Below, piece by piece: positions 1 through 64,000 of a stretch of 64,000 nt of DNA (its first letter is position 1; each line of letters starts with the position of its first letter). The position numbers and the translations under genes were made by a program. Under the pieces are notes generated by a model, which was given only the letters and a program-made list of their open reading frames with translations, made no database searches and had not been told where the DNA came from. This DNA comes from Rhizophagus irregularis (Eukaryota), in assembly GCF_026210795.1 (NCBI RefSeq), contig NC_089431.1, positions 1,798,001-1,862,000 on the forward strand. Reading direction: 5' to 3'.

Positions 1-333
1 AATATGATGTTCTGGACAAATTTATTGGATAAGGTAAGATACCGGTATATTACAACATTCGGATTACTTATTACATAGCTAGCTGATAAAATAAATGATA
101 TTAACAAAATGAAAAAAATAGATACCAATTGCAAAGAACTATAAATCTATCAAACTTTTATAAAAAATTGACAACCAGGAAAATATGTGAATATTAATTA
201 ATATAGTAAGTATCTCTAAAAGTTTGAATAAATAAAACAAGCCAAAATCACATTATCTAATTATTACTAACATTCGTTTATTCTTATTTTATTATTACTA
301 TATAAGATCACTTGGTTTATGGTCTAATAACTA

Positions 334-497
334 CCCTGTAAAAAAAGTCAACCCGTTTTTTATATTCAATCTTTTTTCCGTAAAAGGCTCATATTTCCAG
401 AATTAATAGCCTTATATTACGGAATTTATCGAATTATTTACATTTTCCGTGAATGGATCTGTATTTACAGAAATAACGGATAAAATTTTTTATAGGG
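334..497 (+). mobile_element. MITE family A copy (CCCTGTAAAAA...TTTTTATAGGG), 3-bp TSD CTA
   Basis: Terminal inverted repeats; CTA flanks both ends; internal sequence shared with copies at 16017, 46821 and 59957. Confidence 0.9.
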
Positions 498-3400
498 CTA
501 ATAAGCAAAAGGACAACATAATGTAACATTATATACTATAGGGTTAATAGAAATCACTGAATTTATTTATGTTTTAACAGTAAGTGTATGCATGTAATAA
601 CTGATTTTATGAGAAAATATTATTTGATAATTTAATTTCATTAAAAATTTTATTGATTTTATTCAGGCTAATTATCAAAATTTAAGGTATATTAAAATTA
701 TTTTGGCAATGCTGCACCAACATTTTTATAAAAAATATTCATCACGCAATGAAGACCTGTATGATAAATTGTTATTCAATATTTCAATTACATTTTTATA
801 GTAATTTATGCTTCGCAATTGACTATTAAAATGATTATAGTATATTCAAATTTGGTTAGTAAGTTTTTGCCAAAAATAAAAATTAACTGATTAAAAGTAC
901 TAGTTGTGCAAATTATTATTTTTTTTAGGTCTCGATGCGTAGCAAAAGTATTTTGGTGACGTGGTTGAAGGTATATTGATAAGTATTGGCGAGATAAATA
1001 AATATTATATTTCTTTTCTAAAGCTTCACAGCAACAATGACTTATATGGGTAATATCTACGCTATCCACACCGCCGCATACCCCGTTATCGCTATTTATT
1101 TTTTTTCACGAAATGTGAACCCTATTGGCACAATTATTTATCACCATCATGATATCATGTTGCAATCCTAAATAGTATATTCGTTATTTTTTTTGAAATA
1201 AAATTCACTTTTAAATAAAGATATGTTTACTTAACAACGAAAGGAAATAATATTTATAAATTAAACAGGAAAAAATTTAAAAACTCATTCTTTATAATTA
1301 CAAATAACAATATGTTAATTTAATAATTCAATTTAACTATTTTATTTTAAATAAATTAAAATATTTAGTAATAATATCATAATAATACAAAATGTATTTA
1401 ATAAAGAAATATAAACTTACTGCATTGATCAGATGATTGAGTAAATTCCAAAGATTCATTATTAATTTGCAATCCAGAAGTTAAATTTTCGTTATCTTTT
1501 AAGATAATGGTCATTTTTTGTCAGTATATTGTTAAAAATAATCAATAAAATATAAAAAGAAAATATATTTAATACATACCTTTAATTGACTTATTTCTAG
1601 CGTTAATCCCAAAACCCATTTTTTCAAACTCGTCTAACACATCATTGATAGTTGGTCTCCGCTCAGGTTCTTGATCCCAGCAATTTTTATAAAGTTTTTC
1701 ATATTCAATAGGAGTATCAGGAATTGTGTCTTCACGAACGCCATTGTTAATTTTATAAGGAAGTGAAGCTTTATCCCAATCTTTAAATGGAGGATATCCA
1801 CTAGAAATTTCCCACATTAATACACCAAAGCTATATATATCTGATGATTTAGTATATGGAAAATTTTGATCAAAGATACGTTTTGGTTCCATATATGAAA
1901 TAACGCCAAAATTTCCCATATAAACTGTTGATTTTGGATCATTTTGAATTTTTGAAATACCAAAATCAGTAATTTTAGCATTATGCTCATGAATAACTAT
2001 GTTTTTAGAATGCTAAGATGAAAAGCATGATATTGTTAGTATATACCAATTTGTATTATATTAAAATTTCAAATACTACTTACAAGATCTCTATGTAAAA
2101 TATTTTCGTTATGCAAATAATTTAATCCATCTGCAATTTGAAATGCTAATTTTTTCTTATCATCCCAAGTTAAATTCTTAAAATTATCTTTGAGGTAACT
2201 TTGAAGATCACTACCGTCAGCATATTGCATTATAAGAAGGTAATCAGATTTCTTTATCGGATCTATAAAAAATTTAGTAATAATCAAATATAAAGTAAAA
2301 ATAAAAAAACAATCACAATTCTCTTATTACCTAAACTAGTAATGCCTAAACAACGTACAATCCTATTACTATAATCAAGCTGTAAATGTATTTTTAATTC
2401 ATGAATAAAAGCATCTAATAAAGTATGCTTAATATCTGCTGTATTGGATAATTTTTTACAAATAACATAATCATGTATTTTGGTCCAAATTGCTCTACTA
2501 ATATGTCCAAATGCTCCCGTACCAAAAAAAGGCTCTACATTTTCTAATTCATCATAAGATATATATTTAACCTGATTATATTTTAAGGCAGTTTCAATCC
2601 ATTCAGTTGCATTCTCACTTTCTTTTTCTGCCTTTTTAAACCACTCAAATGTTTTAACATCATACTTTTCACCTTCATCACGCTGTGCTTCCTCATCTTT
2701 ATTTGCTACTGCTTTTTGATACCAATAAAAAGCTTTAACTTCATCCCTTTTAGTAACAGTTCCGTTATTAAAATAAATACTTAATTTATATTGTGCATCT
2801 TTATTTCCATTTTCTGCTGCCTTTTGACACCAATAAAAAGCTTTAGTTTCATCTTTTTCAGTTCCAATTCCATTTTCATATACTACACTCAATCTATGTT
2901 GTGCACTATTATTTCCATTTTCTGCTGCTTTTTGATACCAATAAAAAGCTTTTATTTCATTCTTTTCACTACCAATTCCATTTTCATGACATAAACCTAA
3001 TTTATACTGTGCAATTTAATTTCCATTTTCTGCTGCTTTTTCATACCAATAAGAAGCTTTGGCATCATCTTTATTAGTTTTATTAATACCAACTCCTTTT
3101 TCATAATATAAACCTAAATTATATTGTGCATTTTTATTTGCATTTTCCGCTGCTTTTTGATACCAATGAAAAGCTTTATCATCATTTTTTTCAATTCCTA
3201 TTCCTTTTTCATAACACAAACCTAAACTATATTGTGCATTCTTATTGTTATTTTCTGCTGCTTTTTGATACCAATAAAAAGCTTGGAAATTACTTTTTTC
3301 AATACCAATTCCATTTTCATAAAATAAACCCAAATTGTATTGCGCATTATTATTTCCATTTTCTATTGATTTTTGATACCAATAAAAAGCTTTAATTTCA

Positions 3401-3705
3401 TCTTTTTCAATGCCAATTCCTTTTTCATAACATAAACCTAGATTATATTGTGCATTTTTATTTCCATTTTCTGATGCTTTCTGATACCAATGACAAGCTT
3501 TATATTTGTCCATGTTAATACCAATTCCATCTTCATAACATACGCCTAAATTATATTGTGCATTCTCATTTTCATTTTCTGCTGCTTTTTCACACCAATA
3601 AAAAGCCTTTCTTAAGTCTTCTTCGTTTTTATAACATAAACTTAAGCTATATCGTGCATTATTATTTCCATTTTCTGCTGCTTTTTGATACCAATAAAAT
3701 GCTTT

Positions 3706-6700
3706 CTTTGCTGAAACCTATCGATTTTGAAAAATATGGTAGAAACATTTTTAAAATATGATCACCATATTGCATACGTATTTCTGTTAACTCTGTTGTA
3801 ACTCGATAACAGCAATATGTTAAGCATATGTCAAAAATATGAAATAAAAATATGTCTAGAATATGTTAAACATCAATCAAAAATATGATGAAAATATGTA
3901 ATAGGAATGTTTTTATTATATATCAAAAATATGTTGGAAATATGTAATAGGGATGTTTTCATTATATATCAAAAATATGTTGGAAATATTATAAATCAAT
4001 TTATTAAAATAATCAAAAATTTAATTACATGTATACAATATCATATGGCACAAATGTTTCTCTCATCTATCAAAAAATTTAAAATACTATATAATTCTTA
4101 ATAATATTATTATCCATACCAATACCGCATTATAATAAAATATAACATCGATTTCCTTCATTATGCTCAGTATTATGTATTCCTACAATTGTGATAAAGA
4201 ATAAACGTGGAATGTGATCAACCAAGGTAATTGGAAAATTTTGAAACCACCGTAGTGATTCTTTAGCCTTCTATAAAATAAATATAAATAAAATGTTAAT
4301 ATTATTTCATTAATAAAAAAATAGCTAAATAAATTAAGTTTTTAAAATCAAAACTTACCATCCAATCCACTCAAGAACCAGAATCCATTTCCTATAAAAA
4401 AGAGGAAAAGTTAAATATTATTTAAAAAAATTTAATTTTGAAATAATTTAATTTCAAAATTTTGAACTCACCATCCGATCAATTGGAAATCCATCCTATA
4501 AAAAAAAAAAAGAAAAAAACAGTAATCACAATTTTTTATCATTTTCGAATTTATTTTCCCAAAAGTTTACCTTCATCTACTAATTTCGCACAATCCGAAC
4601 AATATAAAGACCAGTTATCATACTGGGAACTCTGATAATTGAGTCAAAGGAAAACATAAAATAAAAGAAGACGCTACTGTAATTAAACATCTTTCACAAG
4701 AGTTCTAAATATAGGAGTCCTACTAAAGAAATAAAAAAGGTTAATAAAAACTTTTTTTAATTAATTTTCAAAAATATTTTTGATACTCACTTGGGAATCT
4801 GGTGTCTACATCCGTCAGAGCTGATTTCCCTACAAAAAAAGAAAAAATGTAAAAAAAAATTTTTTTCTTTAAAATTTTGAATTCCTATTTTCGAAACTTA
4901 CAATCTTTGAGATTTCAGTTTTCCAAGTCGGAACTGATTGAAAAAAAAAATGATAAAAAGTTTTTTTAAAAGTTTTGAGTTCAACTCGCCATTATCTAGA
5001 ATTCCAGCTTTCAAGTCAGAGCTAATTTCCTACAAAAATCAAACAAAAATAAGTTTTAAAAAAACTTTTCTTTAAAGTTTCAAATTTCTGTTTTTGAAAC
5101 TTACCTATTCTACGCGTCCAAACTTGTCTAAAAATATGAAAAAACAAGGCCAATTTCTTACTGAAATCCTAGTATCCAAGCCGTTTAAAAAAAAAGCATT
5201 TTAAAAGACGAAATAGAGAAATTTTTTTAAAAAAACCAAAATCCATATCCAAAGAACTAAAAAGTCGCTTAAAAGAGAAAAGAAACAGAACATTAATAAT
5301 TATTTCATTAAAGAGATAGGCCAGAAACATTCCTCTTACCAAAATCCTTGTCCAAAAATATTCAAAGAATACTGAAATTTACATCCGTCTAAAAAAAAAG
5401 AAAAAAGTGAGAGAAAGGGAAGTACATGAAAGAGAGATAGGGAAAAAAATGAAAAGAGGGAAAGGGAAATTATGAAAGAGAGGGAAAGGGGGAAAATGAG
5501 AGAGGAAAGTTTACCAAAAAAAAGTTTATGCCGAAAAAAGTTTAACTTTTTTTTAAACTTTAACTTTAGACTTTTTTTAAAGTTATACTTTTTTTTAAAA
5601 AAAAGTGATATTGTTATATTGCTAATATTAAATCACATGACGCGAATTTATTACAATAAGTTTGTATAACCGAAAATTTGAACTTTTTTTTCCCACTTAA
5701 AATACTTATTTATATAAACTTTTTTCCTTTTTTTTCACACTTTTTTTTCCGACTTTCTATAACCTAAAAATTTTTTCTTTCCTATAGAAATATTATTATT
5801 TTAGTAAAAGCTTTTTTTTCAATGGAAGAACCATTTATAAAGGAACCAGAAAGTATTATATAGTACATGAAAATTTTGGTTTTCTTTTTACTTTTATTTT
5901 TTTGATAAAGTATTACGTTTTACTACTAAAAAAAAAAATATAATAAATCTTTTATCAGAAAATGGCCCATATTTTATATTGTGAGTCAAAATAAAGTCAT
6001 TCAAAGGATTTGTGGCTGATATTGTTATATTATCATGTTTGGCTATGGGTAGCTTTTCTCTTTAGATGGATCTAGATGCGTAAAATTTGGTTGGTATATT
6101 GATCGTATCGGCTGTAATTTTCCCGGGATCATCTGTACAAGTCACTGTTATGCAAATCAATTGATATCATGTGATTATAAACAAAAAAAGAAAGTATTTT
6201 TTTTATTTAATTTGATTGTTTACTAATTGCTCATTTATTTATTTTATTTTTTTAGGATACATTTTATTAGCGGTGCAAACATTCTGGATTTATTAGTATA
6301 AAGTATAAACAGACTTGTTAGAGGTCATAAACTATCCCACCAGCTGGCAAAGTGTATGAAATTTCTTTTAATTCACAAAGAAAGCCTTGCTAAAGTCATC
6401 TTTAGTGTAGGTCTAGTAATACATTGCCTTAATTGAGCGTGGCTACGAAGTTTATGATTTTTAAATATATATTATATATCAATATTGATATCTTATGTTT
6501 GATTACACAATTTATTTACTATTTAAATTAAATACATTTTTGCTATATATCAATAAATTAACAATAACGAGTGTCCTTATTATATTATTATAATGCATTT
6601 TAATAAATTAGTGTTATGATAAATGGCAAAGCTAATCAAGATTTATTTTTTAGCATTAGGTAAATTGAACACAATTTGTATTTTCGTTAAAAGGATAAAA

Positions 6701-7298
6701 TTATAAATTTTTATTTTTATTTTTTTTTAAAAAAAATCATATTATTTAAAATTAAAAAAATTAAGGTTTCATATTGCCTTTACATAGCCAATATAAAGTA
6801 GTGATTTGGTAACTAAGACGAAAAAAATGCACTAGCGATCAACCTTATAGTCACATGACAGTCACATGCTAGAAGCAGTTATTCATATAACAACAACATA
6901 TTCAAAATATATTATTCATATATCAACAACATATTCAAAATATATTGTTTGTATATCAGCAACAGTATTCAAAATATGTTATTCATATATCAACAGCATA
7001 TTTGAAATATATTAACAACATATTCAAAATATTCATTATATCATTTGTTTAAGTACATGTTTTAACATACTTTGAAAATATTGTAAAATTATTTTATTCA
7101 TATTACAAAAATATTTACTACACTATATTAGTTTAAGTTTAAATTTCAACATATATTAAAAATATTATAACATTATTTTATTAATATTACAAACATATTG
7201 CGTATATTAAAATATATAGAACATATATATACCATCTGTTAGTAATATGTAGTGATTATGTCTGACATATTTTGTGAAAACCAGAGGTTTCTGCAAAG
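3706..7298. mobile_element. 3.6-kb non-autonomous TIR DNA transposon, 2-bp TSD (TT), probably CMC/CACTA-related
   Basis: Left CTTTGCTGAAACCT...AAAATATG versus right CATATTTT...AGGTTTCTGCAAAG (~33-bp imperfect TIR); subterminal AAAATATG-rich repeats at both ends; interrupts a Sel1 repeat precisely. Confidence 0.9.
6880..7040. repeat. Subterminal tandem repeat (~31-bp unit TATTCATATATCAACAACATATTCAAAATAT, ~5 copies)
   Basis: Read directly from the sequence. Confidence 0.8.
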
Positions 7299-10200
7299 TT
7301 AATTTCATCCTTTCCAATACCAATTCCATTTTCGTAACATAAACCTAAATTATATTGTGCACTAATAATTCCGTTTTCTGCTGCTTTTTGATACCAATTA
7401 AAAGCCACGGCATCATTTTTTGCAATGCCAATTCCATTTTCATAACATAAGCCTAAATTAAATTGTGCATTCGCATTTTTATTTGCTGCTGATTGATACC
7501 AATTAACAGCTTGAGCATAGCTTTTCTCAATACCAATTCCATTTTCATAGAATAAACCTAATTTATATTGTGCATTATTATTATTAAAATTGCTTGCTGC
7601 TTTTTGATACCAATAAAAAGCTTTAGCTTTATTCTTTTCAATACCAATTCCACTTTCATAGCATAAACCTAAATTATATTGTGCATCATTATTTCCATTT
7701 TCCGCAGCTTTTTCGTACCAGTAAAAAGTTTTAACTTCGTCTATTTCAATACCAATTCCATTCTCATAACATAAGCCTAAATTATATTGTGCATCATTAA
7801 TTCCATTTTCTACTGCTTTTTGATACCAATAAAAAGCTTTAGCTTCATCTTTTTCAATACCAATTCCATTCTCATAGCATATACCCAAATTATACTGTGC
7901 ATTTACATTTTGATTTTCTGCTGCTTTTTTATTCCAATAAAAAGATTTAACATTACATTTTTCAACACCAATACCATTTTTATAACATAAACCCAATCTA
8001 TATTGTGCATTACTGTTTTCATTTTCTGCTGCTTTTTGATACCAATAAAAAGCCATAATGTTATCTTCTTTATTAGTGCCAACACCATTTTCCCAAAACA
8101 TGCCTAAATTATATTGTGCATTCTCATTTCTATTTTCTGCTGCTTTTTGATACCAATAAAATGCTTGAAAATTATCTTTTCCAGTACCAATTCCATTCTC
8201 ATAACATAAGCCTAAATTATATTGTGCATCATTAATTCCATTTTCTACTGCTTTTTGATACCAATAAAAAGCTTTTGCTTCATCTTTTTCAGTACCAATT
8301 CCATTTTCATAATATAAACCCAAATTATATTGTGCACCATTAATTCCATTTTCTGCTGCTTTTTGATACCAATAAAATGCTTTAACATTATTTTTTTCAA
8401 TACCAATTCCATTTTCATAACATAAGCATAGATTATATTGTGCACTATTATTTCCATTATCTGCTGCTTTCTGATACCAATAAAATGCTGTTACCTCATT
8501 TTTTTCAATACCAATTCCTTTTTCATAACATAAACCTAAACTATATTGTGCATTTGCATTTTCATTTTTTGCTGCTTTTTGAAACCAATTAAAAGCTGTA
8601 AGATCATTTTTTTCAATACCAATTCCATTTTCATAACATAAACCCAAATTATATTGTGCATCTGCATTTTTATTCGCTGCTGCTTTTTGATACCAATAAA
8701 AAGCTTTAACCTCATCTTTTTCAATACCAATTCCATTTTCGTAACATAAACCCAAATTATATTGCGCACTATTAATTCCGTTTTCTGCTGCTTTTTGATA
8801 CCAATAAAATGCTTTAACATTACTTTTTTCAATACCAATTCCATTTATATAAAAATGACCCAGTTTAATTTGTCCGTCACTACTTTCATTTTCTGCTAAT
8901 TTTTGGTAACAGCAAAAGGCTTTCTCAAAATCTTTTTCAATACCAATTCCATTTTCGTAACATAAACCTAATTTATATTGTGCATCTTGATTTCCATTTG
9001 TTGCAGCAGCTTGATACCAATTAAAAGCCTTAACTTTATCATTAATATTAAATCCTTCACTATAATATAAACTCAAGTTATATTGTATATTTTCATTTTC
9101 ATTTTTTGCTACATTTTGATGACAATAAAAAACTTTATTTTCATTTTTATTAATACCAGTATTATTTTTTGCTTTTTGATACCAATAAGAAGCTTTTTCT
9201 TTATTTTTTTTAGTACCTATTCCATTTTTATAACACATGCCTAATTTATATTGTGCATCTTTATTTTCGTTTTCAGCTGCTTGTTGATACCAATAAAAAG
9301 CCAGACTTACATTTTTTTCAGTACCAATTCCATTTTTATAACATAAACCCAATTTATATTGTGCGTCTTTATTCTCATTTTCTGCTGCTTTTTGATAATA
9401 ATAAAATGCTTTATAATAATCTGATGAAGTACCAATTCCATTTTCATAACATAAACCCAGTCTATATTGTGCATTATTATTTGTTATTGATGCTCTTTGA
9501 TACCAAGGAAAAGCTTCAGTTGTGTTTTTTTTAGTAATACCAATTCCATTTTCATAATATAATCCTAAACTATATTGTGAATTAGTGCTTCCATTTTCAT
9601 AATATAATCCTAAACTATATTGTGAATTAGTGCTTCCATTTTCTACTGCCTTTTGTAGCCAATAAAAAGCTTTTTTCAAATCTTTTTCAATACCAATTCC
9701 ATTTTCATAACATAAACTCAACTCATATTGTGCATTATTCTCACTTTCTGCAGCCTTTTGAAACCAATAAAAAGCTTTAATTTCGTCCTTATCAATATCA
9801 TTTCCATTTTTGAACAATAATCCTAGTTCATATTGTGCATTACTATCCTTACTTTCTGCAGCCTTTTGAAGCCAATAAAAAGCTTTAGCTTTATTTTTTT
9901 TTATCTTGAACCCATTTTCATAATATACACCTAAATCATATTGTGCATTTTTATTGCAATTTAATGCAGCTTTTTGAAGCCAGTAAAAAGCTTTACCCTT
10001 ATCTTTCTCAATTTTAGTTCCATTTTTATACCATAAACTTAAATTATATTGTGCATTACTATTTTCATTTTCTGCTGCTTTTTCATACCAATAAAAAGCT
10101 TTGACCTCATCTTTTTCAATACCTATTCCATTTTCATAACATAAACCCAAACTATATTGTGCATTACTATTTTCATTTTCTGCTGCTTTTTGATACCAAC

Positions 10201-11478
10201 AGAGATCTATAGTTTTACCTTTTTCAATATTTATAATTCCATTTTCATAGCATAAATCCAAACTATATTGCACATTATTATTTTTATTGTCCACAGCTTT
10301 TTGATTCCAATAAAGAGCTTTAGCTTCATTCTTTTCAATACCAATTCCATTTTTATAACACAAACATAAACTATACTGAGCATTATTATTTCCATTTTCT
10401 GCTGCTTTTTGATACCAATAAAAGGCTTTTTCAAAATCTTTTTCAATACCAATTCCATTTTCATAAAATAAACCTAAATTGTATTGTGCATCATTATTTC
10501 CATTTTCTACTGCTATTTGATACCAATAAAAAGCTTTAATTTCATCCTTTTCAATACCAACGCCATTTTCATAGCATAAACCTAAATTATATTGTGCATC
10601 ATCATTTCCATTTTTTGCAGCTTTTCGATACCAATGAAAAGCTTTAGCTTCATTTTTTTCAATACCAATTTCATTCTCATAGCATTGACCTAAATTATAT
10701 TGTGCATCGTTATTTCTATTTTTTGCAGCTTTTCGATACCAGTGAAAAGCTTTATATTTGTTCATATCAATACCGATTCCATTTTCATAACATACGCCTA
10801 AATTATATTGTGCATTTTCATTTCCATTTTCTGCTGCTTTTTCATACCAATAAAAAGCATTTCTTAAGTCTTTTTCATTTTTATAACATAAACTTAAACT
10901 ATATTGAGCATTATTATTTCCATTTTCAGCTGCTTTTTGATACCAATAAAAAGCTTTAATTTTATCCTTTTCAATACTAATTCCATTTTCATAGAATAAA
11001 CCTAAATTATATTGTGCATTATTATTACCGTTTTCTGCTGCTTTCTGATACCGAGAAAAAGCTTTATTTTCATTTCTTTCAATACCAATGCCATTTTCAT
11101 AGCATAAACCTAAATTATATTGTGCATCATTATTTCCATTTTCTGCAGCTCTTTCGTACAAATAAAAAGCTTTAACTACGTCTATTTCAATACCAATTCC
11201 ATACTCATAACATAAACCTAAATTATATTGTGCATCATTATTTCCATTTTCTACTGCTTTTTGATACCAATAAAAAGCTTTAGCTTCATCTTTTTCAATA
11301 CCAATTCCATTCTCGTAGCATTGACCTAAATTATACTGTGCATTATTATTCCCATTTTTTGCTGCTTTTTGGTACCATTTAATGGATAATTTAGACTGAA
11401 ATGTTTTAATCATTTCTAATATAAAAGAAATAAATCTGCTAAGAAAAATTTTTTACAGAAGAACTAGTTACTTCGCAA

Positions 11479-11587
11479 CCTTATAAAAATTTTTCAGAAA
11501 AATGATCACGTGTCTGAGTTCCTTCGGAATGAAAACTAGAAAAATGATCATTTATCGGAGTTTTTTTCCAGAATTTTTTTTTATAGG
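11479..11587. mobile_element. MITE family B copy, TSD CAA, 66 bp upstream of the kinase ATG
   Basis: CCTTATAAAAA...TTTTTATAGG termini; reverse complement of the element at 53895-54203 minus its insert. Confidence 0.8.
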
Positions 11588-13919
11588 CAATAAGCTAAAA
11601 AAACAATTTATATATGCTGTACATTTATTTTTTGTAACACATGAATCAATATTTGATACAGGAGTATTTCGTGACAATAACAAATTTTTTTAACTAAAAA
11701 TTTTATGTTTGTCAAGATGTAATACTATTTTGTTACATTAGCACTTGTACGCTATCTTGTACAATATATATTATTTATAGTTACACTAGGAAGTATTTGA
11801 TAATCTTTGAAGATTAGATCGGCATAACGGAAAAAAGTATCAAAATATTTTACACAATGAAACTTGATAACCAGATCTATAGGTTCCACTAAAAGTATTT
11901 TGTTTATCGGGTTATCCTATATCAGCGAAAAAAGTTCGATGAAAATTGATTATACTGAAAATTGATTACATCAAATTTTAAAAATTTTTATCCAACAATA
12001 TAACATGCTAAATAAACTAATTATAATATATTTTAACTTTCCCATCTTTATAAGTGAAAGGGATCGGAAAATGAGTACAAAATATTTTATTAAAAATAAT
12101 TATATCAGTAACTTTCGCGGTCAAAATTGATTTATTGCATCAATTTTATTAGCATCAATGTATCTGATCACGTGTTATGATATAACCAATATAACCAGTT
12201 GGCGGATTATAGGTGGTAATAACCAAACACACAGTCTTATTTCAAAGAACCAATTGAAATCAACGTGGACGGACACGCAAGTAACGCCGATCGTTCACGT
12301 GATACAAATACTAAATCATCCTCCAATAAAAATCGACAAAAAGAAGACCAATCAAGTATACATTAATTGATCAAATGATCGCTCAAATAAGGCGACATCC
12401 TACGATAACATGAACCTAGAAAAAAGTCTTAAACGAACTTACAGCATGGGTACAACAATTAATCTGTCGAATAAAACAACGTAAGTACTAGACGGTGTGT
12501 GTTAAATCACTTTCTCCACGTTCACTCCTACTATGACTGGGTCTTTGGACCTATACGATAGGAGATATATATACTGTACTGGTATGATAGTTCCCAGGAA
12601 ATTACAAATATGCCTTAAACAACATGAAAAATTCCAGACAGTGGTCCATAATATACAGTATCTGAGAGGCCAAAATATCATGGAATTTAGATGTCAAAAG
12701 CTTTAAACTTATTATCACAGCGAAAGGGGAGTATGTTGATAGGATATTTCGAAAAATATCAAACGCGTAAGAACATCCTTCGCGATCGAGAAGGAAGAAT
12801 TCTATTGATCCCAATACTTTCATCCGAGTAGCAATAGGAAAGTCCCAGGCCCTTTGGAATGGCCGTCAAAAAATGATAGCATTAAAGGCTCTGTTGCATT
12901 TGTAGTCAATGAGTTATGATTTTTTAAGTTAAAAATTAAGTTTTTCGTTTCTTTTGTAAGCCACTGCTGTATCATGAGTTATTTAGAAATATATTATTTT
13001 AATATTATCTAGGAAGAACTCACCTGAGACTTCAAAACCTAGATAGTCATCGAATAAGAAGGTTTCGGTGAGATTTTATTACTGATAATGAATTGAGGTA
13101 CAAGGAGCCGTGGGATTAATATTAGTTAGTGTGAAGTGTTTCCCTGCAGTATATCGAATTTCACTATACTTGAACATTTTATATATTATATATTTATTTT
13201 TTTTTCGTAAAAAAAATCAAAAAAAAAAATTCATTTTTTGTTAACAAAATTTGAAGTTCGCAAATATTACCTTATTTAAAAAGTTTATTTTTCACTTAAA
13301 CGCCATGATTTGGTAGGAGCATTAATAAATGATATCATTAACATTAAGTTAAGCTGTATAGTATGCTATAATATAGATTTCCTGATTATTACGTTATTAC
13401 TAAACTTTAATTTCTTCGCTAGCAAACGGAATAAAGAAGTATGGATAACGAAGATAAAACCTTATATACCGGGAATGTAAAGAAATGAACAAATAAATTT
13501 GTGTTTGTTTAACATGTTTGTTTAAATTATAACTCCCCACAATTTTTTTCAGGCAAAAGGAAAGTTAAACTAATTATTCATTTGAAACGGCCTTAATGAG
13601 AATAATTGTAAATTTTTTTAAAAAAATATTTGTTCTAAAAATAATAATAGGCCATTTGAATTTTTTTTTGTTGTTGTACAATGTCACGTGCGAAGCAAAA
13701 ATATCATAGACATGATATATCAAGAATGACACAATTGCCGGACGGACATCCGGACATTGGCACATTGCATAAACGTGCATATTTACTTTCGTTACACTTT
13801 GGACTAACAATGTATAGAATCGTCATCCTAGAACGTAATACAGTAACTTGTACTACATGTCACTAACAATCAGCTTATAATTTCACTTAAGACTTTTCCA
13901 TACTTCTTAAAAAAAAACA

Positions 13920-15506
13920 ATGTCGCAATTAAATACAGATATTCTTTATTTGATATTCAAAGAATTACAATATGATAAAAAGTCACTTGTTTCTTGCCTT
14001 AGAGTTAATAAAACTTGGTGTGAAATAATTATTCCAATTTTATGGAAAAATCCTTGGGATGGGAAGAAGAAATTATTATTAAACGTAATAATATCATATT
14101 TATCAGATGAAACAAGAAATGACTTAAATGAAAATTTTAGTTTTATTACAAATTCATATAAGAAACCTTTGTTTAATTATATTAGTTTTTGTAAACATCT
14201 AAATTTAAAAGTAATCAAAAAGATAATTGAAAAGATAACTATTCATCCTCATATTAAAGAAATTAAAAATGATATATTAAATCTTTTTATTAATAAAAAT
14301 ATGGAATATACACATCTTTATATACCCAAACATTTTGATTATCATTTCACTTCTGGAGCTGAATGTTGTATTTCAAAAATTAAATTTCTTAAGTGTAATG
14401 CTAAAGTAAATGATAATATTTTATCAATATTAACGAAATCATGTAAATTAATTAAAGAATTGGAACTTACTACTTATGAGTATAATTATAATTGTGGAAT
14501 TGCCAAGTTAATTGAAAATCAAAATAGGTTATTTAGTATTAATTTTTTAAATGATTTTTTTAATGATAAGTCATCTCGTAAGGTTATTGAAAATTCATTG
14601 GTCAAACATTCGAATACTATACAATATTTTAGCATGTGTGAACAACTTGAAACGAAAGTTTTTACATCTTTTGTAAATTTGAAAATGCTGGAATTGAAAG
14701 GTAATCGAACTGATAGTGAATTGAAATGGAATAATATAAGAGATTTATCTTTACTTTACTTACAAACTTTAAAAGTTCGTAATATTCCAATTAATTGTTT
14801 GACAAATTTAATTATAAGTTCCGGAAGACAACTTACTAAAATTTGTTATCATTATAAAGATGTTTTTAGTAATAAATTACTTATTAGGGCTATTTATCAA
14901 AATTGTCCAAATCTTATTTATCTTGAATTATTATATAGGAATAAAATTATATTAGATTTAGAAAAATTATTGATTAATTGTCGATATTTAAAAAGAATAG
15001 ATTTCAATATTTATCATTATAAAGAATTAAGAGGTTATTTATATGTTAGATGGCATCAATTATTCTGTACGTTAGCTGTATCATCACCACCTAGTTTATT
15101 TGAATTTGTTTTTAAATATACTGATGAAAATCCTGAATTCATATGTTTAAAATACCTTTTTGATAGTTGGAAAGGTAGACATCCTATTTCTTTAAAATTT
15201 AAAAAAGAAAGAGATTATTATTATGATAGTAACCAATATGTTAGTTTAATTGAATTTATAGAATCGTATAAAGAAAAGGGAATAATTGAAAAGTTCGTCC
15301 ATTATCATGATGATGAAGACTTAAATTTATTAGAAATACATAAAGCAAAAAGAGTCGTTAATAATCCTGAGACTGTCGAGACCAAAACAACTAGTATCTG
15401 GAATAAATTTAAAGAGGAATTTAATAAATATCTGGGGTACAGTCCTGGAAATAAGTATCCGACCCCTCCCCGCGAGTATATAGTAAAGGAAGAAAGAAAG
15501 AAGTGA
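13920..15506 (+). CDS. F-box-like N-terminus + degenerate LRR/RNI-like region (Glomeromycotina-expanded family), 528 aa
   Basis: LNTDILYLIFKEL..KSLVSCLRVNKTWCEIIIPILWKNPW F-box-like motif; LxxLxL repeats; open single-exon ORF. Confidence 0.8.
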   Translation: MSQLNTDILYLIFKELQYDKKSLVSCLRVNKTWCEIIIPILWKNPWDGKKKLLLNVIISYLSDETRNDLNENFSFITNSYKKPLFNYISFCKHLNLKVIKKIIEKITIHPHIKEIKNDILNLFINKNMEYTHLYIPKHFDYHFTSGAECCISKIKFLKCNAKVNDNILSILTKSCKLIKELELTTYEYNYNCGIAKLIENQNRLFSINFLNDFFNDKSSRKVIENSLVKHSNTIQYFSMCEQLETKVFTSFVNLKMLELKGNRTDSELKWNNIRDLSLLYLQTLKVRNIPINCLTNLIISSGRQLTKICYHYKDVFSNKLLIRAIYQNCPNLIYLELLYRNKIILDLEKLLINCRYLKRIDFNIYHYKELRGYLYVRWHQLFCTLAVSSPPSLFEFVFKYTDENPEFICLKYLFDSWKGRHPISLKFKKERDYYYDSNQYVSLIEFIESYKEKGIIEKFVHYHDDEDLNLLEIHKAKRVVNNPETVETKTTSIWNKFKEEFNKYLGYSPGNKYPTPPREYIVKEERKK

Positions 15507-16016
15507 AATTGAAGATCCTTATATGAAGAATTTATGTAAAAATATGTTAAAAAGAAAAGGAAATTTATAGAGTGATTTAAAAAAAAGTATCGAATGAATA
15601 TTATGAAATATTAGCGAATGGATTTATTTAAGGAAACATATGATAATTATGATATGGAAGAGAAAATTAGCAGAGCGTTATAAGAGAGATAAAATTATTT
15701 TACCCCCTTTTTATTTTTTGGTAATAAATAATCAGTCGGCATTTTTTTAACTTTTATCCCATCCCTTGGGCAGTAATTATTTTTCCGTTATCACGCTCAA
15801 CTTGAAAAACATTGTTCCTTAACCGCCGCCTATATCCTGGGATTGAAATAAATTTTATAAATCCCTTCGTACGTACTAGTATAATTTTTTTTAAACGTAC
15901 GTACTATCAAAATATAAGGCGTCCAAGTCGTCCAACGGTGTATCTGAATGTTTTTGTTAGTATGTACTACTTTGACTGCTAAATATAGAAAAATTGTACA
16001 AAAAAATCATACATAC

Positions 16017-16197
16017 CCCTGTAAAAAAAGTCGATCCGTTTTTTATATTCCATCTTTTTTTCCCGTAAAAGGCTCATATTTCCAGAATTAATAACCTTAT
16101 ATGAGTTATATCACGGAATTTATCGAATTATTTACATTTTCCGTGAATGGATCCGTGAAAGGCTCATTTTTACGGAGTTTTTAAATTTTTTATAGGG
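16017..16197 (+). mobile_element. MITE family A copy, TSD TAC
   Basis: CCCTGTAAAAAAAG...TTTTTATAGGG flanked by TAC on both sides. Confidence 0.92.
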
Positions 16198-17007
16198 TAC
16201 GTATATAAATCATACTTTTTTATCAGCCTCGCCATACACTTTTTCAATCCCTTGAAGTCGCGCTCGTTCCTTCTTTAAAATATGAAAATAAAAATATAAA
16301 TAAATATTTTTTATTTGTTATAATAGCATGTCATTATTTATGTGCATTTATCTTTAAATAAATAAATTATAAACATAATCATATTTAAGCTTATTGCAAA
16401 AATGTATTCATGTTCTTTATTAAATTTTAAATCTTTTAAATTTTTTTTTTAATTTTCTTGCAAAACTTAAGTAAAAAAAAAATTGAAGCTACAAAATACT
16501 AAATTACTTATAAAAAAATTATATAGGATTTCTTGCCTACATTATAATCCTAATTCCTTTTTCTTTGCTAAATTAGCCAATTTTAAAGCTTCGATAATTT
16601 CTTTTACATCCAAGAGAACTATTTCCATTTTAGTAATTATTTAATATTTTAATTGATGTAATTAACGTGAAATTTATTTATATTTATGTAATAAAATATT
16701 CATGAAAGGAATTTTTTTTAAAAAAAAAATAATAAATCTCGAATTGATAAAGGGAAACATAATTATATTTTTCGTATGTAATTGTAAAAAATTTAAATCA
16801 TATACATACTGTTATATATTGTGATAATTGTGATAAGTATATACAGTATGTACCATAAAAAATCATACATACAAAGTAAAAATCCACAAGATTTTTTTCG
16901 CACTTTGATCTTTTCTGGAGACGGAATCAACTATTGGTCTTATCTTTCCAATCAATAAGTGAAACAATGGCAATGCACCTGAAAATCATATAAAAATAGG
17001 ATTGTGA

Positions 17008-18542
17008 CCCTATAAAAAAATTGGATACGTTTTTTATAAAGTTTTTATACGATTTTTTTTCCTTAGAAATAACGTATCATAATAGGATACGGAAAAATGC
17101 ACAATTCCGTATCACTAAAAATATGGTTTGGATACGGAATTTGCACGGGATTTATATGGAATTTACATGATTTGATCATTGATTTTATCACGAAATTTAT
17201 ACGATTTGGTCACTGAATTTACTATTTGTATTACAGTTTACTATAATTGTATTTATATAAATCTAATTTTACTTTATTAAATTAAATAAAAAATAAAAAA
17301 TAAACAAAGTACAAATACATTATGAAAATTCCCTCCTTATTAAAACCACCTATTGCAACCAAAATTATCTATAAGTTCAGGTTCATTTGGAGTCAAACAA
17401 CCTAAAAGAACAAAAAAAAAAGATTGGAAACAAAACCCCCTCATATAGTATCTGCAATCGTCCAAGTCACCAAAGGTCAGCATTCCTACAAAAAAAGAAA
17501 GAGAACTCCAGAATGTCTGACCTACATAAAAGAAAAGAATTATGAGGCGTCTAATGAAAAAGAAACCAAAACAACAAAATAAAATCCAAAACTGACCTAC
17601 AAAAAAAGAAGACTCTGAAGCAACAAAACTGAAACAACCTACAAAAAGAAAAGAATCTAAACCCAACTTACAAAAAAACAAGAAAATTTGAACTGACCTA
17701 AAAAAAGAAAAAAATCCTGAATCATCCTACAAAAAGAAAAGGACTCCCAAAATGATCTACAAAATAGAAAAAAGAAACTGAATATTCTCACAAAAAAAAA
17801 TCTGCTGGCCTATGAAATTAAATATAAATAAAAAAGAAAGGGGAATAAAGAATAAACCAAAAAAAAATTTAAAAAGAGGGGTAACGAAGTTAGGAAAGTT
17901 AAAAAAAAAATTTTTTTTAAAGGGAGGACGTCAAAGTTAGAAAAATAAAAAATTTTTTATAAAGAGGAAATAGAAATAGAAAGAAGAAATTTTTTTAAAA
18001 AAAAAGAAGAGTGGGAATAAAAGAAAAATTTTTTTTTTAAGGAAGTGACGAAAAAAATTTTTTTTTCAAAGGAGTGACGAAAAAAAAAATTTTTTAAAGT
18101 GAGGTACGAAAAAAAGAATTATTTTTAAAAGGGGGTGACGAAGAAAAAAGAAAAATTTAGAAAAAATAACAAAAATAAGACAAGAGAAAGAGAAAGGAAA
18201 GGAAAGACAGAAAGGAAAGATCGGAAGATCAAACTCATCAAAAGTAAAGTTTATATAAAAAACAAAAAACGTATCATAACAAAACAATAAACAATCATGT
18301 GATCTCGTGTTATGATACGGGATTTTTGTAAATTATCTTCTAAAAATATTAAGTTTAAAAATTCCGTATACATTCCGCATGATTAATTTTTTCCGTATAC
18401 ATTTCTTATACATTAGTTTTTTAAAAAAATGTTCAAAAATGAATTGCTTATTAAATATACGGAATTTGTATACGGAATCTATAGAAACGTACAAAAAATT
18501 TATACAAAACGTATCCTTTCCGTATACATATTTCTTATAGGG
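17008..18542. mobile_element. 1.5-kb non-autonomous CACTA-type element, TSD TGA
   Basis: CCCTATAA...TTATAGGG termini; TGA on both sides; subterminal ATACGG/CCGTAT motifs at both ends. Confidence 0.88.
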
Positions 18543-18593
18543 TGAGCGAAATTCTTTTCCAATTTCTTTACTCTCCATCCTGACATCAGTAGG

Positions 18594-18736
18594 CGTAACC
18601 ATGCGATGAGGTGTAAACTTACGTAAATTTGTGTAAATATGCGTAAGCTTGTGTAAATTTTTGTAAATTTCTTATGAAAATTTACATGAACTTGTTGTAA
18701 ACTTACAAAGGATTACAACCCCATCGCGGGACTACG
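18594..18736. mobile_element. Small degenerate foldback/MITE with internal GTAAA(T/C)TT repeats
   Basis: Imperfect IR: CGTAACCATGCGATGAGGTGTAA versus TTACAACCCCATCGCGGGACTACG. Confidence 0.45.
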
Positions 18737-20349
18737 AATTCTTACATCTAAGATAATTCAGGATATGTGCGAATAAGTTACAAATCAAAAATTTTGAAAG
18801 ATTGGGAAGGTTTATTTGTTGAAAAAAAAACAAAAATAAAAAGACTTTTGTGGAGATATATCGATTTTATATTTATATTTTATCGGCGGGAAGCAAATTT
18901 TGAAATGAAATTTGGCCCATCAAAAACATTAGTCGGTGAAAAAGTTTAATATATATAGCCAATATAGGACAATGCATTGCTTGAAGAAGCTTGATATGCT
19001 TGATGAAAGTAAAAAGAGAAGAAAAGAAATTTGTAAAATTAAGTAACCAAAAATGTCAAATCTAAGTGGTTATAAAAAAAGAATTATAAATAGTACTTTT
19101 ATTTCTAACTTAGACAACGCACGATAAAAGCCTTAATTCGCCAATAAAATTACATTCCGTAATCACGTGATAAATCTTTTTTATAAACTTTTTTATTGGA
19201 ATTTTTGGAATTTGACTAAACTTAATATTCCTAAACTAATTAACTACTTGGTGATTTTGCGCTTTACTATTTGCTTGCACACTTCTCTAATTTTTCATTA
19301 ATGGAATCTTTATATATATCGGTAACGAAATATTTGGAGACAATCAACTGAAAGTTCACGATAGTCTTCCAATATGTTTGATAATAAATTTTAATGTTGT
19401 TATTATAACTACTATATTTATTACGTTATTACATTATTTCCATATTGCATTGCAGTCTCCCATGTTCTACATCTTAATCTTATCTTTTCCTTTCCACTTA
19501 GTCTCGTATGACTCGTGTATAACCACATCTTGATAAAATTCATCAATATTCATATTTTCCTCAACTGGAATTCCTTCCCAACCAAAAACTGATTTGGAAT
19601 GATATTCCACATAAACTGTTTTGCTGCAAATGCGAGGACGATTATTTCTTTAAAAAAAAAAAAGCTTTAACGGCGACTAAATAATGATTTAAAATGAATA
19701 ATAATAATTTAAATTCTAAATACACAAACCTTTTTAAAACAGATAAATTGGACTGATCTAGTAATTTTACCATCTAAACTAACTATGATAAATCCTTTTG
19801 CTGCTTTGTTGGGCTTCGACCGGGAGAATAATTTCCTCTCTTACTTGCAACGACAAAAAGAAGAATTTATATAGATGATAAGAGATTAATAGAGCTTTTC
19901 ACCGAATTTATGACCTATGGATAATATAGGATACCCGTTTGAAAATTTTGAGATCCGGATATCCTATTAAATATAATAATTCTAGGAGGATATACGATTA
20001 TTTGTGCGACAGCGACGTTAAATTAAATAAAGGTGATTTAAATAATTTTTATCTTTTTTCATACTTTGTTTAATTTCAAGAGTTAAAAATGAATTTATAA
20101 CGTGAACGTGAAAAATTATGAATCCTTACAATAATCATGTAAAGATGGGTTGGATATATTTATATGCCCTATGAAAAAAGCCTGTGTGATTTTTGTTGAA
20201 AAAACATCCAATTAAATTCACTATGATTTCTGTATATTTGACCATACAATAATTGTGCTAAAAATTGCAATAAATCACACAATAGTTGTATGGCAATCAT
20301 ACAATAATCATCCAATTTATGACCTGATTTTATATAATTATTGTCTAAT

Positions 20350-20560
20350 TTTTGAGCCAAATTTTGGGCCGAATTTTAGGAATTATTCTGGGCCGAATTT
20401 AGAAATTATTGTGAGCCGAATTTTAGGAATTATTAGGAATTATTATGGCCGAATTTAGGAATTATTGTGGGCCGAATTATTAAGAATTATTATGGCAAAT
20501 TTAGGAATTATTGTAAGCCGAATTTAGGAATTATTGTGGGCCGAATTTTAGGAATTATGA
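20350..20560. repeat. Left subterminal tandem array (GCCGAATTT(T)AGGAATTATT, ~20-bp unit, ~9 copies)
   Basis: Read directly from the sequence. Confidence 0.85.
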
Positions 20561-21912
20561 TTACAGTAAGTTAAAATTTGGTCAGTAACGATTAACGACA
20601 AGCAAATTTATAAAGTGAAATTATGGATTTTTATTAATTTAATATACAAAATAAAACACTATATTTGATATGAATTATAAATGTAGAAAACTATAAAAAA
20701 ATATAAATATATATATATAATAATTCATAAATAATATACTATCGCTGTATTAGATATAAACTATAAATTAAAACTATAAATGTATAAAGAAAATAAAATC
20801 AAATATTAAAGAAAGTAAAGTAAATTATTGGTATAAGTAAATTATTAATATTAAAAATAAAAAAGTATGAAGTTAGTAAAGAAAGCAAAATTAGAATTAG
20901 TAAGTAGTATGGAAAGTAAATTGTTAGCATTTGTTAGCGTTAGTAATAATAAAAAAAAGAAAGTAAAATAAATTATTGTAAGTAAATTATTAATATTAAA
21001 AATAAAAAAGTATGAAGTTAATAAAGAAAGCAAATTAGTAAGTAGTATGGAAAGTAATTGTTAGCGTTTGTTAGCGTTAGTAATAATAAAAAAAAGTATA
21101 AAGTTAGTGAAAAAAGCAAGTTAGTAATTGAAATGTAAAAAAGTTAGAAAATAAATAAAAGGATAAAAAAATAAATTTTCTTACCGAAAAGAAAGTTTGA
21201 AGAAAAAAAGTTTGAAGAAAAGAAAGTTTGAAGAAAAGAAAGTTTGAAGAAAAAAAGTTTGAAGAAAAAAAAGGTTAAAAAAAATAAACAAATATTTTCT
21301 GCGTAGTGAAAAAAGTAAGTTAGTAATGTAAAAAAGTTAAAAAATAAATTCTGCGTAGTGAAAAAAGTAAGTTAGTAATGTAAAAAAGTTAAAAAATAAA
21401 TAAACGAAAAGAAAAGTTTGAAGAAAAAAGAAAAAAAGTTTGAAGAAATAAAAAAATAAACAAATATTTTCTGCGTTATATTTATTATTTATTTTGATGA
21501 TCAGATCACGTGGTATAATATAATTTAATTTTAATTGGACGATCAGATCACGTGTATTATATACATAATTTTAATTGGACAATTTCTTTTATTTTCCAAA
21601 CTAACCGGATAAGTAGTGACACAAAATTTTAACTAACGAAAAATGAACTTTTAAACTTTAATTTTGTATTAGTTACAAAATTTCATTACAAAAGCAATAC
21701 GACAACACAAAAATTTACTTTATTTAAAATATATATGCATATTATGTATGTTATCTCTAATTTATGAAATAAAATAAAATATTAGTATTTGTAACTAATT
21801 AATTTCAAATTAAATAACTTACTTTATTATTTTCGTTATAATCTAAAATAAAAATAAAAATTAATTGATTATTATAAAAAATTTTTTGTAATATAAAATG
21901 AAAAAATAAATA

Positions 21913-23062
21913 TTAATTATTACCTTTTCGCGGTTGATTGGAAATCCGCCCAGATTTTTTTCTTTCATTTTTTTTCTTCCCGCTCTTTTCGCTGGCATTT
22001 GTATTGCCAACGTCTGTACTATTATCATTTTTTTTTTTTTCCGCTCTTTCCGCTGACATTTGTATTGGTATTGTCAACGTCTGTATTATTATCATTTTTT
22101 TTCTTTCTGCTCTTTCCGCTGACATTTGTATTGGTATCGTCAACGTCTGTATTATTATCGTTATTATCAGACTTCAAGAAAAGTTTAAAAGAGATATAAC
22201 TGAAGTTAAAAATATGTTTTTAACAAAATGCTTATACTATATATATTATACCTTATCTGATAAATCATCTGCAGTTCCACTACTACTAATGACCACTTTG
22301 TTTTTAATTTTATCTCTAGTGATCACCGATTTATTCTTTTTTAAAATAACTTCCGTTTCCTTCTTCTTTAGTTTTTTTTGGTGGGCACCTTTTATAAAAT
22401 TCAAAAATTAATACGTATTTATTTTTATAAATAAATATAATTCAAAAGATGAAATTATTATTTACGTTTATTGTTCATCGAGCGGCGAAATAATTCTTTG
22501 ATAGCCCAATCTCCTGTTGTTTTGGGAAAATGACTATTATTCCCTTTGAACTGAAAAAAAAATTTTGTTAAATGTATTATAAATGTATTGATTTAAAGTA
22601 TGATTAATTTACAATATACTTACCTTCTCGATAATTTTTAATATTGCTCTCCTCTCCTGCTTTTCCCAGGACGTTTCAACATCGATATACGCTTCAATTA
22701 GGTCACGTATACTTGACTAGTAAAATATATAAAAGTTAAATCCTAAAATGATAATACATGAATTATATCAACAATTACATATTTATATATTACAAACTTT
22801 GTAACCATTAAATTCCTCATTAGTCAGGTTTAAAATTTTTGCAATATTAATGTAAGCACCGGTTGGTTTGGAAATTGATACAGTTTCATCCACCACTTTT
22901 TCTAGAATTCTCTATATTTATAATTAAAACTTAATGTTAAAAAGAGATCAAACTGCAATATAAATGCTAAAATTAACTTACATTTTGTTGAACAGGAAGA
23001 TCTGACGATTTTTTTGATTGATTAAGAACGGTTATTTTATTTAATTTTTTGTTAGTAGCCAT
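21913..23062 (-). CDS. Transposon passenger gene A: uncharacterised helical domain + Lys/Asp/Asn-rich repetitive tail (apparent +1 frameshift in the poly-T at 22028-22040)
   Basis: In-phase GT-AG exons 23062-22982, 22911-22798, 22716-22624, 22550-22466, 22388-22252, 22171-~21923 give MATNKK...SIRDLIEAYIDVETSWEKQERRAILKIIEKFKGNNSHFPKTTGDWAIKELFRRSMNNKRAHQKK...; 3' end uncertain. Confidence 0.7.
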
Positions 23063-23544
23063 AACAAAAAAATCCAAATGTAATGAAGAGAAATTCAGAT
23101 AGAACGAAGAAAACGAAGAAAAAAAGAATGAATTAAATTTCTCTGAATTTATATTAACTTGACGAGGTTTTTTTTTTAAAAAAAAAGGTAGAAACATTAG
23201 CGATTTTTCCTAAAAAGGAAAGATAAACGAATAATTTTTTTTTTAAAAAAAAAGGCAGAAACATCATCGACATTTCTTAAAAAAGAAAAATACAACAATC
23301 AAATTTTTTTTCTAAAAAAAATTGATAGCGATATTGTGTACAAAAAAGGAATATAAAAGGGTTTTTATAACATCTATTTTTAGCTATTTCAACAGTTACG
23401 GTAGAGTTTTTTAAATAAAGAATAATAAAATGAATAAACGATACAAATTATTATAACAAATTATTATAATCGTGCGTGACTTAATAAAAATATGAAGATT
23501 TCACACTAGATTTAGTATTAATATTTTTTGGGAAGTTGTTTCCT

Positions 23545-23576
<32 letters not shown>

Positions 23577-23897
23577 GTAGAAACATTATCGATTTTCTTA
23601 AGATTTTTTAAAAAAAATTGACAATATTTGACAGCAATATTGTATACAAAAAAGGAATACAAAAGTGACAATATTTGACAGTAATATTGTATACAAAAAA
23701 AAAATACAAAAAGGGGTTTTTCATCATAAGACTTCAACCGAAGACCAAAGTTTCTTAAAGCGATCTTTTTTTTTTTAAAAAAAAAGAACAATCTTTTTTT
23801 TAAAAAATGACAGCATTCGAAGTACAAAAAAGGAATACAAAGGAGGTTTTCATATCTATTTTAAAATTACACAGCCATTTTATCATAAGATTTTAAC

Positions 23898-24099
23898 CCC
23901 TATAAAAAATTTTTATCCGAATTTTTCCATTATTTCTCCGTGTCTTTCATGTCTTCCGTAAAAATTCCGTGAAAATGATACATTCACGGATATCGAGATG
24001 AAAATTTCCATGATTTAAAGCTATTATTAATTCTATTAAAATGATACATTCATAAAAAAAAACATGGAAAGATAAAATACGGATCATATTTTTACAGGA
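23898..24099 (-). mobile_element. Diverged family-A-related MITE nested inside the large CACTA element
   Basis: CCCTATAAAAAATTTTTATCCG...CATTCACGGA...TTTTTACAGG resembles the reverse complement of family A. Confidence 0.65.
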
Positions 24100-24672
24100 A
24101 TGTAATACTTATTTAAAATAATAGTTATTTAATTTGATGAATAATTGTTGACGTAAAAATATATTTTTTTTGACGACAAAAAAATAGTAATAGTATTACT
24201 GTAGATTAAGTGTTAGATCCTCGAACGAGGATAATTTTTTTTAAGATGATTAATCCGTCATTAATCGCAACGAAATAAATGGGTGTGTAATACTGGTGTA
24301 AAGATGTATGTAAAGAGATATGTATAATGCTTTTTTTTAAAAAAAAAAATAGGCAGAAACATTATCAATTGTTCTTAAAAAAAAAAATCTTTTTTTTTAA
24401 TACAATATTCGAAGTACAAAAAAGGAATACAAAAGGAGTTTTCATCTATTTTTAAATTACACAGCCATCTTAAAACGACAGGAATATTTGTGTACAAATT
24501 ATTCCGAATAAAGATAAATCAAAATTTTTTAGCTTATAAAATCTGAAACATAAATTTTATGCAGTGTGAAAAAAAAAAAGTATTTTAGTTTTTAATTTTT
24601 ATAAATCTTGTATAGTGTAAAAAAAAAGTGTTTATTTTTTATAAATTGTGAAAAAAAAGTATTGGAAAAAAA

Positions 24673-27600
24673 ATGTCGAATAATAAAGTATTATGTATAT
24701 GTTCCAAATGTAAAAAAAAAGGATCAGATAATATTGGTAAATATGTGCATCCTACTACCAAATGGAGACATATTAAAAATGCAAAAAAGAATTATAATTT
24801 TAGCGACAACGATGATGATAGCGACGACGACGATAGCGATAATGATGATAATAATAATAATAATAACGATCATGAGGACGATAATAACGATAACGATAAT
24901 GATGATAATAATAATGACCACGACAAAGACCACGATGACGATAACGATCACGATGACGACCACGATAATGATGGCGATAATGATGATAATAATAACGACT
25001 ACGACGATAATAATCATGATGATAATGATGTAGAATATAAACAGTAAGTATTAAGGAGAATATTTCTGTTATTCGTTAACTAATAATGATTATTAAATGT
25101 TTTATATTATATTTTAATTGTAATGATGATAGGAGGAATGAATTTGATAATAGATCTTCAAGATCTCCTACTCCCGTTCTCATGGTAATTGATGATGATT
25201 GCTATGATGACAATCAAGAACACCATGACAATCGTGACAATTCTGATGAAAAAACAGAATCATCCACTGCAACTGAATCTGAATCTTATGAAAGTTTATA
25301 TGATTCTTTTGATGATAATAATACGTTTGAAGTATTACAAAAAGGACTATATAGTAGCGATAATGAATCATCTGATGACGGTATTAATTTAACAGAAGGT
25401 AATATACGCAATATTTATTTATTTATTTAAAATTATTTATTATTAATGCAAATACATATTATTTGTAGGGTCTAATATTGTAGGGTCTAATATTAATAGT
25501 ATTAATGATGAAGTTGCTAGAGGTTTACGTCTTCTTGAAGTAAAAACTCGACGAAATATTACTGATGCAGCCTTTAAAGAAATTGTTACTGCAGCTAGTG
25601 GTAATTTTACAAGTCAATATACACTAATAAAAACACTTAAAAATATAGTTCCTATTAAACCAATTTGGGTTGATATGTGCATAAATTCATGCTGCGCTTT
25701 TACTGGTAATTTGGAAACATTAAATAAATGTACCTATTGTAAAGCTGAACGTTATCAAGAAGGAGGACGACCAAGAGCACAAGTAGCATATTTTTCAATT
25801 CAGAATCGATTTAAAATTCAATATCAAGATCCAACACGCGCAAAACAATTACGTTATCGTTCTGAATATATTACCAGAGAAGATAATGGTGCTATTGGCG
25901 ATGTATTTGACGGCTCACAATATAAATATCTATCCCAAGAGGGATATTTTCAAGACGATCGTGATATTGCACTTTTAGGTTCTGTTGACGGTTATCAACT
26001 ATTCAAACAAAAATGTGATGATTGTTGGATAGTTTTATTTATTAATGCTAATTTGCCACCCCATCAACGTGTAAAAAAAGAAAATTTACTTATTACTTCA
26101 ATCATCCCGGGTCCTAAAGCTCCAAAAAATTTTAATTCTTTTATGAAACCAATAGTTGAAGAATTATGCTTATTAAATGGTAATTTTAATTACATACATT
26201 ATGATAAAACTTAATGATAAAAAAAAAATATATTAAAAATAATTGTAAATTTGTAAATTTGTAGATGGTGTTGAATGCTATGATGGTGCTACGAATGAGA
26301 ATTTCCTCTTAAAAGTTACGGTACTTTCCTGGTCTGGAGATACTCCCGGATTGTCAAAACTTGCTTGCTTAACTGGACATAATTCATACATGGCATGTCG
26401 TTACTGTGATCTTCGTGGGATATATAATAATCATGTATATTATCCTACAACACCACCACCATCAATTGAAACATATAAAACTTATAATCCATCAGATTTA
26501 CCAAAAAGAACTCATAGAGATTATATGATAAGAATTGAACAAATAACGACAATACCGCCATCAAGAACACGCGATACATTAATTTCTGATTTAGGTAAAT
26601 AATAAATCTATTGCAACATAATTTTTTTTACTATAAAATTAATAATTATTATTTTGAAATAGGTGTTACAGGACGTAGTGTTTTATTAGAAATAGAAACA
26701 ACTCGATTTCCTACATGTTTTCCAATAGATATTATGCATTTGTTTTATGAAAACATCGCATTATATATGTTAAAACATTGGATGGGTTGTTTTTTTAAAG
26801 ATTCTATTCTTAATGATCAGCCATATGTAATTAACAACAAACAATGGACTGAGATTGGGATTGAAATGGAAACCGTAAGAAAATCCATTCCAACTGATTT
26901 TGGTCGACCACCACGAAATATCTTACATCACCATAATGGTTACAAAGCAGAGGAGTGGGCTTCATGGATAACCTTATATTCTTTACCTTTATTAAAAGAT
27001 CGTTTGCCGGCAAATTATCTTAAAGGTTGGTCCTTTTTTGTTAAAGCTGTTCAGCTTTGTCAAAAACGAGTATTATCTTTACATGATCAAGAAGAAATAA
27101 GGAAATTATTATTGCTATTTTATCAACATTATGAACGGTATATATATTACAACATTTATTTTATTTATTGAATTATTGTTCTTTTATTAAAATAATATTA
27201 TTTTTAGTTATTATTATCAGTTTTTGGCTGCCCGACTAAGTGTAATGAAAGTATGCTTTCATTATATTTTACATGTTGCTGATAGTATTCAGGATACTGG
27301 ACCATGTTGGTCAACATGGCAGTTTCCTATGGAACGTACTTGTGGAATGTTACAACCGCTAGCAAAATCACGCCTCCATCCATATAAAAATCTAACAAAC
27401 AATGTATATTTGTTAGAATTATTTAATAATTTGTGTTATTTTAGAAAATTTTATGACCAGATCTTTCCTCCTATATCTGATAAAAAATATAAAGAGCACT
27501 TGGTTTATACAAATGAGAATTATGAAGAAGAATTTCAATGGCCTTCTAAACCATATACTCTTACATTCCAAGAAGTTAAAAAAATAAAAGATCATTTATG

Positions 27601-28203
27601 TGTAATAGATGATCGTGCATCAGAAATGCGATTAAATGTATGTATTATTTTATTTTATGTTATTTTATTTTCAATTTTAAAATTAAATATTGACTAATAT
27701 TTACATTTTTTACATTTTTTAGGATTTTGAAACCAACGGAACAAAATTTGGTCGTTTAATAACTTCCGATGGTCGAGTAATTGGGTCAGAATGGATACGT
27801 AGAAATAAAGACTGGGCACGAATTAATTACACTGTTTTGGTTAGTATTTAATGCAATATAATCATTTATTAATTTTGTAAGTTTTATTTAATAATTTTCA
27901 TTTTAGACCCGTTTAGAAATTGACAAATGGGCTCACTTACCAAGTGCAATCCCAGAATTCGTAACTAAATCATTTTACGCCCAGGTTAATTATTATTTTT
28001 TATACGGGTATATGGATCAGAAAATAATGCTAGCGAACGTAACATGGACAAATGAAGTTAATGAAGATTCATTAGGTACAACTTCCTTTGTAGGTGATGG
28101 TTCTACACAATTTATTGATGTTACTGCAATCAATAGATGTGTAGGTTTTATGAAATTGGGACGTAAAACATATATTATTGATAAGGAATGTATGGAAGAA
28201 TAG
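24673..28203 (+). CDS. CACTA/EnSpm (Tnp2/Transposase_21-like) DDE transposase, 8 exons, 998 aa, apparently intact
   Basis: Exons 24673-25043, 25133-25398, 25469-26179, 26265-26594, 26663-27137, 27208-27637, 27723-27839, 27907-28203 sum to 2997 nt with no internal stop. Motifs DMCINSC, DVFDG, SVDGYQ, IIPGPKAP, SGDTPG, DIMH, YKAEEW, H..LH, GP....WQFPMER. Confidence 0.92.
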
Positions 28204-28794
28204 AAATAAACAATTTAATTAAAAATTGTCAAATAATCTGAAATTGTATTACGCGCGATGTGTATGTCGGATTTCTTAAATAAAACTTTCTTAAATAAAA
28301 CTGTAGGGAAAATTCTTATTAGTTCTTTTTGTATTGTAAATTTTATAACGCCCTATATTATACGTAATTTCAATCTAATAAAATTAGAAATAAACGTCTG
28401 CCTTACTTGCCGTTAAAATCTGAATAAGTATTTGCAATAGTTCTCAAATAAGTATAGAATTCTTTACCGATATCTGGACTAATAACAGACGTATTTATTA
28501 TAACAGACTGCATAGACGACGTATTGTAATGTATTATAATAACGTTTATAAATAAAATTGTTTATAGTTAAATATAACAATTAGGCAGGCATTCATTTGG
28601 CCAATTTAGCCTTTATAATAAAAATCGCGTTAATATTATAGCAATGATAATAATATAAAAATTTTTTTTATTAAAATGAATAATATTAATTAATTAATTA
28701 TTAAAACGTTAATATATACTAAGAAATAAGCAATAATTATAATAATATGAAATTAATTAATTAACATCAAGCCTCGCAATTTAATTAACATTAA

Positions 28795-29625
28795 TTAATC
28801 ATCGTCGATTTCCCAAATTGCGAGGCTTGCGAGGCTTGATTGAGAACCTCCTTCTTCTTCCTCAAATATTTGAACCACTTCCTGTTCCTGATCCTGCTGC
28901 TGCTGTTGCTGTTGCCTTTGTTGATCCTGCTGTTGCTGTTGCTGTTGCCTTTGTAATTTTTGATCCTGATCCTCCTGATTCTGATCTTGATCCTGCTGCT
29001 GTTGTTGTTGGCTAAGTAATTTTTTTTGATCCTGATCTTGATCCTGATTCTGATCCCGATCCCGATCCCGATACTGCCGATTCTGATCCCGCTGCTGTTG
29101 CTGTTGTTGTGTTTGTGACCGTTGCCGTTGCAATTGTGTTTGTGACCGTTGGAATTGCAATCCTAAAAATATTATTTAGAATTTAATATTATTTAGAATT
29201 TAAAAAAGAAATTAAAACACTTTACAAGATGATTCAAAAGTTAATACTTGGTTTTTTCCAAAACTTATTTCTGAATTCTAAATAATATCTTTCCCCGTTT
29301 CTTATTATTTTTCCCCTCGGATCCTTAATAATAGATAATTCCATACTCTAAAGATTATAAATTAGTAAATTAGCCTACATTTGAAGAGATAATGACAATA
29401 TTGTATAATATTATATTGAATATTTACCCGGCAATCCTTTACAATACCATGGAATTTTTCGCTCGCTTGACGTCCAGTATAAACTGTTTTGAATCTTTGG
29501 TTGATTTTTCCAGCGGTTGAGATCCACCAAGCTCGCTTGCAATTACCACCGCCAAGCGAGTGGTAATGTGCATTACCTTCTTTCCTTTCATCGATGAGCA
29601 TTCTTACTTCGTCGTCGGTCCACAT
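28795..29625 (-). CDS. Transposon passenger gene B: Myb/SANT (trihelix-like) DNA-binding domain + Gln/Asp-rich tail, ~221 aa
   Basis: WTDDEVRMLI...WW..TAGKIN.....TGRQ..EKF motif; exons 29625-29428, 29347-29248, 29162-28795 in phase (666 nt). Confidence 0.75.
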
Positions 29626-29897
29626 AATGTTAATTGAAATTGAAATATTTTTTTTTTTTTGAAGAAAAAAAAATTTTGAATTAATTTTTTTTAAAAAAAA
29701 AATGTAAAATGGAAACGAATGAATTTGATTTAATTTTTTTTTTCATAAATTAAATAATACTTACGTTTTAATGATGTAATAAATATCAATAAATTAAAAA
29801 AAGTCTAATAAATAATATTACTTATTAATGATGTAATGAATTACTACGCTGATTGATCAAATTGAATTACTTATGTTTATGTGTAATTCTGCAATTT

Positions 29898-30016
29898 TAC
29901 CCGCGACTCACCCGTGACTCACCCGCAATAATATAATACTTATAATATACTGAACACCGCGACTCACCCGCGACTCACCCGCGACTCACCCGTGACTCAC
30001 CCCGTGACTCACTCGC
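29898..30016. repeat. GC-rich 11-bp repeats (ACTCACCCG(C/T)G) between divergent passenger genes B and C
   Basis: About 8 copies in two clusters in otherwise very AT-rich DNA. Confidence 0.8.
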
Positions 30017-30831
30017 AACATTACTAAACACTTTATAACCATCTCTCTATAAAAAAAATTACACAAATTTGAACCTTTTTATCAATTGAAAAAAAGAATT
30101 TAATCACTTATTACTTTATCAACAGCGGCCTCAATTTCGAATGGTATGTGATTACAAAATGATGATCTAATACTCAACAGCGGCCGCCTCAATTCAAATA
30201 TATTCGAATGGTATGTGATAACAAAATGATGAATTTACCTTAAGTGCTCGCTAGACATTTCAATGATTTTGGTTTAGTTTTTAACAAAATGTAATACTTC
30301 ATAACTAAATGTACAAGCATTTGACCTGACCACTGGTCTACCATTATTTTTTTGCGTCATTGATTTTTTAAATGCGCCATTTATTATTTTTGCGCTACTA
30401 TTTATTTCACAATTGGATTTCTTATATGACCGATATGCAAAATTGCATGTGATATTTTAATAAACGTTTTGCACTATATGTGTATTCTGCAGTTAGCCCA
30501 TTATTTTATTTATATGGTTAAATTTATAATACTAGATTATCAATTATTACGCCAAAATTCTAAAAAATACTATGTACGTATATATATATAATGGAATATT
30601 CCTTAATTTAGAAATTTACCATGATTTTAAAATTTTTTCCGTACAAAAAAAATTTTTTTCCATGATTTTTTACTAAAAAAAAAATTCCCCTAATTCCATG
30701 ATTTTTAATTTTTTTTTACCTCCTTAAAAAAAAAAATAAAATAAAATAAAATGGATTTTATTTCAAGTCTCTCACCTTTCTCGCGTCTCTCACCTTCTTC
30801 GTATCTCTCACCTCGCTTCTAATTCTAAAAA

Positions 30832-30846
30832 ATGAATACCAATAAT

Positions 30847-30919
<73 letters not shown>

Positions 30920-31806
30920 TTCTATTTGCTCATCAAACAACAATGCAGGAGTTTAAAGAAGGAACTAACTCTATTCATAAAACGACGCTTAACGCGCTTA
31001 TTAATAACTTGCAGTAAGTAAAATAATTAATAAAAGAAATAAATAAAGTAAAAAAATAGATAAATAAATAAATAAATAAAAGAAAAATCTTTAATTATAA
31101 TCTTATAATCTTAAAATACATTTTTTGTTTTTTTGACGACTTGTAATAAACAGACCACCAGTATTTGGAAGTGGGAGAACTTCTACGTTTAGTTCGTTCG
31201 GAGTACCTTCGTTTGGAGCACCCTCGTTCGGAGTGCCTTCGTTTGGAGCACCCTCGTTCGGAGTACCTTCGCCTTCGTTTGGAGCACCCTCGTTCGGAGT
31301 ACCCTCGTTCGGAGTACCTTCGTTCGGAGTATCCTCGTTCGGAATTGGTAATAAAATTAATAAAATTTTTTTTTATATATATATATATTTAACTTTAAAA
31401 CAACTTCTATTATATTATTATAGCTGCGGCAAGAGCAGCAACAATAGCAGCAACGACCACAGCAGCAACAACAACACCAACACCAACCGCACCAACAACA
31501 ACAAGTGCACTAATACTAGCTGCACCAACACTACCAACCACATCAACAACCACATCAACAACCGCATCAACAACCGCATCAACAACACCACCAATACCAA
31601 CCGCATTAACAACTACATCAACAACCGCATTAACAACCGCATCAACAACCGCATCAACAACACCACCAATACCAACCGCATTAACAACTACTGCTGCATC
31701 AACCGCAACAACAGCAGCTATTGCAACAACAACAATAGCAGCAGCAACAACAACAACATATCACCAGTCATCAATTCCATCATACTGGCCTTTACAGCAG
31801 CAGCAG

Positions 31807-31853
<47 letters not shown>

Positions 31854-31857
31854 GCGG

Positions 31858-31919
<62 letters not shown>

Positions 31920-32247
31920 GCAGCAGCAACGGCAACGGCAGCAGCAACGGCCAACGGCAGCAGCAACGCCAGCAGCGTATGCAGCGCCGACAGCGCGAAT
32001 GTTTTGAATCAACGGGTAATAAAATTTATTAATTTAATGTAAAAGTAAATTTTATAAATTATTTAATAATAAAATTTTTAAATTAATAAAAATAGGAGCT
32101 GTTTGCTATTATTGTAATGATAATCATTACATCTTCGCTTGTACTCAAATACCGAAAGAGTACAAAGGCCGTTGCGTTAATTGCTGGGCGGACGATCATA
32201 TGGTTATGAGTTGTAATAATGTTAAAATAAGAGAGCCTTGGCTCTAA
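30832..32247 (+). CDS. Transposon passenger gene C: poly-Asn, 11 FG (8 PSFG) repeats, Thr/Ala-rich linker, polyQ, two CCHC zinc knuckles (~372 aa if the single extra C at ~31951 is removed)
   Basis: Exons 30832-31013, 31154-31347, 31424-32015, 32096-32247; last exon reads GAVCYYCNDNHYIFAC...CVNCWADDHMVMSC...EPWL*. Confidence 0.72.
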
Positions 32248-32339
32248 ATTTTTTAATTTTTTAACTTTTTTCTAATCTTTTTAATTTTTTAAGTTAGATT
32301 AAAAATTATTTTCTGAATCATGTTATGTTCTCGAACATT

Positions 32340-32560
32340 TTTCCGATTGGGGTCGGATAATAAAAGATTAATTAAAATATTCGATTGGGGTCGAATATTT
32401 TTCTTTTTCCGATTGGGGTCGGATATTAATCTTTTAAAAAATGTTCGATTACTATTTTTTTTTGTCCGATCGATTGGGGTCGAATTAATTTTTGATTACT
32501 ATTTTTTTTTGTCCGAGTCGGATTAATTTTTTTAAAAAACGTTCGATTGGGGTCGAACCA
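32340..32560. repeat. Dispersed (T/C)CGATTGGGGTCG repeats (~5-7 copies) downstream of gene C
   Basis: Read directly from the sequence. Confidence 0.75.
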
Positions 32561-34472
32561 ATATAATAAAAAAAAATTTTTTTATAAAATTATATATTTA
32601 TTTTCATATATATTATTTTTAATATTTTTTATTTATTTTTAATATTTTTTATTTATTAATATTATTAATTCGCAATTCGTAAAAAAAGTAAACATGAAAA
32701 AATTTACATTACATTTATATAATGATCGGTAGGAATAGTAGTGATAATAAAATGCGTTAATATTCGTTAATACCAATAATTAAATGCGTTAATACTAAGA
32801 ATCTCTAATCGTTTTAGATCTAAACATGAATAACGACGATACTTGATGTAAAACTTGTTTCTATTAGTTAGTAAATAGTATGTACATGAGAGGTAACAGC
32901 AATCCGAAAGGCGCGTTACTTTATAAACTGGTAAACTTTATAGAATAAAATAACAGCTAAAGGAAACGAAAATAATGAGATATTACTAAGGTATACAAGG
33001 TATAGGTATCATGTATCATTCAGCGATATTAAAACAGCACCAAGTTATGTATGATAAGTTTATACGAAGTTTATATCAACGACGAAGTTTAATTTTCTAG
33101 ATCTTTTATTAAAAATTGGAATAATAATGAATTTCTAAGTATTTTTCTATTTATTATTTTATTTAAGAATTTTTTTTATAATAAAACTTGCTTAGTAATA
33201 CAGTATATAATAAAATCAATAAAATCAATAAAATAAGTTTCATATTGCATAAAAAATTTTTTTATTTAATTAAATTTTTTTATTTAATTAATTATATTAA
33301 TACAGTATATTTATTATAAAAGATTATTAAGGAAAGGTAAAAAAATTAAGTAAATTTAGAATGTGACGAAGGTGGATAAGGAAATAACGCGAGCGTGATG
33401 GTAGTTGCAGATGGTATGTGTATATGGTGGCGGCGGCGGTTATTGTGGTGGAGGAGGAAGTAATTGTAGTAAAGGAAGTGATCGAAAAAGTAATTATAGA
33501 GACGGAAAAGGTGATCGTGATGAAGCGATTATTGTGATGTTTGCAGATATTTTCGGTTTTACTATAATATAAAAACTTGATACACGATTATAATATGGTT
33601 GAATTACGGTTAAATGGGTTAAATGATATTAAATGTATATTATAGAAACGCGGTTCTGTTATAATAAAATAACTTGATCGCTAATATTATTATAAATTAT
33701 AAGTTAATTTAAAATAAATACATTGTAGGTAAACAGTCATATATATTACTTTTTAAATACATTCACAATTCACAATTAAAGTAAAATGATCTCCCATCGT
33801 ACAATTGTAACGATTGTACTAAAATAAACGTATATTTCGTATATTTTCAAATATTGTACAATAATCGCACAATTTTTATATCCTAAACTTTTATTGCACA
33901 AAAGTTGAACGTTTTCTGTATACTTAATTTAAGTTTATTTTCAATTGTACAAAGATCGCACATTTTCAATACACTATAAAATCGACATGGCCATTTTTAT
34001 CCAAAAAACTGCAATAATTGTATGATTTCCGCACGGACTTGAACAAATATTGCACAAAAATTGGATGATCTTTTTTCATAGGGATGTGATATACGTGTAT
34101 TATTGGATGTAATATTTAAGACACAAGTTGAATCTGTTCAGATTTTAAAGCCAGTTTCGAATATTTTTTAATTAACATATAATAAATATTAAGGTTTACG
34201 ATTTTTGATCAATGATCCTATTCAAAATGACTTTTTTAATACCTTTTGAGTAGCGTCTCCAATATGTAGATATGGCATGATACTGATTTAATAGCTAAAG
34301 TTAACTCTCTCATCTCAAAATCTGGTGTAATAAAGTGGCATGTGATACCAAGAAATCCTAGCTTATTGCAAGAAGTCCAAAGGTCGCAGGTTGGTGAAAC
34401 TGAATTTGAATTTTCATGGATATATTGCTTTCAAAGTTTCATTTAATGCATTAATAAAACGATGGAGGAGAT

Positions 34473-34617
34473 CCTCTATAAAAAAATTTTATCCATTATT
34501 TCTATTTCTGTAAAAACTCCGTAAAATGATCCTTTCACCGTTTCACGTATCCATTCACGGAAAATGTAAATTATTCAATAAATTCCGTGATATAAGGTTA
34601 TTACTTTTTTTATAGGG
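34473..34617 (-). mobile_element. MITE family A copy, internally deleted
   Basis: Shares ATCCATTCACGGAAAATGTAA...TTCCGTGATATAAGG core; ends TTTTTTATAGGG. Confidence 0.75.
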
Positions 34618-35863
34618 AGATAAAGCGATTAAAAATCTAAAATAAGCCATTCAAAGAGAGGTGCTTCCAAATATTTTTGTCGATCTTGTTGTGGAGGTAA
34701 ATCTGATATATTTGGTATGAAGGTTAAAATATCATCCGAACTGCGAAACGAACGTTTTAAAGATGATGTAGCTGTTAAAGGTATAAAATGTTCATAAATT
34801 TTATGCTTTCATACATACCGGTTAAATAATATTGCCAATTGAACCTGATGTTTCAACTTTTGCAGCACAAAGTTTACCCTAATGTTTGATTACGCCCAAA
34901 TACAAATTTTTTTTGGATCTGTTGAATGATTTTTTTCTTTGCTCCGATTATATATTCAACTGTAGAGTTTCAAACCTCTATTGTTTTTGACTTGAACCTT
35001 TATTTAATTTCCTAGTCTTTCAAATAAGTTTATGTTAAGCTTCAACATTTCTTCAGTAACTATTCGCATCCGGTAATAGCCGATTCCTAGATATTTTTGG
35101 CGTTTAGTCAAAACCGCTCTAGTTCAACTGAAGAAAATTTTGGGTCTGTGAACCGATTATGTGTCGATCTTCAAGTCTTTTTCTGGAATATTATCATTCT
35201 ACACAGTGAATGTTCTTTTGAAATTCTATAAGTTAACATATTTGGAAGTGATATACTCTAGAATTTGTTAATAAGTCTTCCTTTTGGAAGTGTTTCTGCA
35301 TAAAGTTTTGCACGTTGATCATTATATTTATATATTTAGTCTAGAATAATCTTGGCAGATCCGGTTAATCGGTTAAAATTATCCGGAATACAATGTAGGA
35401 TAATCCGAATTAATTTTAGGATATTATTCGTTCAAGAAAAGTTCTATTCGCTGAACACAACATCAACTAATTACACTTGATTTTGTATTCATAAAATTCA
35501 TAAATGATTTTCCAAATTAATACAAACAAAGAAGATTGAAATTCTATAACAGGAATGGTGCTTGGCATTGAACACACGGAAATATACTCCAATCCGCCAT
35601 TTTGTACCCTAGTATAATTATTGTTTAGCTACCAATTCGTAGTTTTGTACCGTCTAACACTACATTTTATCTCGGATCTTAAAAGTGAGGGACGTTTGAA
35701 AGAATGTTTCAAGAATGTGACACGTGCGTAAAGACAAATATGTATATAGAAATCATCATGTGATAACATTTTTTGATTCTATTATAAAAGCAGCAGATAA
35801 TTTAACGAATTTTATCACTATTGAATTTTGAAATTTCAACTTGATAAGTAATATATAACAATA

Positions 35864-36865
35864 ATGTCAGACGAAAATTGCCAGGAATTTCTTTTCGTAG
35901 AGGCTTGCTTTTCGATCTTCCCTATTAAATCAGAAAGATTACGACTTTTTGACATGTTTAATTTTGAATTGAAGAAATATATTCCTTATATCGTTATCAC
36001 TATAATACTCATAACCGCAATGATTCCAATTAAAAAATTTAGAGATTTTAGGAAAATAATCTTTAATTTCTTAATATTATTTAATATGTTAGTTTTTCCA
36101 TGTATGTTCTTTTATGCGATGGAAGGTCTCAGCGGTACGACAATAACGTTTATAATTTCAAGTTGTTTAGTAACAGTGATCTTAGTGGCACCGTTAATTT
36201 ATAAAAAATATAAGGGTTTACCAATAAATGAAAAAACAACAACTTTTATACTCCTGCTGGTACTAGTTTTAGGAATACTTGCATTATTTATTTTTAATAT
36301 TGTACTACTTTACAAATCGGAAGGTCCCAGCGCTACATTCATCATCTTGATAGCATCAACCTGTATAATGGTAGTAATCGCTATGGCGGTATTGATTTAC
36401 AATTGCCAATTCCTATCAAACACTGTAAGAATGATCGTTTTAGGAGTTTCAATTCTAATATTAGTCTTGTCGGTGCTTGGTTTATTTGGTTTATCTATTT
36501 ATTCCATAGTAATGGTTATCAAGTCTTTAAAATTTAAATTCAAAATTAAGTTAAATTTAAACGCATATTTATTTATTAATTACGTGTTAGGAATTATAAT
36601 TCTTTTTTTACATAACAACATAATTGGACCTATATTATTTTATCTTGTAAGTGGAATAGATTTCTACATTATTTATTATTTATTAACAGAATTTGTCAAC
36701 CCAATTTCACTTTTATTATTCTGGGCAAGTTTGTGGTATATATTTTTTGGTATTTATACTGCTATTGAAAGTTTTATCGCAGGAAAAAAAGATATAATTA
36801 AAGAAAATCCTGATAGTAATGACATGTTAGATGATATGATTACTGTTAGTTTCACCGAGAATTAG
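35864..36865 (+). CDS. Multi-pass membrane protein of unknown function, 333 aa
   Basis: Open single-exon ORF with about 9 long hydrophobic segments separated by short charged loops. Confidence 0.7.
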   Translation: MSDENCQEFLFVEACFSIFPIKSERLRLFDMFNFELKKYIPYIVITIILITAMIPIKKFRDFRKIIFNFLILFNMLVFPCMFFYAMEGLSGTTITFIISSCLVTVILVAPLIYKKYKGLPINEKTTTFILLLVLVLGILALFIFNIVLLYKSEGPSATFIILIASTCIMVVIAMAVLIYNCQFLSNTVRMIVLGVSILILVLSVLGLFGLSIYSIVMVIKSLKFKFKIKLNLNAYLFINYVLGIIILFLHNNIIGPILFYLVSGIDFYIIYYLLTEFVNPISLLLFWASLWYIFFGIYTAIESFIAGKKDIIKENPDSNDMLDDMITVSFTEN

Positions 36866-37195
36866 TAGCTTAGAATATTTTAACAAAAAGTATAGTGAAT
36901 TTTGGTAGATACTAGAAAGATAAAATATATAGTTAGAAAATTTTCGATTATATAAATAGTCCGAGTATCTCTTCAATTTTATATATCATAATTTTAATTA
37001 AAGATAGTAAAAATTTCATTTTATTAATATCAATACTGTTAAAAATATTGTATATAATGTAATTTTTTACGAAATATAAAGTAAACGAAATATATAAAAT
37101 AAAAAATTAATAAATTAGCATCGAGTTATTTACAAATAACACGGTAATAACACGGTAATAGTTTTTTTTTTTGACATTTAGTATGTCTAAGAACA

Positions 37196-37647
37196 GCACT
37201 GCGTTACTAATAAAATTCGGGGCCGATTTTGTGCTAGAACAAAATCTTCAAAAAGGATATTTTCATAGACGACATATTAACTATAAATAAAAGTCATATG
37301 ATATATTGAAAAAATACTGAAAAAAAAGAATTTGAAAAAAAAAAATTATACGTTCATACGCAAAATAATGAGTTTAATGTACGCGCGTTTGATTTACACC
37401 TTAAAATATAGGAAATTTCAATATTTTATTTTGCTATATTGCGTTATTTACATTAAAAACATAATTTTTAGCTTTCAAAGTTGTTTTTAAAGACTTTTTT
37501 TGAAATATTTTTATTATTAGAACCAGGTAAAAGTTTATGGTACTTCTGTTTGTGAAATGGGTGGAAATCTATTCCGCGCGTAAGATGTGAAAACCGCTTT
37601 TTTTTTATTATCGCTATTATCCCCGAATTTTATTAGTAACGCAGTGC
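37196..37647. mobile_element. 452-bp non-autonomous TIR element (perfect 27-bp IR GCACTGCGTTACTAATAAAATTCGGGG)
   Basis: Perfect inverted repeat; TSD not clearly resolved. Confidence 0.75.
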
Positions 37648-38395
37648 CGATTTTGAGACAAATCGCCAATTAATGGATTATTATTTTTTTCAAGTACCAT
37701 TTTTTTAATCAAACAGGGCAGTGACATATATTAGTTTCATGGGCTCCACCCCAGGTAAGATCTTTTTTAACCAATAATATTCAATTATACATATAATACT
37801 AATTTTATCCAAGAAAAATGTTTAATTTGTGTCACGTAAGATTTTGCCTCTAAAACATTAGCTAATACAGTATACCTAAAATCTATTAATTTTTTTCATA
37901 TATTGTATTATATTTTGCTTGCTGGCGAAAACAAAAAATTTTTTTGTAAGATAAATCAGTAAACATCCGAATGATGGGTGTAACATAAATGTAACCACAA
38001 TTATCTTGTATGACAAAATACTTACAATAAACATGCCTTTACTCTTCGATAATAGTATTGTATTGTCATTAAACTCTTTTTTAATGTTTTATTGTTTCTA
38101 TTTATTTTCATATGCAACTCTCATTCAATTTCACCCAAATAAAGTTTAATGTAGGCGTAATTTGTGACGATTAGCCGCGACATATCATTGTTGTACGCAG
38201 TGACTGTTTATTACATGTGCATACGTACATGTCCATTATGCGCAGCTTCAAACTGAAAATCGATACCTTTATTGAGTGATCACATGGTTACATGGGGGTA
38301 AGTGCTCATTTTCATATATAAGGGTATATGAAAAAAAATAATATTAATTTTACTTTTTTACGAGAATTGTTATATTTACTTTTTTAATATTAACA

Positions 38396-40576
38396 ATGTC
38401 GCAAATTCGTAAAGATAATACAGCTTGTTTACCACGTTTAAAACGTGAAATAGTTGAATTATATAATGAACCACTCAAAGGAATCAAAGTGAAGTTACAC
38501 GAAAATGATATAACTTCAATGTGTTTAATATTAACTCTCCATCAAGGACCATATAAAAACTTAAGGTTACATTATAATGTTAAGATACCACAGGGTTATC
38601 CTCAAATAGCACCTATTGTTACAATACAAACACCAGTAAGACATCCTAATGTTTTCGGAACGTTTATTTGTGCTGATATATTACAAGCTCACCATCATCG
38701 TAGTTCTGATTATTATAATGGTGGATATACTCCTGGTTATTTACTTAAATATATTTTTTTACAAATATTAAGCTTCTTTTCTGATAATAATGTTGAACAG
38801 GAGTTTGGTTTTGTAGAACAAATTAATTCCGATCACGAAGATTTTAGGACAACTTCTGAAAAAGTTGTAAAAAAATTTGAATGTAAAATATGTGGTTATA
38901 ATGATTTGAAAGCTTCTAAACCTTTAATGCCAATCCTTACTGATAAGGAATTACAAAAAGAGATGAAAGAGATGGATTCCGGTTGTTCCAGTATATTATC
39001 TAGCGTAAAGGTAAACCCAAAAAATATTACCGTGAAAGATTCTTCATACGTTTCAACAACTACGGTAAATGATTTAGATGATGATGCTTGGTTACATATT
39101 ATAGAATTTTTACCGGATCGTGATATTGTGGTCTTGTCGAATGTTTATGCACGTATTCGTACTCTTGTTCAATTCTATAATATATTAACTCGACGACAAT
39201 TAGTTTGTTTTTTTCTAAGAAAAACTTTTAGAGAATGCGTTCTTGGAGTTGGAGTAAATGCTATTGGACGAATTGATAAAAGAAAAATTACTATAAGTGA
39301 ATTTGATCTCTTCTCATATGAAGCATTTAAAGATCATGGTTTACGAGAAGGAATTTGGGGTGGCAATTTCACGAATTTTCTTCCTCTAGTGTTAAATAAA
39401 ACCCATTTCAATCGTGCTTTACCTATAATAAAATCTTCCTTAATGGCATTACGTGGAGAAATTGGAAAACCATGGAATTCTTCAGCAATTCTAAAAACAA
39501 TTCCTAGTCTTATGAATACAACTGTGGTCGCCCTAATGAAAGCTTGTGATGAAAGTGGCCAGCCTTCAAGATCAAAAGTTTTAAAAGCTTCTGAGAAAGC
39601 ATTACAAGGATATTGTCTTTTGTTGCATCTATTATTAAAGTTATCAAAACAATTTCCTGAAATTATTACCGAAGCTGAAAATAAAGTTAAAGCATTTAAT
39701 CGAGATAGAAGAAATCGTCAGAAATCTTCGACACCTGATTTAGGAGAATTCATGATTTATTTTTTTTTAGCAAAAAATGTTTCCTGGTCTGAATTCGTTC
39801 CTTGTTTCTTGAAAGAATTATTATCACGTAACGTAGTTTGGTATTTATGTAAAGTTCCTGGATTAGCATTTCTTGAACCAGAAGATTATGTTTCTAAATA
39901 TAGAGTGGAAGAAACTTTTACTCAAAGTGGAACTTCATTACGACTGGTTATGTTTCAAATTGCATTCATGAATATGGTTAAAGGAAAAGAAGATGATATG
40001 GATAGAAGATATGGATACCCTTCAAACGAAATGAGTAATTCTCTTCTTTCTCTTATCAAGGAAATTTATGCGGCAAAAACCTGGAATGTTTTTTTTAAAG
40101 TGATTGGTTTTCCATTACCAGAAAAAAATTGGGAATCAGAAATTTGTGACATGCTAACAAACGCAGTGAGAGATAGTGAAGCAAGTAAATATCACCAAAA
40201 CCCTTATACAAATAATGAATTATTTTATCTAAGGAGAACAAATGAAGCGAATATTCCTACTCCTAATAGTTGGTTAAATGATGAAAATAATAAAGTCTCT
40301 GAAATAGAGAAATATGGAGTCGTGAAATTTTTGACTTTTCAACCAGGTGAAAGAAATATAAGGGAGAATGAAAATAAAAGACATTCCTTTTCTTTTACAT
40401 CCAGAGGGAATGATAATAATAATAATAATAATAACATTAATATTATTAATGATAATTATGGGATTGGCGGGATTGGTGGACGTGGTGGGCGTGGTGGAGG
40501 GCGTGGTGGTCGTGGTCGTGGTCGTGGTTGGCGTGGACGTGGTGGCAATGTAAATATGAACCAAAGACATACGTAA
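38396..40576 (+). CDS. Ubiquitin-conjugating (UBC/E2) domain protein with central F-box-like motif and C-terminal RGG box, 726 aa
   Basis: RLKREI...GPY....YP..AP.V...T...HPNVFGTFICADIL (HPN + Cys); LDDDAWLHIIEFLPDRD; GGRGGRGGGRGGRGRGRG tail. Confidence 0.85.
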   Translation: MSQIRKDNTACLPRLKREIVELYNEPLKGIKVKLHENDITSMCLILTLHQGPYKNLRLHYNVKIPQGYPQIAPIVTIQTPVRHPNVFGTFICADILQAHHHRSSDYYNGGYTPGYLLKYIFLQILSFFSDNNVEQEFGFVEQINSDHEDFRTTSEKVVKKFECKICGYNDLKASKPLMPILTDKELQKEMKEMDSGCSSILSSVKVNPKNITVKDSSYVSTTTVNDLDDDAWLHIIEFLPDRDIVVLSNVYARIRTLVQFYNILTRRQLVCFFLRKTFRECVLGVGVNAIGRIDKRKITISEFDLFSYEAFKDHGLREGIWGGNFTNFLPLVLNKTHFNRALPIIKSSLMALRGEIGKPWNSSAILKTIPSLMNTTVVALMKACDESGQPSRSKVLKASEKALQGYCLLLHLLLKLSKQFPEIITEAENKVKAFNRDRRNRQKSSTPDLGEFMIYFFLAKNVSWSEFVPCFLKELLSRNVVWYLCKVPGLAFLEPEDYVSKYRVEETFTQSGTSLRLVMFQIAFMNMVKGKEDDMDRRYGYPSNEMSNSLLSLIKEIYAAKTWNVFFKVIGFPLPEKNWESEICDMLTNAVRDSEASKYHQNPYTNNELFYLRRTNEANIPTPNSWLNDENNKVSEIEKYGVVKFLTFQPGERNIRENENKRHSFSFTSRGNDNNNNNNNINIINDNYGIGGIGGRGGRGGGRGGRGRGRGWRGRGGNVNMNQRHT

Positions 40577-41499
40577 TTAATTATATAATAATAATTTGTA
40601 CAAAATTTCGAAATGCTTGTATAGTGAATTTTATATTAAATAAAGTTTTTTTTTTCAATAAACAAATATTTATTATTTCAGATCATAAAATTTTTGAGCA
40701 CACATGTTCTACAGCCGTTAAAACCTTATTATTATTATTGGATTAAATTAACGTTAATATTAAATTTCGCTGCTGCACAAAAGATAACAATTCTGAATTA
40801 AAAAACCAAAAAATTTGCATAATTAACTCAAAAATAATTATTATTATATCATATTACATTCCATATATTTTACATTTATAATTCTAACTCCTCTTTAAAT
40901 ATGAACTTCTTGTTACAGTATCTAAATAAACTGAAAAAAGACGACAGCGAGAAATGGAAATAATAGGCGTAGATAAAGAATTAAAAAGCGTTAAGCTTTG
41001 TGAGAGTAGTAAGTCTACTAAAAGCAAAATTAAGGGAAATATTCTAACTCATAATACAGTTCACTCTCATATTACATAACTTGATATAACAAAGAAAAGT
41101 CATACTTCTTGATAACGAATTTTAAAGGAAATTTTCTATAGCTCGTAACTCGAATTTAAATATTGTTATACCGCTATACCAAATTTATTAAGGTGTTGCA
41201 CAGTTTATTAACGAATTTTATTTGTGTGAAATTTATGTGATCCATTACAACTAACTTAAGTCACTACTCTAAAAATCACTTGACCTGTAAAGTCACGTGT
41301 TTATAGAGAGTGAAAATTTGCTCACAAATCTCGCGCCCACATATATTATATTTTTCAAAATTATAATATTCAAAAATAGATAAACCATCAGTATCATAAT
41401 AAAAGAATTGCAGGGAGAAACAAGAACAGAATTAATAGCTGCTAATTCTAGAAAATATTGGGTTGAATGAGAACAAAACACGTACTCATGATATCGAAG

Positions 41500-42520
41500 A
41501 ATTAAGATTATTTTGATTTCGGAGATAAATGAGATTATTACAATAGAAGTCTATAAGATCGTAGTTGAATTGTAGGGTAAACATCTATCCTTTGATATGA
41601 TTCAAATAAAGGAATATCTAAATATCTATAATTTAGTTGCTTTACAACGAACGTTAAATTAATCGTCACATATTTTTGTCTCTATAGTAAACGTGGAATA
41701 ACTTCTTCTTTTCTAGTAATTCTACTTACCCATATCGGAGTGTCAATTTTAAAATTACAATGTTTATTCGCATTTATCAATAAAAAAGAAATGATAGGTC
41801 CTTTAAAATACTAATAATACATTGTGGTCAATATGTGATGTAAATATACTATTAATTCTCCGCACGTTAATTAATTTAAAAATATAATCAATTGTTGAAA
41901 ATACTTTTTTAGTTTTGTGATTAAAAGAGTTAAAATAAATCATTGCTGCAATAAGAATTATAAAATTCTTTCGAATACGGTTATAAAACCAGCAATATGA
42001 CGGGGAATATCAAAGCCATTCATACGTTTGTAATTTCCCAAGAAAAATATCTTTGAACTTCGCCTGTTACAAGATAGTTAGGCGGCCCAACAATATCAAA
42101 ATGTTGATATGCGATTTTGCATTGCTTCTTTAGTTATAACTGAATCGTGAGTAATTTTCGATGAGATTATTTGTATGATATGCAAATATGTTATTGATCG
42201 AATCATTTGGTAATATTACTCTAAAAGGATATACTTTTAAGAGAAAATTATCTTCCACCGATATCAGATATATGATAAAATAGCTAATGAAATAAATCTG
42301 CTTAATTCATTTTGCTCATTTTGTTGAATAACAGGATGCTATCTACATGCCTCGCTTCCCAAAAAATGATTTCGTCAATGTAAAAATCATCTCTTTTTAA
42401 AATTATTTCTAAAATAAATGGATTGAAGAAGAAATTTAGTTGATTTAAACAAACGATCGGGTTTATCACAACATTCCATAACATATCCAAAGATATTTTT
42501 CGTTAAGTTAATTCAATAAT
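41500..42520 (-). pseudogene. Degraded BACK-TLDc-type gene remnant
   Basis: Fragments ILEIILKRDDFYIDEIIFWE, FYHIS, LKVYPF resemble BTB/BACK-TLDc proteins of this lineage; many stops and frameshifts; boundaries approximate. Confidence 0.5.
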
Positions 42521-43575
42521 TTCATCATTTTTGATTACGGTTATAATTTTGTTTCCTATAAAAGAAAATGTTAGAAAATTTCATTTATATTTTTAAGCTT
42601 TTAAAAAATTATTGTATATTGAAAAATACCAGGATTTCAAATACTTTAAGTGAATTTAACAATCCTTTTTCTCAGTAAAGGGAGTTTTAAAACATGAAAT
42701 TCTTTATATTTGAATTTTCATAAAGTGTATGAGAGATTGGAGAAAGCGAAATCGTACCTTTCTTTTGTTTCATAAAGTTTTTATAACTATCTTTCCCTAT
42801 AAAAATTTGCAGTCATGAGAATTTTTTTTAATTATATATTATTATTATATATTATTATCAACGCTTTACGAAAAATATTTATAAGATTACCGGAATTGGA
42901 ACTTTATATGAAACCCTAACTTAATAACTGGTAAAATGAAAAATTCCCCATTTAAGTAGCCACATGAATATATTACATTCTTTGGCAGTTTAAAATCTTT
43001 TTTAGATAATAATTTACATAGACTCTAGAAATAAATGGTTATATATTAGCATTCCCCATATTAAAAAAATATTTATCGGACCGCTACGAAACTTTTGATA
43101 AGAATTTTGGAATAAGAAAATAAAAAAAAAATGACTCATTCGAGGTTTTTATATGAAAAAGCTATATATTATTCGGAGGTAACTTCTGCTGTAGAGAAGC
43201 GTGACAGCGTGTCATGACTAGTGATTACTAAATAATTACGATCTTATATCAAACTCCGATATAACGATGTTGGGTCCGGTGTAAACTCCTGATGTCCTGA
43301 TGTTCACATGAGTAATACTTTGCTCAATGATTACGACATATAAATATATACAATATAAAGCTGATATGTCATATCGAGTATATCGAGTCATACAGATTAT
43401 GATAAAAAAAATCACTTACGCGTTTTTTTATAAAAATCATTTTTACGCACTAAATTTCTCAAAAAACTCTTTCTCTTTCTCAAAAAAAAAAAAATTCTCA
43501 AACAACCCTTTATACAAAAAACTACAAAAAAAAGTAAAAAATTTATATATAATCCTTCCGCTTTTTTTATATAAT

Positions 43576-44920
43576 AACAAGTGGGAAAAAATGGTGAGGG
43601 TAAAAAAGAGGAAAAATCGCAACAATAATGCCAGTTACTTACATAGGACAAGCTTTAAGAAGCGAGATCAGAAGTGACCATCATTGCAGGTGAGTAGGTT
43701 TGGATGTTGAGACGAAGGTTACCTAGTCTCCGTTATTCCGTAGTTGCGATAAAGTGGTCATGAGCATAATGGTGGTCGAGGTATACCACTTTGGTCACTA
43801 CCGTATGTATGGTCACTACAAGTATACCATACAATCACCATCTGTATGGTCACCTCATAGAAACTATATGGTGCTGCAGAGTCACTTACCCACTTTAGCT
43901 TCGCCAAACGCTTGCTTAGGCTGGTCCCAACATTCACATTGTATATTTGTAGACGTATCCATTGTTTTCATATTGAACAAGTGGAAAAAAATGGTGAAGA
44001 TAAAAAAAAAGAGGAAAAATCGCAACAATAATGCCAATTACTTACGTAGACAAGCTTTAAGAAGCGAGATCAGAATTTACCATCATCGCAGGTGAGTAGG
44101 TTTGGATGTTGAGACGAAGGTTACCTAGTCTCCGTTATTCCGTAGTTGCGATAAGGTGGTCGTGAGCATAAGGGTAGCCGAGGTATACCACTTTGGTCAC
44201 TACCGTATGTATGGTCACTACAAGTATACCATACAACCACCATCTGTATGGTCAATTCATAGAAACTATACGGTTCTGCAGAGTCACTTACCCACTTTAG
44301 CTTCGCCAAACGCTTACTTAGGCTGGTCCTAACACTCACATTGTATATTTGTAGACATATCCATTGTTTTCATATTGAACAAGTGGAAAAAAATGGTGAA
44401 GATAAAAAAAGAGGAAAAATCGCCAATTACTTACGTAGACAAGCTTTAAGAACTATGGTTCTGGCGTTTTCTTTTAACTTTTTTTACATAAAAAACACTG
44501 AAACTATGGTTCTGGCATTTTTTTTTAATTTTTTTTTACATAAAAATGCCGGAACTATGGGTTTTGGCATTTTCTTTTATTTTTTTTTACATAAAAACGC
44601 CAGTACTATGGTCCCGGCGTTTTAGTAGGTTTGGATGTTGAGACGAAGGTTACCTAGTCTCCGTTATTCCGTAGTTGCGATAAGGTGGTCATGAGCATAA
44701 GGGTGGCCGAGGTATGGTATACCACTTTGGTCACTACCGTATGTATGGTCACTACAAGTATACCATACAACCACCATCTGTATGGTCACTTCATAGAAAA
44801 CTATATGGTGCTGCAGAGTCAACTTACCCACTTTAGCTTCGCCAAACGCTTACTTAGGCTGGTCCTAACACCACATTGTATATTTGTAGACGTATGATTT
44901 ATGCCCATTGTTTTCATATA
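43576..44920. repeat. Tandem array of three ~400-bp relatively GC-rich units; the third carries four ~50-bp hairpin-type repeats (44451-44622)
   Basis: Units start at 43576, 43976 and 44378 with near-identical sequence. Confidence 0.9.
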
Positions 44921-46820
44921 GAATGTTCAAGTAGGCAAAGAATATATGACTCTTTGGAATCTCGTAGGCCCAAAATGCTATCTTTCCTTTTGAACAGGCT
45001 CAAAGTGTTATTAATAGATTTACGTCTGATGGTAGATGTACAATGTGTACATACTGAATGTAGAAATACGATTTTAGATTAGGACCTATTGGTCCTATCA
45101 TAATGGTACTTACTTAGCCTTATGTTTGTTCCAGAACTGACGAAATTTTGCCTAACCTACATAATTTATGGAATATTTCTAGTAAATTTCTTAATAACAT
45201 TAGTAGATCTAAAATTTATTTAATAAGAACAAATGCGTATTGTGTACAAAAGTTAACTTTAACTATAATTAAACATAGGTCATTTAAACTTTATTAATTG
45301 TAATAACTAGCTAAAACTAAAATAATAAATAATAAATGTTAAAACAATTGTTTCAGTTAAGACCAATTAATAAATCATGCACGTGCCAATTTTAGTTTCG
45401 CAAGTTTAGGCAGTTTCGGAATAGCTGAAATCAAAACTTAAATTGGCGCCAATTGCAAACCAGTTTCGTCCGAAACATTGAATATCTAAGTTTTTTACAG
45501 AAAAAGTATTGAAGAATTGAAAAAGTTTGCGACAATATGTGAGAATATATCGATCCAAAAGATCTAGTACCAAAAAAAATCAACTCATGATAAGGTATCG
45601 CAACACACGACGCCTTACATGATCATTGGTCGAATCATCGCTCTTCATCCACAAGCCAGATATTTCATCAACAAACAGACTCCAGAGGTCTACAGTATCA
45701 TCCCTTATAAGAATTACATTTCTCAATGCTTCAACCTCATCGAAGCAGCAACTTATAGATCTCCCTACACCTTTTCAAGCTTACGCACATAACGAATATT
45801 CTTTGATCAGTTTAATTCCACAAATGGAGGGTTATTTATTATAATCCAACAACCTCATCATCATCTACGATGCTCGAAGATTTAGAAACTTTATTTTGAC
45901 GAATCTGTTTCGTCATTTTCTGCATAATTGATGTAGAAGGCTATTTATTATAATTGCTCGACATTCTAATAATGTTGTAGTCTTTAAATTTATTATTTTT
46001 TTCTTTGTGATTCGATTCAAGATAAGATTATTGTTTTTATTTTGGATAATTTTTTTTACACATATTATAATATTATTTTGAAACTACAGAAATAAGTGAT
46101 TTTTTTGGTTTTATTTAAATAATTTAATAAGATATTACTAATAATTAAAGAAAATGAATTAGAATCAATAAACAACCTGCCAATTCAAAGTTAGCAATTA
46201 TTGTTTTACTGAGTTTAAAATATACGTATGAATGGTTATCTTCTTTCTAATCTTTCCTATAGATGAATTTCTGTTAAACGTAACAGCATTTTCATCAAAA
46301 GTCTGAATGTTTTTATTATCCAGATAATGGATTACCTGACAGATATCTGACAGATATCTGATGGATAAACCGATTTGTTATAATTTTAATAATGCGTAAA
46401 AAAATTATAAAAAACTTTTAATCAAATATTAAATATTTGTAACTATGAACTTTCATATTAGTGAGCAGCCAATTTCACAGGGTAATGGTTTTCTGGAACC
46501 GTTCAGTAATACTTAATCAATCTTTCATGAATTAGTGTTTAATTAAAAGGATAAACTGAAAAGTTTACTAATAAAATTATACATAATTTCACTGGAATAC
46601 TTATCATGATTTTTGCAGGACACTTAAGCCCGAGGCGATGCAACATAATTAACACACGTGACAAGCAAGTAATCGAAATCAAGTAAAGGGGTTAGAAGAA
46701 TTATATTATAAAACAAAATGTATTGACTAGTTATTTCTCATACAATAAATAAATAAACTACTTGATTCATACATAATTACATAAATTTCTAGTACTAGAT
46801 CTATTTAGAAAGAACTTTTT

Positions 46821-47005
46821 CCCTGTAAAAAAAGTCGATCCGTTTTTTACATTCCGTCTTTTTTCCGTAAAGGCTCATACTTCCGGAATTAATAACCTTA
46901 TATCACGGAATTTATCGAATTATTTATATTTTCCGTGAATGGATCCGCAAAAGGCTCATTTTTACGGAGTTTTTACAGAAATAACGGATAAAATTTTTTA
47001 TAGGG
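46821..47005 (+). mobile_element. MITE family A copy (full length)
   Basis: CCCTGTAAAAAAAGTCGATCCG...TTTTTTATAGGG; flanks TTT/TTG. Confidence 0.9.
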
Positions 47006-47819
47006 TTGACTAAAATTTATCTGCTAAAATTAGCTTAATTTAATATATTTTTAAGCAAAAAAAGTTCGATTTGGGTTCAGAAATTTCGCCAGGTTTCGGA
47101 AGTTTCGTCGAAATTTTAGTTTCGGTTTCGCCCAAAACACTAAATTATACAACTCTAAAGACATTATTTTAGCACACAAAGGTCATAAAACATAATGAGG
47201 CTGTAATAAAGTAACAAACAATTTGTATATTAGGAATGTGTTTAAATTTCAATCATTATTAACATTAAAGTTAATCCAAACAACAAAAATAGTAATACAA
47301 ATTTCGGAAGACTGAATTCATTTATGTTTATTACAAAAAAAAAAAATATGTACACACATTTTGTCATTTTCAGGTAAAAATCAAAGTAATAAAATAGAGT
47401 TGTTTGATCACCTGTTTATTAGAAATACAAATTGAATGATGTCTGGACTTTTAGACTCTGCTGATTATTTATACGAAGTTAACAAAAATTTTATTCATTA
47501 CATGTGTATACTTCTAGGGTATGGTGACTATGGTCTCGATGCCATGGTGCTTGTGTGTAATATATATCACATATTTATCACGTGACATGGATGTGACAAA
47601 AAGTGTCGGGATTTTGGACAGTACCGGGTATGAAGGGTACGCCATTCATGCAATTCAATCCCTTAATTAGAAATAATTCCAAAAGCTTGTTACAGTTCTT
47701 AAGTAATAAATTCAATAAATCAAAAAGTTCCTATAAATAAATAATCTCTCTACAAAATTTTAGCTGTTAAACCATAATATTTTCTAAAATTTCTTGTACT
47801 AACATAACTAATTACGCCG

Positions 47820-48745
47820 ACTAAAGAATGGAAATTGCAAAAGCAACCACTCAAAGCACACAAAATAAACTGTGCTATCAAGGCGAGCAACGAATTTGCA
47901 AAGAATTTACACCGGGATGGATTAGATCGTGGATGCATTCAATATTTAATGACTCTATGGTAATAAGACAGGGAAAGATGATTCTCTCTGAATTATGTTA
48001 TATCTTTTAACACGTTCTTTCAATTATTCAAATCCTTCACCAGAGATGAAATATCACTTTATCGTTCACTTAACGGATTAAGTAACGTTGCTAGTGGTGG
48101 TACTCGCCTTTACGACAGTATAGTTAATGTCATAAAAACTTTCCATAGTAATGGTGATCGTTCTCGTCCCTGGATTTTGGTTGTCGTGACTGATGGTGAT
48201 GACAATAATAGCAGTCTAAGTTTTAAAAAATTCTGAAGAAATATCACGACTATTTACAAAGGAATTGTTGGGGTTGGAGACAATGTAGATTCAACGAAAA
48301 TGGAATAGGTATGTCATTCTTTGTTTTTTATTTTATTTGGAGAAGTTTAGCGTTATATTTCCTTTGAAGCAAGGCATGTTTCGATATTTTAATTTTTAAG
48401 TCGTTATTGAATATTATCCTTCTTCAATGTTTTTAAAAACAAAATCAGATGGCTAGCATTTCCAACTTTATACACTTTCCCGTCAAAGATTTTTACCTTC
48501 TTGAACTTGTATTCTTGACTCTCGATTAGTCGGTAACTAATCTGCATCATGGGCCGAGGTTCAAAGACGCAGAAATCTCTGCAAATTTGCGATCGATTAT
48601 GCTCTCTTGATCGACGTATCGGGATCCATGAATAGTGTAGTAAGTTTGCCACACCTCAATGTTTTGAAGGACATGACTTGGAAAAAAAATATTACAGAGG
48701 AGATTGGTATTGTGATGTGTGTGGAGAAGATAGTGATAATACGGT
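47820..48745 (+). pseudogene. Fragmented vWA-domain + Cys-rich (C1/ZZ-like) gene remnant
   Basis: SGGTRLYDSI...WILVVVTDGDDNNS, VGVGDNVD, then CFEGHDL...WYCDVCG; broken by stops and frameshifts. Confidence 0.6.
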
Positions 48746-49539
48746 AGACTTTTTAATATATTTTGTTTTTCATACTCCGTTTATTTTTTGAAATATTGAC
48801 TTGACTTTTTTTTTGTAAATCGTGTGAACAGGTATCCCACCTAACTTGATTCTTTCTTCATTTTATTTTATTTATTTTTTTTTTGTAAACAATTTATTTT
48901 AAAAAAATTCTTTATCTTCCTTTATCTTATCCTTTTTATTATTATTCTTATGTACATAATTCTATAAGTTTTTTTTTGGCATATGTGGATTATAAAAGTA
49001 TTCTTATAAACGCTGGATGAAATTATAAGCGTTTTTATAACAGTACAAATTCATATTTCATATTTTATATAAATATTTTATTTCTTATTAAATATGTAAA
49101 ATATGTGTAAAAATATAAATTTTCTTCAATAAAGCGTTAAAAAGTTATTTTTAAATACAAACACTATCTTTACTATAAAAATGTAAGTTCCTTTAATCTT
49201 TTTTATTGACGAAAAATTTCTAGTTAGATGTTACACAAGATAAAGCCAATAAACTCGGACACATCACGTGACGGAACTTTTTATCGTTTAGCATACACAT
49301 ATCACAAGATTGAAACTCAGTAATTTATTTTTTATCACGCATATTGTATTACTATTACTAAAGCTCGAAAATGTGAAATTGGAGAAATTAAAATATTAAT
49401 AATAAAAATGCTTTATACATGTACGTTAAATCTCAAATAAAATTTCTTCATTAAAAATCTAAGTTGTATGATATAACTTGATTGATTAGATCCAAAATTC
49501 TTCTATTGCAATATAAAATAGTAGCATGTTTCCAACTAT

Positions 49540-49700
49540 TTCCATTCCAATAAAGTCTCCAATTAACTTAATTTTTGCTATCCAAATAATGGCTCCTTTA
49601 TTGTTACAATTTCTATGAAATGATGCAGCATTAAATACATCCCTACTTTGAGCGATATAAGAACTTCATAAGGAATACTTTTAATCCATGAAGCAGATTA
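49540..49700 (-). pseudogene. TLDc domain remnant
   Basis: ASWI...SRDVFNAASFHRNCNNKGAIIWIAKIKLIG, frameshifted. Confidence 0.65.
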
Positions 49701-49956
49701 TTTTTGAAAGTGAAGTATTAGCTTTAAGTTCCATATTAAATTTTAAGACATATTCTTAAAAGAAATAATGTAAAAAATCAAATCATAAAACAAATAATTA
49801 AAAAACTAGCGTTTTTTAATACATAACCTAGTAGAAATCGGGAAATGTATTCATTAATTTTAAGGTCGAAGAATTGAATGCTCAAAAATATCAAAAAAAA
49901 CATGCAAAATTCGTTAAAGTATTGGAAATGCTCTCATAAAAATTTTTTGTTATATT

Positions 49957-50134
49957 TTATCGCCGTTTTCAAAATAGTATACGTAATTTATTTGTGATTG
50001 TATATTCGAATACCAATATTCGCCCGGTTTTCGTCCGTTTTTTGTCCATATTTCGTCCGGTTTTCGTCCGGTTTTCGATTTTCTTTTTTTTTTATTCAAT
50101 TTAACTGAATACATCATTTTGAAAACGGCGATAA
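49957..50134. mobile_element. 178-bp MITE with perfect 19-bp IR (TTATCGCCGTTTTCAAAAT) and internal TTTCGTCCG repeats
   Basis: Read directly from the sequence. Confidence 0.7.
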
Positions 50135-51996
50135 TAGAGAATTAACTTATTATTAAAATTTTTTTTTATTTGTGATTTGTATATCATAATCATATACGTG
50201 AAAATAAGTAGAGAAATTAATTTAAATTATTACGTTAGAAAATCGTCATTTTAATTGATAAAAATAAGATTTCTTCACATTTGATAAAATGAATTGGTCA
50301 AGATATAAAAAAAGATTCAGTAACACCATCAGGATTTGGGAGAATAATTTTCCGAACAATATTCAATAATCTTATAAATAAATCCGCCAATCAATCATTT
50401 TTCTTTTATATCTAATGGAATTCATATGAATAGGAATTAATCGAACTATACAAAGCGTTACTAATCATAGAATCATAGATACATTTTCATTAACTAACTA
50501 TCATAAGGTCGCTCGAAGACAACAGCCCCACCGTTACCCCTATATTCTGATTCATACAGAAGCTACACGAGCCAAAGCACCAAATAACTTGGATCCCAAT
50601 TTCTAAAGTCTTTTTTCACATGAAAGAATGATTTTGATACATTTAAATATTATAAGAGCGCTCGATTATATACTATAAAAGTTTACCAATTGAATTTTTT
50701 TTTTGTTTACCCGGATTTAACCATAGAAATTTCTTTTACTGGAAAAGACCCTTATATACTATGAATTATTCAACTACTTAGTTTTGAATTCATTCCATAT
50801 CATTCGAAGTAAAACCTGATTTCAAAATCTATAAAAAAGGTAAAGGAGAAGAAAATTTCTAACTTTGTATGATAAAAGAAGAAATAAAGTATAGTAAAAA
50901 AAAGTAAATGAAAATATTATCCTGATTACGAATTAATTTAGTATGAAATTTGTGAAAATCGCATGCTTATTGAACGATTTAACGGGCAATCTTTGATCAA
51001 CGATTCACATGATAACTGAATTACAAATCATTCTTGAATGAATTTATATGAATATAAAAACCCCTTCCAAATGGCTGCACATTATTCGTCAACTAAACAT
51101 TCGTATTAGTAAACTTAATTAATCGCTTTCATAGCTATTACTAATTTAGTATTGGCGGGTGAAAACGAAAAGTTTCTATAGTAGCGTGGTATAACAGTTA
51201 TCAATTCGCACATAGATAAGCCACTTGTTCCACAATTTCATAAAAATTTATGAATGTGATTGGAAAATTTTCGATTTCAACTCAAAAAATAACTGTTGGT
51301 GTTATCAAACAGTAAATCATACAAGTAAATCATACAACATTACAAATCAAGTTAAAAAAATTTTCATTTTGTCGTCGATCATATGTAGCCATAATGCAAA
51401 GTTGCACAAAGAAACTTAGCCAAAGAGATATAATAATTATTATGCAGAAAACGGTCGGAATATTTTCGGTTAACAGTATAATGAATTGATTTTCGGGTAA
51501 TTTACGGAATAAAATTGAAGTTTCATATGCTGAAACCTATAATAAAATGAATGATTTTTTTCTCATTGTTTACATTTATGATTTTCAACAGGTTTGGATT
51601 ATTTTGACGATCATGCATGTTATGAAATGACGGCAAATTACGAATTCAGTTTTTTTTTTTCATTTTTTTTTTTCCAGCGATTTAATCACTCTTTTTAAAT
51701 TGGAATAATATTTACCCGAGAATAAAATTATGATATTTAATACTAACTTAATAAAAATATGTAATTTATAATTCTCTGACCGAAAAAATTTTAAATTTAT
51801 TTTAAATACAAGATATATTATTTTATTATTATTTAAAAAAAAAAAAAATTTTTATAGTTTTGCATCTAAAAATCAAAATAATTTCCGGTCCCATCCCAAA
51901 ATTAGTAGCTCATTATTTACCTTAATTTGGTTAGTAGAATTTATATATTCCATTTAAACTCTCTTTTGTAAAACATTAAAAAATTTTTTTATTACA

Positions 51997-53259
51997 ATGT
52001 CATACTTTTTTCCTTTAAACGATAAAATTATTCAAAAGTCAAGTTCAAATATCTCTAATAATGATGAAATTTTCTTAAAAGAATTTTTAATAGATTTTTA
52101 TAGAAAAATTCTTTATATAAACGATTTTAATAATTTTGAAAATATTTTAATCGAACTTATAAATATTAAAAATACGAAAACTATTTTAGAATTAATGAAA
52201 AATCATAAAGAAAATGAATTTTGGTTTTCTAGTATTATTGGATTTTTTTATCAATATGGTATCGATTGCGATATTGATAAAGATATTGCATTAGAATTTT
52301 ATTTATTGGCTATTAAAAATGATGAATCTTTGGATCATAAATTTAACTTATTAGATATAAATAATGATGATAATGATGATTTTATTATGCTTCAAAATAT
52401 TAATTGTATAATTGGAAAATATTTATTATCATTATTTTATTATAAAGATATTATATTAGATATAAGAAATTTAAATGGTTTAAGTGATTTAGTTATTAAT
52501 TATTTAAAATCTGCTAGGAAAGGTGATCCAATTGATCAATATAATTTAGGAATTTGTTATCAATATGGTAGAGGTGTAACACAGGATTATAAGAAAGCAT
52601 TTGAATGGTATTTCAAATCTGCTAATAATGGTTATGCTAGAGGTCAATGTAATTTAGGTTTATGTTATTATTATGGAAGAGGTACAGTTCAAGATTATAA
52701 AAAAGCTTTTGAATGGTATTTTAAATCTGCTAATAATGGTTGTGCTAAAGGTCAAAATAATTTAGGTTATTGTTATCAATATGGTAAAGGTGTAAATTTG
52801 GATTATAAGAAAGCATTTGATTGGTATTATATATCTGCTAATAATGGTTATGCTAGAGGTCAATATAATTTAGGTTATTGTTATTATGATGGAAAAGGTA
52901 TATCTCAAAATTATGATAAAGCATTTGAATGGTATTCAAGATCTGCAAATAATGGTCATGCCATGTCAAAAAATAATTTAGGTTATTGTTATGAATATGG
53001 TGAAGGTGTTGTACAAGATTATAATAAAGCTTTTGAATGGTATTTAAAATCTGCAATTGATGGTTGTGATTTAGGTCAATATAATTTAGGTTATTGTTAT
53101 TATAATGCTATAGGAACTAGATTAAATATTGAAGAAGCTATATTTTGGTATAAAAAAGCTTTAGATAATGGAATAGAAGGTGCATATATTGAATTGAATA
53201 AAATTTTATCAAGGAATAATTTCATTTATAATAATAATAAAAATAAAGTTAATTACTAA
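51997..53259 (+). CDS. Sel1-like repeat protein (about 6 repeats) with lineage-type N-terminal region, 420 aa
   Basis: Open ORF; QYNLGxCYxYGxGVxQDYxKAFEWYxKSA repeats; WFSSIIGFFYQYGI N-terminal motif. Confidence 0.9.
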   Translation: MSYFFPLNDKIIQKSSSNISNNDEIFLKEFLIDFYRKILYINDFNNFENILIELINIKNTKTILELMKNHKENEFWFSSIIGFFYQYGIDCDIDKDIALEFYLLAIKNDESLDHKFNLLDINNDDNDDFIMLQNINCIIGKYLLSLFYYKDIILDIRNLNGLSDLVINYLKSARKGDPIDQYNLGICYQYGRGVTQDYKKAFEWYFKSANNGYARGQCNLGLCYYYGRGTVQDYKKAFEWYFKSANNGCAKGQNNLGYCYQYGKGVNLDYKKAFDWYYISANNGYARGQYNLGYCYYDGKGISQNYDKAFEWYSRSANNGHAMSKNNLGYCYEYGEGVVQDYNKAFEWYLKSAIDGCDLGQYNLGYCYYNAIGTRLNIEEAIFWYKKALDNGIEGAYIELNKILSRNNFIYNNNKNKVNY

Positions 53260-53894
53260 CTTTATTCCGGTTTAGTAAAATATGTTTCATATAAGGTTAA
53301 AATATTAAAAGGATTTATAGATAATATGCAAAAATAAGGAATTTTATAATGTTATGAATTTATATGATAATTATTAGTCGAGTATATATATAATTAAGGG
53401 AAAATATATGTACAAATATTTTAAATCAATTTTTAAATTATGAGTGGAAGGTTTAATACCTAAGATAAAAAAATATATGTTACAGTACATCAATTTTTAA
53501 ATTATGAGTGGAAGGTTATCTAAAAAAAAAATATTATGTATTAATTATAGATTTGTAAGATATTCAATAATTAAGATTATTAATAACTTCATTTGTATAA
53601 TAAATTTCAATATTGTTGTTGCGGCATTATAAGAAAAAATAAAAATTATTATTCTCAGGACTTTGTAATAATTAATATTTAATTCGCTTAATTCTTTTAC
53701 ATAAATTCGACGTTTCTTATCAGCTAAACGTATACTTAGCGTTGAAATTAATTACGCCAAATAGAGCTTACTGTATACGTAATCCGTACTGCCATAATTC
53801 AAATACCATAAATAGGAAGATTATGCGATACAAAAAAAGGAATCCATTTATATGCATTATTTAATATGTATTTATTAACAATATATGCCATATT

Positions 53895-54203
53895 CCCTAT
53901 AAAAAAAATTCTCCTATAAATTTATTTTATTTATTTTATTTTATTTCAAGAAGAGGAGTGAACGTTATCTGTTACATTTAAAGAAGGCGCGGCCGAAGCT
54001 TTGCACAAACTAATCAGGTAAGTAGAACTACGTATCTCATTCCACACAAATGCAGAACCTCACCCTTCGAACTAAACTATGCTAGGAGTAAAACTACGCT
54101 ACTACTAAAATTGAAAAAATTCCTATAAATGATCATTTTTCTAGTTTTTGTTCCGAAAGAAACTCAGACACGTGATCATTTTTCTGAAAAATTTTTTATA
54201 GGG
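53895..54203. mobile_element. MITE family B copy (TSD ATT) containing a nested 199-bp retroposed fragment
   Basis: CCCTATAAAAA...TTTTTATAGGG with ATT flanks; insert 53922-54120 bounded by direct repeat TCCTATAAAT. Confidence 0.8.
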
Positions 54204-54439
54204 ATTCAAAATGCCGAGATAATTCCGACGACACGTATAATTAAATGGTTCAAATAATAAATTTAGTAGACTTTTCTCTTATGTTCACTAATATCAGTTC
54301 TTTTTACAGAATAATTTATTTTCGATATTCGATAAAATATAAATTACTTTTCAGTCCGTTCTTTCTATAAAATTCGTATTTATCAATTATGAGTATTTAC
54401 TTTTAGAATTTTATTACACAATATTCATTCGTAATACTA

Positions 54440-54679
54440 CCCTATAAAAAAAGTTGTCCAAACACTGTTCGGTTTTTTGTTCGGAAAATTGACCCCGTTC
54501 CGAACATTTACTTGACATATATTGAACAATTATCATGATATTGTACGTTTTTTATGTGGTCGAAAATTCTCAATCTCTGCATCTTGTATTAAATTGTAAC
54601 AAATATTGTATAATTACGTGCGAGTGTTCGGGAAATCGACCCCATTCCGAATATTTATCAGACAACATTTTTTATAGGG
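54440..54679. mobile_element. MITE family C (240 bp), TSD CTA
   Basis: CCCTATAAAAAAAGTTGTC...GACAACATTTTTTATAGGG; CTA flanks. Confidence 0.88.
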
Positions 54680-54878
54680 CTAGAGCTTGGGTGCCAAATG
54701 CTCAAAACATTTAATTACGTTGTTAGGTAATATTAATTCATGAATTTCGATTTTACCTTTCTTATACAACCCTTTATTACTAAATATATGCGTAACTTAA
54801 TGAAAATTAAAAATAAATTAGCCTACACATAAGAGTCTATCCATTTTAAAATCAAAGATTCTAAACTATACTTTAATA

Positions 54879-57800
54879 TTAATCTAATTCCATTTCATTT
54901 ATTTCAACTAAATATCATGAAAATATTAAAATGATTTTAGTTTATATATATTAAAATATTTTACTAAAAATAAAGAATTATAAACTTACTACATAAACCA
55001 GAAGATTGAGCATAGTCTAGAGATTTGTTACCATTTTTACTAGTTTGTAATTCCGAACCTAAATAAGTATCATCCCTCATTGATACTACATTTTAATTTT
55101 TGTAAATTATCAGGTAAAAAAAAATTAAATTATCAATTATAATGCGAACTATACAAACAAATACCTGTAACTGATTTATTTTTAACATTAATTCCAAAAT
55201 CCATTCTTTCAAATTCATCTAATACTTCATTAATATTTGGTCTCTGTTCAGGTTCTTGATTCCAGCAATTTTTATAGAGCTTTTCATAATCATCTGGAGT
55301 ATTAGGAACCGCCACTTCACGAATACCAGTATTAATAGAAATGGCAAGTGCAACTTTATTGTCATGATCTTTAAATGGAGGATATCCACTTGATATTTCC
55401 CACATTAATACACCAAAACTATAAATATCTGATGATTTAGTATATTTGTAACTTGGATCTAATATGCGCTTTGGTTCCATATAAGCAACAACACCAAAAT
55501 TACCAATGTAAACTGTTGAACTTTGGTTATTTTGAAATTTTGAAATACCAAAATCTGTAATTTTAGCATTATTTTCATGAATAACTACATTCTTTGAATG
55601 CTAAAATAAAACATATAATTAGTATTCAACAATTAGTATTGAATGTTAACAACTCTTATAAATAATACTTACAAGATCTCTGTGTAAAACATTCTCATTA
55701 TGTAAGTAATTTAATCCGTCTGCAATTTGAAATGCTAATTTTTTCTTATCGTTCCAAGTCAAATTCTTAAAATTCTTTTTGAGATAATTTTGAAGATCTC
55801 CGCCATTAGCGTATTGCATTACAAGAAGATATTCGTTTGTTCTTTGATCTAAAAAGAAAGGTTTATTTCATAAGTAAGGAATTAAAAATATAGATAAAGT
55901 AATAAAATATGTTCAATTACCCGTACTAATGCCTAAGCAGCGTACTATTCTATCACAATAATCAAGATGCAAATGTATTTTTAGTTCATGAATAAATGCG
56001 TCTAATAAACCATGCTTAATATCAGTAGTATTAGTCAATTTTTTACAAACAACATAATCATTTGTTTTGGTCCAAACAGCTCTTGTAACGTGTCCAAATC
56101 CTCCTGCATGAAGTGATACTGCACTTTTTAGTTCATTACAAGGTATGTGTTTTATTTTTTCATACTCTAAAGTATTTTTAATCCATCCAGTTGCATCTTC
56201 AAATCCCTTCTCTGCTTTTTTAAACCAATAAATAGCTTTTTCCATATTTTTTCCCACCCCTTTACCACTTTTATAAAAAAAACCGAGTTTATTTTGTGCA
56301 TTACTAAAATCTTGCTCAGCTGATTCTTTATACCATTTGAAAGCTTTAACTTCATCCTTTTTTATACCAACTCCATATTCATAACATTTACCTAAGTTAT
56401 ACTGTGCATTTTTATTTCCATTCTTTGCTGCTTTTTGATACCATTTAAAGGCTTTTATTTCATCCTTCTCAATACCAATTCCATCTTCGTAAAAAGAACC
56501 AAGTTTATTTTGTGCTTCTTTATTTCCATTTTCTGCAGCTTTGTGATACCATTTAAAGGATTTTATTTCATCCTTCTCAATACCAATTCCATTATTAAAG
56601 CAAGTACCTAGATTATATTGTGCAGATATATTTCCATTTTCTGCTGCTTTTTGATACCATTTAAAAGCTTTAATTTCATTTCTCTCAATACCAGTTCCAT
56701 GTTCATAAAAAGAACCAAGTTTATTTTGTGCATTTATATCTTTATTCTCTGCTGATTTTTGATACCAATAAAAAGCTTTTTTCAAATCTTTTTCAATACT
56801 AGTTCCATCTTCATAATATATACCTAAGTTAAATTGTGCTTCTTTATTTCCATTTTCTGCTGCTTTTTGATACCAATAAAAGGCTTTAACTTCATCCTTT
56901 TCAATACAAATTCATATTTATAATAATTACCTAAATTAAATTGTGCTTCTTCATTCCCATTTATTGCCGCTTTTTGATACCAATAAAAGGCTTTGTTTTC
57001 ATCTTTTTCAATGCAAATTCCATTTTCATAAAAAAAACCAAGACTATTTTGAGCACTATTATATTCTTTTTCTGCTAAACTTTTAATCAATCCAAATGCT
57101 TTGTTTTCCCCATTTTTCGCTGCTTTTTTATACCAATAAAATGCTTTTTTAAATCTTTTTCAGAAATAGTTCCATTTTCATAATATGTACCTAAGTTAAA
57201 TTGTGCTTTTTCATTCTCATTTTCCGCTGCCTCTTGATGCCAATAAAAGGCTTTAACTTTATCTTTTTCAATACCAATTCCATGTTCATAACAATTGCCT
57301 AAATTATATTGTGCATCTTTATTTCCATTTTCTGCTGCTTCTTGATACCAGTAAAAAGCTATTTCTTCATCTTTTTCAGTACCAATTCCATATTCATAAA
57401 AAGAACCAAGTTTATTTTGTGCTTCTATATTAACTTCTTCATTCTTTGCTGTTTCATGATACCAATAAAAAGCTTCTTCCAAATCTTTACTTGTGCCAAT
57501 TCCTTCTTCATAACACAAGCCTAAATTATATTGTGCATTACTATGTCCTTTTGAAGCTGCTTCTTGAAAGCACAAAAAAGCTTTAGCTTCATTTTTTTCA
57601 ATACCAATTCCCCATATATAACGCAAACCTAATTCATTTTGTGCATCACTATTTTCGTTTCCTGCTGCTTTTGCATACCAATTAAAAGCTTTAACCTCAT
57701 CTTTTTCAATTCCAATTCCATCTTTATAACATATACCTAAATTTAAAAACGCATTTTTGTTTCCATTTTCCGTTGCCTTTTGATACCAGTAAAAGGCTTT

Positions 57801-58480
57801 AAATTCATCTTCTTCAACACCTATCCCATATTTATAATAAATACCAAGTTTATTTTGTGCAAAATCACATCCTTGCTCAGCTGCCTTTTTGATCCATTTA
57901 AATGCCTCAATTTGGTCATCTTTAACACCAATTCCATTTTCATAAAATATACCTAAACTAAATTGTGCTGATATATCCCATTTTCTGCTGCTTTTTTATA
58001 CCAATAAAAGGCATTAATCTCACTATTTTCAACACCAAATCCATATTCATAAAAAATACCAAGTTTATTTTGTGCACTTGCCATTATTTGATTCTGATTG
58101 TAAGCCTCGAATTTATCCATTTTAATTCCATTACTCTTATAAAACAAATCTAAAATATATTTCATTTCTTTATCTACCTTTTCTGTTGCTTTTTGGTAAA
58201 GTTTATTTTGTGCATTGTTATTTCCATTTTCTGTCACTTTTTGATACCATTGAAAAGCTTCAAATTTATCCTCCTTGACCCCAAATCCAATTTCATAGCA
58301 CATGCCTAAATTATATTGTGCTCTTATATCTCCACTTGCTGCTTTTTGATACCAGCTAGAGGCGTAATTCTTAGCATTTGCTTCTTTTTCTGCTTCGTAC
58401 GTATCTATTTCCATATCAGTCTCTTCCTCACACAAAATAGTATCGTTATACTCTTGTTCTTCAGGTAATCTTTTAGACAT
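54879..58480 (-). pseudogene. Second Sel1-repeat + tyrosine-kinase-like kinase gene with three -1 frameshifts (~57977, ~57150, ~56910); pseudogene or assembly errors
   Basis: Exons 58480-55921, 55848-55673, 55600-55165, 55058-~54990, 54907-54879; same intron positions as the 1320-11413 paralog; AGGFG, HRDL|HSKN, DFG, SDIYSFG. Confidence 0.82.
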
Positions 58481-59338
58481 TTTCTAAATAAAATCAAGTA
58501 ATATTACAAAAAAACTTATGCTTATAGTATTTAGTAGATTTTTATTTGTATTCTATCTTTATGAGTTGTAAACAAAATTTTTTACAGCTCTATATTTATT
58601 ACTTGCAAGTGAATGTCTGCCTTATAAAATACGTTTCTTTTTGCAGATCGTTTACGCCTAATTGTAACATTGATTGTATTAATGCCTAATTTAGTAAGAA
58701 AACAATATACATGTTGTGCCCGAAATCTCAAATGATTACTATATGTGAAAAGTAATTCTTGAAAATTCTTAAGGCATTATAAAGATGGACCGATAATTTA
58801 GGCCCGATCGTTGATTTGGGGCAATCGTCAACTTGAGGCACATACACAATGATTGTGATTCATTTAATAGATGGAAAAGGCGTTTCTCAACAGAAGTGAT
58901 TCTAAAAGAATTCGAAAAATAAATGGTAAACAAATACTCAAATACTTTGTAACAGTATTTAACTTTGCATCAAAAATATAAATAAATAAAAGTGAATCTT
59001 TTTAAATGACTAATGCGCATTAATGGAAAAATATCTATTTCATCATTTTTTTATTGTGAATCTTCTAATCTTTCTTTATCTATTCTGGTAGGTTTATTTT
59101 AGAATTAAGTGTGCTTTTATTAATACTTTCCTATTACAAATAATTTAATTCATTAAACTTATTTTTTTTTTTTGAAAATTTTGGACAGTATTATATTAAT
59201 TATTAGATAAAAGCGAATATAAGAATCAACCGATTATATGGTATTACGTGGATTTAAAAATTTATCAGAATCAATTGAAATATAGTACTTATGTTTATAA
59301 GAAACCCGGCACAAAAAAAAATTACGAAAAATCTGATA

Positions 59339-60469
59339 CAGTCAACCAACCCCCCTCCTATATAAGAACTCCCCTTCTTAAGGCACATATTTTTTGGTCC
59401 CAATTTTTTTATATGTAAACAAGATGTCCTGGCTAAAGTACGAGATTATTGGTTAACGAATCATAGTTGCATTCATGAATCATGATGTGATAGCTGTTAA
59501 AATATGAACCGCCAACACGTATGCTGCGTAAGTTGTATTTCCTAAATTGCAAGCATATATTATTGTTTGTGTAATCCTAAATAATTTAACTTTAACCCAC
59601 TACAGGCGTGGCACTTCTGCGTTTCGGACAGAACGACAAGAAACGCAGACATTGATCCTCGTACTCATGTAAATTATAATTATTTTTATTGACAACGTTA
59701 AATTTTAATTTTTTAACGCGTGATGGTTAATTTTTAGTTTGAATTCGGTACCCCGTACCCACGATCAAAATGGATAGGCACTTAATATTTAACCAGGGAA
59801 ATTGTTTATATCATGATGCGTTTCTTAGAATTACAATTTCTCGAAAGATCCGATTCCGTTAGATTTCTTAACCATTCGAGATTGCTTCCTCAGAAATGGT
59901 TGAAACCAGATGATAAAGGTCGAGTTTCTTTATTTATATCTATCTCTATTTCAATTCCCTATAAAATTTTATCCGTTATTTCTGTAAAAACTCCGTAAAA
60001 ATGAGCCTTTCACGGATCCATTCACGGAAAATGTAATAATTCGATAAGTTCCGGGATATAAGGCTATTAATTCCGGAAATATGAGCCTTTTACGGAAAAA
60101 AGACGGAATATAAAAAACGGATCGACTTTTTTTACAGGGATTGTGATTTCCTTCACAATAATTTATTAACGACTTGGCTTCCTTTTTTACATTATTTCAG
60201 TGCATCCATCCAAAATGACTCATTATTTGTGATATCAGTATAATTTGCTTTATTGTAACAAAATTTTCCATTTTTCTCATTGCTGCTGTAATTAATATAC
60301 AGAGGGCGGTCAAAAGTCATCCGGTGATATAAAATAACAAGTAGACATTAAATATAGCAGGGAGCTTTAAATATTATTGAGTAGTAAAAATTTATTATAA
60401 TTAGACCCTAAAAAAATTGGATATGTTTTTAATTAGAAATAACATACCTATTATAGAGGGAGTTGACTG
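59339..60469. mobile_element. Degenerate Tc1/mariner (pogo-like) non-autonomous element, TA TSD
   Basis: TA|CAGTCAAC..CCCCTCCTATA and TATAGAGGGAGTTGACTG|TA termini. Confidence 0.6.
59957..60139 (-). mobile_element. MITE family A copy, TSD ATT, nested in the pogo-like element
   Basis: Reverse complement of the 46821 copy; ATT flanks. Confidence 0.92.
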
Positions 60470-60787
60470 TATATATAAAGTCTCTTTTTAGAACTCCTAT
60501 CTTATTGACGACATACAACAAAGATTTTTTATCGTACTTTTCTGTCGCCTGAAACAGGAAAAATATCTTCAAAAAAAAAAATTATCAACGATAATCGTTA
60601 ACTCGTAGGAACAGCGTCAAATTTAAATGAAGCGACACGTTATCGTTATGAATACTTCAAAGTTAATGTAGATAGTAGTGAAGAAAACTGAATTCTCAAT
60701 GACAATTAAATTATAGCTAACATTTAATCATTTTGTAATCAAATCAACTAAAATAAAGAATAAACAATTTCTAGATGGAATTTACTG

Positions 60788-61307
60788 TAGGGATGTTAAT
60801 TTGCTTAACGGTTCAGTTTGAATTCAGCTCAATACAGCTTTGAGTCTAGAGCGAGTTTAAACAAGCTAAGCAATTTTTAAAAAAACGAGTTGAGCAATTG
60901 AGCTTAATTATGAGTTAAGCACAGCTGTTAGACTAGATTTTCTTAAATGGCTTAAATGATTTATTAAATTCCGATATTGATTTATTTTCTTTATTTACTG
61001 TATGTGTAATGTTTTTATTAAAAATTATGTTGTAGAAATATTATTTATTTTCTAAATAATTTTTAATAATATTCGCTTCATACCATGTTTTTAGGCAGAG
61101 GCTTGCTCTGGTGATAATCTGTTATTGTATTTTTTGCAACTGAAAACATTTGCTCGCTAGATACACTTGTTACCCATAATCTAAGCTCGTACTAATAATA
61201 AAATGCTAAACAAGCTTGAAGCACGTTTTGAAGACATTAAAAAGTTTGAAAAAGCTTGTGCTCAAACTCTGTTTAATGTGCTTTGTTGAAGCAATTTAAC
61301 ATCCCTA
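60788..61307 (-). mobile_element. Internally deleted hAT element
   Basis: TIR TAGGGATGTTAA(T/A)TTGCTT; minus-strand remnant TSVSSEQMFSVAKNTITD..RASLCLKTWY of the hAT C-terminal dimerisation domain. Confidence 0.8.
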
Positions 61308-62027
61308 GAATTTAGTAGCCTCTCATAAAATCAGCAGTCATATTTTGAAATCATATGTGTGTTTCTATTGGAATCTTGTGTGGCATTTTAATTTTTTATT
61401 TATTTTCCTAAAGATTGTAGCTCTGGTTATATTAGGTATGAATCCATTTTTTAGCCTTACGATCATTGCTCGATTTATGTAAATTTCAAATTGTTATGAA
61501 CGCTTATTATGTAGATTGCAATTTTGTTCTTCGTACTGTCCAATAAAAATTTTATTTGATTTCTTAGTTATTTTCAAAATTTTTAAATTTTCACATATAT
61601 ATTAATTATCTATTGTTGTTGACATAGCCAAGTCTTTTAAAATAAACAACTGCATTGACCAGGCCCTCGGGAAAAGGATGAGAGATATTTTACTTTTTAA
61701 CAAAGGTAAAAAAAAAATACAATTTTACAATTTTGTTTTAAAATAAAAAATAGCGATAGTTAGTCATACTACATAACTGTAAAAAGTTATTATGGACGGA
61801 CCATATAAATTTTTTAAAGGAAAAAAAAAAATTGGCGACCTTATGATCTCACAAGTAAAATAATGAGGTAAATATTTAAATAACATTTGATTGATTTTAA
61901 GTACATATCTGTTAAGGTACTATTAAGGTAACTGTGAGGGGGAAAGAGCGAGAGAACACAACATACTGTATATACACCCACCCACCCATCCACACTCATT
62001 CACATCCATACACCCACACACCACAAC

Positions 62028-62198
62028 AAAAAAGTCAATCCGTTTTTTATATTCTATCTTTTTTCCGTCATATTTCCAGAATTAATAACCTTATATCACG
62101 GAATTTATCGAATTATTTTCATTTTCCGTGAATGAATCCGTGAAAGGCTCATTTTTGCGAAGTTTTTACAGAAATAACGGATAAAATTTTTTATATGG
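62028..62198 (+). mobile_element. Degenerate MITE family A copy, left end lost next to a CA-rich tract
   Basis: Internal sequence matches family A. Confidence 0.75.
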
Positions 62199-64000
62199 CA
62201 AAAAAAGGTATTGGGATGTAATTTTTATATAATTATATTGAGATCGCAAGATTAAGTTACATATCGTGAATAATTTTTTCCGCATGAATAATACATAAAT
62301 GACTATGTAATAAAATCTAGATAACGGACTTGAAAATCTCTAATGTAAATCTATTCTCTCAATATTTGTCAATGTCATTTATTACATATTTTTAATAAAA
62401 TGGCGGAAATAAATATTTTTTCAAGAAATTTTCAAAATTTCACCCTGCAACAAATTTACATTCCGGAAGTAATTAGTATTGTTACACAACCAAAGCCACC
62501 CATTATTTTAACCGATTACCAATCATTATTAGCGTAAAACGCGTAATAATCTTTACATCTTTACATTAATAGCAAGTGATTTTCCCCATGATTAGAATTT
62601 TCTTAAACTCTTTTTCCCGCTAAACCTTTTTCACTAGAAAATCAATAAACCTTTTTTCCCTTATTAAAAGAATTTTTTTTTTTGTTTTCTATTAACACTT
62701 ATAACAACTTTTTAAACTCTATTTAAATATAGTATTATTCAAAGTCCGAAATGTTAAAATTTGTTTATTAGCAAAAGCTTTGGAAAGTTTTTCTCTGAGG
62801 TGAATAGTTTATTATAAGTGTGGTGCGTCCGTGACGATAATATGAGCAGTTATTTAATGTATTTCCATTTTTTTTTCAGTAATAGCGAATTTAAAAATTA
62901 CTTATTTAGAACCTCATCTAAATATAACTATTTATAATGAGCTTTTATTATCTTGGTAAGTGGAACTGATTAGTGTGCTATTTATCCTCCTCTTCAAATA
63001 GTCTGGTTAACTTAATGAGAACAAAAAACAAATTACAAATATCTCAAGCTATGTCGCAGACTTCTGTACGTGGGGCCCTTCCCTTTGGTGGTGGGTTTCA
63101 TGTCTTATTATCACATTACCTCTGCACGTTGTAGTGGGCATGGAAGCTTGAATTTGTTACTTAGACTCTTAGAGTACCGAGTCTTCTAACTATTTTATTG
63201 TATATTTTTATATTTTTAGATTCTATTCTTATCTGGTAATCAATTTTTATTTCTGATAAAACAACTTTATTGATTATAAAAGATAAAATAATAAGGTAAA
63301 GTTATTTATTTATGTTCAAAAAGAATTTATATATTCCATTTAAAGAAATTTAAGACATTTAAATAATAAATTTAAATTTGACGTATCACGCCTTTAAATT
63401 TATTGTATGATATCAATACCATATCCATTTTTTCTACTGTGTAATTAGCCGTCAATTGAAATCATCAATTATTTTATAACTCCAGCTCACCACTACGCTA
63501 AAAGCCAATTATACTACAATTTACCAATGATACGCTACCGAATTATCCAAGACTTTAACCTTAATTGGTGACGGGTTGTTGTACTAAAATACTGATTTGT
63601 TTTATACTGGTCTTGAAAAGATCAATTTTATCATTTGGTTCAAAGGCTTACCCTCAAGATCTTTTTCTATTCAATTTGGCCGTAAGATCTGCTTTCAAGT
63701 TTATTGTAATTATATTTATTATAATCTGTTGTTGGTTTTATGATAAAATATAGCAAATAATATATAAGATACTTCTCAAAATTTCATCAGCAGTAAATAA
63801 TTGCACAAAGAATTACGAGTATGTAAAAGTGCACGTATTTATAAAGATTGGTCGTACGATTGATCGTATTTTGGGAAAATCAAATACGAAATGTTGCCGC
63901 TCTAGTTATTATTTACATCTATGTATAATATCGATTTCTCTCTCCAAAAAATTTCGGAAAGTATCAACTTTGATATCCCACAGACCACGATGCGTTGGAA

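Follow-up and report, generated by a model that had tools for sequence, protein, structure and literature searches.

Does the 13.9-kb unit at 20167..34083 of the 64-kb window (the whole stretch of Rhizophagus irregularis DNA analysed here) carry other genes as cargo or as working parts of a transposon, and is it still moving? An earlier note on this DNA had described a young, four-gene CACTA transposon with an intact transposase and three spliced passenger genes in two divergent pairs. The reading that we favor, with a probability of roughly 0.72, is that of a multi-copy EnSpm element of R. irregularis with an intact transposase and three accessory genes, likely autonomous and recent, in which gene A is likely TnpA-like and gene B was likely captured from a hAT element.

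Table 1. Positions of the element's termini, repeats and genes in the window.
Feature	Position	Strand	Remarks
Left target site duplication (TSD), ATG	20164..20166	+	flank of left terminal inverted repeat (TIR)
Left TIR, 14 bp, CCC-type	20167..20180	+	CCCTATGAAAAAAG
Left subterminal array, 23-bp unit, ~8 copies	20361..20558	+	core GGCCGAAT
Gene A, exons 23062-22982, 22911-22798, 22716-22624, 22550-22466, 22388-22252, 22171-21924, then 21842-	21822..23062	-	3' end approximate; from spliced reading and database copies
EnSpm transposase, 8 exons	24673..28203	+	998 aa, stop-free; from splicing and Pfam
Gene B, exons 29625-29428, 29347-29248, 29162-28795	28795..29625	-	221 aa, intact
Seven 11-bp repeats upstream of B	29899..30016	-	3 TGACTCA and 4 CGACTCA cores
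hAT transposase gene remnant (last codons, stop, 3' flank)	30057..30122	-	85% over 66 nt to metagenome locus L007
Gene C, exons 30832-31013, 31154-31347, 31424-32015, 32096-32247	30832..32247	+	
Right TIR, 14 bp	34070..34083	-	same TIR on another flank in metagenome contig L001
Right TSD, ATG	34084..34086	+	flank of right TIR

Element ends, superfamily and transposase

The sequence bears out the proposed 13.9-kb element with perfect 14-bp TIRs and an exact ATG TSD: CCCTATGAAAAAAG at the left end is a perfect inverted copy of the right end and has no further occurrence within the 64-kb window. In this AT-rich window the chance of a 3-bp flank match is about 3 in 100, and as a control we examined the seven CCCT-TIR pairs with both ends matched up within the window, leaving out four sites that look like ends but are degenerate or ambiguous (near 34474-34617, 59957-60139, and 62028-62198, and at 23898). 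Six of the seven pairs have 3-bp direct flanks (CTA, TAC, TGA, ATG, ATT, and CTA), the exception being flanked by TTT/TTG. When the element itself is left out, such a flank is present in five of six pairs (p ~9e-8 at a per-site chance of 0.027). Since 3-bp flanks recur in related CCCT-TIR pairs, the ATG TSD exceeds chance. The left subterminal array has no counterpart at the right end of the element, and short ACAAT-type words, scored without a background control, are present at both ends.

The CACTA label had to be given up for the termini, which read 5'-CCCTA and are of the CCC type, while a plant-type CACTA element requires 5'-CACTA/CACTG termini. CCC termini are reported for animal EnSpm/CACTA members in the excerpts available of PMC1636069; statements below on published systems likewise refer to excerpts of the papers cited. 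The short TIRs and 2-3 bp TSD that characterize EnSpm (CMC) elements are both present (14 bp and 3 bp). Plavaka was rejected as well, with no Plavaka family among Pfam matches at E up to 0.1 and CCC termini instead of the TGT..ACA or CATCA..TGATG termini described for that group (PMC12730594). The element is an EnSpm (CMC) DNA transposon with CCC-type ends.

The transposase withstood scrutiny as an eight-exon, 998-aa protein without internal stops; all seven introns are GT-AG and span 67-89 nt, and an alternative acceptor yields a protein of 993 aa. Profile searches with the spliced proteins, as the earlier note had advised, identify it as Transposase_21 (PF02992) above the Pfam cutoff: exon 3 matches with E 9e-13 (48.3 bits versus a cutoff of 28.6), exon 4 matches with E 1e-5, and DUF4218 appears weakly in exon 6. 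D386, D475, C494xxC497, H736xxxH740, and E760, located by motif pattern and not by alignment to reference transposases, occur in an order that agrees with the description of the EnSpm group, in which a DDE triad is accompanied by C(2)C and H(3-4)H motifs lying after the second D and ahead of the E (PMC12730594). The predicted layout was likewise recovered, with A (minus) diverging from the transposase (plus) and B (minus) diverging from C (plus).

Copies, insertion age and transcripts

The earlier note had staked its reading on other copies sharing genes A-C between these ends, and this expectation holds gene by gene, for B and C through the DNA of L001 and for A through gene numbering and read depth. 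L001 (9985 nt) aligns to the window from 24288 to 34083 and keeps the element's order of transposase, B, and C; identity is 95% across 24288-29711 and 89% across 30402-34083, and the contig closes with the identical right TIR on a different flank. All 11 listed matches to A exon 2 and 17 of the 18 listed matches to B exon 1 are named Rhizophagus irregularis, and an identical 260-aa A protein is found on five contigs. Taking gene numbering as a proxy for adjacency, a B entry lies within two gene numbers for 8 of the 10 A entries listed in the OCT59/UZO series (016277/8, 028769/8, 003529/30, 020462/3, 011514/16, 007876/7, 008423/2, and UZO17176/7); in the GBC series, 7 of the 8 A entries among the matches listed are paired with a B entry at n+2. 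By gene number, the A-B pairing persists across two B subfamilies and several assemblies.

The DNA run X12 contains 93% of the sampled words of 25400-35300. Its element contigs are ~4-12x deeper than the left-flank contigs (a ratio that does not equal copy number), with depths of 114.6 for A, 109-129.6 for the transposase, 80.7 from the end of the transposase into B, and 57.8 at the end of C, compared with 11.2 and 13.6 for the flank. The earlier note had also predicted an empty site at 20164-20166. A 1116-nt X12 contig, whose orientation was checked against neighboring overlapping contigs, has 0 differences to 19551-20166 and then continues for 500 letters foreign to the element. It therefore leaves the window exactly after the left ATG, as predicted, whereas the right joint is deduced. 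With that joint deduced, the contig suggests an empty site, the insertion being absent from a nearly identical culture.

The insertion is likely very recent and the element likely autonomous, and transposition may be current. We consider it unlikely that the insertion is instead old, or the family silenced and immobile, with the flank contig diverging for another cause. Such an age or silence would suit a joint that was deduced rather than read, the two frameshifts in this copy, and the targeting of transposable elements by CpG methylation and small RNA in R. irregularis (PMC8647823), but it is at odds with the perfect TIRs and TSD, with the 0 differences between X12 and the window over the listed contigs (2.5 kb of transposase and 1.15 kb of flank), with the identical A proteins on five contigs, and with spliced transposase RNA. 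L001, the A-B gene numbers, and the suggested empty site support the description of a multi-copy EnSpm-type element that is young and has four genes.

Transcripts were found for close copies in other samples and not for the copy at 20167..34083 itself. A contig of X18, a run taken as RNA by guess and supported in this by its splicing, spans transposase exons 6-8 of a 97-99% identical copy with introns 6 and 7 removed. Contigs of X18 and of X20, the latter poly(A) RNA on record, have B intron 1 removed and end at the intron-2 donor, and an X20 contig, with 7 differences over 84 nt, ends at the donor of C exon 1. Hence the junctions predicted for transposase introns 6-7 and B intron 1 are spliced in close copies.

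Accessory genes and the origin of gene B

Three spliced genes do accompany the transposase. Their designation as passengers fared less well: A and C are frameshifted here, A is likely TnpA-like, and B is likely derived from a transposon rather than from host cargo. Gene A encodes 218 aa in this copy, with a premature stop (22027-22025) that follows a stretch of 13 A. The copies in databases have 260 aa and agree with 216-217 of the 218 residues, and the X12 contig that covers A has one base fewer than the window and aligns with a single gap. The protein has a helical core at ~aa 40-150 and a low-complexity tail that is missing in this copy; it is a member of a small helical protein family of fungi, with distant relatives in other Mucoromycota. 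From its position, A is likely a TnpA-like partner rather than a passenger.

Gene C, proposed as an FG/zinc-knuckle gene, is laid out in the order N-run, short helix, FG repeats, T-rich segment, Q-run, and two CCHC-like knuckles, but this copy stops short of the knuckles: the frame is lost near 31950, and a stop at 32005-32007 ends the protein after 319 aa, ahead of the zinc-knuckle exon. In L001 the gene is intact (328 aa) and open through the knuckle exon, and the X12 contig over the end of C has its alignment end at 31955. The lesions in A and C fit either mutations private to this copy or assembly errors. Between the window and L001, the dN/dS of C is 0.27 for exon 1 (p 0.027) and 0.33 for exon 2 (p 0.052), at a dS of 0.3-0.4. 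No donor origin was found for gene C.

Gene B, proposed as a Myb-like gene, proved spliced and intact, with a Myb/SANT-like N-terminus and a Q-rich tail; the match of its paralog P0018 to Myb_DNA-bind_4 (E 0.002) falls below the Pfam cutoff. Its homologs occur at seven metagenome loci, of which one is EnSpm (L001) and four are hAT-linked (L002-L004, which represent one element, and L007); the contexts of the other two, L005 and L006, were not assigned. In L004, a hAT transposase (DUF659 E 2e-19, Dimer_Tnp_hAT E 6e-7) lies directly upstream of the B homolog in the same orientation. L002 and L003 share a 675-nt overlap with L004 (99.85% identity) and terminate in an 18-bp perfect inverted copy of the left end of L004. 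Joined across samples, with ends on different contigs and L002 stopping 2 nt beyond the TIR, these loci give a hAT element of ~4.6 kb in which B is the second gene, and both the DUF659 and Dimer_Tnp_hAT domains and the 18-bp TIRs expected of a hAT are present. L007 contains a degraded hAT C-terminus, after which B begins.

A trace of this arrangement survives in the EnSpm element. The hAT remnant upstream of B aligns to L007 with a local score of 81, compared with a maximum of 38 among 500 shuffles, and its equivalent in L001 scores 92 against a shuffle maximum of 33. The 11-bp repeats likewise precede the B homologs of L001, L004, and L005, are degenerate in L007, and are thus common to EnSpm and hAT contexts.

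The substitution analysis that the earlier note had called for reveals purifying selection on B, compared with values of ~0.3 for the C exons. Exons 1-2 of B compared with five homologs give dN/dS of 0.09-0.14 at dS 1.2-1.5, and B homologs in hAT elements are 80-91% identical with dN/dS ~0.1. Between the window and L001, transposase dS is 0.006, yet B exons 1-2 have a dS of 1.2 (dN/dS 0.10). Taken with the dS of C, this disparity indicates that the central B-C promoter cassette has been swapped between old subfamilies while still coding. The B of L001 is 91% identical to hAT-borne B and 81% to that of the window; in a tree of B, a single EnSpm clade is not rejected (p-AU 0.345).

The presence of a hAT transposase tail, intergenic repeats, and B in the order seen in hAT elements could also mean that B is simply a deleted hAT nested inside the EnSpm and passively carried. 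This is very unlikely in our estimation. Neither the 18-bp hAT TIR (<=4 mismatches) nor the hAT subterminal heptamer was found in the element or L001, a scan for TIRs with 8-bp TSDs around B returned two AT-run artefacts only, and each of the diverged B variants carried by EnSpm (dS 1.2) is intact. Since no hAT TIR, heptamer, or credible 8-bp TSD surrounds B, the gene looks captured rather than nested, and since the tail of a hAT transposase survives upstream of it, a transfer of the cassette from hAT to EnSpm makes most sense. From these sequence comparisons, gene B was likely captured, together with its promoter, from a hAT element.

A Pack-type origin, in which a real EnSpm holds A, B, and C as captured host genes or fragments without use to the transposon, strikes us as quite unlikely. 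Plant CACTA elements do capture gene fragments (PMC8978399), this copy has frameshifts in A and C, and distant A relatives exist in other Mucoromycota. On the other hand, the metagenome B loci are hAT-linked in 4/7 cases and EnSpm in 1/7, the transposon-borne variants of B show strong purifying selection, and A and B remain paired across the two B subfamilies and several assemblies. Pack-CACTA and other plant CACTA elements similarly hold extra coding sequence between CACTA-type ends, but theirs are mostly host-gene fragments, and Pack elements are non-autonomous (PMC8978399), whereas this element has an intact 998-aa transposase and full spliced genes, one of them traced to hAT elements, and was on those grounds rejected as a Pack-CACTA.

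Known relatives, proposed mechanism and meaning

Among known systems, the element resembles SmTRC1, an EnSpm/CACTA element of the CCC type found in animals and fungi (DeMarco et al. 2006, PMC1636069) that likewise has a Transposase_21 transposase, CCC TIRs, spliced transcripts, and a fast-evolving second protein proposed as a TnpA analog. It differs in its 2-bp TSD (3 bp here) and in producing alternatively spliced ORFs from one unit, in contrast to four genes in two divergent pairs. Multi-gene fungal DNA transposons have also been published (PMC12730594), and the TET/JBP genes of fungal DNA transposons, EnSpm and hAT7 among them (Kojima 2025, PMC12730594), resemble B as intact accessory genes that are common to superfamilies, lack termini of their own, and are proposed to serve the transposon. 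Here the gene is Myb/SANT-like, the host belongs to Glomeromycotina, and the hAT tail hints at a direction, from hAT to EnSpm. PIF/Harbinger elements (Nuwa; PMC12730594) also pair a Myb/SANT-like protein with a DDE transposase and have a 3-bp TSD. The resemblance is confined to the Myb-like partner: the transposase here is Transposase_21/DUF4218 and not DDE_Tnp_4/Plant_tran, and B, which also occurs in hAT elements, lies tail-to-tail with it, so PIF/Harbinger was rejected.

CMC-EnSpm elements are known to be recently expanded and transcribed in R. irregularis (PMC11075540, PMC8647823, PMC5751038), and CMC-EnSpm/Plavaka consensus sequences have been manually curated for this fungus (PMC11075540, PMC8647823). 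The excerpts of these two papers are silent on the gene content, the TSD, and the origin of accessory genes in these families, and the curated libraries may hold the consensus of this element. Our literature search found no Myb gene common to hAT and EnSpm and no account of the element at 20167..34083.

Judging from its family and the TSDs, the transposase would mobilize the 13.9-kb unit in cut-and-paste fashion, cutting at the TIRs and inserting with a 3-bp stagger. Expressed from a promoter region common to the transposase, A may bind the subterminal repeats and aid synapsis, a role to which we give somewhat better than even odds. More tentatively, B might be a transposon-encoded transcription factor that sustains expression of the element, possibly through its own promoter repeats; such promotion would explain why B is under purifying selection in two superfamilies. 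Q-rich tails are typical of activators. TGACTCA, the core of three promoter repeats, is the Gcn4/AP-1 site, and it is possible, judging by these motifs, that B is induced by stress through them. That the low-complexity protein C, with its CCHC knuckles, binds nucleic acid, either RNA or single-stranded DNA, is a guess we regard as doubtful at best. A broader proposal, slightly less doubtful but still improbable, would have a Myb/SANT cassette of gene and repeat promoter pass between superfamilies in Glomeromycota, here from hAT to EnSpm, activating or shielding its carrier, with the EnSpm now transposing in a clonal Rhizophagus lineage.

The element bears on the open question of whether arbuscular mycorrhizal fungi still have mobile transposons that generate variation. 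Dallaire et al. (PMC8647823) described young, expressed transposable elements, and, in the excerpts available, full-length active copies were not validated. Its ends are defined to the base, its transposase is intact, and a putative empty site is at hand, which makes the element described here a candidate for testing live transposition. Some multi-copy 'hypothetical' genes of R. irregularis are transposon genes, A and B accounting for ~10 entries each in one assembly. To the TET/JBP enzymes known to be swapped as accessory genes between DNA-transposon superfamilies, the element adds a Myb-like protein, and it offers a rare clue to the direction of such a swap. If a shared Myb/SANT cassette and ongoing transposition were both true, an arbuscular mycorrhizal fungus would here offer a live transposon open to direct testing.

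Relatives of the EnSpm transposon

A left end related to window 20164-20229, with 6 differences, occurs in both X20, a run of poly(A) RNA, and the further run X22. The flank of this related end is identical between the two runs and differs from that in the window, which makes it another family member at a different locus. The 1535-bp element reached a bin depth of ~4900 in the DNA run X12, compared with 11-14 for unique flank contigs. Read depth does not give copy number directly; because this depth is so high, the element is likely a high-copy non-autonomous relative.

Features in the window and in metagenome contigs L002-L004
Feature	Position	Strand	Characteristics
1535-bp element	17008-18542		CCCTATAA-type TIRs; TGA duplication
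Decayed ORF	34239-34430	minus	immediately right of main element; DLWTS...LGITCHF motif
GC-richer stretch	33330-33590		close to main element's right end
hAT element, ~4.6 kb	L004 71-3982 + L002/L003		18-bp TIRs; contigs joined across samples
Long 108-bp repeat arrays	2600-3700, 7200-11400, 52400-53200, 56200-57700		36-aa units
Direct duplication	43647-44348		spacing 402 bp; identity 95%
MITE-like short elements	334-497, 16017-16197, 34474-34617, 46821-47005, 53895-54203, 54440-54679, 59957-60139, 62028-62198		CCCT(A/G)TAAAAA ends
MITE-like piece	23898-24098		within promoter region common to A and transposase; TSD not clear

Gene B splicing, sequences around the right end, and a hAT element

At the 5' splice donor of the 29764-29607 joint (window, minus strand), the first AG downstream falls within codons 6-7 of the Myb-like gene B. 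A contig of X18, a run taken to be RNA, uses this joint, with a short side of 27 letters that matches the exon end of the type seen in L001, the metagenome contig carrying a second copy. This joint would remove B's MWTDDE start, and the resulting transcript is possibly a regulatory isoform.

The GC-richer stretch, 99% conserved in L001, holds an 86-codon frame, open on the minus strand, whose start is not evident. A Pfam search gave no match for the decayed ORF, whose motif we take to be hAT-like. The hAT element from the metagenome contigs has subterminal repeats of the TTTCGAC type, and its second gene is Myb-like.

Repeats and MITE-like elements

The 108-bp arrays presumably represent Sel1-like repeats of Rhizophagus kinase-type genes. 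The MITE-like piece in the shared promoter region shows high X12 depth. The eight short MITE-like elements measure 160-310 bp, most with 3-bp TSDs, and a transposase like that of the EnSpm element may mobilize them.

Follow-up and report, generated by a model that had tools for sequence, protein, structure and literature searches.

The window analysed here, a stretch of 64,000 nucleotides from Rhizophagus irregularis (contig NC_089431.1, positions 1,798,001 to 1,862,000), contains a DNA transposon of 13,917 bp (20167-34083) that encloses a predicted transposase gene, a Myb/SANT-like gene and a third gene whose product carries FG repeats and tandem CCHC zinc knuckles. This third gene, referred to below as the knuckle gene (30832-32247, plus strand), has four predicted exons separated by GT-AG introns of 140, 76 and 80 nt. 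The features of the element are collected in Table 1. Arrays of repeats lie near both of its ends but differ in motif, where CACTA/EnSpm (CMC) elements have one motif common to the two ends. The region of the lysine-rich reading frame also holds a 66-bp repeat and is possibly a fourth gene of the element; the two pieces of this frame that were scanned (~21900-23000) gave no Pfam match, and Rfam gave none within 20000-34200.

Table 1. Features of the transposon and its genes, in window coordinates
Feature	Position	Strand	Remarks
Left target-site duplication ATG	20164..20166	.	identical ATG at 34084-34086
Left terminal inverted repeat CCCTATGAAAAAAG	20167..20180	+	14-bp perfect; 23/30 first bases match right end
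Left subterminal array, ~23-bp repeats, core GGGCCGAATT	20348..20581	+	4 exact copies, none elsewhere in window
Possible multi-exon lysine-rich ORF	~21900..23000	-	ORF pieces, splice-like sites; borders approximate
Transposase gene, 8 exons, 998 aa, predicted, open	24673..28203	+	Transposase_21
Myb/SANT-like gene, 3 exons, 221 aa, predicted, Q/D-rich tail	28795..29625	-	divergent from knuckle gene
Knuckle gene, exon 1	30832..31013	+	polyN, then 31-residue helix-like amphipathic segment, conserved
Knuckle gene, exon 2	31154..31347	+	15-bp minisatellite encoding 11 FG (8 PSFG)
Knuckle gene, exon 3	31424..32015	+	T/A/P-rich linker, polyQ, R/Q-rich stretch
19-nt excess (18+1, near-duplication)	31950..31968	+	shifts frame; missing from public contigs and L001
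Knuckle gene, exon 4	32096..32247	+	tandem CCHC knuckles; conserved IPxxY(K/R)G-type linker, EPW end
Five CGATTGGGGTCG repeats 3' of knuckle gene	32344..32555	+	none in window outside element
Right terminal inverted repeat	34070..34083	-	L001 matches to 34083, then different flank
Right target-site duplication ATG	34084..34086	.	pairs with left ATG

Terminal inverted repeats (TIRs) with a target-site duplication (TSD) are weak evidence by themselves in DNA this rich in A and T, where such a pair arose in 44 of 200 resamplings, and the border of the element therefore rests on the breakpoint of a second copy, L001. This copy was the sole real one among four loci found in a single metagenome scan, the others (L002-L004) being short, weak matches. 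L001 aligns to window positions 24288-34083 and passes into unrelated DNA right after the right terminal repeat, while its left end lies off the contig. With the right end fixed by L001, the left 14-mer is expected 3e-4 times in the 24.7 kb upstream, and 3e-6 times together with the ATG duplication; the reverse complement of the right end is found once in the window, at 20167. Since L001 ends at the identical base next to another flank, the knuckle gene is transposon-borne, and the inverted ends, the ATG duplication and the second insertion site all agree with the sequence-only reading, which had described it as such.

Pieces of the transposase match Transposase_21 (Pfam PF02992) at E 9e-13, above the cut-off, and 1e-5, and DUF4218 weakly. 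Its motifs are DGY386, GDTPG474, CRYC494, DIMH582, HYILH736 and WQFPMER755, with CRYC494 and HYILH736 falling between GDTPG474 and WQFPMER755. The identity of the catalytic D and E residues is taken here as an assumption. The step from Pfam family to transposon superfamily follows PMC5751038. CMC elements carry TIRs with TSDs of 2-5 bp, and most of them have 5'-CA..TG-3' termini (PMC12730594), unlike the CCC..GGG termini found here; because CCC ends are described for TRC members (PMC1636069), membership in the CACTA/EnSpm superfamily stands. The duplications described for such TRC members are of 2 bp (PMC1636069, PMC4298943), and a test of our element for a 2-bp TSD was negative, the duplication being 3 bp. 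Classified from its sequence by transposase, TIR and TSD, the element is of CACTA/EnSpm (CMC) type. R. irregularis is among the species from which CMC families have been recorded (PMC11075540), and a transposase from Glomus intraradices is listed among the TRC transposases of PMC1636069.

The Myb/SANT-like protein matches PF13837 at E 0.004, below the curated cut-off, and has an atlas score of 0.94. The pairing of a transposase with a separate Myb/SANT protein is better known from PIF/Harbinger than from CACTA-type elements. A PIF/Harbinger identity, which this protein would fit, was rejected on the transposase, which belongs to Transposase_21 and not to Plant_tran/DDE_Tnp_4; the Pfam scan gave no Harbinger family of the latter kind. 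Elsewhere in the window, two MITE-like elements (53895-54203 and 54440-54679) have CCCTATAAAAAA inverted ends and 3-bp duplications, ATT and CTA; their CCCTAT ends are related to those of the large element, of which the pair are likely non-autonomous relatives. Further single ends of the same type occur at 497, 16197, 17008, 23898 (inside the element), 34617, 42795 and 47005. The window also holds a single-exon ORF of 742 aa (38348-40576, plus strand) whose product has a ubiquitin-conjugating domain (E 3e-13), matches F-box weakly and bears an RGG-rich tail; tandem arrays of a 108-bp unit at 2701-3705, 7299-11377, 52501-53171 and 56319-58076, one of them of 38 copies, which are presumably Sel1-like repeat genes; and, at 43576-44871, a unit of 402-536 bp that is present three times, at 93-100% identity.

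Exon 2 of the knuckle gene encodes, in order, VFG, SSFG, eight PSFG and a final SSFG, that is, 11 FG within 60 residues, spaced by five residues bar one interval of 11 and one of 7, and TRF places a repeat of 15-bp period and 9.6 copies at 31194-31343. The motif order and count given by the sequence-only reading are thus confirmed by the gene model, and the T/A-rich linker, the polyQ stretch and the CX2CX3HX4C and CX2CX4HX4C knuckles are likewise as it described them. Its account of the repeat as a 15-bp unit with synonymous variation needs correction in the second part: the unit is as stated, but the spacer residue alternates between V and A and one unit has S in place of P. Among 13 repeat units the variation falls at third positions 3, 6, 12 and 15, at the spacer residue and, once, at the proline, in a set chosen with 7 of the 15 positions held fixed, which inflates the synonymous signal. 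Because these third positions are common to the sense FG and the antisense PNEG frames, the unit variation favours FG over the other sense frames only, and it is the splice sites and flanking exons that make the sense strand preferable to the antisense frame. In random stop-free 15-bp units FG turns up at a rate of about 1% and PSFG in 2-5 of 100,000 cases, so that the pore-like motif is rare by chance, though it was chosen after the fact.

Given exon 1, four stop-free acceptors lie at 31060-31200, and all of them yield the FG frame; the RSEYL frame is therefore unreachable from exon 1 through them. Splicing in that frame, the outcome that the sequence-only reading had set against its own proposal, was not seen in the gene models, the FG frame being the sole stop-free one that these acceptors can reach and being kept both in L001 and in the NCBI gene prediction P0044. 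A second NCBI prediction, P0001, splices intron 3 as modelled here, and P0044 does so for intron 1; both are annotated as Rhizophagus irregularis hypothetical proteins and match pieces of the element at 97-100%. The exon 2 repeat is present in the contigs of all four public runs in which it was sought, with 0 differing letters in the listed pieces; in exon 3 these pieces leave 31726-31953 outside their cover. When the FG exon was compared with PDB sequences, the top two of five matches (E up to 10) were Nup159 (E 3e-4) and a Nup42 peptide (E 0.21), a low-complexity likeness that includes identical 5-residue FG spacing in short runs. Read antisense (31095-31388, minus strand), the repeat gives PNEG(A/T), and a Racocetra relative, P0006, has an in-frame PNEA(H/P); the chance of this resemblance is about 1-3% per comparison, and an inverted repeat unit is conceivable.

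As assembled, the window encodes a protein of 319 aa that ends short of the knuckles, a truncation previously ascribed to one extra C at about 31951. The truncation applies to the window as assembled; base 31951 is missing, at full contig depth, in all three public runs that cover it (X8, X12 and X1, from three studies, the contigs used being genomic), and L001 likewise departs from the window here. For run X22 both the site and exon 4 lie outside its cover, and this run was not counted as an absence. Nor is the difference a single base. Window positions 31920-31949 recur at 31938-31968 with one extra base, and since the runs pass from 31901-31949 straight to 31969 and beyond, the window holds an excess of 19 nt. 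The runs are placed by 41-49 letters left of the joint, which suffices as bridging, and their loose ends match window 31901-31919 and 31909-31919; the exon 3 stretch 31726-31900 is outside the cover of every run. In the runs' reading the gene encodes 366 aa and ends in the knuckles, and in L001, an independent metagenome contig, it is open throughout, at 328 aa. The frameshift is almost certainly not general, and the comparison with public contigs and L001 at 31951 removes the truncation as a caveat; the 19-nt excess is likely an assembly artefact or, less probably, a private lesion of the window copy. Word sharing with the window was 6-11% for RNA runs; for X21-X24 it was 0-2%, which is not read as absence. 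In X8 and X12 the contigs of the element have about 4-5 times the depth of unrelated contigs, a ratio that is not a copy number.

The window and L001 are 99-100% identical in the 3' part of the element and in most of the transposase, whose 3513 aligned bases hold 27 differences, with a mosaic block at ~29000-31300 in which identity is 88-95% with many gaps. From this contrast between block and flanks it follows that a segment was swapped with a distant subfamily; the block takes in the promoter region that the two accessory genes share, together with their 5' exons, and its switch point lies in or near the FG repeat. The spacer upstream of the knuckle gene has 54 indels between the copies, and the exon lengths, 182/137, 194/119 and 573/579 (window/L001), keep phase. 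Exon 1 is in frame and about 86% identical, and its helix has a pN/pS of 0.27 over 28 codons (5 synonymous and 5 non-synonymous; Fisher p 0.033, a test resting on these 10 differences). In the Myb exon pN/pS is 0.10 over 63 codons, which indicates strong purifying selection. From their phases and pN/pS values, the two genes would seem to have been functional while they diverged within subfamilies of the element. The FG frame, whose conservation in other copies had been proposed as a check, is kept in exon 2 of L001, the diverged second copy, but the number of FG is not (5 vs 11), and the unit aligned to the window's first SSFG reads SLFT; exon 4 is identical in the two copies.

Relatives of the knuckle protein were found by an HMMER search (8 representatives) and a profile search (20 proteins), whereas a single-sequence word search with the knuckles gave no matches and the viral collection yielded nothing. 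The family comprises R. irregularis paralogues, Racocetra persica proteins and, from short ENA/JGI contigs, a lineage of 212-aa proteins; P0005, one of the 8 HMMER matches, lacks a knuckle and was dropped. In its full-length members the N-terminus is helix-like and a linker of low complexity leads to the double knuckle. Homology of the helix across the family is drawn from whole-protein alignment and one pairwise match, between L001 and P0003 (41% identity over 27 aa, pairwise E 2e-4). In the knuckle alignment the eight Cys/His positions are largely kept, the second His/Cys being lost in some members, the I-P, G and W are invariant, and the linker between the knuckles is conserved.

FG repeats are not what this family conserves. 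None of the 41 other knuckle-family proteins (44 stored proteins less the unrelated P0005 and the element's own P0001 and P0044) has FG, a count that could be too low, should an FG exon have escaped the gene models of homologues, and which, since 29 of the 41 are near-identical members of one lineage and 2 are linker-less fragments, stands for about five informative lineages. This absence, together with the counts of 11 and 5 FG and the loss of a unit in L001, leads to that conclusion. Three lineages have other period-5 repeats in the linker (SRQPP, EAHPN and TTKVA), so that this family shows a tendency to acquire 15-bp repeats there; as judged from the sequences compared, the FG repeat is the outcome in one lineage. 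A lack of FG in homologous copies, which the sequence-only reading had named as refuting its proposal, is therefore seen in the 41 relatives and is not seen in L001. The 212-aa lineage (P0004, P0016-P0043) consists of many variants that are 96-99% identical, in uninterrupted ORFs on contigs of 700-2400 bp, and may represent a multi-copy or highly expressed member. At window 32209-32248, a second locus, in contigs of up to 14 kb from runs X3, X8, X11 and X12, has in common with the gene just the final 40 nt of exon 4 and is possibly a decayed paralogue.

Structural predictions were made for the two conserved ends of the protein. The second knuckle has exactly the Gag-type spacing CX2CX4HX4C and the first has X3; Pfam zf-CCHC does not match the window protein and matches one family member at E 0.61. 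A profile of the knuckles searched against PDB sequences has a retroviral nucleocapsid as its best match (E 0.0074). Five structure models of the knuckles ranged in pLDDT from 48 to 85, the best at 84.7, and the fold matches are weak and nearly all to CCHC nucleic-acid binders: Foldseek gave Lin28, NEXT and SIV nucleocapsid at E 0.9 or worse, and VIA gave HIV-1 nucleocapsid (Z 2.3, rmsd 3.3, 39 aligned). The second atlas match of the knuckle protein, offered as a lead, is a cluster with AIR2-like_ZnK4 in 16% of its members (score 0.86); Air2 chains are absent from the 15 Foldseek rows and the single VIA row, all of them weak matches. For the N-terminal helix of L001, a four-copy model scored 0.34 against 0.02 for the best control, with contacts agreeing between runs at 95% or more and pLDDT of at least 72. 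Of 30 solved homo-pairs, 21 came up to the mark of 0.32, against 0 of 23 single chains; on eukaryotes the figures were 17 of 29 homo-pairs and 0 of 30 single chains. The helix passes this mark marginally, one run scoring 0.29; four copies were used in the helix job where the calibration used two, and amphipathic helices may pass easily. The heptad bias is modest, with 7 of 9 positions apolar or small in the best a/d register. Self-association of the N-terminal helix is accordingly a marginal prediction of the models.

On balance, we think that the knuckle protein probably serves the element as a self-associating, likely RNA-binding scaffold in which the FG repeat is an interchangeable linker minisatellite and not the functional core. 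This reading draws on the location within the element, the second insertion site, the intact frame, the selection on the helix, the conservation of the knuckles and the variability of the FG. The N-terminal helix would oligomerise and so present several knuckle pairs on flexible linkers; the knuckles would bind single-stranded nucleic acid, for which transcripts of the element itself are the likeliest candidate; and the linker, disordered and in this lineage supplied with Phe residues as stickers, might promote clustering of such RNPs, which could protect the element's RNA from small-RNA silencing or decay. The Myb/SANT protein would be the likelier binder of the terminal repeats. At transposon loci of R. 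irregularis, DNA methylation and small RNAs are reported to act (PMC8647823).

The sequence-only reading had gone further and proposed a nucleoporin mimic or adaptor. As a candidate, a lineage-specific FG-nucleoporin mimic, its linker minisatellite having converged on repeats like those of Nup159 and Nup42, would have an oligomer multiply the 5-11 PSFG for docking on Crm1/Xpo1 or Mex67, or for cohesion with FG-Nups of the cytoplasmic side; we regard it as unlikely. Several observations speak for it: the gene is in a transposon, its best PDB matches are Nup159 and the Nup42 peptide, the FG frame is retained in a copy whose exon 1 has diverged, PSFG is rare in random 15-bp units, and the 13 units change mainly at third positions of the PSFG core. 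PxFG/SxFG motifs mark cytoplasmic Nups, of which Nup159 is the main Xpo1 partner (PMC2172579), and C. elegans GLH-1 unites FG repeats with CCHC knuckles (10.1101/663641, PMC12050070). By the same analogy the knuckles might tether element RNA at the pore, as FG repeats do for GLH-1, but this too we think improbable, and there is only a small chance that such docking, at cytoplasmic pore filaments or Crm1, would give the element faster export, evasion of silencing or passage to other nuclei in the shared cytoplasm. Against the proposal stand the family, where none of the 41 other relatives has FG, and the inconstant number and the SLFT unit of L001. Moreover, the span of 60 residues with 3-residue, partly hydrophobic spacers compares poorly with the ~430-residue FG domain of Nup159, the PDB match is a low-complexity likeness, and the third-position signal is both inflated by the choice of units and shared with the antisense PNEG frame.

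Less probable again is that the gene is captured cargo, a host gene or a fragment of another element that the transposon could dispense with, its repeats being neutral products of slippage. Paralogues in R. irregularis and relatives in Racocetra and metagenomes might fit such an origin, as would the small amount of selectable divergence in exons 2-4 and the segment exchange seen in the mosaic block; yet the two copies have retained reading frame and splice phases, and within that very block pN/pS is low for helix and Myb alike. We give least weight to the idea that the knuckles are a protein- or DNA-recognition module, whether one that binds the element's repeats in the manner of TnpA or one that acts as a decoy where knuckles of Air2/ZCCHC7 type dock on complexes for RNA surveillance in the nucleus. 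Element-specific repeat arrays do flank the knuckle gene, the linker between the knuckles is conserved, the AIR2-like atlas cluster provides its lead, and Spm TnpA binds motif clusters and reverses silencing (10.64898/2026.08.24.746577), but TnpA does so with helix-turn-helix domains (10.64898/2026.08.24.746577), and the element has its Myb/SANT protein available for a DNA-binding role. The scaffold reading remains the one that we prefer.

The locus thus offers an intact, precisely bounded element of CACTA/EnSpm type in an arbuscular mycorrhizal fungus, a root symbiont. For its two accessory genes, one Myb/SANT and one of a double-knuckle family that has no Pfam model, we found no prior description; literature searches likewise returned no account of the knuckle gene or of an FG-repeat transposon protein, although Repbase or the transposon library behind PMC11075540 may hold the family. 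The element poses the puzzle of why a cut-and-paste transposon would retain a probable RNA-binding protein, and the family is a natural experiment in which functional-looking PSFG motifs can arise by slippage among exchangeable 15-bp linker repeats. Should the FG version bind transport receptors, it would be a nucleoporin mimic made by a transposon.

Among known systems, the second knuckle resembles those of retroviral nucleocapsid and Lin28 in its spacing and through weak profile and fold matches, but the first knuckle, the family-specific linker and the lack of a zf-CCHC match set the protein apart, and the element, unlike a retroviral setting, has no Gag or reverse transcriptase. With yeast Nup159 and Nup42 it shares PSFG/SSFG motifs, and its 11 (window) and 5 (L001) motifs exceed the mark of at least 4 PxFG/SxFG in a low-complexity region and lie within the range of 4-48 given for FG nucleoporins (PMC2172579). 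Unlike those two proteins, it has a short span of repeats that its family does not conserve, and it is encoded by a transposon. Searches with exon 1 and exon 4 for pore-anchoring or other nucleoporin homology outside the repeat gave none and matched unnamed fungal and metagenome proteins only; lacking this homology and conserved FG, the protein does not belong among the FG nucleoporins, though by analogy it may work partly like one. Another parallel is C. elegans GLH-1/Vasa, a protein other than a nucleoporin with FG repeats and CCHC knuckles, in which the FG repeats tether RNP granules to pores (10.1101/663641, PMC12050070); GLH-1 is, however, a host DEAD-box helicase with glycine-rich FGG repeats, whereas the knuckle protein has no helicase, and the analogy is functional only.

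As a transposon, the element resembles CACTA/EnSpm (CMC/CMCT) members in its Transposase_21, CxxC and HxxxH motifs, short TIRs, short TSD and subterminal arrays, the last differing in motif between its two ends (PMC1636069, PMC12730594). It differs from most CMCT elements, with their CA..TG ends (PMC12730594), in ending in CCC, and from the animal TRCs, which combine CCC with 2 bp (PMC1636069), in its 3-bp TSD. It also differs from the CACTA/EnSpm elements known in the literature searched in combining a length of 13.9 kb with separate Myb/SANT and double-knuckle genes. Unlike plant Spm TnpA, which has tandem HTH domains and binds DNA motifs (10.64898/2026.08.24.746577), the element gave no TnpA-type match in the Pfam scan. 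Nevertheless, like TnpA and the VANC protein of VANDAL elements, the knuckle protein is a non-transposase protein encoded by a DNA transposon, and these two provide the precedent for accessory anti-silencing proteins (10.64898/2026.08.24.746577).
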